Positions 1 to 64,000 of a stretch of DNA of 64,000 nucleotides are shown one piece after another; the stretch's first letter is position 1, and each line of letters starts with the position of its first letter. This stretch comes from Octopus sinensis (taxonomy: Eukaryota): assembly GCF_006345805.1 (NCBI RefSeq), contig NW_021836131.1:248001-312000 (forward strand), written 5' to 3'. The notes under the pieces are model-generated. The model had not been told where the DNA came from and made no database searches. It saw only the letters and a list, made by a program, of their open reading frames with translations. A program made the translations under genes and the position numbers.

Positions 1-520
1 TTAATAAAATTCAGTATATTCGAACATTGACACCAATTTGGTTTTCTGAATTAGAAATATTAAAGACAGTCCTAAACGCGAATTTGGCGCAGGCGACCAT
101 TAAATCGCTGTCGAAACTGCCCCAAACCATTACTTTTCCACCACCGAATTTTACAGTTGGGATAATATTGCATTTTTTGTATGCAGAATCATTTTCTCTA
201 TACGCTCTTTGATGCTTATTGGTATTAAAAATATCAAAAGAGCATTCATCAGTAAAAATTACCGACTTCCATGTCTCGCCGGAAATGCTAAAAATGATTT
301 TAAATATCAAAAAATACTATTGTGAATATAATGGGAAGTTTCCTTTTATAGTTAAAAGAGATTTTATCGCCTCCCAATGGAAGATATTACTATTTTCACG
401 TCACAATGACACAATTCTCCAAGACATAACGACATGAGTTGAAAGTTTTAAAAATAGGAATGTGTTTTGCAATGACTTCTTTCGCTTTAAAATTGCTGAT
501 TCGTTTGTCTAAAAATAAAA
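1..520 (-). mobile_element. Tc1-family DDE transposase remnant
   Basis: ORF 11..310 has WKSVIFTDEC-SF and TVKFGGGKVMVWG, typical Tc1 catalytic-domain motifs; disrupted; right boundary approximate. Confidence 0.75.
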
Positions 521-659
521 TCGCATCTATACATATTGTTAAGTTAAAATTGAAAACTGTTAATAGGAAGAAAAAGGGGAATTATTTTAATCCAATTCAA
601 AATATATTACAAAATAAAAATGAATTTAATCATTTTAAATATGCTGAAAAATAACAAAA

Positions 660-1560
660 TGCACATGATACCTGAACACTCTTGCACTTGGAATAGACTC
701 ACGATTTACTGAATCGAATGCCTTTTTAACATCAATCCATGCCGAGTAGAGATTGTTCTGATACTCCTTATTGAACATTAATAAATAAGGGCTTGTTCTT
801 TTGCACCCTGGCATCCCTTTCCTGTTCCCAGCTGGTTATCGGGAAGTAGACCAAATGAATCCACAAAGTCCAATAGTTTGGTTGACGCATTTAGTTACTA
901 TCTTATGAAGATTAGCCACGCACGTGATTGACCGAAGATCGTTCAAGGTTTCGCAAACGTCTTTTTTGAGATCAAATATGTGATTCAAGTATAAAACCAT
1001 TTCCGGGAATGTAACCTCCTCGGACTATTCTGCCAATCTCCTTGCATAGGGGGCCATGCAGCGAATCCATTTTTTTAATAAAACAGTTGTAGACACCATC
1101 GCAGCAACTTGCCTTCCAGTCAGGGCCCCACTTGATGATGTTCAGTCAAACTCTTCACTAAATTCGGGCGTCGGAGTCTCACAATCGTCCATCGAGTAGA
1201 GAATTTCCGACTTTTCCACTCCAAACATTTCTCAATGCATTCGCAGTCATTAAAGTTCAATTTAACAACACAATTTTCACATAGATTCCTATAGAACCTT
1301 CAGCGGTTTAGCTCAAATCATTTGCTGTACTTTCGGAACTCACTCCTCCTTTTGTGAACAGATATTTGTTTCATTTTAAGCCGTATTAAATATTCAATTA
1401 ATGCTTATTTACAGTAGGTTTTCACTATTTCTATCTCACTATTTCTGATGGTCCATTAAAGTTTTAGTTTTTTTCTCCGTAGCTTTAGCCCAGTTAGAAT
1501 TAGTCCTCTTTTTATACGCTAAGTATTGAAATGCTTGCTATTAGTACTGATCCATAGTGA
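660..1560 (-). mobile_element. Degenerate R4-like (RLE-type) non-LTR retrotransposon, RT fragment
   Basis: Manual minus-strand translation: WKASCCDGVYNCFIKK, DLRSITCVANLHKIVTKC, QLGTGKGCQGAKEQAL, YSAWIDVKKAFDSV; frameshifted; boundaries approximate. Confidence 0.7.
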
Positions 1561-1865
1561 TAGTGTTCAAATGATATTTGACACAAGTCACGTTAGACAA
1601 ATAAAAATTGTCATTGTTATATTTAATTACAAACAGAATTTGATGTTAATTTAATCAAACAAATTTTACTATTGAAAAAAGTATATAATTAAAAAAAACA
1701 TTTATTTTAATAATAAAAAATGTTTTAATTGAAACAAAAAGTATAAAACTGTATCTACACTGGTATAATTTATTGGCTGGAATTTTAATAATTGATTTTT
1801 AAAATAAATTTTATTATAGTTGTTAGTAATAATGATCTGTAATATTTTCTTTTTAATCTATATTT

Positions 1866-4848
1866 GGTGACGTGCCTCTATTGCACCAATGTCTTTCTCA
1901 CACTTGATATCTGCTGGCCCGTTCTCAATTGGCACTCTAAACGTTAGAGGACTCAATCCCATGTATAAACAACTTCAACTCACAAGAGATTTGGAACAAC
2001 GCAAGGTGTCCATCTGCTGCTTACAAGAGACGAAAATAACTGAACATGGAAGCTCGAAGATAGGCGATTACACACTAATTACCCTCCCAACTACCTGTCG
2101 TCACTACGGCCTTGGGTTTGCAATCAACAGAAAACTGGACGAACACATATCCCGGGTGTGGTCCGTCTCGGACAGGATTGCGGTACTCCAAATCAAATGG
2201 GGAACGAAACCGAACTCCCTCGTCACAATCATTAATGTGTACGCGCCAACTGGAGTCAGAGCCCTTGCTAATCCGGATGAACTTGATGAATTCTATTCCA
2301 CTCTCACAAATTTATACAACACACTCAGATCCTCGTATATGTGTTTCATTGCTGGTGACTGGAACGCCAGAGCAGGGAAAGCCAGGCCCGGAGAAACATG
2401 CATAGGATCCCATGGAAGAAACCGGAGAAATGTGCCTGGAACTGCCTTGATCCAATTCTGCACCTACTTAGACCTATTCTTATGCAACACGGCATTCCGT
2501 CATCCAGCCAGGCACAAAACAACATGGACTGGAACCAGAAAGGACTCAAATGGAAATTACATACCTATATTCAATCAAATAGACTACATCCTCTGCAAAG
2601 CTGCCCATAAACATCTACTTGTGGATTCACGTTCATACGGGGGACTGGAGACAAATAGTGACCACAAACTAGTAATCACTAGCATCGGACTGTACAAGAC
2701 ATACAACAAACTGAAAAAACTTACGCATGATGAACAAGAAAGCTATAATCTTGAATTATTCCGTGATGAAAAACTCAAACAGAACTATGCAGACAAACTA
2801 CAGGAAGAACTTGACAATATTGACACAACAAAACCTGCAAATGCGATTTGGGATGCAGTGACCAGTGCAATGAAGAAGACAGCTGTAAATGTTGTTGGAC
2901 TCACTCGAAAAAAACACAAATTTCACGATAACGAGATTTGCTCCCTCTCAGAAAGGCAGAAAACCTTGAGGTTAAAAATACAAAACTCCAGCAACCCGAA
3001 AAAAATAAGAGAACTCCGAAAATTACGGAACATGATATTACTAAATATCAAGAAAACACAGAAATTGCTAATGTACAAAGAAACAGAAGAGCAATTTCAA
3101 CACATAACAAAACAAAAGGACGACACGAAAATGTTCATGGCAATGAGGCTGCTAAGCAAAAAAAAGAGGCAAAATTCGATCACTGTCTGGGACACCACGG
3201 AAGCGGCTATCATTGACAACAAGAGTAAGGTAGAGGCTATATCTGAATACTACTACAAAATGCTTAACTGGGAGGATGAATCAGGATACAAACCCTACCC
3301 ATATACTGTAGGGGCACTAAGTTCCCCATTAACCACTTACGAAATATTGGAGGCAATGAAGAAACTGAAAACCGGCAGGTCTGGGGGACCGGACAATATC
3401 CCACCTGAACTAGTAAAATATGCGCCAATGAAGTTTGCTGAAATCGCTGCAAATATCCTGAACAAGGCATTTGAGCAGAACAACCCATTAGACCTCGGCA
3501 AAGGATGGTTAATTCCTCTACAGAAACCTGGAAAACAAAAAGGACCCCTATCCAGCCTAAGACCTATTATTTTGCTAACGACGCTTCGGAAAACACTGTC
3601 GTTGATCGCATTAGAGAGGATAAGAACCAAGGTGGAAAACTTTCTGTCACCGGGACAAAGTGGCTTTAGAACTGGCAGGTCCACTGCTGATGTGATCTGG
3701 ACTCACAGATGGACAGCTGCCACATGCCAAAAATATAAACATTGCACTGAAATACTCGGCATCGATATGTCCAGAGCATTCGACTCTGTTCACAGAACTA
3801 AACTTGTGGAAATACTTATGACCTTCTTAAATCATGACGACATCAGAATAATCCTAATGCTTCTTCAGAACACTCAATTAGCAACCAAACTTGGTAAAAA
3901 TGTGTCAAACTATTTCTACACATCACGGGGCATACCACAAGGCGATTCGCTGTCCCCAGTTCTCTTTATCGTCTACCTAGAGGCAGCACTCAGAGACTTT
4001 CGGCCTCTTGTGGACAACACTAAATACAACGAAATAATATATGCTGATGATGTCGACTTCGTATCTGATGATGCTGAAACCCTTCGATTTATTATCGAAA
4101 CATTACCAGATATTTTTTCCAAATGGTTTCTAACAATCAACCACAATAAAACTGAACATACGAAATTTATTCGATCTGAACGAACTCATGATGAGCCCTG
4201 GAGAAGACAAAAAAAAGTCGGATCTCTCTTAGGGGACTCTGAAGACATTATGCACAGAAAAATACTATCAATTGCCACATACAATAAGTTTATGAACATC
4301 TGGCGCCTAAAGAAGCTAAATTCAAAGACAAAACTTAAAATATACAACACATTTGTTGTCCCAGTCCTAATGTACAATGGATCGACGTGGGGAATCAGTA
4401 AGACCGATATGAACAATTTGGACCGATTTCATCGGAACCAACTGAGAAGAGTGATAAACATGCAATTCTCAAGGAAAATAGCAAATTCCACCCTATACAA
4501 AAGATGCAATTCGAGACCGATCTCTATGGACATCCTGGAGTCCAGATGGCGACTCTTTGGACACATATTAAGACTTGACAGCCTCACTCCGCCGAATATC
4601 GCGATGGAAAACTACTTTGCCCATTCCAAAGGAGACTTCCGTGGAAGACCCAGGGTCACTCTGGCTACCACGCTAAATGAAGATCTAGCTGGAATTAATA
4701 AAAAACTGAAAAATGGCGATGATCTCGACTCACTCAGGACGATCGCAACTGACCGGAGAGCCTGGAGACGCATGACCGGGAGAATTTCAATGGTGGCACA
4801 AGGAAAGCTTAATTAACTTATGACTTTTCCGAAAGTGCTTTATAATAA
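1866..4848 (+). mobile_element. RTE-clade LINE with intact ORF and 12-bp TSD
   Basis: TSD TAATCTATATTT at 1854-1865 and 4849-4860; (TAA)n 3' tail; 3'UTR stem-loop ACTTT-TCCG-AAAGT; only 23 nt 5' of the ATG. Confidence 0.93.
1889..4816 (+). CDS. APE endonuclease + reverse transcriptase (RTE ORF, 975 aa)
   Basis: TLNVRGL, LQETK, AGDWNA, IDY, SDH (APE); QSGFR, AFDSV, GIPQGDSLSP, YADD (RT); RWRLFGHILR...GRPR C-terminus. Confidence 0.97.
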   Translation: MSFSHLISAGPFSIGTLNVRGLNPMYKQLQLTRDLEQRKVSICCLQETKITEHGSSKIGDYTLITLPTTCRHYGLGFAINRKLDEHISRVWSVSDRIAVLQIKWGTKPNSLVTIINVYAPTGVRALANPDELDEFYSTLTNLYNTLRSSYMCFIAGDWNARAGKARPGETCIGSHGRNRRNVPGTALIQFCTYLDLFLCNTAFRHPARHKTTWTGTRKDSNGNYIPIFNQIDYILCKAAHKHLLVDSRSYGGLETNSDHKLVITSIGLYKTYNKLKKLTHDEQESYNLELFRDEKLKQNYADKLQEELDNIDTTKPANAIWDAVTSAMKKTAVNVVGLTRKKHKFHDNEICSLSERQKTLRLKIQNSSNPKKIRELRKLRNMILLNIKKTQKLLMYKETEEQFQHITKQKDDTKMFMAMRLLSKKKRQNSITVWDTTEAAIIDNKSKVEAISEYYYKMLNWEDESGYKPYPYTVGALSSPLTTYEILEAMKKLKTGRSGGPDNIPPELVKYAPMKFAEIAANILNKAFEQNNPLDLGKGWLIPLQKPGKQKGPLSSLRPIILLTTLRKTLSLIALERIRTKVENFLSPGQSGFRTGRSTADVIWTHRWTAATCQKYKHCTEILGIDMSRAFDSVHRTKLVEILMTFLNHDDIRIILMLLQNTQLATKLGKNVSNYFYTSRGIPQGDSLSPVLFIVYLEAALRDFRPLVDNTKYNEIIYADDVDFVSDDAETLRFIIETLPDIFSKWFLTINHNKTEHTKFIRSERTHDEPWRRQKKVGSLLGDSEDIMHRKILSIATYNKFMNIWRLKKLNSKTKLKIYNTFVVPVLMYNGSTWGISKTDMNNLDRFHRNQLRRVINMQFSRKIANSTLYKRCNSRPISMDILESRWRLFGHILRLDSLTPPNIAMENYFAHSKGDFRGRPRVTLATTLNEDLAGINKKLKNGDDLDSLRTIATDRRAWRRMTGRISMVAQGKLN

Positions 4849-5068
4849 TAATCTATATTTATTTATGTATAATATTAAAAAATATTTTTATTTAATGCGG
4901 CGAACCTTATCAACAATGGACATTATAACAAATTTGAATATTTATACACACTAAACCGTTCTTATTCTTCTTTGTGGTGTAATTAGAATAATTAGACGGT
5001 TTGTTAAAATTTCTTATTTATTAATTTAAGGCACTGAATCAGTTTTTAATATAAATATTAGTAGGGAG

Positions 5069-7547
5069 ATGCCTCTTTTATGGAATAAACCATTTGTAAA
5101 ACTACCCCAACCAAGTGATTTAGAAGACGAAGACGAAATATTCGTATGTTGGAGGACAGGAGAAATATTCCGTGATTATGAGAGTTACTATGAACGAGTA
5201 ATATGTGCAACAGTCTGGTGTGGGGATGTTCTTTGATTGGTGGAGACGGACTGACTTTAAGCCAGGCAGTTGCTTGTGAGAGTGAATGTCGGAGAGAAGT
5301 AGAAGAACTAACAGATCCCGTAATAAAGGGGATATTATATACACGGAATTTATTTGATGGGACTGATAAGGAGTCGTTGGTTGACAGTGTGTTTGAATTT
5401 GTGAGTGAAGTGCTCTTTGTGGAGAACCAATCGAATTCCGTGACAAAGAAGGGAATGGAATACGTGGGAGAGTTAGCAGAGTGGAGAGAGTGGGGGAGTA
5501 CTACGCCACTGCAGATGGAATAACATATCTGGCATATTCCCCACGGAGGATGATTGAATCTGTCACCAAGAGGAGAGTTGGGCTGTGTTTAAGTATGGAT
5601 TGGGAGAATGAAGACCTGGGGAATGTTTTTTCAAATATTCGGCCAGTAGTTGAGAAGAAAGGACAGTCTAAGGAGGCCAGAATTAGAAGAATTAAACGAC
5701 TGCAGTCTCACTACTGTTCACATCTACTGACTCCTAATGAAGATCTGCTTTGCCAAACTTTAAAGCCACTCCCGGACTATTTCCCACTGTCTCCCCTCCT
5801 TAGTGAGCATTTGGGAGACATTATGGCACTTGTTTACTTTGTTGATATGTTTGATCCGTTTTTGAGGAAATTCGGAGGGGGTTTTGATATTGACTGCGGT
5901 AAGAATATGTGAATATATTATAGAATTTATCGAAAGGGCAGTTTTGGGAGACAGAGAGCGTATGTTCACATTTACAGGAGAATTGTTGAAGGTGATTTGG
6001 GCCATGACGGGAGTGGACAAGAAGATTGATGTCCCATTTGGTTTACTTTCTTTTATATTTGATAGAAATGACCCACAATAACATCTCAGAATTTGTTAGA
6101 AGGACTTTTCTTTTGTGTGCGGAGGATAAATGTTCTTCCCAACAGTCTGAAGCATTGTTATTGACAAAGACGAGTGTATTTTGCTCATTGGAATATGAGG
6201 ACATGCACTCATTTCCTTCTGAACAAAAACTACTTCTTCTATCCTACCTTGTCCAAATTATTTCAGCACATCCACACTTTCGTCCTCATCTGGAAGCACT
6301 CAATAAAGACATTATTGCCCTCAGCAAGGAAATGGCTGCTCTCACGGCAGATGAGGCCATGAAAATGATCAAATACAACAGGACAACTAACCAGATCAAT
6401 CACGTTAAAACTGTTGGCAGGAAGGGCAAATGGTGGGATGAGAGTTCGGAGGACTCCGACGATCCTAACGAATCAAGGAGGGATTATAAACTCGCTAAAA
6501 TACACAAACGCAAAGAACAAATCAAGACACAACTTGACAAGTATAACAATATTCAGTTATTGGGAATGGACAGACTATATAGGAAATATTATTTATTCTC
6601 ACATGCTCTCTTTGTCGAGATTACTCCAAAAGCAGTATTTCTATTACAGTCAGTCATAGAGATATCTTTCTCGGCATAAACGAGTCAGACAACTTACGAT
6701 TGATCCCCACACTGAGACTTGGCAACAATTTGCTAATCGGTTTTCTCTCAATTTCAAAGATCCTCCTCACCCTCCACTCTCTTTTCAAGATGAGTTTGCC
6801 ACACTTATCACTCCTGTTTTTGATAACCCTGTTCCTCTCGACGGACTGCCTACATGGTCTGTTATACCAGACGAAGAAACATTAACTTTGTTGATGGACT
6901 CACTCAGTACAACTGGCGTGCGGGAGATTGCATTAAAGAAGGCATTGATTAAAAATAGAGACAACATAAAATTGTCTACTCCCATCCCAGTCCATGTACA
7001 AACTATATCTCCCCCAGTCATCTCACAGCTGGCCTACATGTCTTCTTTACTTACTCCAGATATAACTTACCAAATTCAGACTTCACTTGAATCTCTCTCA
7101 CTTCTCTCCCATAGACAACAAGTCACTCCTCTCGTCAATGCATTCGCGACTGTTGTACAGTCTGCCATTCCACAATCCATGCTTCCACCCTTTGGCACTG
7201 CACTCAAAACTAGAAGGGGGCGTAGATCCTCCGCGAAAAGACTGTCTCCTCTCCAGGATTGTGATTTTATGCAGTCTTGGATAACTCAGTTGAAAGAAGT
7301 CACAAATATGTCCCAGATTGCCACAATGCTGAGTTTATTCCAACGCCATGTTTTGTGGGACTGTCCAACCACTGTTTACTGCAAGTCTTGTCGGAAACTC
7401 AGAAAGTATGGGCTCGTCTTAACCTGTTCTGTTTGCTCATCTTATTACCACTCGGACTGTCTTCTTGATCATCCCATGGTTGTTTTTTTGCATTACTTGT
7501 AGAATAGCAATGTTCCCTGGGTGTGTAATCAATGTGTCCCACACTAA
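5069..7547 (+). CDS. BAZ1A: ACF1/BAZ1A-like chromatin remodelling subunit (WAC, DDT, WHIM, PHD; no bromodomain seen)
   Basis: MPLLWNKPFVK...EIFRDYESYYERVI-CNSLVWGCSLIG (WAC); LGMDRLYRKY (WHIM2); LSTTGVREIALK (WHIM3); C-terminal PHD. Mini-introns 5899-5923, 6041-6065, 7479-7502; several 1-nt frameshifts. Confidence 0.88.
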
Positions 7548-8600
7548 TATATTACATTTATATATTTGTTTTATTGATACTTTATTGTGAATATAAACTC
7601 AGACAAAACAGAATGAAACAGAATAGGGTAGGGAGATTCGTCAACGTATAAATCTGTAAAAGAAAATATGCAAAATTTACTTATATGTTGGGAAATTAGC
7701 AGACTGGATAGAGATTAGAAACAAATAATATCTGTCTGGAATATTTTATAAATTATGGTTATTGCGATAAAGGACGTGTTTTTGACATATTTTGTGTCTG
7801 GAAAATAGCTAGATTTCAGAATAAATGTTTAAAGATGAAATCACAAAATATTGCTATATTTAGAAACGGTTCATCTCCAAAACTAAATCTCTCCAATCTA
7901 CAGCGAAATTCAGTTCTTAATCTAAGTAGTTATAAATAGGACAATAAAATGGGTTATCATTTAAATTGAACACCACCTAAGAGTACAAAAATCATATGAT
8001 CCTCGCAATTAATTAAGAAAATATTCTAGCGGTTCTACAAATCAGAACTTTTTTGAATTGTTGTTCATTCTGTTTATGTTTTGCCAGGCTCTGTTGTCTT
8101 CTGGTCGTGTTATAATTAAATCTATCCATAACGATCTTAACTATATTTTACGTAAAATAATATAGTACTTGTAAACAAAAAATGTACGTGATAAAAATTG
8201 CCTAAAAAATATTAGTTGTACCTTAATTCGAAATCTTAACCCATGGATTAATGACTGATTAAGGAGGTGGCTACAGGTACCAAGGCCTAAAATTAATAAA
8301 TTTGTCTCACTACAAATCAATTAAATGTACTGAAAAATCAACAAAAACATCCCGCTGCTTTTTGCTAATTATAGTTTCTTCATTAGCAATGTCTGAAAAA
8401 TTTGTGGCCAACATTTTTAAAATTTCCAACTTTTTTTTGATTTTTCTATTTCTTTGCTAGGTGTAGATTTAGTTTTTTCTGGGTCTATAATAATTTTACA
8501 AACTTAATGAACTACGTCGGTGAACCGGACAGTTTATACGGAATGAAGGAATCTATAGTCTACACTTAACATTAATCAAGGAAATGAACAGATTGTTTTA

Positions 8601-8745
8601 ATTATAGAATTTATCGAAAGGGCAGTTTTGGGAGACAGAGAGCGTATGTTCACATTTACAGGAAAATTGTTGAAGGTGATCTGGGCCATGACGGGAGTGG
8701 ACAAGAAGATTGATGTCCCATTTGGTTTACTTTCTTTTATATTTG
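8601..8745 (+). repeat. Duplicated copy of BAZ1A exon (source 5917-6061)
   Basis: 145-bp near-identical direct copy (two substitutions seen) including splice acceptor, the whole 117-nt exon and most of the next intron. Confidence 0.92.
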
Positions 8746-8762
8746 GTTGAAGGTACCGAGCA

Positions 8763-9085
8763 CTAGACGCGACTTTGACACCTGTCAAGCCTGTCATCAA
8801 CGTGTCAGTCTAATTTAATCAATAAAAAAGAACAGTCGGTAAAAATCATGTAAAATATTACTCACGTTAGATAAATTTTTTTTTGTGTGCCATGTCGTAT
8901 ACGCGTTTGCATGTGAAATTGAAACGACTAAAAAAGTTAAAAAAAGACTTAAGTTGATTATGGCAATAAAAATTATTCTTAAAAAAATTAAGTTAATCTT
9001 ACATTGGCATTGATTGATCGCATCTAGACATTGGTTGACATTGATTGACATTGATTGGTCGCTCGCTGCGCTCGCGACAAATTAC
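8763..9085 (-). mobile_element. Possible small non-autonomous rolling-circle (Helitron/Helentron-like) element
   Basis: Minus strand: hairpin TTGACA-GG-TGTCAA 8 nt before CTAG|T at 8763; GCGAGCGCAGCGAGCG motif also seen at Helitron end 12693-12750; CAAT-type microsatellite. 5' end not defined. Confidence 0.35.
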
Positions 9086-10034
9086 CTAATTTTAAATATA
9101 TTTTTGTCTAAAGTCTATTTTTTCTTTCAATGGTATATTATTGGTTTTCAAAAATGATTGAGTAGTTTTCGATATACTCAGTTTTATTTTCTATTTAAGT
9201 ATTTTGTAAAAACTTTATACAGATTAGAAATGCATTTGATAGATTTCAGGTTATTAGAAATCATATTTTTTGAAAATGAGATTGGTAAAAATAAAATGTA
9301 AAACCAATTATTTGGGCTTGTCACCGTTAAAAATTTGTAATACTTCATTATGAATCGAATAATGAAGAAAAAGTATTTAATGGGCATTAAAAGTCATTTA
9401 ATATTGTTTTCAGCAAATCATCTTGACAGACACTAGCATTCAATTAACTTTTCTTTATAAATAACTTATATCAATTAATTAACTTCTTTCCATTCTTTCA
9501 TACTTAGAATTGACTTAATCAAAAAAAAACTAATTGACGAGACCGCCGACTAAGAAGTACCTTGGTGTGCTGTTAAACACTTAGTCGGCTCATATTTGCG
9601 TTCAAGACCAGCTCCGACTATACATAATGATTATGTTATTTATGTATTAAACACCAATATAATAAACTAGTCATTGCAGAATATAAGGAGTTTAATAGAA
9701 ATGACTGGTAAATAGTAAATGACCGCAAAAAATAATGAGCCTCCAAAAGTATCATCAGACATTCAAGTAAAAATCCTTATTGAGAAAGTATAAATTTAGA
9801 AAAGAAAACATAATTTTGGTTCAAAACGTCCGTAAAAAGCATTAAAACTTCTAAACGAAATTTTATTTTAACACAGCTTTTTATTGCTGTAAATTACACC
9901 TGTCAAACCTTTATTTCAAAGTTAACTAAAATCCGCCTTAAAATAATTACATCTGAATGAAAAGGAACATAATTAAAAATAATGATTTACATTAACTACA
10001 ATAAATCAACAAAATCTGATAAAAATAAAGAGTT

Positions 10035-12937
10035 CTACTTCATGAATATGCTGATATTTCTCAAAAACCTAAGATAATAAAAATAAAAAAACCTGCACTT
10101 GCAGCCGTCGGCACGATATCTTGAACAAAAGTTAAAAAAGTTCATTTTCTAAATACTCCTTAACATGTCAGGTTTAAATTTCAATTAAAATAATTATTTT
10201 TTGCCATAGTCTAATAGAATAAATAAATAATATTACAGAAGATTTATAATTTTTCTCATAACTTTCCCATGGCTGAATTTCGATAATAAGAATTCCACCT
10301 GGCAACAAATCAGCATAAATTCTCTGAAATGCTATTCGAAGACCTTCGTCGCCATTCACAAGATGAATCCACTTTGTGATACTTAAGCCTAATAAACATC
10401 ATATTGCTTCTTTGGAATATATCCGTCAAACTATCGATAACATAATTTTCCTAAAAATAAAATAAATCTATACGTAAACAGAATGATATATTCGATGGAA
10501 ATGATTCATTTCTATTTTTGTTGGGATTAGAAATGCTGCGTGAGGCTCTTAGAATAAGTGATTTGTCACATCTATTCCAAGGATATGTCGTGGATTAAAT
10601 CTTTTAGCAATCATAATCTTAATAATAAAATGGTATGGTGTGTGTCTGTCTGTCTTGTGTGTCCTGTCTGTCTGTGCACACCCACATTCAAATTGTTACA
10701 AACCAGATCAAATGTCAAAACCTTCCCTTTTGTAGTTATTCGATAATGAGGGCACAATAAAAGGTTGATATCCTCTAAGAACCTTCCTGTCAAAAAAGTT
10801 TAATAAGAAAGAATATCCTCGACGATGAGGTCCCCAAAACCTTCAAGTCAAAAAATTAAAACAAATTATTTTCTGCGTTTTTTGTTAAAATGAACAATAA
10901 GAAAGTCCTCGACTCACATGGTGTGGTCCCCCAAAACCTTCGAGCTCTTATAATAAAATGGTATGGTGTGTGTCTGTCTGTGGTGTCTGTCTGTCCTGTG
11001 CACACCACATTCAAATTGTTACAAACCAGATCAAATTGTCAAAAACCTTCCCTTTTGTAGTTATTCGATAATGAGGCCACTAAAAGGTTGATATCCTCTA
11101 AGAACCTTTCCTGTCAAAAAATTTTAATAAGAAAGAATATCCTCGATGATGAGGTCCCCCAAAACCTTCAAGTCAAAAAATTAAAAACAAATTATTTTCT
11201 GCGTTTTTGTTAAAATGAACAATAAGAAAGTCCTCGACTCACATGGTGTGGTCCCCCAAAACCTTCGAGCCAAAAATCAAAAAATTATTTTCTGCGTTTT
11301 TGTTAAAATGAACACAAGAAAGTCCTCGACTTAAAAAATGCACAAAAATTATATATAAACCAAAAAAAAAAAAAAAACCAAAATTAAAAAAAATGCAAAA
11401 CTTAAATCACATGAAAACAATGCAAACAGATAAAAATGAACAACAATAAAGAAAACCAATTTTGTACTTTAAAAATTAATAACGTATTTTTTCTAAATAT
11501 TTTTTTAATGATATTCGTTCATATTAGACATCTAAATTACAAATTGCCATTTATAATTACCTTGAATTGACTATCTGTACTCTTCTTCCTTATAATACAC
11601 AAAAGATGAAGCTAATTCTGTTTTCGATCGCCAAAATTTACCATGTTCAATTTAAAACAAGCTTTAAGCCTGTTTATGTTAGAGGCAATTTGAATAGAAT
11701 TGCATAGCAAATTTAATATATAATCCCTTCCAGCCAAAAGAGGCAATCTGAATAGAATTGCATACCAATTAAATATATAATCCCTTCCAGTCAAAAATTT
11801 TTTATTAGAAATTTAATAATGAATTTATGAATTTCACAAGGTCTATAATGCTAATGTTTAAATGCCTTAAAAATAGAGCCAATTAAAAATTCAAATTAGT
11901 CATCTAAATTACATTACCTTTATTCAAATCTTTCCTATATATCTCAAAAAAGTGGCTTATTATCTTTTTAATCGCCGAACTGACAACCTCAAGTATGCTA
12001 ATCTTTAAATTAAAAGTAAAAGCAAATTTTAATAAAGATTTACATAATTGATATCTATTGACAAGACATTTATGCGAAAACGCGTAGAAATATTAACTAT
12101 TTATTTCTGTTTTTTGCGTTAACTTTAAATTTATTTGGGGTATGCCTGTTTTAATTATCTATCTTATCGTTCTTAAATCTGTTAATAACTACTCGGTTGT
12201 TATGTGACTGTTGATTCTAATTTATTTTGTTTTTTAAGCTCAAAAATCAAAAATACTCCCCCCATCCCCCCTACAAAAATAGAAGAAAATACAAATCAAA
12301 AAAATGATGAAAATTAAAAAAATTAGAAGCGACAATATTAACAGGTAATACAGAGGTGAGTGTTTATATCCCACGAATACCTCTGATTTCGGAAGAATTA
12401 CCTTTTAGATTTAAGAGACTACATTTCCGCTGAAGATAAGTTTTGCTATGACAATAAACAAGGCCCAGGGACAGTCTTAAAAGGTAGTAGGCTTATTTTT
12501 AGAGAACGAGTGCTTTTTCACATGGCCAGCTGTATGTGGGGTGCTCAAGGGTAGGTAGAAGAGAAAATTTATTTAATATTGGCCAAGGATGGACGGACTG
12601 CAAACATCGTTTATCCACAGGCCTTAGAATAAGGTTATATCAAGCAGGTCGCATTTATATATCTACATAAATTTATACTTATTTAAGGAAACTGCGAGCG
12701 TAGCGAGCAGGGCCTCCGCAGGAGCTAGCTCGCAGTGAGCGAAGCGAACTGCTGAGCTAGTAGTAATATATCCAACGTTGCAGCCAATGTCCAATATATT
12801 TTTGTCTTTAAACCACTCACATTTCATAAGTGATAGTCTCGGATCTTCATTATTCTGAATTCTGTATCCATAATAACGATCGTAATTCCCATATGGAAAA
12901 TATTTTTTCTTGTTTTTTTCTTATTAATATTAGTCAT
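10035..12937 (-). pseudogene. MEPCE: 7SK snRNA methylphosphate capping enzyme (MEPCE/Bin3), coding exon interrupted by a Helitron
   Basis: FPYGNYDRYYGYR..DPRL..WFKDKNILDIGCNVGY (12761-12937) and [51 protein letters not shown] (10035-10616). Removing 10617-12760 restores GCNVGYITIMIAKRF in frame. Confidence 0.88.
10617..12760 (+). mobile_element. Non-autonomous Helitron (2.1 kb)
   Basis: A|TC 5' end, GC-rich hairpins then CTAG|T 3' end, no TSD; PIF1-helicase C-terminal remnant at ~12320-12632 (FAMTINKAQGQS, FSHGQLYVGCSRV, TANIVY); internal tandem duplication of the first ~330 bp (10617, 10946) and ~60-bp repeats near 11680-11790. Confidence 0.92.
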
Positions 12938-13067
12938 TTTTACGTTTAAAATTACAACAAATTGAATGCCACACAACCTTTATAATTATATTTTTTAAGA
13001 AATAAAATAGTGTAAATATAAAGTAAATTGATTAATAATTAACAAAATAGAAAATACTATTAGTCTG

Positions 13068-13550
13068 TGCCAGAAGTATTCGTTGCCTCACGGGCAGGGG
13101 AACGATAACGAGAATTGACCCCCGGATGAAAACTAGCCTCCTTCGGAATCGAACTCACGACTGTCCAGATCCATTATCCATAGCTTAGTCTTTAGCCAAA
13201 CGTACATCTACGTATACAAAACGTGTGTGCAGCCAGTCCTCACATATGGCTACGAGGGCTGGTACGGTACGGAGGAGAGTGACTACCTGATCAAACAGTT
13301 GGAAAAGACAAGACGTTTCGCTATGAAATTGGCTTACGGAGTACAACTTGACGGAAGGTTAAAAGACTCACAAGAATTCTCTGTGCCCACGATCCGGATG
13401 GTCTTGGAGAATCGTTGTCAACTATGACTACAAATTGGGGATACGCATGGAAAGAGACACTTCGGTGCCTTGTCTTTATCTCCCCGTTGATGATTTCTTC
13501 CTTGTTTTTCTTTTTCTTTTCGCTCAATAAACACTATTCTATTCTATTCT
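13068..13550 (+). mobile_element. 5'-truncated LINE with (CTATT)n tail
   Basis: TSD CTATTAGTCTG at 13057-13067 and 13551-13561; YKTCVQPVLTYGYEGW...LEKTRRFAMK resembles LINE post-RT domain. Confidence 0.8.
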
Positions 13551-14512
13551 CTATTAGTCTGGTCAAATAATTTTATTTATGAAAATAAAATTTTCTACTT
13601 ATAAAGCTGAGGATTACCGTTGAATTTTTTAAGTATGAAAGAAAACTGGATTTTTGCTAAAAAGAATTCCAAAAAGATTCAATAATTTCTCATCTTTTGA
13701 ACGGGAATTTTCATTATTCACAGCACCATTCGCTTTTAATGCTTAAATGCAGATAAAAGATTACAAATGAAATTTTTAGAAATCCAATCGTATTCTATAC
13801 TAAATGCAAAATATTTGGAGGTTGGAATATCTTATTTCTTTACGCTTCTTTTTGGAAAGTTTAAACTTTAAAAAATTTTCTACCAAAATAATTTCTATGT
13901 TGGGTTTGAAAAATGTTTATAAACAACTTTTTTTATTTATAAAATTAACAAAAACTGTTCATAGAATACAGCTCACAAATGAAAATTTATCGGCTTTAAT
14001 TAAAGTCGGAATTATGTCAAAAATATCAATAATTCAGAAGTAGTTTCAAGCACGATTAAAAGATGATTAGATTTTCTTATTTTTGTTTTTACTATAAATT
14101 CGGCCTTAAAACGAAATTGATTTGACATTCTTGGTTTAAATGCTAGGATAGTTAAAACCTGAGTTTCCAATAAATGTTTTAAAATTAACTTTTTGTTAAT
14201 TTTTATATCAAATACAAGAATATTAATTGGTTTGTTAAGTTTTACTGACAATTTAAAATTATTGATTAAATTCTGAATTTTCCCATTTCCAAAATCTGCC
14301 GTCAATTTGACGGGAACTAAAAATGGCAAATTTGAGAGATTTAACTGTATATAAATAATCTGCAATGGTAGCAAGTCCAATCCTAAAAGGATTGTTTGCA
14401 CCTAAAAAAAATAGTCTATAGTCCTTAAAAATTCATCTTTGACCAGTAATTAGAACCCATAAAAAGAATAAAGTTTGGTTAGTAAAGGAAGATTTTAATA
14501 GCTAGATTAAAG

Positions 14513-15552
14513 CTATAATTTGAATCGAATTCTAAATTAATAACATAAATATTAAAACTTTTCACTGTTTTTAGATTTCATAAGTAGATATTTTTTTCTT
14601 TTAAGAATCAACATAAAACAAATAAAAGTGATTGTAATCAAAGAAATAATTCCAATAAAGATTATATAATTTTTATTTGATTTCCATAAGGTCTCTGAAA
14701 TTCACAAATGAAAAAATCAACCAGGTTTTTTATTAAATGCAACTTCTAAAAATTAAAAAAAGTAATAGCTTACGATCACTTTTAGTTCTAATCTTCGTAG
14801 AGAAAACTAAAAATTTAAAACATATGAATCACATGCGCTCGTCGTGATGGTGGCTAAAATATTTAAACATATAAATCACTTGTAGTTGTGCTCTTCGTCG
14901 TGGGGACTAAAATATTAAAATATATGAATCACTTGTAGTTGTGTTCTTCGTCGTAGGAACTAAAATATTAAAACATATAAATCACTTGTAGTTGTGTTCT
15001 TCGTCGTAGGAACTAAAATATTAAAACATACAAATCACTTGTAGTTTTACTCTTCGTGGTGGTGGCTAAAATATTAAAACATATGAATCACTTGTAGTTG
15101 TGCTGTTCGTGGTGGGGACTAAAATATTAAAACATACAAATCACTTGTAGTTTTACTCTTCGTGATGAGGGCTAAAATATTAAAACATATAAATCACTTG
15201 TAGTTGTGCTCTTCGTCGTGGGGACTAAAATATTAAAACATATAAATCACTTATAGTTCTGCCTACTTGTCTGCAGACTAAAATATAAAATTTTAATTTT
15301 GTTAACCCTTTTTATTATTTATGTCATTGGAATTTGCATATTTTATTATTTCATTGTCATTATTTCTTCTTTGTCTCTGCAAAACATGAAAATTTTAAAG
15401 CAAACCCTTGGAGGGCCTGTTTGCCAATAATTAATTGTTCGTATATCTTTGATTTCTTTTGAAGCATTTGTTATTTGTTCTATACAAATAAAAATGTAAA
15501 AATAGATATCACCTGTACATAAAATTAATACCAGAAACAATATGAAAAACAT
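14513..15552 (-). CDS. Mucin-like type I membrane protein encoded by tandem micro-exons
   Basis: Manual splicing: signal peptide MFFILFLVLILCT; ..WQTGPPR|RQRRNNDNEIIKY..; Thr-rich 9-aa exons (IPTTKSTTT etc.); TM exon YIIFIGIISLITITFICFMLIL-KRKK; last exon KIRFKL*. All introns GT-AG, 26-33 nt, frame consistent without corrections. Confidence 0.82.
14774..15277 (-). repeat. 53-bp tandem array = 27-nt exon + 26-nt intron
   Basis: Nine near-identical 26-nt introns (gtgatttatatgttttaatattttag) at 14807, 14854, 14907, 14960, 15013, 15066, 15119, 15172, 15225 separating eight 27-nt exons, one 21-nt exon and one 33-nt exon. Confidence 0.92.
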
Positions 15553-15899
15553 TATTCTTCACGATAAAAAACTAATTTATATTCTTTATAATTCTAATAA
15601 TTCATTTTTGGCATAGTTGTCGACCTATTATTCATGTAGTTCCGACATTAATTACAGCCGATAAATTTTCATTAAAGATATAGACATATAGAACCTTTCT
15701 TTTATAAATTAATTATCTGATTAAAAATAAGCTTGCAGAAGTCAACAAGATGCGGAATTATTTTAACAATAGTTGAATGCATGTTACAGTGTGTCAGAAG
15801 TTAAAGAAACATTTCTCATAATAGAATGGACGATTCCCAGAACTAACGCAAATTAACAAATTTTTTTCTATCCAGATTAATTGATAATTCTCTTAGTTT

Positions 15900-17330
15900 T
15901 GGAAGTTTTAAAATGATATTCACATCTAGTTACGACCATTTTGTGGGGAAAGACTTTTTTCGATCATTTGTTGAGTACTAGAGAAACCACAAAGTTTACC
16001 TAAAAAGATCGAAAAAATTGACTTCATAAAAATCAACAAAGTTTATCCAAAAAAGAAGAAAATTGACAAAAATGTAGACCTAATAAAAATTTGGAAGATA
16101 ATTTGTAGGTATTATTTTTTAGAAACATAAATTATGTAGAATCATGTAATATTTGACGTTTTCAGTTTTAACATTTCGGTCTTTTGTCAGCATTTTATTA
16201 AAAACAAAAAACGCTTCATGTAATACTCAGTGGTTTGACATTGAACCACTTGAAGCCTTTCCAAAGGCAAAAAAATTCAACAATATGTTCTGGAAAAGTC
16301 ATATTTTAGTAAATAGTCCCCTTCGACCACTATTTTTCTAAAGTTCTAGACGGAAAATTAAAATGACTCAAAAATTGACGGAAAAATTGACAAACAAAAC
16401 CTAAAAAGCTTAAAATTAAATTTTTTAACATAAAAATGTTTTGCATTTTTATAACAGAATAATTATTTTTGAGTTGACTTTGTCAACTTTTAGTAATTAC
16501 AGAATGAATGATTCAGGTTCTTATTAATGTAGAAGAAATAGTAAAGCACACACCATTTAAAGGAATGAGAGGACTCTTTTGTGAAAGATCTCTTGTTTTA
16601 AAGAGACGATAAAGTTTAAAAACTGACGAATGCATATCGTTCTTGTTCCAATCAAATACCCAACCGCTGAGTTAGACTTTGGTGGTCAAAGAGGATTAAC
16701 CATTGAAATGTTATTTTCATACATATTTTTTAGGTTTATGTCGGTTTATAAGTCTATTTAAACTATACTGTCTGAGAAAAATTTGAAGGCCAATTTGGTT
16801 AGTATGTTTTGTGGGAACATCTTTGCAAAGCATTACAGTTCTATTCTGCGCCAACCAAGCCTCATCTGAATTCAAAACAATATCAAAATTTGTTTTCTAA
16901 CTAGATTATTTGGTTTTTGAATAAACGAATGTCTACCGTTCCAATTTATATGGTTTATTGTGAGTAGTCTTGATTTTAGATTTTTGAAAAGAATTAACAA
17001 TCAGTTCAGCAACATTTACACAACATTCGACCAAAACAGAATGAAGATACAAGTCATATCGGCCTTAACTTTTTTAAATGACTGTTTTTCTGAAGAAATA
17101 TAAAAAGAACTTTTGACCTACATTTTATAAGGTCGAATTGCTTGACTTAGATTTGAAACGAATCATGCTTAATATATTTTTTAAATCCGAATTGGACATC
17201 TTAGTAACAACTCAGACACAAACAATAGTCATAACTAGCTAATCGAATGCAGAGACAGCCGATCAGGATAGCATAGACTTCTATATCCACTAAGCTAAAT
17301 AACTTATTTTATTGATAGAATTAATATAAT
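15900..17330 (+). mobile_element. Possible highly degenerate hAT-like remnant
   Basis: Repeated AAAATTGAC motifs (16016-16390) and a PTRW-like motif near 16660 only after assuming indels. Confidence 0.25.
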
Positions 17331-18379
17331 AATCATTGATTATCAAGTTATTTTTAGTGTCTATTTTCGTAATTTGTAATATTTTGATACATCAACTTCA
17401 TCCTTTTAGGACCCACGCTAAGTGCACGGATGGACAGATCCAACTCAATGCGCAGTCGCGGCCTTGCCGACGATTCCTGAGGTTTCGAAGGTAAGGGGGC
17501 AAACAAAAAAGAGTCCGGAATACACAGGTATTTTGTTCTCTTTAATTCTTCGGCCTGAGGACTGGCAGAATCAGGGTTTGCTGCAAATCTTGGATAGCAT
17601 CGTCACCTACAAAAGAGTCGACACAGGTGACTTCCCAAATCAGGAATTTGCCTTCCCTGAAAGAAAAGGTTGTCATCCTGACGGGACGCTCAAAAACAAT
17701 TAAAATTACTTGAGTTTTCTATTAAGTTTAACGAATTACTCTAATTTGAAATTTTGACTTCTTTTTTTGCTCAAAATTTTTTAATTCCAATTTGTGTTTT
17801 GTGATATTATTTCCCCGACAAAAAGGGTCCTATTGTAACTAAATTTAAAAATAATACGTTTACTGAAAGAATACCTTATTTACAATGTCTTTTGTAACCA
17901 TTTCGTTAACGTTTGGTTGGACTATACAAGTTTTTAATACTGTGTTTACGTGAAATATAATTGCCTTTTTTTAAATTAGTAGCTCAGGAAAGCAACATTT
18001 TGAAATAATTTCAATTACTTTGAAAATATATTTGAGACAATGATTTTCTCCAGACAAGCGTCTCAAATCTACTATATTCAACTGGAGCTTTTACTTTGAT
18101 GTTTATTAAAGAAATAATGCTTTTAACGGTTGACATTGAGGTAAGACATACATTAGCACAAACTTTCAAATGAAAAAATCTCTAAATAATAAAAATTAGT
18201 TACCAGATTTTTCTTGTATTTTTTAGTCATGATGCGTTTTCAAGTGTAAATTAAGACATTTAAACTTAATGGTTCTAAATCATTTTATAAATTGCACTTT
18301 TTTGGTTCCATCGTTGATTATTAGCCTAAATTCTTTCTGTAATGAACATTTATTTTGTTTGAAGATCTTGACTTTTTAA

Positions 18380-18800
18380 TTTAATTAAACTCTCATCAAT
18401 CGAATTGCTTTCCAAATAACCACCAATCTGTATTCTTTTGTACTCTTTATTAACTCTGAGTTTCAAACATTATGGGTTGGTCGGGTTTTTATTAATTGCC
18501 GACGTATGGGCTTTTCCCAGACTCGAGTCCATAATGACCAGAACCAGGTTATATTTTTAATACAGACCATATTCCACGATCCCTCGATACCTAAGCGACT
18601 AGCCACTAACTAAAAAGTGACATATCTAAGCAAATTAGTTCTAATCATAATCCCATGAAATCCATAAGACAGTGGCGACATAGACAAACAGTTTAGCAGG
18701 TGATTACCTGGCCAATGATAGGGTGCAAAAAACCCGTATTAGTATGATCTTATTTATGTTTTGTGCTGATTCATAAAAATGCCTGTCTTAATTTGATTAC
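18380..18800 (-). mobile_element. Degenerate pogo-like DDE remnant
   Basis: LVLVIMDSSLGKAHTS resembles the second-Asp region of pogo transposases; broken frames. Confidence 0.35.
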
Positions 18801-19299
18801 CGAGAGTTGCATAGGCTGCTTTAATTAAACCTCGATTTGGTTTACCTATTTATAATTTGAAGAAAACATCATTTTTCCATGAAAATTAAAATCTTTTTTT
18901 TATTTGTCTTTACTTTTCACGAATCTCATATTACTGTTTGTGGGAAGGACCCGTATTAAGTATAATACAAAACTACATTTCCTCGATTATTAATATAATC
19001 ACAAACAAATTTAATGTTTAAAAACGCGATTTTAAATTATATTTTATTTATTGACGTCATCTTCAGCTGTATCATAATGTTTACACTTATCCAAGTAGTA
19101 CTTAAAATTTTTCATAGATACTTCTAAAAATTTGAGATCAGTTTTATTTTTATCAGTGATATAAGTAGACAAATTATTTATGTGATAATTGAAGATTTAT
19201 TAATCACTCGTTACTCGCGAAGATTAATCTCCTCCTTTTAGAGGAAACGTAACCAACCCCACTCCTTATTTCTGTCTCCAAATCACTTGCGACTCTTTA

Positions 19300-19990
19300 T
19301 CCCGTACTTTCTATATTGTCTTTATTAAAATGATTTGCTCCAATTATGAAAACTACTGGCTAAATTTATCTTTTCTTCAGTAATTTTGATCCCGTGCCTC
19401 TCCAAGATTTTTTTTAACACGCCTGACTGAATATAGACCATACAGTCAACACCAGTGTAATTATTTTTACTTGAGCGTTGCGGAAGCTTGACAACTACCT
19501 GGCCAAAAAATCGTATTTATTTCATTTCTCTACTTTGGCCAGATTTTCTTATCTATAATTATTAAAGAATCGACACGTATTTCTACATTTTGTGTAAATA
19601 TGATTGACTGGACTGAGTATCCTCTAATTTATTAACTTTGCTGATTCCATAGTTCCTACATAAGTTCAGATAAATACATCTCTTCTGACATAATTGCCGT
19701 TTAGCATTTTTTCACAATGGCATGCCAAGTGACCAACGGTTTTTTTTGCTTCTCATACAAAGGTTACACAGTGCTCCTTTCGTTGAAAAGAACACATTCA
19801 TATTCTGCAGTGGGTAATATATTGCCTCCTATATGTGGAAAACATTCCTTTCCAAAGGCACCCACTTAAAGTTTTTATATCAACATTTTGATCTTTTATA
19901 CATTTGAATAATGTGGAATGCAAAGGTTTCTTTTTATTAAGCAACTCGTCCGGATAGATTTAATTACACATAGAATAATCAGTTTTTTAT
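19300..19990 (-). mobile_element. R4-like non-LTR remnant (CCHC knuckle / RLE region)
   Basis: KPLHSTLFKC, KTVGHLACHCEKML, NVEIRVDS, YIQSGVLKKILE across frameshifts. Confidence 0.7.
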
Positions 19991-20250
19991 AGATAAAATA
20001 AGTCTCCACTCAGCACTGTGTTCAACAAATAATTAAATAAATTCTAATCAATTTACTTATTCATAAAAATGCAAATGACGTCTATATTTTGAGTAAGTAT
20101 AAAAAAGATAAAAAAATTCTTTAAATTATGACTAAATAAATTTGTGTGTCTGAATTATATACAAGTTCTTAAGTATATACAAATTGTATAAATTCACATA
20201 TAGTATATAAAAATGTTATTGTTATTTCCGAATAATTATCGCTGAGTATT

Positions 20251-20736
20251 TTACGCTTTCGTTTCGAAATCCAAATTCCGTTTCAGTCCTAAAAAAAACA
20301 TTGTTTATAATCAAAAACAATCAAAACCAGCAGCAAGAATTGCAGTGCCTGATAATGCTCCAATAAAAGTCCCCAATTTGAGTCCAATAAGACACCCAAC
20401 AGGTCCACCGACTGCCGCACCAATAAAACCCCCGTGACTGTAGCTCCGAAGCTTTATAAGACGCCTATTGTTTGATTTTTACCAATAATGTTTACTTTAT
20501 GTATTCTCTTCTTCCTGTTTTATATTTTGATTACAAATTTCGGGTGTTTTCTTCGATTACGTTGATCTTTCGGCACTTTTCTTTACAAAGAAATGATATC
20601 ATGAGCTATGGATGCAATTTGATTGCATTTATTTTCAAGATCATAAATTTTCTCTTCAGCTGTTAAATCGAAGGTATTAGTATTGAAGAAATTTCAATTT
20701 TTCGCGAATTCATTTAACGAATTAATTTGAATTCAT
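20251..20736 (-). CDS. STX17: Syntaxin-17-like SNARE (SNARE motif + glycine-rich hairpin TM only)
   Basis: EEKIYDLENKCNQIASIAHDI..INVIEEN..GRREYIK|ASYK..GFIGAAVGGPVGCLIGLKLGTFIGALSG; two mini-introns; start uncertain because of indels. Confidence 0.72.
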
Positions 20737-20936
20737 AGTACCAACAAAATCATCAAAAAATAATTGATTAAAAGTAATTTTATTAAATAATTAACTATAA
20801 TAAATTGGTACAACTTTTTATTAATTAACAATTTTATATTTTATATAATACAAATCAAATCAATGTTTATGAAATCCAACCGGTTCCCAGGGTAGACGGG
20901 AATCCTCAGAATCCAAAGCCCTCTTCATTTTTTTAA

Positions 20937-23900
20937 CTAATAATAATCATTCAACCAACGATGATAATTAATTATTCTTTTAGTCGAAGAGAAGGGACTA
21001 TTCCCCCTGAGAACGGCAGATGAGAGAACCGCCTGGAAAAGCCAGTCCACCTCCCGAGGATCGTGAGATTTTGGCCCCGAGTTGCGGAAGAACTTTTCCG
21101 TCTTCGGAGCAAAAGTACCAGACGTCTCCACCGCAATCTGCAGCACAAAAAATTATCCAAAGGCGCGAGAGTATTTTGAAAGTTTTTTATCTTCGGCCTT
21201 CTTAGCTGCGGATTTAGCCTCAAGAGCACACGAAGTTAGGTGTGAGACAGAGAATGTGTCCCAGCAGGTTTTGCATCCCATTACGAGTGTTTTATTATAT
21301 TAGTATAAAGCACTTTCGGAAAAGTCATAAGTTAAATTAGCTTTCCTTGTGCACCATTGAAATTCTCCGGTCATGCGTCTCAGGCTCTACGGTCAGTTGC
21401 GCGATCGTCCTGAGTGAGTCGAGATCATCGCCATTTTTCAGTTTTTATTAATTCCAGCTAGATCTTCATTTAGCGTGGTAGCCAGAGTGACCCTGGGTCT
21501 TCCACGGAAGTCTCCTTTGGAATGGGCAAAGTAGTTTTCCATCGCGATATTCGGCGGAGTGTGAGGCTGTCAAGTCTTAATATGTGTCCAAAGAGTCGCC
21601 ATCTGGACTCCAGGATGTCCATAGAGATCGGTCTCGAATTGCATCTTTTGTATAGGGTGGAATTTGCTATTTTCCTGAGAATTGCATGTTTATCACTCTT
21701 CTCAGTTGGTCCGATGATGAAATCGGTCCAAATTGTTCATATCGGTCTTACTGATTCCCCACGTCGATCCATTGTACATTAGGACTGGGACAACAAAGTG
21801 TTGTATATTTTAAGTTTGTCTTTGAATTTAGTTCTTTAGGCGCCGATGTTCATAAACTTATTGTATGTGGCAATTGATAGTATTTTTCTGTGCATAATGT
21901 CTTCAGAGTCCCTAAGAGAGATCCGACTTTTTTTGTTCTCCAGGGCTCATCATGAGTTCGTTCAGATCGAATAAATTTTCGTATGTTCAGTTTATGTGGT
22001 TGATTGTTAGAAACCATTTGGAAAAAATATATGGTAATGTTTCGATAATAAATCGAAGGGTTTCAGCATCATCAGATACGAAGTCGACATCATCAGCATA
22101 TATTATTTCGTTGTATTTAGTGTTGTCCACAAGAGGCCGAAAGTCTCTGAGTGGCCTCTAGGTAGACGATAAAGAGAACTGGGGACAGCGAATCGCCTTG
22201 TGGTATGCCCCGTGATGTGTAGAAATAGTTTGACACATTTTTACCAAGTTTGGTTGCTAATTGAGTGTTCTGAAGAAGCATTAGGATTATTCTGATGTCG
22301 TCATGATTTAGAAGGTCATAAGTATTCCACAAAGTTTAGTTCTGTGAACAGAGTCGACTCGAATGCCTGGACATATCGATGCCGAGTATTTCAGTGCAAT
22401 GTTTATATTTTTGGCATGTGGCAGTCCATCTGTGAGTCCAGATCATCAGCAGTGGACCTGCCAGTTCTAAAGCCACTTTGTCCCGGTGACAGAAAGTTTT
22501 CCACCTTGGTTCTTATCCTCTCTAATGCGATCAACGACAGTGTTTTCCGAAGCGTCGTTAGCAAAATAATAGGTCTTAGGCTGGATAGGGGTCCTTTTTG
22601 TTTTCCAGGTTTCTGTAGAGGAATTAGTGCTTTTCCACCCTCAAAAGGCAAAAGGGTCATTTCTGTCAAGGCGTTTCCCGTCACCGTAGTCGAGACCTGG
22701 TGGTCTGACGACAGAATGAAATCCTGCCCGAATCAAGAAGCCTTCGTATGACGTCATTCATAGCCGAATGCCTCGGAAATCCTCAGGAACTCCTCCTGCA
22801 CGATAAAGGATGCAGACCGAAAGAGTCAACAGAGCAGCCACAATGACACACGTGCGGGAACATTACCTTAGCCCGAGGTGCAGGGAGATTCCAATCCTTA
22901 CAGATCGTAATCAAGGAGGGGGCCAGATAAGGCTTTCGGGAATGCGCAAGACCAAGCTCCACTAGCCGGGGATGCTGCCGAAAGTAGGCAAGCGCAGGCG
23001 ATGTTGGTTGGACGACTCGAGTAGCAGATTGAAAGTTTGCTTGCATCCTATTAGATCCCAGGCTCGCTGGACATTCGATCCTCCGGAAGGTTAAGGCCTT
23101 GTTCCCTCAAGGCTTCAGTGTGAAGTGAGCCACATTGGTGTCCAAAAAAAATTCAGAAAATGACCGTAGAATTTCCATCACAAGTGTGTGGCTCGAGAGA
23201 AAGACGAAAGAAAGCAAAGGGAAAGATAGATCGGAGCATGAGCGGATGCCGAGACCGCAGCAGAAGACTAACGGGAGGTTGCCTGTCTCCAACACCTTTG
23301 TCGAAGGGGAAATTGCATATGTTTTGCAAAACACGGAGAAAAGCGTAGCAGATAAGTGAGCTTTTGGATTGTGAAGCTGGTTTGTTAAAGGAATAATGCT
23401 GATTGTGAGTCCAAATGTCCGATACGTTTGAAAACATTTTTTAAAAAGGATTCCTTATTGCGTAAGGCCGCATCAATGGAATCGCCAGCCACCGAGGCTT
23501 CGAAGATAGAAAGTTGGTTGGGGAGTAGATTGCGCTCCCGGGATGAGATCACAAAAATAGCAGACAGCGTCTTCGAAAATAGATTGCAAACACCTGAAGT
23601 TAGAGATTTCGAGAAAAATTCAAACTGAGGCCAATTTTCTCCAGGGCCGGAACGATTTTTATTATATCCTGCAGAACGGTGTCTGGAGTGCCTTCGAGGT
23701 ACCAGAGATTAAGTGGGGAAGATACAGTTTGGTCACCTCAGAAATTCCAAGACAGAAAAGGAGTGGCCCAGAAGGTCTCCCTGTTGAACTCCCGTAGCAG
23801 ATGGAATAGTTTCGGATCCGAAGATAAGGGAGAATCGTTGCCCGTATGATTGGAAAGTTAGGTCAAATAAAAAAGGACAATACTCAGACCAAGCCTCCAA

Positions 23901-24033
23901 AACTCGCTCCCGTTGAATGCATTTCTGATATCTAGTTTGATCAATATTTTTGGACGTGGGGATTTCTTGCATGAATCTGAGAATGTGCGGATAGCATGAA
24001 CTGTAGATTCGCATCCTCCAAGAACTCCGAGAA
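20937..24033 (-). mobile_element. 5'-truncated CRE-clade retrotransposon, split by nested RTE
   Basis: GGCESTVHAIR, LDIRNAFN, GVQQGD (RT); CHCG..GLHPLSC, GDGKR, AVETSG, WLFQ..AVLRGN (knuckle/RLE); candidate TSD ATTTTTTTAA at 20927-20936 and 24034-24043. Confidence 0.85.
21294..22625 (-). mobile_element. 5'-truncated copy of the RTE at 1866-4848, nested in CRE
   Basis: Reverse complement of ~3510-4848, differing mostly by 1-3 nt indels; TSD AGTG(C)TTTT at 21286-21293 and 22626-22634. Confidence 0.93.
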
Positions 24034-24279
24034 ATTTTTTTAAACGTTTCAAATTTGTTATTTATAACCTCCTATTGACAAAATTCGGTCCCGTAATTTT
24101 AGATGAACTGGTAAAGGCAACGGCAGGAAGCAATGCAAAGGGAAGTTGAATACTCATCGAGAATTCAGAAAATCGTTAAAAATTGTCAATTTATTAATCC
24201 ATGAAATAATGAGAATTATTCTAAAACAATGGATTATCAAAAACAGGGAATAAGTTATTCACGAATTATTAAGACCTGG

Positions 24280-24740
24280 AGGTCAGCTCAAAGTCGCCGC
24301 ATGCGTATCGAGTGGCAGTTTCCGCCACTGAGTAGTACACTCTCCACACTCACTTTCTAATTATCTGCGTATGTCAGTCTCACCACAATTAAAACTGGAT
24401 GTCTCTAAAGTATACACAACCAATCCTCCTCTCCCCCGATAACAGTACTTAAACACAAAACTCATTAAGGAAGAAGAGGAGGTTATAAACTACTGTAGGA
24501 ATGCCAACTTAATCGACTATTCTAGCCACAAGAGGGTCATTGAGACACACTCTCCCACATTTTGAGTAATGTTAATGTCCCAGTATTCCCTCTGCCTGTG
24601 TTATGTACACTCTATTTTCGTGTCCCCCTTTATTTTAGACATGTTCAAGTCCGGGTTTTTAAAAAGTATTCCCCGTTCACGTTTAGATTGAACTCCTCCC
24701 CAACATGAAGTCTCCACTCAGCACTGTGTTCAACAAACAC
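24280..24740 (+). mobile_element. Degenerate 3' end of I/Ingi-like LINE
   Basis: Weak NLNRL..SH..LFSCP similarity to 57830-58285; its last 30 bp recur at 20000-20029. Confidence 0.4.
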
Positions 24741-24950
24741 TTGTTCTCTCTTAGTTTGTTATTAATGTAATTCATTACACACATTTATTATATTTTACTG
24801 CTTTTAAATGAAAATAATTACAATTTGCTATTTAATTATTATTAATAATAAGCGGTAATTTTAATGTTTTAAATATATTCTAGTGTGTCGTCCGCATGTA
24901 CTTTTTTTCTAATAACAAATGTATATTCTCATAATAATTTTTTATTAGAA

Positions 24951-27900
24951 ATGTTATTTTTAAAATAATTCGATCAAGTCGAAACCTCTTAACTTAAAAA
25001 ATTTTTCATCTCGAAGAAACCCGCTAAACATCAAATGATCCCTAAAGAACTCCACGACTCTATTTTTGGCCAAAACAGCGTTTTTTATTAAAAATAAAAA
25101 ACAAGGTCTTTTACGAACAAGAACGTGTCATAAAAGCCCAAAAACACCTTCAAAACCTTTATAAAGAACTTCAATTTAGAATCTCAAACCGCCGATGACA
25201 TAACAATAAAGTTACCTGACCTTCCCGGCAAAAATATCGAGAATATGTTTTCAAAAATGGCCGAGTCTATCTCTCTTCCTTATTTAAAACTGGCAAATGA
25301 ACTATCAGAATGCCAGTCTCTCCCTTCAATGCCAAAAGAATGGAAAATGATAGAAGGTCTTTGTTTGTTTCATTTCAGGGTGGTTAAAATACAACGAGGA
25401 TGGCTCGGTAATACAAGTTGATTACCCAGAAGAAACAGCTCTTGTATTTGACGTTGAGACTCTCGTTCGAGAGGAAGGTCGTCCTGTCATGGCCGTCGCA
25501 CTTTCAGCAACAAATTGGTAATATTGGATATATATGATTAGGTATGGGTGGTGTAGTCGTTATTTAACCAATTCTGATTATTTTTATGGATCAAGAAGGC
25601 GACTTTCTGATCTTATTCCGATGGAGACAGTGGCTGATACTGACATGGCTAAAACATTCGTCTTCCATTCCAAGGCTTGTGGTAGGTCATAATGTCTCAT
25701 TTGATCGTTCTTTCATAAAGGAGGAATACCTCTTACAGGTCATATTTTATATATTATAACATAGGGGACTAAAATGAGATTTATTGACACAATGTCACTC
25801 CATTGCTTGTTCGGGATTCACGAGTGATCAAAAAATGGCCATTCGACAAAAGTCAATAGTGGAAGATGAGACAGAAGCTGAGATTTGGATGAATTTGGGG
25901 ACAACCAACTCCCTACAAGACGTCCATGCATATCACTGCAAAGGCCAACTCTTAAAAAAAGACCTCCGAAAAATATTCGTGACAGGATCAGTGACTGATG
26001 TACGTCAATCATTCAATGAACTTATTGATTATTGTGCTAATGACGTACTGGCTACATTCAGAGTATTTAGTCGTCTTTTTAAGTTGTATTGTTCTCGGTT
26101 TATTTTGATTTTATAACTTAAGATTTCCGTCGGATGTGACTTTGGCTGGAATGTTAGAAATGGGATCCATGTATTTGCCAGTAAACGAGAATTGGGAACA
26201 TTTTTTGAGTCGGTCACAAAATAAATTCCTCCAAGATGAAAAGAAAATAAAACGTCTTTTATTAAACGCGGCAAACAGCGCCGTGGCAAATATCAAAAAA
26301 TCTGCTGATTGTCCTTGGACCTGGGACCTTGATTGGAGAACAATTCCTTCAAACACAAAAAAATACCAAAAAACAACAAATCGATCAACTTTCTGAACTA
26401 TTCAAGAAGGAACGTGTTCTAAGCATGAACTATCTCAATGATTATCCACGTTAAGTAATCCTGGTTAAAATTGTCAGCTGGTATAGGAATATATGTGATA
26501 GCCCTCAAAGTAATGAAAGAACGACATTCTCTCCTTCGAATTTGTCACTTTCAAAGAGAATTGTCACTAAATTGCTAAAACTAAGTTTTTTTGGATGTCC
26601 GTTATTTTACCACTCCCTTTATGGCTGGGGATTTCTTGTTCCCGCGCTTGGAGTGACTGAAAGATCAGATACGGATAAATTATATCCTTATCCTTCAAAG
26701 TATTTGTTTGTGGTTTGAATTTTCAGATTTGCCCTTTTTAATATCGTAAAGTTTCTCTTTAATCATTCCGGAGAAAATTGTGACGATTTTTTGGAAAATA
26801 TTTTCAAAATGGGCCTGAAATACTCAATAATGTTGAGTTACGGAATAATACTTATTGGAAGGTTGTTTTAATTCATTTTATTGTAGTTAGGGAATTGGTT
26901 TGAGCGGAAATTAAGTTCCTATTGAAAAAAGAATCCCCCTTTTACAGGATGTCGATGGGGTACCTCCATCTTGGAATTTTTGTCGTTTTTTGAGACAAGT
27001 TATAAAAATTACTCAAATTATTATAGGATTGTTCAACTCGTAAAATCAACATGTTTTATGCAAGGAAAACGTTGAAAAACTCAAAAAAACGGTCAATTAG
27101 TCTCTGAGTTTGCTCCAGAATCCACAGATTGTTGATTGGGCCACAACTTTGACTTATTGGCGAAATAACCTTGATAGAATTAAGTTTAACAATTAAATAC
27201 ATTTTGAGGTCTCAATACGTCGTTGGTTAAATCAAAACGAGATTGCTTCCCCAACCTCCAAAGGTTTATTTGGGGCAATACTTCCACGTGTTATTGTCTC
27301 AGGGACAGTGACGAGACGGGCAGTTGAGCCTACATGGCTGACTGCTAGTATGCAAGAGTATTTGTTAGCTTTGATTACTATCAGACTGATCGTATTGGTA
27401 GTGAACTGAAAGCTATGATTCAATCGCCCGTGGACTATCATTTGTTGGGGCAGATGTAGATTTAGAGGAGTTGTGGATTGCTTCTCTTCTTGGGGATGCA
27501 TATTTTTCAAAAATTCATGGCAATAAGTTTTTTGTGAATTTTTAGGAAGTACTGGGTTTTCGTGGATGCTTCATCAGGAAGTAAATCTGAGGGTCCGATC
27601 TCCATAGTCGCACTGCTGAGATCATTGGACTCTCTCGTTCTCAGGCTAAGGTTTAAATTGGAATATTTGTTTAGGTTTTAATTTTTCCCGAATTTATGGT
27701 TCTGGAGTAAACTCAACTGCCGCAATGATGATGGCCTGTAATGCGAAATTGTCGCAGGAGGAGGCTTTATTAAAGGCAAATAATTTGTATCGTCAGACGA
27801 AAGGGAGACGTGTGAGGTTTACTAATATATTTAATCTTTTTAGCCTATCCAGAGATTATCGATGGGTTGGAGGAAGGTATATTTCTAAATCATTTGTTAG

Positions 27901-28490
27901 CGAATCTGACGTCTTTAATGTGATGGAGGCAATTGCATTTTAGAGAACCCTCGTACTCCATTTCTAGGTTGTCTTATATCACAGGCACTGACACCGTCGG
28001 CTGTTGGTCAAAAAGTAGTTATTTTTTACAAAAATAGTTTTCTCGTTCTCGGCTAAATTGGGTTATACAGAGCTCTGCTGTCGATTTTTTGCATTTATTG
28101 CTCACAGCAACTCGTTGGTTGATGTCGGATGCTGGAATTAGTGGCCGTCTGGCACTCAGCATTCACGATGAAGTACGATTCATAATGCCTTCTTCTAATC
28201 GTTATGAAGCTGCATTTTATTACAAGTTGCGCATCTTTTAACGAGGTGTGCCTTTTCTAATTCTCTTGGAATGAGAGATCTCCTTCTGTGGTGTGTTTTA
28301 ATATTGTTATAGTGTGTGGGCGTACTTTTCGTCGATAGAGATTGATCGGTGTATTAGGAAGGAACCATCTGACTCTTGTATTACTCCTTCTAATCCATTG
28401 GGGATGTTAAAGGGCTATGATATTCCCGATGGTGAATCACTTGGCATTGAGAAGCTTGTTGAAAAAAATAGTAATCTCAATCATAATTGA
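24951..28490 (+). CDS. POLG: Mitochondrial DNA polymerase gamma catalytic subunit
   Basis: RRNPLNI, LVFDVE (ExoI), GHNVSFD (ExoII), YCANDV (ExoIII), [31 protein letters not shown] (A), [10 protein letters not shown] (B), [23 protein letters not shown] (C), ITPSNP; many ~22-30 nt introns and some 1-nt indels. Confidence 0.95.
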
Positions 28491-28554
28491 GTAGCTCACT
28501 TTGATCTATTTTTATATTTGAAATGTTTTGTTTTTTTACTCGAGTGTAATTAAA

Positions 28555-30446
28555 TGTCACAGGCTGGGATAATGCCCTGGGTTGGATAATACCCCCTTAA
28601 AATTTTATTAAAATCAAACGAAAATAACCTGATAATTAATTAAAAATAACTTGATAATGGAATTAATTCGATTTATTCAATTTTTATCCATTTTTTGATT
28701 GAAAGAATTTTTCAAAGAGTCGGCAAAAACCGGCATCACCAATTTTTCCAAATCAATAACGTATTTTATTAATTATACAATTTTTTAGGTCTACCATTTA
28801 AAACAATATTAAAAATTCATTGAATTTTTATTATATAAAAATTTTTATAAGAGTCATATTTTTTTTATACGACTTTTGTGTACATATTTGGATGATTCGT
28901 CATTAAGATCTTTAAGTACGCATTGTCTTATAACCTCCGATATTTCATATATAGTGGAATCAATCTGATCGTATAGGGGGTATTTTCGGTTATTTAGATT
29001 CGCATCAATATCATGTCTCAATCGTCCTCGTTACAAATAACTTGCCTTTCTACTTGACCCTGAATCCATGGTGCTTTAGGGCGTCCACTTATGTGTATGA
29101 TTTTCAGATCATTACACATTGATTCCATACATGTGTCTTAAATTCTTTCCCATTATCCGTCTGTAGAATAAATAAGGGACCATTTCCTTTTCAATATCGA
29201 AAACCAACTTATCTCTTCCAAAATGTGTTCCTCATATGTTCAATCTATAATAATTATGTAACGATCACCTCGATAGTTTTTAGTTTAAGTCCTTTTCTTC
29301 TTTGGGAAAAAAAGCGTAACCTCTGGTTTTGTATTTTGTGTATACTATCCCTTCCTCCTCGAAAATTAACTGTTCTGCTAATTTTCCGTATCTTTTCTTT
29401 CAGATTTCTGAAATCGGTCAATATATTATTATTATTATTTGCAACATACGTAGAATCATATTAGTTATAATTTTACTCGTGCAGCATTAAAAACAATCCT
29501 TGAACCAGCCTCCTCCAACCTCCTCTGTCGTGAGCGAGTTTCCTCAGCTCGTCCAGATCCTCACCACTCCTTAGCCTTTTCTTCACACATTTCAGGTCTC
29601 CGTCAAGTGTTTCCGGCAGCGTAACACGTGGACGTCCACGGAAGCTCGATCCCTCTTTCAGGAAGTAGCCCTCCATTGCTATGTTAGCTGGGGCAAGCAT
29701 GTCCATTCGTAGAATATGGCCAAATAACCTCCACCGCATATTAACGATTCCACACTCAGAGGGCCAGTTCTGCATCTATTGTATAGCGATTCCTGGTTGA
29801 TTCTTATAGGCCAGTTCAATCCAGTAGGGATCTAAGTTGCCTGCGGTGAAAAGAATCGAGTCACGTTGTTCGTACTAGACATTCCCCAGGTCGCCGAATT
29901 ATATGTTCAGGATTGGTTTGACAAAGGCTTCATACTCCTCAGACGAAGTGACGTACAGAGTCGTCGTTTGCGATCCACTCTTTCTTTATCTTGTTCATCG
30001 TGGCCCAAGCGAGAGCCTTCTTCTGACAATATCATGGCCGTCCCCAAGTAGAGAAACCGAGTTTGTTCGTTTTGCGCCAGGCTTCACTTGAGCTGCTCTC
30101 CATCCTCATGATTTCAACGATGTTCGGTTTTTCCAACGTTCGGTCAATATAAAAAACATCTATTTGAATATTTTGATTACTTCAAGTTCATCTTTGGTAA
30201 GGTTGAGTAAAACCATTTCTGAAATATAGATTTGATCGATTATACTTATTATTTTTTCAAATTGGAAAACTTAGATAACCAAAACAAATTTTCACGCTAG
30301 ATAATTTGAAAAAAACTTTGATAAATTACTAAAATAATTAAGAAAATCAAAAAATCTAATCAAAATTAATTTGAAAAAATATTTATTTTTTTTAAATAAC
30401 GTTGAGGGGGCATTATCCAACCCAGGGCATTATCCAGCCGGTGACA
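28555..30446 (-). mobile_element. Ginger2/TDD-like DNA transposon (deleted), with nested RTE
   Basis: ~45-bp TIRs beginning TGTCAC..GGATAATGCCCTGGGTTGGATAAT, TSD TTAAA (28550-28554, 30447-30451); integrase remnant ILQTDNGKEF..ISGRPKAPWIQGQVER. Confidence 0.82.
29426..30139 (-). mobile_element. 5'-truncated RTE (second subfamily)
   Basis: RWRLFGHILRMD..FRGRPRVTLP; (TAA)n tail; TSD TCGGTCAATATA at 29414-29425 and 30140-30151. Confidence 0.9.
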
Positions 30447-30559
30447 TTAAATCATCACAATTTAAGGATGAAATTTAATAAACGACAGATTTTTTTAATA
30501 TAGAGAATCTAAGTTTTCAACTGACACACGTCTTTTTGAAACCATTTTCTAAATATTTT

Positions 30560-31662
30560 TTATTGACACAATTCCTGGCACGGACATCCCTTTTAGATTG
30601 AGTGACCTTCTACTCTTTTTTCTTACTCGCTTCCTTCACCTGACAGAATTCTTCTGCCTATTCCCCTGTCGGCTATCATAAAATCCTTTGATTTTTATGG
30701 CGTTTTTGAAACTTGCTGATATTGTCGTCCTAAGTTAACACCAGAGATATTATGTTCACTTTTGCATTGTGGTTTACTGCTAGTTCACAACACGCACGTT
30801 GTATTTGTTCATTATCTTCACTTCCTCCTGTTTCAGTAATTGCTGGAAAATTATTCAAACTTTGATCAGCATGATTATTCTTTTCACGTCATCCAGTATA
30901 ACTATATGCGACTCATTTTACTGGACTTTGGTTTCCGCGTTATTAGTGTATCCACGTGTATTTTTACAAGATATTATGTTTTATTTTTATATTTGATTAC
31001 TTAAATTAGTTGGCGTCAGAATTAATAATGATTTCAAACATCACTTTTACAATTCAAAACTGTTCAAAAATGATTCAAACGGTATGAATAAAAATTCGGT
31101 AGAGTTCTCATAATTATAAAGAAGTACTTTAGTAAAATTTTCAATCTTGCTAGATATTAAAACATCGTTTAGTAATGCACATTAAAACTTTAAACAAATT
31201 AAAAATACCTTGCAATTCCATCAGATCCATCCACTCGACAGTTTTTCATCAATTTTCGAATATTCCAGCTCTTTGAAAATTTTCATATAGGAATTAACGC
31301 TTTTATATTCTTCGAAAATCATCTGTTGAAAAAATAGTTTATATTCTTCGAAGGATCCTCGAAGTGTTTATTTCAAACATAAGAAAATCTAACAGCTATT
31401 CACTGACAGACAGTATTTTAATCATTATAACTCATTATTTTAATTTTTTGTTGAATTTTAAGCCTAGAGCAATTACCACTAATGCCACGTTGGGTTATTT
31501 TAGGGAATTTACTGTACTTGTAATTTTTACAATTCAAAATGCTACAAACTTTAACGTGATTTAAGAATCATCTGCCTATATTTGAACATTATTGCAAAGA
31601 AAGTTCATTTTTACAATATTGTTCTATGAAGAGTTTGAACTGTTCCTATACGCAACTGTCAT
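30560..31662 (-). CDS. Possible spliced host gene of unknown function
   Basis: Coding-like segments (..PAITETGGSEDNEQIQRACCELAVNHNAK..) bounded by GT-AG mini-introns; no recognisable domain. Confidence 0.3.
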
Positions 31663-31781
31663 GTCGTTGTAGTCGGAACACTGATTCAAATCAGGAAAAC
31701 TAATTATTTTAAGTGTTTTTTTATTGTTTTAATTAAAGTTACTATTTTAATTTTGTTATTTAAAAATCTATTAGATATATC

Positions 31782-33505
31782 ATGACTATTTCATGTGGTG
31801 ATCGTGTTGAGCTTAATGGCTCCATAGGAACTGTGAAGTACCACGGTGAAGTAAAGGATTAAAAATGGTTAAGACCGTCACTATGAAATCTATTAAGGAA
31901 CTTGGATTGGTGTTGACTGGGATGACTCATCAAGAGGTAAACACAACGGAACATTTAATGGCCAATTCTATTTCAAAGCCAAGTTTGCATTTCTATTATA
32001 ACATTTAAGCAACCCACAAAGTGGATCATTCATTTCTCCTTTAAAGGCAAATTTCGGCTTAACATTTTATGAACTTTATTAAAAAAAATATAATTTTTTA
32101 TTTAACATCAAATGAAATTGAAGAGGACCAAGTCATCACTACCATCTTTAATAAATCAATAAATTTTATTGGTGCAAAAAAATTAAAAGAATCAGCCAAG
32201 TTTTATATTTTATATTTTATTAGAAAATATAATTTTTATTACTATTATTGATTGTCCGACTATTATGTCAAGGTCTTGGTAAACCGGAAAATAATGAAGA
32301 AATTGATAGTTTCTTGGCCAGACAACTCAACTGAAATTTGTGCAATTCTCTGATATCAAAAGGAGAGGATGTTTTGGAAATTGTAGGAAAATTCAAAATT
32401 TAGAATTTCTTGATTTGAGTTTTAATAAGATTCAATGGAAAGGAAAAAAGTGGGGAAAAACATTTTCTTGTTTCCATTGCTTTAAATGCTGTTTTCTCGA
32501 TAATGTTTCTATTTCAATTGTATGTGGACTGGACTTGAAACAATTTCATTGAGTCATAATTTGATTTCGGAAATATCATATTTGTCTGTATTTTGTGATT
32601 CGTTGACTTCGCTTGATCTGAGCTTTAATCTTATTTCGTCGTGGGATAACATCAACGATCTTCGTTGTCTTAAAAAAGTGTATTTTTTATTATTTTATTT
32701 TTTAAAATTATTTATAGATTAATTTTCTAAATATCTCTTCGAATCCTATCCGTTCAATTAAAATCCCCAAAAATGAAGGTGGAATATTTCCAGCCTTATC
32801 TGTACTTTATCTTAAAGATTGTCCTATTGATGATGTTAGTGTCTAATAATGCATTTATATAGATATGTTCATTTGAGGAACTAAATTCCTTCCAAAATGA
32901 GGGAATTGTGTTGTGATTTGGTACAATTAAAAATTCTCAGAGACCATTGCTAATTTCTATATTAACCAATATAAAGGTCCTCAACAGGAAATAGAAATTA
33001 CATTCAATGAACGATTTTTAGCTGAAGCTGCAACAAGAGCCGTTTTGACAGCAATAAATTCAAAAAAGAATCACAAAAATGCAATAGTTTGGATTTAAAT
33101 ATTTTTTATTCTACCAAGGTCCTGAAAAACGGGCTTACCGGGAGCTCAATAATCAAGAAAACAATCGCGGAGGATTTAATATGTTCATATTTTATAATAT
33201 TTGTAGCATTAAAGATTGTAAATGAAAATTCTGGGAAGGATTTGGTGAAGAAATTCCCATTTTATTTTGTTATTTATACCATTTTAAATAGGTCTAATTG
33301 AGATATGCAGATTTAAAATGTATTGAGGAAATGGTTTGAAATACAGCGCAAGAATGTACTTTCTATTTTCTTATTTGACAAAGTTTTCTTTTTTTATAGA
33401 GAATGTGAAAGGATTTTGGCAAAATGGTTTGAAATTGATGACGATACGCAAAAACTGGATTATTATAATGTAGAAAATGATTCTACTATTTACCTCAGAT
33501 ATTAA
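31782..33505 (+). CDS. TBCE: Tubulin-specific chaperone E (CAP-Gly, LRR, ubiquitin-like)
   Basis: GDRV..GTVKYHG..WIGVDWDDSSRGKHNG..YF..SGSF; LRRs (LEFLDLSFN, LTSLDLSFNLISSW, LNISSNPI); C-terminal IDDDTQKLDYYNVENDSTIYLRY*. Confidence 0.9.
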
Positions 33506-33699
33506 TTCATTTTTTAGTAACAATTTTTTAATAATTTTTATAACTTTTTTAAAATCATTATTACAGTTCTTAAAGTCATGAAAAGTGTTGATACTGCACA
33601 AGGTTAATTTAATTAACTATTATTTCTCTACTGTGTTTTCTTAATTTTAAATTCTTTAAGCAGTGTTGCAACATTTTTTGATATAAGAACTATTCTAGG

Positions 33700-34030
33700 A
33701 CATGGTTAGTTAATAAGGACACGGTGAGTTAGTAGCGCCGAACTGCCCGACATGCAGGAAGCTGGCGACTATTAAGCGACGCAAACTGGGCCGTCGCTCC
33801 CAGAGATCCCGAAGCGCTGCGCGTGGTAGCGAAATTTCCTGTGGTCTAGGACAGGAGAACAAGTGGTGGACGGAGATTGAGTAAAGGTTACATAGTGGAG
33901 ATGTCTGGATGTTGCTATTCACGTAGCAACAAAAAGACCTACAATCTTTTACCCATTAGTGAATTGATCATCTGATTCGCTCTTGGCGGCTATTGAGTAG
34001 ACACAAAGCCGTCGCTCGCACCCGTTGCTT
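33700..34030 (-). mobile_element. 3' fragment of I/Ingi-like LINE
   Basis: SPLCNLY..SVHHLFSCP..DLW..P C-terminal CCHC-type motif. Confidence 0.6.
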
Positions 34031-34214
34031 CTGTTCTCTGATGACATTGAAACAACAAGGACATTTTCTTTTATACAGTTTTTAGTTTAAAAATCATCTA
34101 TAGATCTCTTATCGAAAACTCCAAAATCTATCCAGTTTAGTTTAAATCATATATAGATCTCAAGTTTAAAAACGTAAAATAAAATTTAAAATTAATTATT
34201 CTTCGCTTATGTAA

Positions 34215-34330
34215 GCATGTCTGCTCTCACAGGCAACGCCCGCAAATCAAGATGGTTTTATCGAGCGGATATCCCTGCGATAGTACGCTTTAATTCTTTC
34301 TCGATCGCGTCGGCTTCCCGTCCATGAGGC
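34215..34330 (+). mobile_element. CRE 3'-end fragment
   Basis: Nucleotide similarity to 42600-42700 (SRWF..ISLAIVR). Confidence 0.55.
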
Positions 34331-35510
34331 TTAGTTTCGGATTACTTTTTTTATGTATATAATGTTTGGAAAAAAATTTCCCAATTGCCAAAAAAATATT
34401 TTGTCACTTTTTTGTTCTCTTTCATGTGAACTATCTTGTATCTCCATCCACTGAAATTCTACAATAACGGTTATTAGGTAAGATTGATTTGATCGTGGCA
34501 GTATCACCATAAGCACTTTCAAATTTTTTCAATAAGAGAGCCGGATTCGTTCCATAATCTTTATGGATCCTTATCTATACATAAAATTTATTTTAGATAC
34601 CTTATCTTCAACTGAAAATGAATATTTTGACACATGAACTCCCATTTTTTAATTCATTTTGGAAATAGGGGCTATTCAAATTTGGGGTTTCAAAATTAAA
34701 ATCAAAGTCTTATTGTTTTTTATCACATTTCTCATTTCATCGAGATTCTTGCATCCATGTCATCCGGAATTGCAGTATTAAACCCGTTAATCCCTCTGTA
34801 TTTTATAAAGGACTTCCCTAAGAATAAAAATAAAATAGATACCAGTTGATGAATGTACAGTAAGGTTATAAAATAGACAGCTTCACTTATGTCATTTGTC
34901 CATTTTTATATCTTTCACGCTTCATCATTTTTAATAAGGATCTGTTAGGTTTGATTAAACCTTTCCACAATTCCTTGGCTTCTGGAGTTATTTGGCCTGC
35001 TGTGGACTTGTTTAATCTTGAATCTTTTGCACAATTCATGAATATGTACATTTTAAAATTCAGTCCAATTGTCAGACACGCAGTGAGTAATATTGTGAAT
35101 ATTCTTGCAATGGAAAGCCATTTCCTCTTCATTATCCAAAGTAATTACAAGCCTCGGACTTTTATCTTTCCTTTAAAGATACAGCTTTCCAGAAATCACA
35201 CAAAAATTTTCAGCTTTTTTGCTGAGTTGATATCTCTGTTGTTTTTTTTAACGGCAATAGGTCACCATTCCAAATGTCCACAATAAATTATATTCAAAAA
35301 AAAATTATATCATCAATATTCTTATCAAACAAACGAGGCATTAAACAGCATGCTTAATTTATTGTTTTTAATGATAATGTTAACCATTGAAAATAAAAAT
35401 CCATAATATTATTAATTTTTAAATTAATAAGTAAATATATTTGTCATCTAAATATTTTTAATTAAAATTTTAAAAATTTAAAGCTATGGTAACGCATGGG
35501 GCATGTGACA
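34330..35510 (-). mobile_element. Second Ginger2-like integrase remnant
   Basis: SDN.TEF.NVHIHELCKRFKIKQVHSRPNNSRSQGIVERFNQT in an alternative frame; terminus TGTCAC at 35510 same as 28555 element; other end not found. Confidence 0.7.
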
Positions 35511-35648
35511 TAATGTATTGTTTTTAGAAAATTTAATGTTACTGACTTGTTAAATATACATCATATTTATAATAGATTTATGACAATTAAAACTTTGTCA
35601 ACTCTATTATGATACCAATTTTAAAGTGATTTCTATGACAACAGACGA

Positions 35649-38600
35649 TTTTTTTATTTTGCACGTTGTTGTTGTGGTGGTGCACTTTTTCTTTTCATTT
35701 GTTCTTTTGTAATTTGGTATTCAATAATTCATTGTTGTAATTGTCATCTATCTAATAATTATTCTCTGTTTATTCTTTTTCTGATCCTATGTCTCCCTGC
35801 AGCAAGTGCGAACCTACGTGCCCTCGGAAAAAGGGAAGTTATTGTTCTTCGTGCCAACTCTACTTCCACCTCTCCTGTGTCGGCTTATCGAAGATCAGCT
35901 TGGCAAGCATCGCAAACTGGAAATGTTTTCGCTGCTCTTCTACTCCTCTGTACATCGAGGCCCCGACTCTTCCCAAAATACCTAAGGACCGGTCTTGTTC
36001 CAAAGCTCGCGAATTCTCGTACTTTTGTCTCGTTTTCGGAAATCGAAGTCTATCCCATTCCTAAATCGGCCAGGATCCAAGTTGCTAACTCCTTGGCTCT
36101 GGCTATTGAGCGGGCTCTGGCCTTGAATTCTTGGAGCGATTGGCTCAAGTTTCTCTCATTTGTCCCTGTCTGTGGGCAGCCCTTTAAACGGCACTCTTCG
36201 TGGTGACCGCTTGTTCGTCTCGCAGCAAATTAAAACAAACTGCGAGTTTTTCAACAATTCAGAATTTGATATGAGCTATTTTTCCCTTGATGCTGCTGAA
36301 AGGATCCCTCGTCCAATTCGGAGCACTCAGGACATTTCTCGAATGGTTCGCAGCAAGCTTATCAAGGCGACGTTCGGAGTGCAGTACGTGTTATTTCCTC
36401 GAACACCACAATTGCCCCCCCTTCTGACAAAATCCTCGACCAATTGCGCTCTAAACACCCAGGATGATCTATCTGAAATCCCAGATCTGGTGACTGATTC
36501 TATATATCCCGTCTCTTCGACGGAAGTAACTGCCGCCCTCAGCTCTTTCCCATTCAGTAGCAGTGGGGGTATGGATGGCTCGAAACCGATTCATATAAAA
36601 GATCTGATTTCCCCTGTTACTGCAGAGGGTGGAAGACGCTTATTGTTGGCCATCACTTCCCTCTGCTCAAGAATCATCTCTGGTACGATCCCTCCTTTCG
36701 CTAGGGACGTACTCTTTTCCGCAAATCTGACTGCTCTTAACAAAAGTGATGGTGGTGTACGGCCTATCGCTGTGGGCAACATCTTCAGACGCCTGGCTGC
36801 TAAAATTATTTGTCAATCAGTGGTTCCGAAAGCAAGTGCTAAGCTTATGCCATTTCAACTGGGCGTGGGCGTGAAAGGAGCCTGCGAAGCAGCCGCCCAT
36901 TGCATACGGCAGCTGTCTTCTGCAAAATGTACTGAAATCCCATTCCTCCTTAAAATTGATGTCAAAAACGCGTTCAACTCGATTCGGCGCGATCATATCC
37001 TTGAAACTGTCCGATGTCGTTTCCCTGCCTTATACCCGATCGTCCATCTGTCTTACGCCTCCCCCAGCTGTCTCTTGTTTGCCGACAATGTTATTATGTC
37101 CGAAACTGGTATTCAACAAGGCGACCCTCTTGGGCCCCTTTATTCTCACTCGGTGTTGATCACATTGCCCGCCAATTGTCCTCCGAGGTAAACATTTGGT
37201 ACCTCGATGATGTTACTCTCGGCGGGGCTTTGGAGACCGTCAGGAATGATATAGAAAAAATTATTTCTGGTTTGCCTCCTTTGGGCTCGCTTTGAATGGA
37301 TCCAAATTCGAGCTGATATGCTTGTCTGCGAGCCCTTCGGAATTCAAACTTATTTTTTCCACCTTATCTCACCATATTGAAGGCCTGGGCATCACCCAGC
37401 TTGATGACCTCATCATTCTGGGTTCCCCAATCAATAGCAAGGCTACTAAGAAGGCTTTATGTGACAGGCTCGAAGAATTGGAAACTCTAATCTCCCGCAT
37501 TTCCAAACTTGAATCCCATTTGGGCCTTTTCTTGCTCAAGAACTATCTCTTTATACCAAAGCTAACTTATCTCATGCGCTCATCGCCCTGCTTTCTCGAA
37601 CAAGATCACTTGTCTTGTCTCGACAACATGGTCTCCAAAGCTCTTGAGCTTCTCGTAAATATCAAATTCAAACCTTCAGACATGCGACGGGTTAATTTAC
37701 TTATTCGTTACGGGGGCATCGGCATTCGTTCTTGTGTTGATTTATCCCTCCCATGTTACCTTTCCTCGTTGTCTGCCTCTGCTAGTTCCTTCAACTCTGT
37801 TCTCTTCCCCTCCCCTGAACAGCCCGAGTTGTTGGAATATACGGCGGGTGTCAACATGTGGATTTCTCGTGGGCTTAAAATCCCGGACGCCCCCTCAGTT
37901 CAAAAGAACTGGGATGATATACATTGCTCCCATGTACTCGAAGACATCCGCCTACGTGCTGACCAATTTCAGTTGGCAAGCATCAATTGTGCCTGTCAAC
38001 CCCACTCGGGCGATTGGCTTGACGCTTTGCCGATTTCCTCGGCTGGAATGTTGCTGGACGACGAATCTGTCCGCATCGGAATCTGTTTACGGCTTGGCAT
38101 AGAGATTTGCCAGCCGCACCATTGCAGATGTGGACAACTCATTGACAGGAGAGGTTTACACCCTCTCTCTTGTCGCCTCAGTGCCGGCAGGATCCCCAGG
38201 CACGCCTCATTGAATGACGTTGTGAAGCGCGCGCTTAACGCCGCTGGATTTCCCTCGATGTTGGAACCGATAGGACTAGACCGTGGAGATGGAAAACGCC
38301 CCGACGGGTCGACATTATTCCCGTTCAGGAAGGGAATGGCACTCGTGTGGGATGTTACCTGCGTAGACTCATTTTCTCCATCATCGCTGGTTGACTCCGC
38401 TTCTCGTCCTGGATCTGCATCTGCCCTTGCCGAATCTAGGAAAACTGCAAAATATGCCTCTTTGACCGATTCCTGCTGCTTCATTCCCCTGGCTTTTGAG
38501 ACCAGTGTGATAATTGGACTTAAAGCCCTCAAACTCCTCTCAGAGATTGGTTCAATCATCTCGAGGAGGAGTCACGACAGTCGCGAAACGAGCTGGCTTT

Positions 38601-38711
38601 TTCAGCGGATATCGTTCGCGATATTACGTGGAAATTGCCTGTCCATCCGCTCGGCGACTCATCTAAATTAGTTAATTTCTCTTCTCTATTTTTCTTGTTT
38701 TTTAAAAAAAA
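35649..38711 (+). mobile_element. Full-length CRE-clade non-LTR retrotransposon (PHD-RT-CCHC-RLE)
   Basis: TSD AACAGACGA at 35640-35648 and 38712-38720, A-tail; ORF 35789-38671 with a few frameshifts: PHD (CSKC..CSSCQLYFHLSC..WKCFRC), RPIAVG, NAFNS, GIQQGDPLGP, WYLDD, CRCG..HPLSC..RH, KRPDG..WDVT..K..KY. Confidence 0.93.
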
Positions 38712-39460
38712 AACAGACGAGCTCTTAGATCATGAGCAATGTAAAAAATATAACCTAAATTAATACAAATATTCGAGAGTTATTTATAAAATATCCATTA
38801 AAGAAATGTCGAAATCATTTCTATAATCACAGGAACTAATTTATGACGGAAAAACGATTTTGAATCTCAAATAAATTTGACTGCAATAGCATCTACAGTT
38901 GTTTTAACCATTTTAACCAAAAAGTATATTGTGCTCGACAAATATTTTCTTGCACAAGAAATCCGATGGAATGTATAACGAAATAATTAGGACATTGTTC
39001 TATTTAACTTTCCCATTAAGGAAGCACGATATTACTGAATTAGTAGGAAGACGACTGAGGAATTGAGTGGAGTGACTGTAGTTTAGTTTGTTCGTACAAA
39101 CAATCAAAATCAATGTTATATCGACATCATTCATCAACAACAATAAAAATCATTGGAGAATTTAATACCTGGACATAGAAATAGCTTTAATATTAAAAAC
39201 TAAAACTTTGAAACTCCAAGAAAATTTTTTTTATTTCCAAAAGAAAGGAACCAGGAGTGTCGATTTTTAAAAAAATTAGTAGTTCTATACTTAAATGGGA
39301 TGTAAGACTACCAGGAGCCAACAATAGCACAAAAAACGAATTCTCGTAAATTAGATATAGTCAATACGGCAGTGCGGTTTTGTGGTTTGTTAAACATATT
39401 TCACCTCGCAGAAAATTTCCAATATATAGATCTGTTATTCAAATAAATTTAATCTTAAAT

Positions 39461-42425
39461 ATGGCGTCAATTATTTTATTATAATAATTCTATTTTAAGA
39501 TATTTTGTTTATTCCTAATTGTTATTTTATCAATTAAGTTCAAATCGTCATATTTGCGCTTTTAAAGAAATTTTAAACTAGTTCTGAATCAGGTGTGTAT
39601 TTTAATATATAATTAATTTGCCAAAATGAATCATTTATGATTCACATCAATACATAAAATTTATATAGATTGACCCAGATGAATCAATATTTAAGTCCAT
39701 TGATCTCACATAAAGAAAATCAGCAGCTCATATACTGTATGGGGAGAGGAAGAGAAGTATGTAACCTAATAATACGTGATTTAATATATAGATAATATAT
39801 TCTACTATTGCTCAACTATATAATGTAAACAACGATATACCTCGTTCATGGAGACACCAAGCAACAGGAGTAATTTGTTTAGTGAAAAATCATATTGGAA
39901 AATGTTTTGTTTTGGCATTTTATAATCTTAAATCAGTATTTTTGTCAAATTCATCTCTAAAGTGTGAACTAATTCTGAAACAAGATCTTTATTATAAAAT
40001 GCCTTATTCTGAACAGACACAGTTTCTTCATTCTTTTGAAACTAAAGTTTGACTATTTTTTATATTGATTTGACCTAATTTCTTGAATTTTGGTCATATA
40101 TATATGCTTTACTTTGACTTTGTTAGGACTCAGTTATCGGATTGAACTTTGCCTTTGGGCAAGACGCGAAAAAATTTATTAAAAACGTTCAAACCAAGCT
40201 CGAAATGATCCGCAATATACGAGGTAGGAATATTATTTTATTTTAATATTTCTATGATTCAATATTATACATTACACTATCATTTTATTTCATAATTTAA
40301 TTTTTAGAAAAAGGATTTTACAATATCGACTCAACAAGTTCTCGTTTGTGTATTTCATTTACTTATTTTTAGCTGAATCTACCACAAGAAAAAGCAAATC
40401 TGTAATTGAAAAATTTAAAAAGGTTTAATTAACATATTTAAAACATCAGATTTAAAAAATAAAAGTCGTAAAATTTCATTCTTTGGAAAAAAAGATACAA
40501 GTAATAATGTTTAAAAGAATTCTAGATGATTTTGATTATGGCAATTGTCTGATTTCTGAACCGAAGGATCCTCATGTTGTTTTACACTATGGAGAATCTG
40601 TAAGTCAAATTGTAGCTTTATTTATTTTAAAGGGGATTGTACTTGATGAAAAAGCTAAAAATAAATTCAGTGAGATAGGATATACTGATGATCAACTAAA
40701 AGACCCAAAAATCGTACAATCGCTCATTTCTTCTATTTCTAATTGTAAAGGAAACCTAAATGAAATAAAAAATACTGCTCCCAAAAAAACTAAAAAAAGT
40801 AATAAATAATTTTTCTACTTCTTAGGTTCTAAATCAAAGAAAAAAGAAAGCCAGAATTTAGTTAATGTTGACGATATAGTAATCGGAGAACCGCGTAACC
40901 CAATGTAATTTCAATTAGAATTTTTATACTATTAGACACACAGGGGAAGCTGACTTGACATTAAAATATGGCATGAATTTTGGTATGTAAATCTATGAAA
41001 TCATTAATTTTAGATAATGGCTCAAAATATTGTTTTAATAAGATTGGCGATAATGACGTTAAAAGTAATGAATAATATATTATTTTTAGCTGAAATGTCT
41101 ATTCCTGTCGATTTTGAATCGATTAATGACATGTCATCAAATACGCCATTAAATAAGAGTTCATTGTCAGGTATGAAGTCTGTTTGAAACATCAATTCAG
41201 ATTCACAATTTAATATTCATTCGAACATGCAACCAAATTTTATGCCTCCTCCGTTTGTTCCCGATAAATTTTTTAGATCTGAACAATTGGATATATCAAA
41301 TAATTTATCACAAAAACCCTTGCCATCGTCATCTCAAATAATCACAAATCCATTTATTGCTCGTTCAAAAGTCGAAAACATTGAAATTCCAAAACAAGTT
41401 TTTTCACATGCTCCCAATACTTCTCTAAACCCGCCACTGCCAAACATTTTTACAGACCAATTCCCGAAATCAACTTTTTCACGACCCTCTATAGATAATC
41501 TTCCAAAAAAATCATTTTCACGACCTCCTCCAGATACACTTCCAAAATCTACATTTTCAGTTCCTCCTTCGAATGAACAGCCTAAACCACAAAGAAATAT
41601 ACCATCTTCAAAGTTGGATTTGTCCTCTGATGTAAAATCGCCAACTTCATCAATTCCCCGATTAAGTGGTTGTTTTGATGTTCCAAATTTTCTACCCCCA
41701 TCAAATTTTTCGCCATTAAATCAAAAAATAAACAATGATTCTTCATCAAATTTCATTTCCTCTGATATTGAATCAAGGGGAGGAAATGTTAATAAAAATA
41801 TGCCTTCTAAAATGAGCTCATATAAGCAAACTCATGGTTCAAATTTATCACCAGAGTCAATTATGTGGCCTACAAAAGCAACACCCTCTGATCAAAAAGA
41901 AATGAAGTTACTAAAGCCGACCAAAAAAGAAAAATAGAGGTTTCATTGGTTATGATATTTTCAAGTTGGATTCAATTGAAGATAAAGTATCAGAAAAGAT
42001 ACATGTACCAACACCTCCAACTGCCTTAAATATTCCATCAAAAAAAGATAATAATTTACCTGATAGAAGTATTTTTAACAACATAATTTTATAAAGGCAA
42101 TCTTCTTTTTCAAATTCGAAGTGGTAGTCCAAAATTAAAGAACACGGAATTCACCCCAGCTAAAGAACACAAAGACAATGCCAAACCAGCCAGTAGTGTT
42201 TATTTTAGTTACATTTATTAGATTTACTGAGCGAAATAAGATCTGGGAAAGCACTTCGTCATGTTTCTCCTGAAGATAAAAACCCAAAAAATGACATTAA
42301 ACCCGTACCAGGAATAATGCAGTCTGTTATTGATGTCCTTAATGAACGTAAAGCCGATTTATATTCCTCTGGTGACTTGTTTTGACTTTAATTTTGTAGA
42401 TACCAGTGAAGGGGAAGCTTGGTAA
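39461..42425 (+). CDS. WASL: WASP/N-WASP family actin nucleation promoting factor
   Basis: WH1 (WRHQATGVICLVKN..FLHSFET..IGLNFA), CRIB/GBD (ISEPKDPHVVLHYG..FSEIGYTDDQLKD), Pro-rich 41227-41937, WH2 (LLSEIRSGKALRHV), C (VLNERK), terminal EAW*. Confidence 0.85.
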
Positions 42426-42559
42426 TTTTCTTGAAATTTTTTTTTATAATCAAAGAAATAAAATGAACTGCTGATTAACTTAATTTATTTTCTTGTTGAC
42501 TTTGATTCTGATTTTTAGCATCAATATTAGAAAATAATTTTTTTATTCCCCTAAGATAA

Positions 42560-42835
42560 GAAACAAAACATTAGACAAAAAAGGAAACCGCCTAGTTTGC
42601 CATGCTAGAGGCTGACGAGATTAAAAAAGAGTTAGAGCGTACTATCGCAAGGGATATCTGCATAAAAAACCATCTTGATTCGCGGGCGACGCCTGTGGAT
42701 GTAGAAATTCGAGATCCGAATTCCTGAACGAAGCTGATTGCCTTTCCTCCCAAGGAACCGGAAGTCTCAACTGTGAATGAAAGAATTTGGTACTTCTCCA
42801 CAAGTGAAAACTACTTCCACATCTTTCTGCATTCA
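42560..42835 (-). mobile_element. CRE 3'-end fragment
   Basis: EKY..FTVETSGSLG..RESRWFFMQISLAIVRSN. Confidence 0.8.
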
Positions 42836-42842
42836 GCAAATA

Positions 42843-43447
42843 TATAGACAATAACTAATATTTTTATTTTTGCGAAAAGATATTTACGCCTTTTTACGGC
42901 AAAAGTATAATCTGTCCAAAATAAAAAACGAACAAATTTTTATTTGTAAATGTTATTAAATATAATGATTTTTAAAAAATTATTAATATTTGCACGCTAT
43001 AATACTTATTATGGCTAGACATTGAGTTTTAGGAAGAAAAGGGAACAATTATCGGTATTTACAAATGCGGAAAGACGTATCGCGAAATACAAGTAACAAA
43101 AGATCACTTGATTACCATATCGAAAACAATCGAAAATATAAACAAAATATTCCATGCACAAGAAAATATGGTCTGGTCGTCCCCGGCTCCTAATTTGAAG
43201 AAGATTTAAAAAATCAATAGGCAAGGATTGAAGATCCAAATTTTAATTGCGTAAAATATGCGAGGCACTGAAAGAAGAAACTGGGAAAAATGTTAACACC
43301 TGAAACATCAGTGGTGGGCATACTAAATTTTAATTTGTAAATAAATTTTTGTTCGTTTTTATTTTTGTTCAGATCTCTTGCCGTAAAAAGGCGGTAATAA
43401 AATTTAAATAATTTTTTTGCAAAATAAAAATAGTTATTGTTTAGATA
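42843..43447 (+). mobile_element. Internally deleted Tc1-like element with ~100-bp TIRs
   Basis: Inverted repeats ~42843-42945 and ~43340-43447 (ACAATAACTA..CGCCTTTTTACGGCAA..AAAAACGAACAAA); internal IIGIYKCGKTYREI and SGRPRLL. Confidence 0.72.
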
Positions 43448-43559
43448 TGTTAAAATTCTATTTAGATTTTTTTTTTGATTCGTGTCTTGGAAATTTTAGG
43501 AAAAATGTAGTGTTCGTTTTTTATTTTGGTTTACTGTATATAAATTTATTTTTAGAATT

Positions 43560-43892
43560 TTTAAAGAATTCTTCCTTTAATGAAATATCGCAACTCCATC
43601 AGCGTGGAAATTAGGATGCGCCTGCAAAGTTTCAACTAGAACTCATTAATTTACAACATGATATAGAAACTGGCGGCATTGTCAAAATGCGTCCATTATT
43701 AATTTTTACGAATTAATTCCTCAAGACAAATAAAAAATATAACACACAATGCATATATGAATCTACATATTTATGAGAATCAATATTTAGTAAAATGGAA
43801 ATATTAAAATATATATAATATTTTTGTGTGCGGCCCGCGAAGCTAATCTTAATTAATCGATTGGCCCTGAGCTAAAAGGTTGAGAACCCCTG
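43560..43892 (+). mobile_element. hAT (Buster/SPIN-like) 3' end
   Basis: DAPAKFQLELINLQ; subterminal GCGGCCCGCG and terminal AAAAGGTTGAGAACCCCTG. Confidence 0.72.
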
Positions 43893-44399
43893 GTTTACAG
43901 TATGTAAAAATTACTAAACACAGTTATCACAAATTGCGGATATATTGTGTCGACAACTAAGTTTTTGTCTTTTATTTAATTTATGATTGTGTTTTGAAAA
44001 TTTATTTGTTATATTTTATTTATTTTGATTTGAATCATTTAATTCATTATTCTCTCAGATAATCAAAATGGAATTTCTAGTTCGAAAAGTGCATCGCCTT
44101 TTCTTTTCATTTAATTGAGGTTTTACTGTTAAAAAGCTTTTTGTGCTATTTGTGTTTTGTATATGAAAATACAATATAAAACACCGCGCCTTGCTGTTTT
44201 GATACGTTTAAAAAAGAAAATTTTGATTAACATGGATCTCGTTCTGGCCGCTGAACTAAACTTGAAAAGGCCATTTAAAATAATTTTACCTTGAGGATCC
44301 ACTCCAAACAACAGGGAAATTTTTCAAGCAAATGAATTGTTCTCATAAGTGTGTGAGGAAGCATTTTTTACTATTCAGTAAAAGTGAAATAATCGACAG

Positions 44400-44720
44400 C
44401 ACGATGTTCTTGTAATGCCTGATAATGCTCGCCTTCATATATCAATAGTCACTTGATTTAACACAACAGATTTTCACTTTTTACGATCACTTTTAAATGC
44501 TATGTGTAGAAGTTTTTTTAACAATAATGTAGTATTCAGAGCTTGGTTGAATAATTTTTTCGAGCCAAAATCTTATGATTTCTACTAAAAGGCATTGAGA
44601 TTTTTGTTAAACGTTGGGAAAAAGTTGTAGACACAGATGGAAAATATATCATTGATTAAATAGTCGATGGTTCTTATTTTTCTAACTCAATAATTAGACA
44701 AATTATGATAACATTTTTAT
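44400..44720 (+). mobile_element. mariner transposase 3' remnant
   Basis: FFE..FY..GI..RWEKVVDTDGKYIID*. Confidence 0.75.
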
Positions 44721-44749
44721 TTGAATAAAATATATCAAAAACATTAAAA

Positions 44750-45260
44750 ATCAATACGCCATAAAGACGCAGTCATTCCTTTATATTTTTTAATTTTGAA
44801 AATAACAAATCTTGTTTTTCAATTCGATTGAGTTTACCATTCCTCGTTTTTGGTGGTTTAATTCTAGTTCAAAAATTAACAAATAAATAAACTTTGAAGA
44901 TTTTTTGGATTTTTTATTTCCATTAGACAACGTTATTTCTTTATTCTAATTCGCAAAATCATAATATAAAATATTACCACAATAATTGTATTTAATAAAT
45001 CATTTGCTGATTTAGCCCACCAGGAATCTCCAGAATCGACAGAATTAGCATACCCAAGCTAAAATAGAATATAATAGTAATTACCCCATGTTTTGACTTT
45101 TGAGATCTCTGAATGATTGGCTTGGTAATTCCCTGATTAATTATTCCCAATCCCTCACCTAAAGTCTTCATAGCAATAAGCAAATTCTTAACCTTCTTTC
45201 CATCCCATTTTTTCAATAATCTTTTTAGAGCAAAACGGCATAACTACAAAACAACGTGAC
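44750..45260 (-). CDS. G-patch domain protein (GPATCH4/PINX1-like)
   Basis: FALKRLLK.MGWKE|GEGLGIINQGITKPI..KSKHG|LGY..DSWWAKSAN after removing two mini-introns; ends approximate. Confidence 0.65.
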
Positions 45261-45559
45261 AAAGTTTTTAAAAATATTTTTAATTTATTAAAAACATTAA
45301 TATATTGAATTTAGTTTCACTCTAAAAACAATTGCAGTAATATTTTCATCTTACACAATTTCTTGCTTCATAAAATTGACGGAATAAAAACTGGTGCGGT
45401 CGACTTATCTGTATAATCGAAGTAATTATATTGGTAAAACGTGAATTTAACTGAAACATCAGAAAAAGTATTGATATTGATGAATTCAATCGAAAATTTT
45501 GGTAAAAAGTCACAATTACATACAAATGAATTCTATAAATTTGTTAAGGTCCAAATTAA

Positions 45560-47230
45560 AATATTTAAATTGATTGCTGTATTATTTATCTTTTTCGTTT
45601 TGAGCATTCCTTAGCTCTTTAACTACAATTTTTTGTCTACCATCACGATCTGATCTTCACTCCACCATTGTTCTTACACGGCGCGATTCTGTCAATCTTA
45701 CTTATCGTAGAGACTTTTGTGTAGACAATGAATAATCTCACTAACATCACTCTTTTAAAAGCGCATCCAATTTGATGCTCTAATACAGCGGTTCCCAACC
45801 GGGGGTGCGAGCAAAAATTTAGGGGTGCGAGATTTTATGCAGACTGGAACAGCACTTTTAAATAAATCTGGTGGAACTAATATTAGCGGCAATGCAATAT
45901 TTGGAATCCACGAATTTACTCAGATGCTGGCTTATTTTATCGACATTTTTACTTACATGAATAAATTTGAGTTTATCTCTTCGAGATACAGATGTTATCA
46001 TACTCAAATGCCACGAAAATGCTGCATTCAAAAATAAATTATCTCTTTGGCTTCGACGAATAGAAACATACAATCTCACGAATTTCCCAACCTTAGAAAA
46101 GATGGTTGACAATTTAATTTGGATTTTAGTCCATTTTCGTATAATCTGAAAATTATGTCAGATGATCATGAACTCAAAGAGGATCTGATTGATTTTCGAA
46201 CAAATAAAGCACTTAAAATAGAGTTTCACAACTGTACATTCCAGCAGTTTTGGAGTAATGAAAATGTATCCAAAATTATTTCAAAAGGCTTTGTATGAAA
46301 TTATTCCATTTAAACGACATACTTATGCGAGTCGGATTCAGCTCTCTTTTGGCAATTAAAACTAAATACAGAAATCGCCTGAATCCTGAACATTGTATTG
46401 TGATTAGCAAAAAATGCCAAGATTTGACAAAATCATTGAAAATAAACAAGAACAAAGAAGCCATTAATTGATTGCTTTTGTTCTTGTGTTACTGTATACT
46501 TTTGTTAATTTAAACTTTATTTTGTTTAATGTTAAATTGTTAATTTTTTCGATTTACAAACCTGGCGGTGCGAGAGTTTGTAAAAAATATTTAGGGGTGC
46601 GAGCTCTAAAAAGGTTAGGAACCCCTGCTCTAATAAAATGCTTTCAAGGGTTTTCTTTAGTACAATAGATTGAATTTGTGCTTTTGAATATATCCACATC
46701 CAAAACATCCATATATGACTTGTAGAAGTTACTTATTATCCAAACACCCAAGTCAAAACAATAGAAATAATTTTAACTTTCTCGTTGTATTATTTGAGAC
46801 AACTCTCAGTGAGAAGGTCGTGTTTATGAAGTTTTTCTACCTCGACCATCTTTAGAATCTCCTAAAAAGTGATTCCAACCTTTACTAAAGTAATCTCACT
46901 ATCCTTTTATCCAAAACAAATATGTCCGGCTTGTTATGTTTTACTCTGATATACGTCATTAACGTCGTATCGATTCAAATCTCAACATTCTCAGTTGTTA
47001 CTACTGAATGAGTCTTCAGTTTCTTTGAATATGTGATATCTACGACACAAGTTTTAAATTAAAACATCTCACCACCTCATTATGACTTTGAATTTCATTA
47101 CTATTTAACATCTCATTGTATCTCGTCGCCAAATGATCGACTGTTTTTTGGACAGATTCACAATAATTGCGATTCGATCTTTTTTTAAAGAACAAATTTC
47201 GGTGGCTAAACAACTTGCCTCAAAAATCAG
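45560..47230 (-). mobile_element. R4-like non-LTR remnant (knuckle + RLE), interrupted by hAT
   Basis: KTVDHLATR, HNEVVRC, HNKPDIFVLDK, VKVGIT, EVEKLHKHDLL, KIISIVLTW, IQSIVLKKTLESIL. Confidence 0.82.
45786..46627 (+). mobile_element. Non-autonomous hAT/Charlie element
   Basis: TIRs CAGCGGTTCCCAACC / CAGGGGTTCCTAACC, 8-bp TSD CTCTAATA (45778-45785, 46628-46635); transposase C-terminal remnant (LAYFIDIF, TYLCE, IKTKYRNRL). Confidence 0.93.
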
Positions 47231-47359
47231 TCTTTGATTAAAAATTCTTCCGTAGCTGTTTTCAGGTATCTGAGGATATAAATTAAGAGGTTGGCTCCAA
47301 TTCGCTTAGTTACGTAATATTGTTTATTGGTTGAACTGGTGACGCGGTTCTTAAAACAA

Positions 47360-47700
47360 ATGTCTTTTTCGCACGTTTCGAATAATGAGTTCACTTTGGC
47401 GTCATTCAATGTCCGAGGTTTAAAAGAAGAGCAGAAAAGGGAGGATTTGACACATGATTTAAAATCATATAAGGTCACCATATGCAGCATACAGGAGACT
47501 AAAGTGAGGGATGCAGCTGAGGAGAATTACAGAGAGTATAGACTGCTAAACTCCGAATGTAACCACTACGGACTTGGCTTTGCTATACATCGTTGTCTTA
47601 ATGGGAGAGTCCACAGAGTGTGGAGGATCAGAATACCAGTACTTCAGATAAAAAGTGGTAAGTCGGATAAGGATAGGATACGAAAATATTTCGTGCTGTT
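47360..47700 (+). mobile_element. RTE 5' fragment (APE N-terminus)
   Basis: MSFSHV..FTLASFNVRGL..ICSIQETK..HYGLGFAI, paralogous to 1889 ORF. Confidence 0.85.
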
Positions 47701-48050
47701 CGCTTAGCACCCCGATGGAGACGCCTGGTGAACAAGATTTCTGAACGTGCGGCACAAAAGGGACCTTAGCTAATTTAACATTTCTTTGGTTCTGTGTACG
47801 TGCTATTAATAATAATACGTCATACTGTGAATCTCATTTTCTGAACGACTTCTGGGTAGAATTCAATTGCCTGGAAATTTATGTTTTGCTTGATCTTTTA
47901 CTCGACTGAAAAAGGTCACAAACAAACAAGTACTTTTAATTTATTGTCGACAAGATGACCTTCGAATACCACTAAATTATTATTATTTTTTAAAATAAAT
48001 TAAAAAGGTAATTAATATATGATAAATTGTTATTTTTGTTATGACGTTAA

Positions 48051-49003
48051 ATGGATCCCTCTATTGCTGATTTATCTAAAGAAGAAAGGTTTTATATGTC
48101 TTAAAGCATAAATAAAGATTATTTGTGTACGTCTGTGAATACCTTTGTCATTTTGGCGTCGAACATATAGCCCATATGCTAAGAGAAGAAGTTGATTTAT
48201 TATATTCATGTTAAATAGCTCAAATACGAAAAGCCTATGCATGTTGGAACATCTCCAGGAGTGTTAATGAACTGGTGGACGTTAGAATTACAATAAATTT
48301 AATTTTAGTGTTTTTTGGCAAATATTCTTAGGCACAACTCCTGAAGATGTTAAATCAAACATCCGACGTGAACAATCCCCACATCTACCTGTTAATATTA
48401 TTTTATATAATCAATTTAGAATAGTCCAATGATACGCCACTACGGTCATCCCCAACGTTTTCAATCTTACGGACAGCCGTGAGTTATTAAATAATTTTTC
48501 CAGAATAAATAACTTTCCTGGAGGATATCCGCCAGGGATGCTCGGAGATCCAAGAATGCAGCAACGTTTTATACATGAAAGTCATAGAATGATGCATCCA
48601 AATCGTATGATGGTCAGTATATTTATAAAATGATAAAAAATAGAATCCTCGACTTCCTGGTGGTTATATGATGGGGGATATGAGAGGTATGGGGAATCCC
48701 TCTATGTACGGTCGGCCTAGAATGACGGTTTTGTTGTATTTTATATATTGTAGTCTCCTCGTCAATTCTCTCAATTCGACGAGGCATTGCATGGTAGCTT
48801 TGTTCCGACGAATAATTCGCTCAATAATGTGGATTGTTTGGTTGTATTATTTATAGCATCCTATGATGCCTCGTTACAATGAAATGAACCCAAAGATGAG
48901 ACAGGGGATGTATTTGGCTGCATCCTCTACAGGAAATGAACCTTCTAATAATCCTCAAGAACAAAAGGTTTTGAATCAAGTTGGTGAACATATAGGGATC
49001 TGA
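48051..49003 (+). CDS. Ssdp: SSDP / SSBP2-3-4 family LUFS (LisH) transcription cofactor
   Basis: Spliced N-terminus EERLFVYVCEYLCHFG..LKYEKPMHVGTSPGVLMNWWTVFWQIF matches LUFS domain; followed by G/P/M-rich small exons. Confidence 0.85.
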
Positions 49004-49279
49004 TAATTTGTTTTCTAATGACTCTTTTTATAACTAAACTTGTATTTAATTGTCAATTTTATTTATTTGGTTTTTTCTGTTGAATTTGTGTTATAGTTTA
49101 CGTTTTAAGTAAAAAGTAATATAATTTTTTGAAAATAGAGTTAGAAATTCAAATAAACATTTATTTTATATTCTACAATTGGATATTAACAGAGTATAAA
49201 TAAAGGTAACGTTCTATTCTTAGAAAACATGAAAAGGTTAGGGGTGTTAATTTGACGATACAATTGCTAAACTGGTGTT

Positions 49280-49545
49280 ACTAACAGACATGCTCTTCTG
49301 AGATTCTTACAATAGGATTGCATGTATTTATAGATCTCTTTTTTATTGTAGCAATCTCATAATTAACCCAATCACTCAAACTAGGGCTAAATGTTAGTTT
49401 AAGTTTGTAACGGGGAGTCTGTTCTAACTTTGTGACGATATTCTGGTACTGCTTAGAGAAATACCTGTCTTCTAGTCCAAATAGAAGATTTGGAATGAAA
49501 ACTGTTTGATACAAAAATTTATAAATTTTCGGATCCAAGTAAAAA
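49280..49545 (-). mobile_element. LINE 3' fragment related to 13068-13550
   Basis: LYQTVFIPNLLFGLE..KLEQTPRYKLKL. Confidence 0.55.
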
Positions 49546-49592
49546 CTTCTGATTTGTAATATTTTTAAAAATGTAATCATTCTAGTATAATT

Positions 49593-50911
49593 TTTTTTTT
49601 TTTTTTTAGAACAACTAACAATTAACACCGAAAATAGTTAAGTTCCAGCGGCGAGGACGCAGTGTGCGTTGCCCCGAACAATGGCCAGGCCGATGCGCTG
49701 GCGGAACCAGAGGCTCTCTCTCGAGTCCTTGAGCCTCCTCCCGATGGACTGCCCGACCTTTTTGAGGAACGAGTCAGTCTCCTTTCCTGCAACTCCAGCG
49801 GTCTCCAGGGCGATTGCCGTAACGCGGTAGCGGTCCGCGAGCGAAGAATATTTGTGTATTTTGATCTTTTCGGCGTGGTTTGCAGCCGAACAAGGGTTTG
49901 CCGCAGAAGAATGGATCCTCGATTTCGAAAAGGTATCCACAACGGTGACATCCCATACGAGGGCCTTCCCCGACGAGTACGGGAATATTGTCATCCCGTC
50001 AGGCCTTTTGCCATCTCCCCGATCGAGTCCGACCGGTTCGAGGAGGCACGAATGGCCCGCCATTTCGAGACCGGCCTTTACGATTTCATTGAGGGCCTTG
50101 TGTCTGTGTTCCCTGCCTGCGCTCCTCTTGCAGGAAAGTGGGTGCAGTCCCTTTTCGTCAACGTCCTCACCGCATCTGCAGCGGTGTTTTGCACAAACAT
50201 CCAGGCCGAGACGGTGAGCCACTCCGATGCGTATGGCAGCATCGTCTAGCCACGTCCCGATGCTGGAGAGAGGAAGAGCATTCAGCCAGCTGCCAGAGTG
50301 AGGGGCGGATGCCGCACGAAGGCATGCCAGGCGGTGTTGATCAAGGGTTGCCGAGAGCTCAGACACACGCGCTCGGCATGCGATAGAGTCCCAGGCACGT
50401 TGGGAGGAGAAATCTTCGGGCCTCTCAGAAAAGGAGCGATCCCAGGTAGCGAGCCCATCCGAAAAAGCACCATCCAGGCAAGATCCGAAAGAGTTGAGTA
50501 GGATCTCAGAGGCCAGGTTGTTGCACATCGAAAGGGAGGATAGATATGCCGGAAGTGCCACATCGGATGCAGTGCGGATTCCCGCACCTCCGAATCTCAA
50601 TGGGAGCGAGCATTGGGCCCATCCAGGACCATCGAGGTGTACATTGAGGACGGATTCGGCAGTCTTTTTCAGGATTACGTCGTATGCGGCGAGTAGGTCC
50701 ATATGCAGGAAGCAGGGATTGCTCCTGAGGGTGAAATGAGTTTCGGCATGTGAATGCTGTTCTTCAAGAGGAAAAAGGCAGTGTGCGAGGACAAGATAGA
50801 AAGGTTTGTAGAAAGTCTTTGGAAGTGTTCGGCTTTGGCGGAAAGCATGCATTGGAGCTTCGTGTAGGACAGGGATCCACCGAGAAAGGTGAATCATCGA
50901 TTGGGGTAACG
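49593..50911 (-). mobile_element. 5'-truncated CRE retrotransposon, young insertion
   Basis: Poly(A) (T-run 49591-49607), TSD TTCTAGTATAATT at 49580-49592 and 50912-50924; ORF with CRCG..HPLSC..RH and KRPDG..WDVT RLE. Confidence 0.93.
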
Positions 50912-51192
50912 TTCTAGTATAATTCTTATAAAACACGGAAAAATTTCAAATTTACGTTTGCCTAGCTCAAAAATTATGTGAATTATTAGAAATAAATATA
51001 CAAATATCAACTTATCAAGTTTGAAATGTGGATTTTCTGAGAGCTGAGAATAATCAACAAATCCCTATAAAAATGGAGTCTCATCATTTGTTCACTCCAA
51101 AGGCTCAATACTCCGTTAAGCAATTAAATAGTTAATTAGGTTTTTATTAATAAAGGATAAATCGAGTTAGTGTGAAAATCATGCAACTTTCA

Positions 51193-51487
51193 TCATCGTA
51201 CATGATTATATTCAGCATAATTAACTTCATGATAACGGTCGTCTAAATAGAAATTGTGTTTTTCTATCTTACTTCGAGGTTTTTTTTTCGGAGATATATT
51301 CGGTCTCTAACAATTAAAAAATCAATAAATACTAAATTTTGTTACTCGAGGAACAGCTATTTCATTTCCTGTCTATAAAATTAGTAATTAATTTTCAGAC
51401 TATCCGATAGGACGCATCATCCATTGATATATGAGACTGGTAGGTTTTAAAAATAAAAACACAAATGAATATGGCGAATAAACACAT
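51193..51487 (-). CDS. Micro-exon signal-peptide gene, copy 1
   Basis: 4 exons, GT-AG mini-introns: MCLFAIFICVFIFKTYQSHISMDDASYRI|TGNEIAVPRVTKFK|TEYISEKKPRN|DRYHEVNYAEYNHVR* (one homopolymer correction). Confidence 0.65.
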
Positions 51488-51660
51488 AATTTATTATTTG
51501 ATAAAAAATTTACTTAAATACTCCAATGTATGTACTAAATTTTGAACTTTAGTTTTCATTTATTTTTAAAGCACCTTTGACATTCTTTAGATAAAGTACA
51601 TTATCGAAAAAACTAGTTTTTTATTGATACAGCTGATTTTAACCATTTAATTATAAACTA

Positions 51661-52800
51661 AAGTAAACTCTCTCTAATTTGCCATTTTTGATTCCTGGCG
51701 AAATCGTGGCCAATTTTAGAAATGGCAGATTTCAGAATAAAAGTTTTATTTAAATTTCTAATTAATTTATTTAAAAATAATTAAACTATTTAAATTAATA
51801 AATTGTATTTTTGTTGGAAATATTATTATTACCAAGGAATTAAAAAAAATTAAATTTTATTAAAGTAATATTCAATTCCCAATTGCCTCTTTTTAGAATT
51901 TTTAATATTTCCTTTATATCTTCTTATTGCAGTAATGAATTCCGCATCATTGTCATTTTCAATGTTTTCTAGAAGGCTATTTTCAATCTCTCTTAATTTG
52001 TAATGCATTTCAGCCTTTCTTAATGATTTATGCACTTCTACACGACCCGATTCTTCTTGTTTCTCAATAGAAATTAATTTCTCCTCATCATCAATTGCCT
52101 CCTTTCACTGTAATCTATTGAAATAAATTCTTCTATTCCAATTGGATCATAAATATCTGTTTTGCTTACAATGTCAGCTGGTATATTTTTGTTAAGAAGT
52201 TGTAATTCACATTCTGTACATTTTAGACGTTTGAAACAGTTTAAAATCGTTTGAGATTCCACATCTTCCCATGCCATCTTTACAAACAATGCAGTATCTC
52301 TAAGAGTTAACTTTTTATACGATTCATAGACTGAGTATTTCTCACATTCCAATATATATCCGTTAAATAAAGTAATTTGTGTCTTGTAAAATGTACTTTG
52401 AACGTTTTTATAATGCCCAGATTTATTGGCTGAATATGCCTTGTACTGTATTTTGGAATAAACATTATTTTAATATTTTCCAAATAAAGAGGCTGCCAAT
52501 GGTATGGGTAATTATTTATTAATAACAAAAATAATCTATTTTCAATTTTCAATAAATTGTCAAAATTCGTAATCCAATTCGCAAAAATTGATGCTGTCAT
52601 CTAAGCCCATTCAATTGTAATAAGAAATAAAGGAACTATAATTATAATTCTTGAAACATTTGAGGAATTTTGGTTTCGATCAATGGTGGTTTTAACTTAT
52701 GTGTTCCTGACATATTGGCGCGAAATTTTTATATCCGTCAAATACTCCGAGATGGAATCAATTTATAGAATATTCCTGTCTCATCCAAATTGTAAATATT
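51661..52800 (-). mobile_element. pogo/Tigger element 3' part
   Basis: NLDETGIFYK, MTASIFANW, FIPKYST..IQPINLGIIKTFK; terminus AGTAAACTCTC after TA. Confidence 0.85.
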
Positions 52801-54150
52801 TAGTCCCACCTGTGCAACACCCAAAACAATTTTAGCAACGAGTCCGCTTAATTTTTCTCGGTTAAACGCTGTGAGTCTCAATCCGTCCAAATCATCACCG
52901 TTCTTGAGATAGTATCTGATTCGGGCGAGGTTTGCTTTCAGAACGACAGGTAACGTAGTGCGTAGGCGTCCCCGGAACCGTGGTTTGTTGCATTGGAAGT
53001 AATCCTCCATCACCGTATTTTCGGGTGCGGAGTGGTCCATTCGCAGTATATGTTAAAATAGCTTCCAGTGGGATTCAGCACTGTCATTACAGTGTTTCAA
53101 TTGTCCTCTGTGGAAACTGTTAAGACGTGTCAGTTCCGTATCTGTGCAACCCCAAGTGTAGGAGTTATACATTGTAGAGCTTTGTCCTCAGTTGAACATT
53201 CGCCGATCCATGTGATAGCCATTCTTTCCAGAGTTTGTGCATTGCTGCAGATACCAGCATTTTTCTTTCTGCAATATCCTCACTGTCTCCCGAAAGGGAG
53301 CCAAGTTTTTTTACATGACGCATCTTTCATCGATTTTGTCATTTGATATTGTTAATTCCACAATATCAGTTTTTTTGTTAACATAAAGAAACCATTTGGT
53401 TAATTTATCTAAACCAACTATGAATGGCGGAAAAGTATTTGCCGACATGCTCTTTTATTCAGGATGATCAATGCAAGTACTTATCGAAGAGAGTTTAGAA
53501 GAATGACCGGCCGTAGGTTCTCGAAAGGGCCCTTCGGTTTATGTGATTTTTGAATTGGAGTTAGAGTACCGTTCCCTACGGTTAGAGAATAATTTGATGT
53601 GAACATATCGTTCAGAAATTTAGCAATCATTTCACATAGTGCATATGGCTCGTATTTTAGTAGTTTAGTGTTGATGTTATCGGGTCACGGCGTTTGATTA
53701 TTTTGCAATTTTAAATCGCTGACTGCATTTCTTTAATTTGTTTGAATCGATGAAACGAGCTCGGGCTCCCAGAAAAATATAATTTGACAAAAATGTCGCA
53801 ATCTTGAGTTAAGAATATTTATTGACACCTGTTCCGAGCCGAGTTTGTTGTTGTTCTTAGGAAGTGTATATTTTGAATTTTCCTTTGCTGGTTTCAATGA
53901 AATTGGTTTAGGTTGTTAACTTTTAACCTAGCAATTTCCCATGCCGACGCATTATATATCAAACGTGGGACAAAGAATGTGTTATATAATCTAAGTTTTT
54001 TTTATAGTTAATTTTTGTGCCTTTTCCCGGTTTTATCGTGAGTGCATTCAAAGCGAATGATTTTTATGTATTGCTTTTTATATTGGTTAACTAGTGGTTA
54101 ACCTCCTCACAACGATGCAGGTCTTTCGTAGCTAGATGACTCAAAACTAC
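52800..54150 (-). mobile_element. Degenerate internally deleted RTE
   Basis: PDNINTKLLKY, KPKGPFENLRPVILLNSLR, FRGRLRTTLP. Confidence 0.78.
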
Positions 54151-55512
54151 CGAAGACCTTTGCTTAACGAGGCTGTCAAGCCTTATAGATTAAGTCATCA
54201 TTTAAGAAAGGTTCATAGTTGTTTTTTATGAAAATATAGGTTTATCCAAATAAATCTAACCAGACGCTTGAGTTTTTTAAGGACTACCCACAAAACACAA
54301 AAATTAACAAAAATTGGCATACATTTACTTTGTATATATTTACTTTTGATCATAAAAGGAATGATGATGGTCTTATTGCATCATATAATATGCTTTACTC
54401 ATCGCTAAATCTGGTAAACCCCACACAATTGGCAAACAACTTCTAATTCCATCAATTCGCGAGTACTGACAACGGTTATGGATCAACCCCATCAGAATAT
54501 CATTAAGTCGATTCACTGAGTAACAACACGGTACAGAGACGTATTGGATAGGGCGGATATTCTTGAAAAATATTCTGTGTTTGAAGCATAGTAATAAAGG
54601 AAATTATACTTAACGCAGAAAACATCCAAAAAGAACTCATTTGTAAAACTTTTAAAAATGTACTCATTCTACTATAATTCTTATAAAACACGGAAAATTT
54701 ACAAAATTTCAAATTTACGTTTGTCTAGCTCAAAAATTATGTGAATTATTAGATATAAATATATAAATATCAACTTATTAAGCTTGAATGTGAATTTTCT
54801 GAGAGCTGAGAATAATCAACAAATCCCTGATAAAAACTCATACATGATAACTATTAAAAAAATTTCAAACAGATTTCTGTCTGTGTTGTTTGAGCAGAAG
54901 GAGGAATAAGCAGGGAAAAAATGCATGGAGTCTCATCCTTTGTTCACTCCAAAAGCTCAATACTCCGTCAAGCAATTAAATAGTTAATTAGTTTTTTTAT
55001 TAATAAAGGATAAACCGAGTTAGTATAAAAATCATGCAACTTTCATCATGGTACATGTAAATTTTCATCATAATTAAATTCATGATAAGGGTGGTCTAAA
55101 TAGAAATTGTGTTTTCTATCTTACTTTGAGGTCTTTTTCTGATGATAAATTCGGTCTCTAACAATTAAAAAATCAATAAATACTAAATTTGTTTATTCGA
55201 GGAACAGCTATTTCCTCTCCTGTCTATAAAATTAGTAATTAATTTTCAGACTATCCGATAGAGCGCATCATCTATTGATATATGAGACTGTAGGTTTTAA
55301 AAATAAAAACACAAATGAATATGGCGAATAAAAACACATAATTTATATTTGATAAAAAATTTACTTAAATACTCCAATGTATGTACTAAATTTTGAACTT
55401 TAGTTTTCATTTATTTTTAAAGTACCTTTGACATTCTTTAGATAAGGTACATTATCGAAAAAACTAGTTTTTTTATTGATACAGCTGATTTTAACCATTT
55501 AATTATAAAGTA
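54150..55512. repeat. Diverged copy of the 1.87-kb tandem unit (hAT fragment + micro-exon gene)
   Basis: Colinear with ~60210-61525; a further diverged copy lies at 49545-49592 + 50912-51660. Confidence 0.88.
55046..55339 (-). CDS. Micro-exon signal-peptide gene, copy 2
   Basis: ..SHISIDDALYRI|TGEEIAVPRINKFK|TEFIIRKRPQN|HPYHEFNYDENLHVP*; indels in exon 1 (error or pseudogene). Confidence 0.55.
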
Positions 55513-56202
55513 CAGTAAACTCTCTTTAATTTGCCATTTTGATTCCTGGCAAAATTGTGGCCAATTTTAGAAATGGCAGATTTCAGAATAAAATTTTTAT
55601 TTAAATTTCTAATTAATTATTTAAAAATAATTAAACTATTAAATTAATAAATTGTATTTTTGTTGGAAATTTTATTATTAACCAAGGAATTAAAAAAATT
55701 AAATTTTATTAAAGTAATATTCAATTCCCAATTGCCTCTTTTTAGAATTTTTAATATTTTCTTTATATCTTCTTATTGAAGTAATGAATTCCGCATCATT
55801 GTCATTTTCAATGTTTTCTAGAAGGCTATTTTCAATCTCTCTTAATTTGTAAAGCATTTCAGCCTTGCTTAATGATTTATGCACTTCTACACAACCCGAT
55901 TCTTCTTGTTCCTCAATAGAAATTAATTTCTCCTCATCATCAATTGCCTCCTTTTCACTGTAATCTATTGAAATAAATTCTTCTATTTCAATTGGATCAT
56001 AAATATCTGTTTTGCTTACAATGTCAGCTGGTATATTTATGTTAAGAAGTTGTGATTCACATTCTGTACATTTTAGACGTTTGAAACAGTTTGAAATCGT
56101 TTGAGATTTCACATCTTCCCATGCCATCTTTACAAACAATACAGTATCTCTAAGAGTTAACTTTTTATACGATTCATAGACTGAGTATTTCTCACATTCC
56201 AA
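55513..56202 (-). mobile_element. pogo/Tigger 3' end, duplicate of 51661-52352
   Basis: TA|CAGTAAACTCTC terminus; ORF 55699-56202 nearly identical to 51850-52352. Confidence 0.85.
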
Positions 56203-56204
56203 TA

Positions 56205-56440
56205 ATATTCTTAGGAAACAGAGGCTGCTATGGACCTCTTTCTGTTCTCGGAAATTAAAGTAGGTAAGTAGGTTTTGGGTTTTCGTCGGTTGTCTTGGTA
56301 AAACTCTAAGAGAAAGCAGATTTGTCCAAAGAAATGGTGAATTGCTTACTTCTACACCACTGTTTGATTATGTTCAGATTGGCAGAGAGGTGTCGTTTAG
56401 ATAAAAGTGGGTCTTTTGAGATGTCTAGAATTAACCTGAA
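56205..56440 (-). mobile_element. LINE RT fragment
   Basis: LSANLNIIKQWC...ISLDKS resembles LINE RT domain 6. Confidence 0.45.
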
Positions 56441-57829
56441 TTAACATAGTCTGAATTAAGTAGAATTTCTGTCCGAAGGTCTACGGACATAAGCTCTTTC
56501 ATCTTTATACCCCAATCTCACTCGATTTTCAAAACGAATAAAAAGGTTTCGACCGTAAAATTGTGAAAACATCAATCGCATTACTATGAATTCTAAATTT
56601 TAAAAATCGACGAATTTTATTTTCAGGACTGCTAGAGTTTTCAAAGACTAAAATGCTTACAAAGAGGGTGATGTGATTTTTTCATCTTTTTATAAAAAAA
56701 TGGATCATCTGCCATTTTTGTCCCTAAAATTACATTTATGTCAAATCTAATTAACAATAATCTCATTTGTCGAATCTAAATAAATTGATAAAAGCGTCAA
56801 AGTTATTTTTCATGACTTTATCTTGATATATTCATTTAATCAAGTATAAATAGAGCTTTCCTTTTTTAATTCTCAATTTATGTTATTATAGAAACTCTTA
56901 ATCTATATGAGATAAGGCACACGAACCTCTGTAGAACTTTTGCGCTCAAAACACCCACATCTTAGTAAATGAAACTCTGTCACAGTAGTATTTTAGCTTA
57001 TGAAAAAATAAGTTTTCATTTATTTGCACAATAACAGATGAACCACCTATTAAAACTGGATTAGATTCAAAGTATTATTTTATTTTGTTTTTAAAAATAT
57101 CATAAAACTTCATTAACGTTTATCTGAAAAAAGAAGATTCATTACTAATATCAGTACATTTTAAAGTTTTAAAAATAAGTTAGTTGTTTTCCCCCATTTT
57201 AACGGAGCAATTATTATCTTTTAAGATCATTTTTCGCCAAATCTGAAGCAATGTGGTCGATTCGTTCTTTATCCACATATATCTTCATATATATTACTAT
57301 CCATCAATAAGATAGTTACTTTGAGGTGCGACTAGCTTATTATACGGTTTCTAACAGAACTATAAGATCGACACTCGGTCTTAACGTACACCCATGTTGT
57401 ATTCTCCCTCTGAAGGGTCATCAAATGTCTTTTAGGGGATTTCTTTTCTTTCGGAAACCTTCGAGCCTTCTGGAGAAAGAAAATGACTTCAGTTAATAGT
57501 GTGATTGTCGGTAGTCCTTCAATTTTGAATATTTTCCCATGACAACTGTATCACTAATCCCCATAAGTCGGTCAAAAATTCAAGATTTTATTTAAAAAAA
57601 TATAATATTTACAAATTCGGCATTTTTTTATTTTTGGATCTAATAATTTATCTGGAGCCTTATTTTGTAATGGACGAAATTCAAATACCCTCATTTATTA
57701 GTTTGGTTCCTCAGTATAATAAGAAAGTTTTCAAAAAATCTTAGTTGCACATAAAATTAATCTGTTTTATTTTTACAAGTTCCAGGCAGTTGCTGACATA
57801 ACGTTTAAATGTATAAAAAATCCACGAGT

Positions 57830-58285
57830 ATCGACGACAAATTTATGTCTAAATCGATGGCTTGCACCAATGCCCATATCTGATGAGGAAAATTCACATT
57901 TTGATATCTACGTCACCTATTCTTAAGCTGACGCCTAACTCCGTACTCAATAAATCTTTTCCTGACGTTCACTGTTCTGAATTGCTTCTCGACCGTCCGG
58001 CTCACACAAACTTGGCTCGTTTCCGTTCTGATCATCACTCCTCATTAAACCACTATGCACACAAAATGGACATCTCGATCTCCTCCTATTGTCCCATTTG
58101 CCGTGTTGACGAGCACACAACTGCCCATCTATTCCGCTGTCCTGGTTTTCTTTCGGTTCGTAAAAAATTTGCCATTCACTCCCCGGAGGTCCTATGGGAG
58201 AACCTGGGAGGGCGCTGTGTTTCTGCAAGCTGCTGGTCTCATAACTTAATGTGAGATCGGGTTATGCAACAACAAGAAAGAAAGT
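57830..58285 (+). mobile_element. 3' end of I/Ingi-like LINE
   Basis: LARFRSDH..CPIC..HTTAHLFRCP..LWE; CAA/GAAA tail. Confidence 0.78.
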
Positions 58286-58289
58286 TACA

Positions 58290-58905
58290 ATCATCTCGCT
58301 GCTTGTGCCATACCCCGTAAGATTTTGTCTATTAGACACCTCCACGCTCTTCTCGAGATTGCGATTTTTCGGATACTGTCAAGATCGTCTGTATTTTCTA
58401 GTAGCAATCCGACATGTTTAAGGTCGTTATTTAAGATTAGTGGTAGCGTTGTCCGTAGCCTGTTACGAAAAATCCCAGAGCATTAAAAGTATGTTTCCAT
58501 GATGTCATTAGCAGGAACTAAGGGATCCATCCGTACTATGGGATCATAGAGTCCCCAACGGCTCTTAGTGATAGTTGCATCTAATTGTTCTATTTTGAAA
58601 AAGGAGTATAGGTCTTGGTTCTTTATCTTCATTGGATAGTGTATTTTTAGTAATGACCTAAATTGTTTTCTGTGGAAAGCATTGAGATTTTCTACACATT
58701 ACAGATTCTGGCCCTATGTTCCTGAGTTGTATAGTAAAATGGGCAGAATGAAAGCATTGTACAAACGTACTTTTACGGGATTTGAGAGATGCGTGTAGCT
58801 TAGCTATGTCGATTTAAGTCTCTTCAGTGGTAATGTTGACAGTATCTTTCTTCTTTGGACATCTTCCAAGTCACCAAGCAGTGACCCGACTTTTCTTGTT
58901 TTGTA
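58290..58905 (-). mobile_element. RTE 3' fragment
   Basis: KVGSLLGDLEDVQRRK, LYNAFILPILLYNSG. Confidence 0.8.
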
Positions 58906-59168
58906 TATATGAAGTATTAATAAAAATGTGATAATAAATCGACTTGCAAATACGAGAGTTATATTTGAAGAAGAGTAATAAAGGAAGTTATATTTAACGC
59001 AGAAAAACATCGGAAGAGGACTGATTTGTAATATTTTTTAAAATGTACTCATTCTACTATAATTCTTATAAAACACGGGCTCAATACTCCGTTAAGCAAT
59101 TAAATAGTTAATTAATTTTTTATTAATAAAGGATAAATCGAGTTAGTATGAAAAACATGCAACTTTCA

Positions 59169-59478
59169 TCATCGTACATGATTATATTCATCATGATTAT
59201 CTTCATGAAAACGGTCGTCTGAATTGAAATTGAATTTTTCTAGAATCTAAAAAGAAAATCTTACTTCGAGTTTTTTTCCTGGAGATAAATTCGGTCTCTA
59301 ACAATTAAAAAATCAATAAATACTAGGTTTGTTTATTCGAGGAACAGCTATTTCCTCTCCTGTCTATAAAATTAGTAATTAAATTTTAGACTATCCGATA
59401 GAATGCATCATCTTTTGATATATGAGACTGGTAGGTTTTAAAAATAAAAACACAAATGAATATGGCGAATAAACACAT
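59169..59478 (-). CDS. Micro-exon signal-peptide gene, copy 3
   Basis: MCLFAIFICVFIFKTYQSHISKDDAFYRI|TGEEIAVPRINKPK|TEFISRKKTRN|DRFHEDNHDEYNHVR*; frame intact; third intron lengthened but still GT-AG. Confidence 0.72.
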
Positions 59479-59894
59479 AATGTATTATTTGAAAAAATTT
59501 ACTTAAATACTCCAATGTATGTACTAAATTTTGTACTTTAGTTTTCATTTATTTTTAAAGTACTTTTGACATTATTTAGATAAGGTACATTATCGAATAA
59601 AAAACTAGTTTTTTATTGACACACCTGATTATAACCATTAAATTATAGAAGTACTTCTTTTAAAATTGAAAAAAACTAGCAGTTGATTTATTGACTAATT
59701 ATTGAATTCGTCAATGTCATGAATCGATGATTTCAAAACCCAGATTACTGTTCTTATCAAATTTTAGATACTGGATTGAATTTCTAAATATTAATCATAA
59801 AATGGTATGGTGTGTGCGCACCGACTTCAAACTAGCAAATTACAGCTGAATTGTAAAAATCCTTTCCTTATAATTAAAAAACATTCATATAAAA

Positions 59895-60600
59895 CAGGGT
59901 TTCCCAAAGTGGGCGATACAAAATTTTAAGGTGGCGTTTATGACTAAATCGTTTACTCGTGGTGATATATATTTAAAGGGGGAGATGAAAATTATTTATA
60001 AATATTAGATTATATTGAGATATTAGATTTTTAGAATGGAAAGCCTATTTTAAACACTTGTTTTATTTTAATTTGTGTTGGTGTTTTAATGGACCCAAAT
60101 TTGTCTGTTTGTAGAATAACTCGTCAGTATAATATTATGTATATAAAATATGGTTTCACTACAACTCCTATTGAAGAAAAACGAACTTTTGTTTGATATG
60201 CGAAAGTCGTTTTCTAACGAGGCTGTCAAGCTTTCTAGATTAAGTCATCATTTAAGAAAGGTTCATATTGGTATTTTATGAAAATATAGGTTTATCCAAT
60301 TTAATCTAACCAGCCGCTTGAGTTTTTTAAGGATACTCACAAAACACAAAAATCAACAGAAATGGGCAAATATATTACTTTTGATCATAAAATGAATGAT
60401 GGTGGTCTTATTGCATAATATTGCTTTACTCATCGCTAAATCTGGTAAACCCAACACAATTGGCGAAGAACTTCTAATTCCATCAATTCTCGAAGTACTA
60501 ACTAACAACGGTTATGCACCAACCTCATCAGATTATCATTAAGTCGATTCCACTGAGTAACAACACGGTACAGAGACGTATTGGATAGGCGAATATTCCT
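59895..60600 (+). mobile_element. hAT/Charlie 5' end within tandem unit (repeated at 61769, 63629; partial at 54150)
   Basis: TIR CAGGGTTTCCCAAAGT; RQYN..KYGF, FSNEAVKLSRL..HL..VH, IAKSGKPNTIGEELLIP, SIPLSNNTVQRRI (ZBED5/SCAND3-type N-terminus). Confidence 0.85.
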
Positions 60601-61060
60601 GAAAAATATTCTGTGTTTGAAGCATAGTAATAAAGGAAATTATAGTTAACGTAGAAAACAATGGAAGAGGACTGATTTGTAATATGTTTAAAAATATTCT
60701 CATTCTACTATAATTCTTATAAAACACGGAAAAACTTACAAAATTTCAAATTTCCGTTTGCTTAGCTCAAAAATTATGTAAATTATTATAAATAAATATA
60801 CAAATATCAAGTTATTAAGCTTTAAATTTTGATTTTCTGAGAGCTGAGAATAATCAATAAATCCCTAATAAAAACTCACTCATACATGATGATATCTATT
60901 AAAAAATAGTGTTGTTTGAGCAGAAGGCGGAATAAGTAGGGCAGAAATGCACCCTTTCTTCACTTTAAAGGCTCAATACTCTGTTAAGCAATTATATAGT
61001 TAATTAGTTTTTTTATAATAAAGGATAAATCGTGTTAGTATGAAAATCATGCAACTTTCA

Positions 61061-61353
61061 TCATCGTACATGATTATTTCATTATAATTATCTTCGTGAA
61101 AACGGTCGTCTAAATATAAATTGTGTTTTTCTATCTTACTTCGAGGTCTTTTCCTGGAGATAAATTCGGTATCTAACAATTAAAAAATCAATAAATACTA
61201 GGTTTGTTTATTCGAGGAACACCTGTTTCCTCTCCAGTCTATAAAATTAGTAACTAATTTTCAGACTATCGGATAGAATGCATCATCTTTTGATATATGA
61301 GACTGGTAGGTTTTAAAAATAAAAACACAAATGAATATGGCGAATAAACACAT
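61061..61353 (-). CDS. Micro-exon signal-peptide gene, copy 4
   Basis: Exons 61267-61353 (87), 61199-61238 (40), 61140-61172 (33), 61061-61109; introns 28/26/30 nt; ..KDDAFYPI|TGEETGVPRINKPN|TEFISRKRPRN|DRFHEDNYNE(N)NHVR*. Confidence 0.7.
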
Positions 61354-62920
61354 AATGTATTATTTGAAAAAATTTACTTAAATACCAATGTATGTACTAA
61401 ATTTTGTACTTTAGTTTTCATTTATTTTTAAAGTACTTTTGACATTATTTAGATAAGGTACATTATCGAATAAAAACTAGTTTTTATTGACACACACCAT
61501 ATATATAACAATTAAATTATAGAAGTACTTCTTTTAAAATTGAAAAAAACTAGCAGTTGATTTATTGACTAATTATTGAATTCGTCAATGTCATGAATCG
61601 ATGATTTCAAAACCCAGATTACTGTTCTTATCAAATTTTAGATACTGGATTGAATTTCTAAATATTAATCATAAAATGGTATGGTGGTGTGCGCACCGAC
61701 TTCAAACTAGCAAATTACAGCTGAATTGTAAAAATCCTTTCCTTATAATTAAAAAACATTCATATAAACAGGGTTTCCCAAAGTGGGCGATACAAAATTT
61801 TAAGGTGGCGTTTATGACTAAATCGTTTCTCGTGGTGATATATATTTAAAGGGGGAGATGAAAATTATTTATAAATATTAGATTATATTGATATATTAGA
61901 TTTTAGAATGGAAAGCCTATTTTAAACACTTGTTTTATTTTAATTTGTGTTGGTGTTTTAATGGACCCAAATTTGTCTGTTTGTAGAATAACTCGTCAGT
62001 ATAATATTATGTATATAAATATGGTTTCACTACAACTCCTATTGAAGAAAACGAACTTTTTTTTTGATATGCGAAAGTCGTTTTCTAACGAGGCTGTCAA
62101 GCTTTCTAGATTAAGTCATCATTTAAGAAAGGTTCATATTGGTATTTTATGAAAATATAGGTTTATCCAATTTAATCTAACCAGCCGCTTGAGTTTTTTA
62201 AGGACTACTCACAAAACACAAAAATCAACAGAAATGGGCAAATATATTTACTTTTGATCATAAAATGAATGATGGTGGTCTTATTGCATAATATTGCTTT
62301 ACTCATCGCTAAATCTGGTAAACCCAACACAATTGGCGAAGAACTTCTAATTCCATCAATTCTCGAAGTACTAACTAACAACGGTATGCACCACCTCATC
62401 AGATTATCATTAAGTCGATTCCACTGAGTAACAACACGGTACAGAGACGTATTGGATAGGCGAATATTCCTGAAAATATTCTGTGTTTGAAGCATAGTAA
62501 TAAAGGAAATTATAGTTAACGTAGAAAATGGAAGAGGACTGATTTAATATGTTTAAAAATATTCTCATTCTACTATAATTCTTATAAAACACGGAAAAAC
62601 TTACAAAATTTCAAATTTCCGTTTGCTTAGCTCAAAAATTATGTAATTATTATAAATAAATATACAAATATCAAGTTATTAAGCTTTAAATTTTGATTTT
62701 CTGAGAGCTGAGAAAATCAATAAATCCTATAAAAACTCACTCATACATGATGATATCTATTAAAAATAGTGTTGTTTGAGCAGAAGGCGGAATAAAGTAG
62801 GGCAGAAATGCACCCTTTCTTCACTTTAAAGGCTCAATACTCTGTTAAGCAATTTATAGTTAATTAGTTTTTTTATTAATAAAGGATAAATCGTGTTAGT
62901 ATGAAAATCATGCAACTTCA

Positions 62921-63213
62921 TCATCGTACATGATTATTTTCATTATAATTATCTTCGTGAAAACGGTCGTCTAAATATAAATTGTGTTTTTTCTATCTTA
63001 CTTCGAGGTCTTTTCCTGGAGATAAATCGGTATCTAACAATTAAAAAATCAATAAATACTAGGTTTGTTTATTCGAGGAACACCTGTTTCCTCTCCAGTC
63101 TATAAAATTAGTAACTAATTTCAGACTATCGATAGAATGCATCATCTTTTGATATATGAGACTGGTAGGTTTTAAAAAAATAAAACACAAATGAATATGG
63201 CGAATAAACACAT
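62921..63213 (-). CDS. Micro-exon signal-peptide gene, copy 5
   Basis: Essentially identical to copy 4 apart from 1-nt indels. Confidence 0.6.
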
Positions 63214-64000
63214 AATGTATTATTTGAAAAAATTTACTTAAATACTCCAATGTATGTACTAAATTTTGTACTTTAGTTTTCATTTATTTTTAAAGTACTT
63301 TTGACATTATTTAGATAAGGTACATTATCGAATAAAAAACTAGTTTTTATTGACACACCTGATTATAACAATAAATTATAGAAGTACTTCTTTTAAAATT
63401 GAAAAAAAACTAGCAGTTGATTTATTGACTAATTATTGAATTCGTCAATGTCATGAATCGATGATTTCAAAACCCAGATTACTGTTCTTATCAAATTTTA
63501 GATACTGGATTGAATTTCTAAATATTAATCATAAAATGGTATGGTGTGTGCGCACCGACTTCAAACTAGCAAATTACAGCTGAATTGTAAAAATCCTTTC
63601 CTTATAATTAAAAAACATTCATATAAAACAGGGTTTCCCAAAGTGGGCGATACAAAATTTTAAGGTGGCGTTTATGACTAAATCGTTTACTCGTGGTGAT
63701 ATATATTTAAAGGGGGAGATGAAAATTATTTATAAATATTAGATTATATTGAGATATTAGATTTTTAGAATGGAAAGCCTATTTTAAACACTTGTTTTAT
63801 TTTAATTTGTGTTGGTGTTTTAATGGACCCAAATTTGTCTGTTTGTAGAATAACTCGTCAGTATAATATTATGTATATAAAATATGGTTTCACTACAACT
63901 CCTATTGAAGAAAAACGAACTTTTTGTTTGATATGCGAAAGTCGTTTTCTAACGAGGCTGTCAAGCTTTCTAGATTAAGTCATCATTTAAGAAAGGTTCA

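Follow-up and report, generated by a model that had tools for sequence, protein, structure and literature searches.

A 53-bp tandem array on a probable dicyemid contig forms a run of symmetric micro-exons in a predicted mucin-like gene

Introduction

Does a 53-bp tandem array on a contig of the Octopus sinensis assembly, which resembles a CRISPR locus, encode a protein, and if so, is the length of this protein varied by splicing or by changes in the DNA? The array is situated in a stretch of 64,000 nucleotides that was analysed as a whole (the window, to which all positions refer), and an earlier note had interpreted it as a cassette of micro-exons in a gene for a mucin-like surface protein. 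The explanation that we favour, and hold to be reasonably probable, is that the array represents exons 4-13 of a membrane-anchored mucin-like gene, likely of a dicyemid, in which a tandemly copied unit is constitutively spliced and the stalk length varies between alleles.

Exon-intron structure of the array gene

Tandem Repeats Finder reported the 53-bp unit with 8.3 copies and 87% matches at positions 14854-15290, and ten units were distinguished by alignment. Read on the minus strand, each unit consists of an A+T-rich 26-nt GT...AG segment and a 27-nt segment with G+C contents of 17% and 45%, respectively, and the step from 45% to 17% coincides with the exon-intron junctions of the array. 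A walk from the ATG at position 15552, which is preceded by an in-frame stop three codons upstream, resulted in a gene of 16 exons and 219 codons with an open frame (15552-14479, minus strand), in which the array makes up exons 4-13. All 660 coding bases are intact, as are the 30 splice sites of its 15 GT-AG introns of 26-34 nt.

All of the following features are located on the minus strand. Exon 1 (40 nt, 15513..15552) contains the ATG and a hydrophobic stretch that is predicted to be a signal peptide, with the hydropathy peak at residues 1-2. It is followed by intron 1 (33 nt, GT-AG, 15480..15512), which is in frame and stop-free and, judged from its sequence, could be retained. Exon 2 (74 nt, 15406..15479) covers a unique part of the N-terminus and contains one N-glycosylation sequon, and the Asn-rich exon 3 (70 nt, 15307..15376) is enclosed by introns 2 and 3 of 29 nt each (15377-15405 and 15278-15306, respectively). 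The array begins with exon 4 (27 nt, phase 1-1, 15251..15277), a diverged unit at the 5' edge that is identical to exon 5 at 14 of 27 positions. Exons 5-11 (14880..15224) are seven 27-nt core units in phase 1-1 that fall into two types, A (exons 5, 7, 9, 10, and 11) and B (exons 6 and 8); 63% of their 63 residues are Ser or Thr and five are Pro, and sequons occur in exons 7, 9, and 10. Exon 12 (21 nt, phase 1-1, 14833..14853) is a shortened unit with 14 of 21 positions identical to exon 5.

At the 3' edge, exon 13 (33 nt, 14774..14806) is the tenth and likewise diverged unit. Within these first 27 nt, 18 positions are identical to exon 5, and a repeat-type donor comes next. The exon may therefore be either 33 nt long or, if the upstream one of the two tandem donors (14779) is used, 27 nt. 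Beyond the array, exon 14 (24 nt, phase 1-1, 14722..14745) is not repeat-derived and is situated between introns 13 (28 nt) and 14 (27 nt). Exon 15 (129 nt, phase 1-1, 14566..14694) encodes a predicted transmembrane helix (hydropathy of 2.8 over 19 residues) and then a basic stop-transfer cluster, and, after intron 15 (34 nt), exon 16 (53 nt, 14479..14531) provides the end of a short predicted cytoplasmic tail and the stop codon. In-frame alternative donors on the same strand were found at 14774-14779, where the two donors of exon 13 are 6 nt apart, and at 15050 and 15156, both of which are GTA and situated 12 nt inside the type-B exons 6 and 8.

The layout described in the earlier note was confirmed on the minus strand: introns 4-12 are nine near-identical GT-AG introns of 26 nt (from 15250-15225 to 14832-14807, span 14807..15250; 17% G+C compared to 45% in the exons), and the exon sizes (27 nt in eight cases, 21, 33, and then 24 nt), the phase 1-1 and the listed peptides all match. 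Exons 4-14 hence form a succession of eleven micro-exons, every one in phase 1-1, which together comprise 294 of the 660 coding nucleotides (45%). Left unspliced, the array contains 9-16 stops per frame in all six frames, and retention of any single one of introns 2-14 truncates the product ahead of the membrane helix (57-164 residues).

Evidence for a protein-coding gene

The array itself is weak evidence for a gene. The pattern of the 26-nt intron has nine matches in the 64-kb window compared to none in 100 shuffles, but when the 53-nt unit was shuffled and repeated perfectly in tandem, a chain of at least eight symmetric "introns" also arose in 780 of 2000 trials. This last result is what could be expected if the locus were a non-coding minisatellite or a CRISPR-like array with a splice-like pattern by chance, a reading that we consider extremely improbable for several reasons. 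Through the unique flanks, the array is connected in the correct phase to the leader and the membrane helix, the contig is eukaryotic, and the RNA structure of the array is no stronger than that of shuffled sequences (z = 0.65). Furthermore, the putative "spacers" are nearly the same, whereas those of a CRISPR array would be unique; differences between the variable parts amount to about 17% of sites, and two of these parts are identical. A CRISPR array was rejected for this reason.

It is the unique flanks that carry the case for a gene. Upstream, an ATG with a hydrophobic leader is linked by a spliced route to the array, which is entered in phase 1; such a route was found in 0 of 1000 dinucleotide shuffles and at 3 of 1000 random places of the window, with thresholds that, as for the downstream flank, were fixed only after the gene had been seen. 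Downstream, the array can be spliced onto a hydrophobic helix of 19 residues that is followed by basic residues; such a route occurred in none of 1000 cases in either control. The longest symmetric micro-exon chain of the window is that of the array gene with 12 introns, compared to three to five in ten shuffled windows.

When the longest frame starting at position 15552 was searched for without guidance and with introns of 20-35 nt only, 14 of the 15 introns were recovered, and the 33-nt intron 1 was kept in frame. When introns of up to 120 nt were allowed, further open routes through the array were found; the junctions are therefore not fixed by the frame alone, but depend also on the size prior and on composition. 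A gene model on the plus strand was discarded, since the invariant GT/AG positions, read by hand, yield no A+T-rich intron together with an exon of 3n nucleotides. Taken as a prediction, the model of a signal-like N-terminus, a micro-exon mucin stalk and a membrane helix that the earlier note had put forward is supported by the flank test and by the intron sizes of conserved neighbour genes (see below). We consider this predicted gene model sound.

Predicted product and searches for relatives

According to its hydropathy, the predicted protein comprises a hydrophobic N-terminus, a Thr-rich stalk, a membrane helix and a short tail, and would be a membrane-anchored mucin-like surface protein. 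Basic clusters are related to membrane topology by the positive-inside rule, which predicts a type I orientation in this case.

Protein searches for relatives, for which single exons and short stretches were used, gave weak negatives throughout. With the membrane exon as a single-exon query, no relative was found among longer proteins, and an N-terminal stretch of 49 residues that includes the translated intron 1 had none among proteins of near length. Homology to the SmPoMuc mucins of Schistosoma mansoni was observed neither for the membrane exon nor for the N-terminal stretch, both of which are short queries in unspliced frame and hence weak negatives. The best Atlas matches reached 0.84 and 0.80, which is below the useful range, and no Pfam domain was detected in exons 2, 3, and 15. 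A metagenome scan with the junction pattern gave no match. In the 36 of 64 parts scanned with the N-terminal stretch, a single match of ten residues (L001) was encountered, which we attribute to chance, as the matching sequence is G+C-rich, has no donor after the match and is accompanied by no similar array. Within the 64-kb window, tblastn, blastn, and the intron pattern revealed no paralogue or second copy of the array. No dicyemid micro-exon or mucin gene of such design was found in the literature, as far as covered by mostly open-access papers and, for mucins, by titles and abstracts.

The array gene is bracketed by a 48-nt inverted repeat (13978-14025 and 15626-15673) with 85% complementarity and a palindromic core, of which only two copies exist in the window. 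The arm at 15626-15673 lies upstream of the ATG, at a distance of about 75 nt. Candidate explanations are a shared promoter element or the ends of a transposon; the idea that the repeat marks an inverted paralogue found no support, because the similarity fades after approximately 50 nt.

Neighbouring genes and source of the contig

BAZ1A-like, POLG and WASP genes were identified in the window; these are animal genes, and most introns in them are shorter than 30 nt. In case of POLG (24950-28490), 19 introns were called by spliced alignment to a profile of 31 relatives (950-1320 residues, from 150 fetched), 12 of which are 20-27 nt and seven 38-102 nt long, with several of the longer ones in poorly aligned parts. 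A calibration set of 11 introns, composed of the 12 short POLG introns minus two with doubtful ends plus one WASP intron, ranges from 22 to 27 nt with a median of 25. The TBCE-like gene was left out of the intron sizing, since its ab initio model broke at a frameshift. In the WASP-like gene (39936-40307), the 27-nt intron coincides with a nine-residue gap relative to the solved WAS WH1 domain. It occurs alongside introns of 80 and 84 nt, and longer introns thus persist in the source organism; the 80-nt intron is flanked by WH1 profile positions 11-85 and 88-110, the latter part being under the Pfam cut-off. Introns of 26 nt are therefore ordinary for this contig.

The contig likely derives from a dicyemid that was co-sequenced with the octopus, an assignment that is based on the intron size in animal genes. 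Polymerase gamma is known only from animals and fungi, and its presence speaks against a ciliate or apicomplexan source. The best-matching relatives of the POLG gene share at most 52% identity. In the available text of a comparison of 51 animal genomes, introns this small are reported only for myxobolid myxozoans and Dicyema (PMC13644364). For Dicyema, the mean intron size is given as 26.2 nt (n = 16) or the median as 27 nt (PMC2222250, PMC6543705). The miniature introns of dicyemids have reduced splice signals, and their size fits the 22-34 nt observed here; the accessible parts of the corresponding papers describe no micro-exon arrays (PMC2222250, PMC6543705, PMC6736024, PMC13644364).

Several neighbouring loci were noted in passing. 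The BAZ1A/ACF1-like gene (5068-7560; WAC, WSD, PHD) consists of long exons with few introns and appears rich in G in the first half and in C in the second (G+C skew of +0.14 and -0.09, respectively), and a piece of it used in a protein search had no relative among longer proteins. A methyltransferase gene (10070-12937, minus strand) appears MEPCE/Bin3-like by eye, with a Pfam MTS match at an E-value of only 0.023, and is interrupted by about 2 kb with tandem duplications of 325, 93, and 57 bp. Long frames at 36127-38671 and 49638-50945 resemble non-LTR retroelements with a C-terminal nuclease region, again judged by eye.

In the homology alignment, POLG is disrupted by six frameshifts and one stop, and the TBCE-like gene, which starts at 31782, breaks early, from which it follows that the contig holds dead copies or read errors. 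The idea that the POLG frameshifts are homopolymer read errors found no support in a crude test, in which the runs concerned comprise two to four bases (mean of 3.2 compared to 3.4 at random places). In light of these disrupted genes, the array gene might be a silent duplicate of a once-real gene, or its unit number might be inexact in an assembly of low coverage. We regard this as very unlikely, given the complete set of intact coding bases and splice sites described above, an unbroken retroelement frame of 981 codons (1871-4816) in the same window, and a number of amino-acid changes per site among the units that is lower than that of silent changes.

Origin of the array units

The array likely arose by repeated tandem duplication of a 27-nt exon together with its 26-nt intron. 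Per 53 sites, units 6 and 8 differ at three positions, units 5 and 11 at one, and units 9 and 10 at two, compared to 6-12 differences between types A and B. One intron site co-varies with type B, which indicates that exon and intron were copied together. Diverged edge units around a similar core are the pattern expected from unequal crossing-over, and the duplication history of the array shows such edge units, one A-B pair that was copied once, and two identical neighbours. A higher-order duplication of 106 bp, as suggested in the earlier note, is visible for units 5-8 (identity of 0.94 at lag 106 compared to 0.86 at lag 53), but not for the array as a whole (0.865 and 0.860, respectively). 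Four pairs of sites cannot be reconciled with one tree; all of them include the same intron position, which suggests conversion or recurrent change.

The symmetry of the exons can be explained without reference to splicing, since only an exon of 3n nucleotides with equal phases multiplies without a break of the frame. Exons 14 and 15 are also in phase 1-1 without being repeat-derived, and this is left unexplained by unit duplication.

The proposed concentration of variation in the exons amounts to a trend: among units 5-11, variable columns number 11 of 27 in the exon and 4 of 22 in the interior of the intron (Fisher p = 0.12), with 0.17 and 0.07 differences per site, respectively. Pairwise pS (0.26) exceeds pN (0.13) and introns show the lowest values (0.06-0.07), in a small sample of seven exons with non-independent pairs. 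These values fit a constraint on the minimal intron and mild purifying, not diversifying, selection on the peptide. As to the idea that the exon differences toggle N-glycosylation sequons, two of seven amino-acid changes (counted by hand) create a sequon compared to 3 of 58 possible changes; at a P of about 0.05 for a comparison chosen post hoc, this is borderline and a hint only.

Length variation by splicing or in the DNA

According to the earlier note, any of the exons could be skipped in frame, and the skipping would control stalk length and glycosylation. The first part is largely correct, as 11 of the 12 single skips among exons 4-15 leave the frame open, but a skip of exon 13 leads to a TAA at codon 141, ahead of the helix. 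The last base of exon 12 gives rise to a stop codon when joined to exon 14 or 15. If free skipping is assumed, 1536 of the 2048 computed subsets of exons 4-14 keep the anchor and correspond to 1140 distinct anchored proteins, in addition to 190 distinct truncated ones. The exon 13 skip may be either a flaw in the free-skipping model or a route to a shed form.

These numbers, and the succession of eleven short symmetric exons between leader and helix, would suit a true micro-exon gene, in which the 27-nt exons would be skipped combinatorially to yield many stalk lengths and glycosylation patterns per allele as well as unanchored forms lacking exon 13. The array introns furthermore start with GTG, the rarer donor type (one of the 11 calibration introns, compared to six with GTA), and weak splice sites and short exons have been reported to favour skipping, which accompanies short introns in a few eukaryotes (PMC6142364). 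A single-exon skip spans 79 nt and is within reach given the 80- and 84-nt introns of the WASP-like gene, and a micro-exon surface protein gene has been described in a myxozoan (PMC7923790, PMC8481699). Nevertheless, we consider such a gene unlikely. The symmetry of a tandem array requires no splicing cause; only five distinct peptides occur among the seven core exons, so that skipping would alter mainly length; and the micro-exons do not constitute the majority of the coding sequence. The low pN relative to pS is opposed to the raised dN/dS of some micro-exon genes (MEGs; PMC4350168), the introns of which measure 0.1-5 kb (bioRxiv 10.1101/2023.06.21.545858). In a survey of 42 species, as far as its available text goes, cassette exons are associated with introns of more than 200 nt and, although many ESTs were available, none were found in Paramecium, which has 25-nt introns (PMC2397502). 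The events most often regulated in P. bursaria are intron retention and the use of alternative acceptors (PMC12862383).

Combinatorial skipping of the exons thus finds no support in the sequence, and a variation based on splicing appears less likely than constitutive splicing of a coding minisatellite. In the latter, favoured explanation, the tiny introns would be recognised by the spliceosome across the intron, which would favour the inclusion of every exon. Each 53-bp unit would add nine codons and one whole intron in the same phase, and units could hence be gained or lost by crossing-over or slippage with the frame kept. Unequal crossing-over or slippage would change the number of units, which is about ten in the one haplotype analysed, and the stalk length would then differ between alleles and not between transcripts. 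An extended stalk measures 2.5 angstrom per residue. Each additional unit would contribute about six more O-glycosylation sites and lengthen an extended stalk by roughly 2 nm.

Comparison to known systems

The closest precedent, in our best reading, is SmPoMuc of S. mansoni rather than the MEGs, and the array gene would represent an SmPoMuc-like duplication of exon and intron, shrunk about twenty-fold. In SmPoMuc, a 27-bp exon is part of a genomic repeat of approximately 1 kb, and length variation is partly ascribed to unequal crossing-over (PMC2576457). Both are characterized by a tandem unit of a 27-bp exon, which encodes a nine-residue repeat, plus an intron, by two exon types and by a (predicted) parasite mucin (PMC2576457). 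The Ser/Thr/Pro-rich repeat peptide and the tandem arrangement of short exon and intron are both present in the array. Introns that are more alike than exons are reported for SmPoMuc and for spider silk repeats (PMC2576457), and the array points in the same direction (p = 0.12). Differences are the size of the unit (about 1 kb compared to 53 bp in about ten units) and the predicted membrane anchor of the array gene. Moreover, SmPoMuc is described as a multigene family with microsatellite spacers and excess transcript repeats (PMC2576457), whereas a single copy of the array was found in the 64-kb window.

In case of the schistosome MEGs, the likeness suggested by the earlier note extends to the run of short symmetric exons behind a signal-like leader and to the secreted or anchored product, which is a prediction here (PMC4350168). 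It does not extend to the long introns and to the micro-exon majority of the coding region. Since these two defining features are lacking, the array gene is not classed as a MEG. MEGs have introns of 0.1-5 kb and demonstrated skipping (bioRxiv 10.1101/2023.06.21.545858, PMC4350168) compared to the 26-28 nt of the array introns. The array exons, in addition, are recent copies of one unit, account for 45% of the coding sequence, and have a pN lower than pS, a comparison among units and not among orthologues.

Tandem exon-intron blocks with concerted evolution are also known from Coccidioides SOWgp and spider silk genes, which have much larger units and encode unrelated proteins (as described in PMC2576457). 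Tb-MEG1 of the myxozoan Tetracapsuloides bryosalmonae is, by its description, a comparable micro-exon surface protein of a reduced animal parasite (PMC7923790, PMC8481699). The array gene displays a known architecture in miniature, and its particular features are the 53-bp unit and an intron that is shorter than the exon; probably, this architecture is new to the phylum.

Significance

It is tempting to speculate that an animal with 26-nt introns might have evolved, independently in a dicyemid, a 53-bp cassette with schistosome-style skipping, more than 1000 anchored variants, and a shed form without exon 13. We regard this as distinctly unlikely; if true, it would mean antigenic variation by splicing in a layout where skipping is thought to be nearly impossible. 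The array gene is well suited to test cleanly whether exon skipping is possible at all for a spliceosome that is adapted to introns of 25 nt. If splicing is constitutive, as we favour, the locus would be a neat but ordinary case of tandem duplication of exon and intron, and a near-minimal version of a known design. The predicted product is a candidate for a surface protein that faces the host, in a group of parasites that has hardly been studied, and its gene is hidden by repeat-masking and probably also from gene finders.
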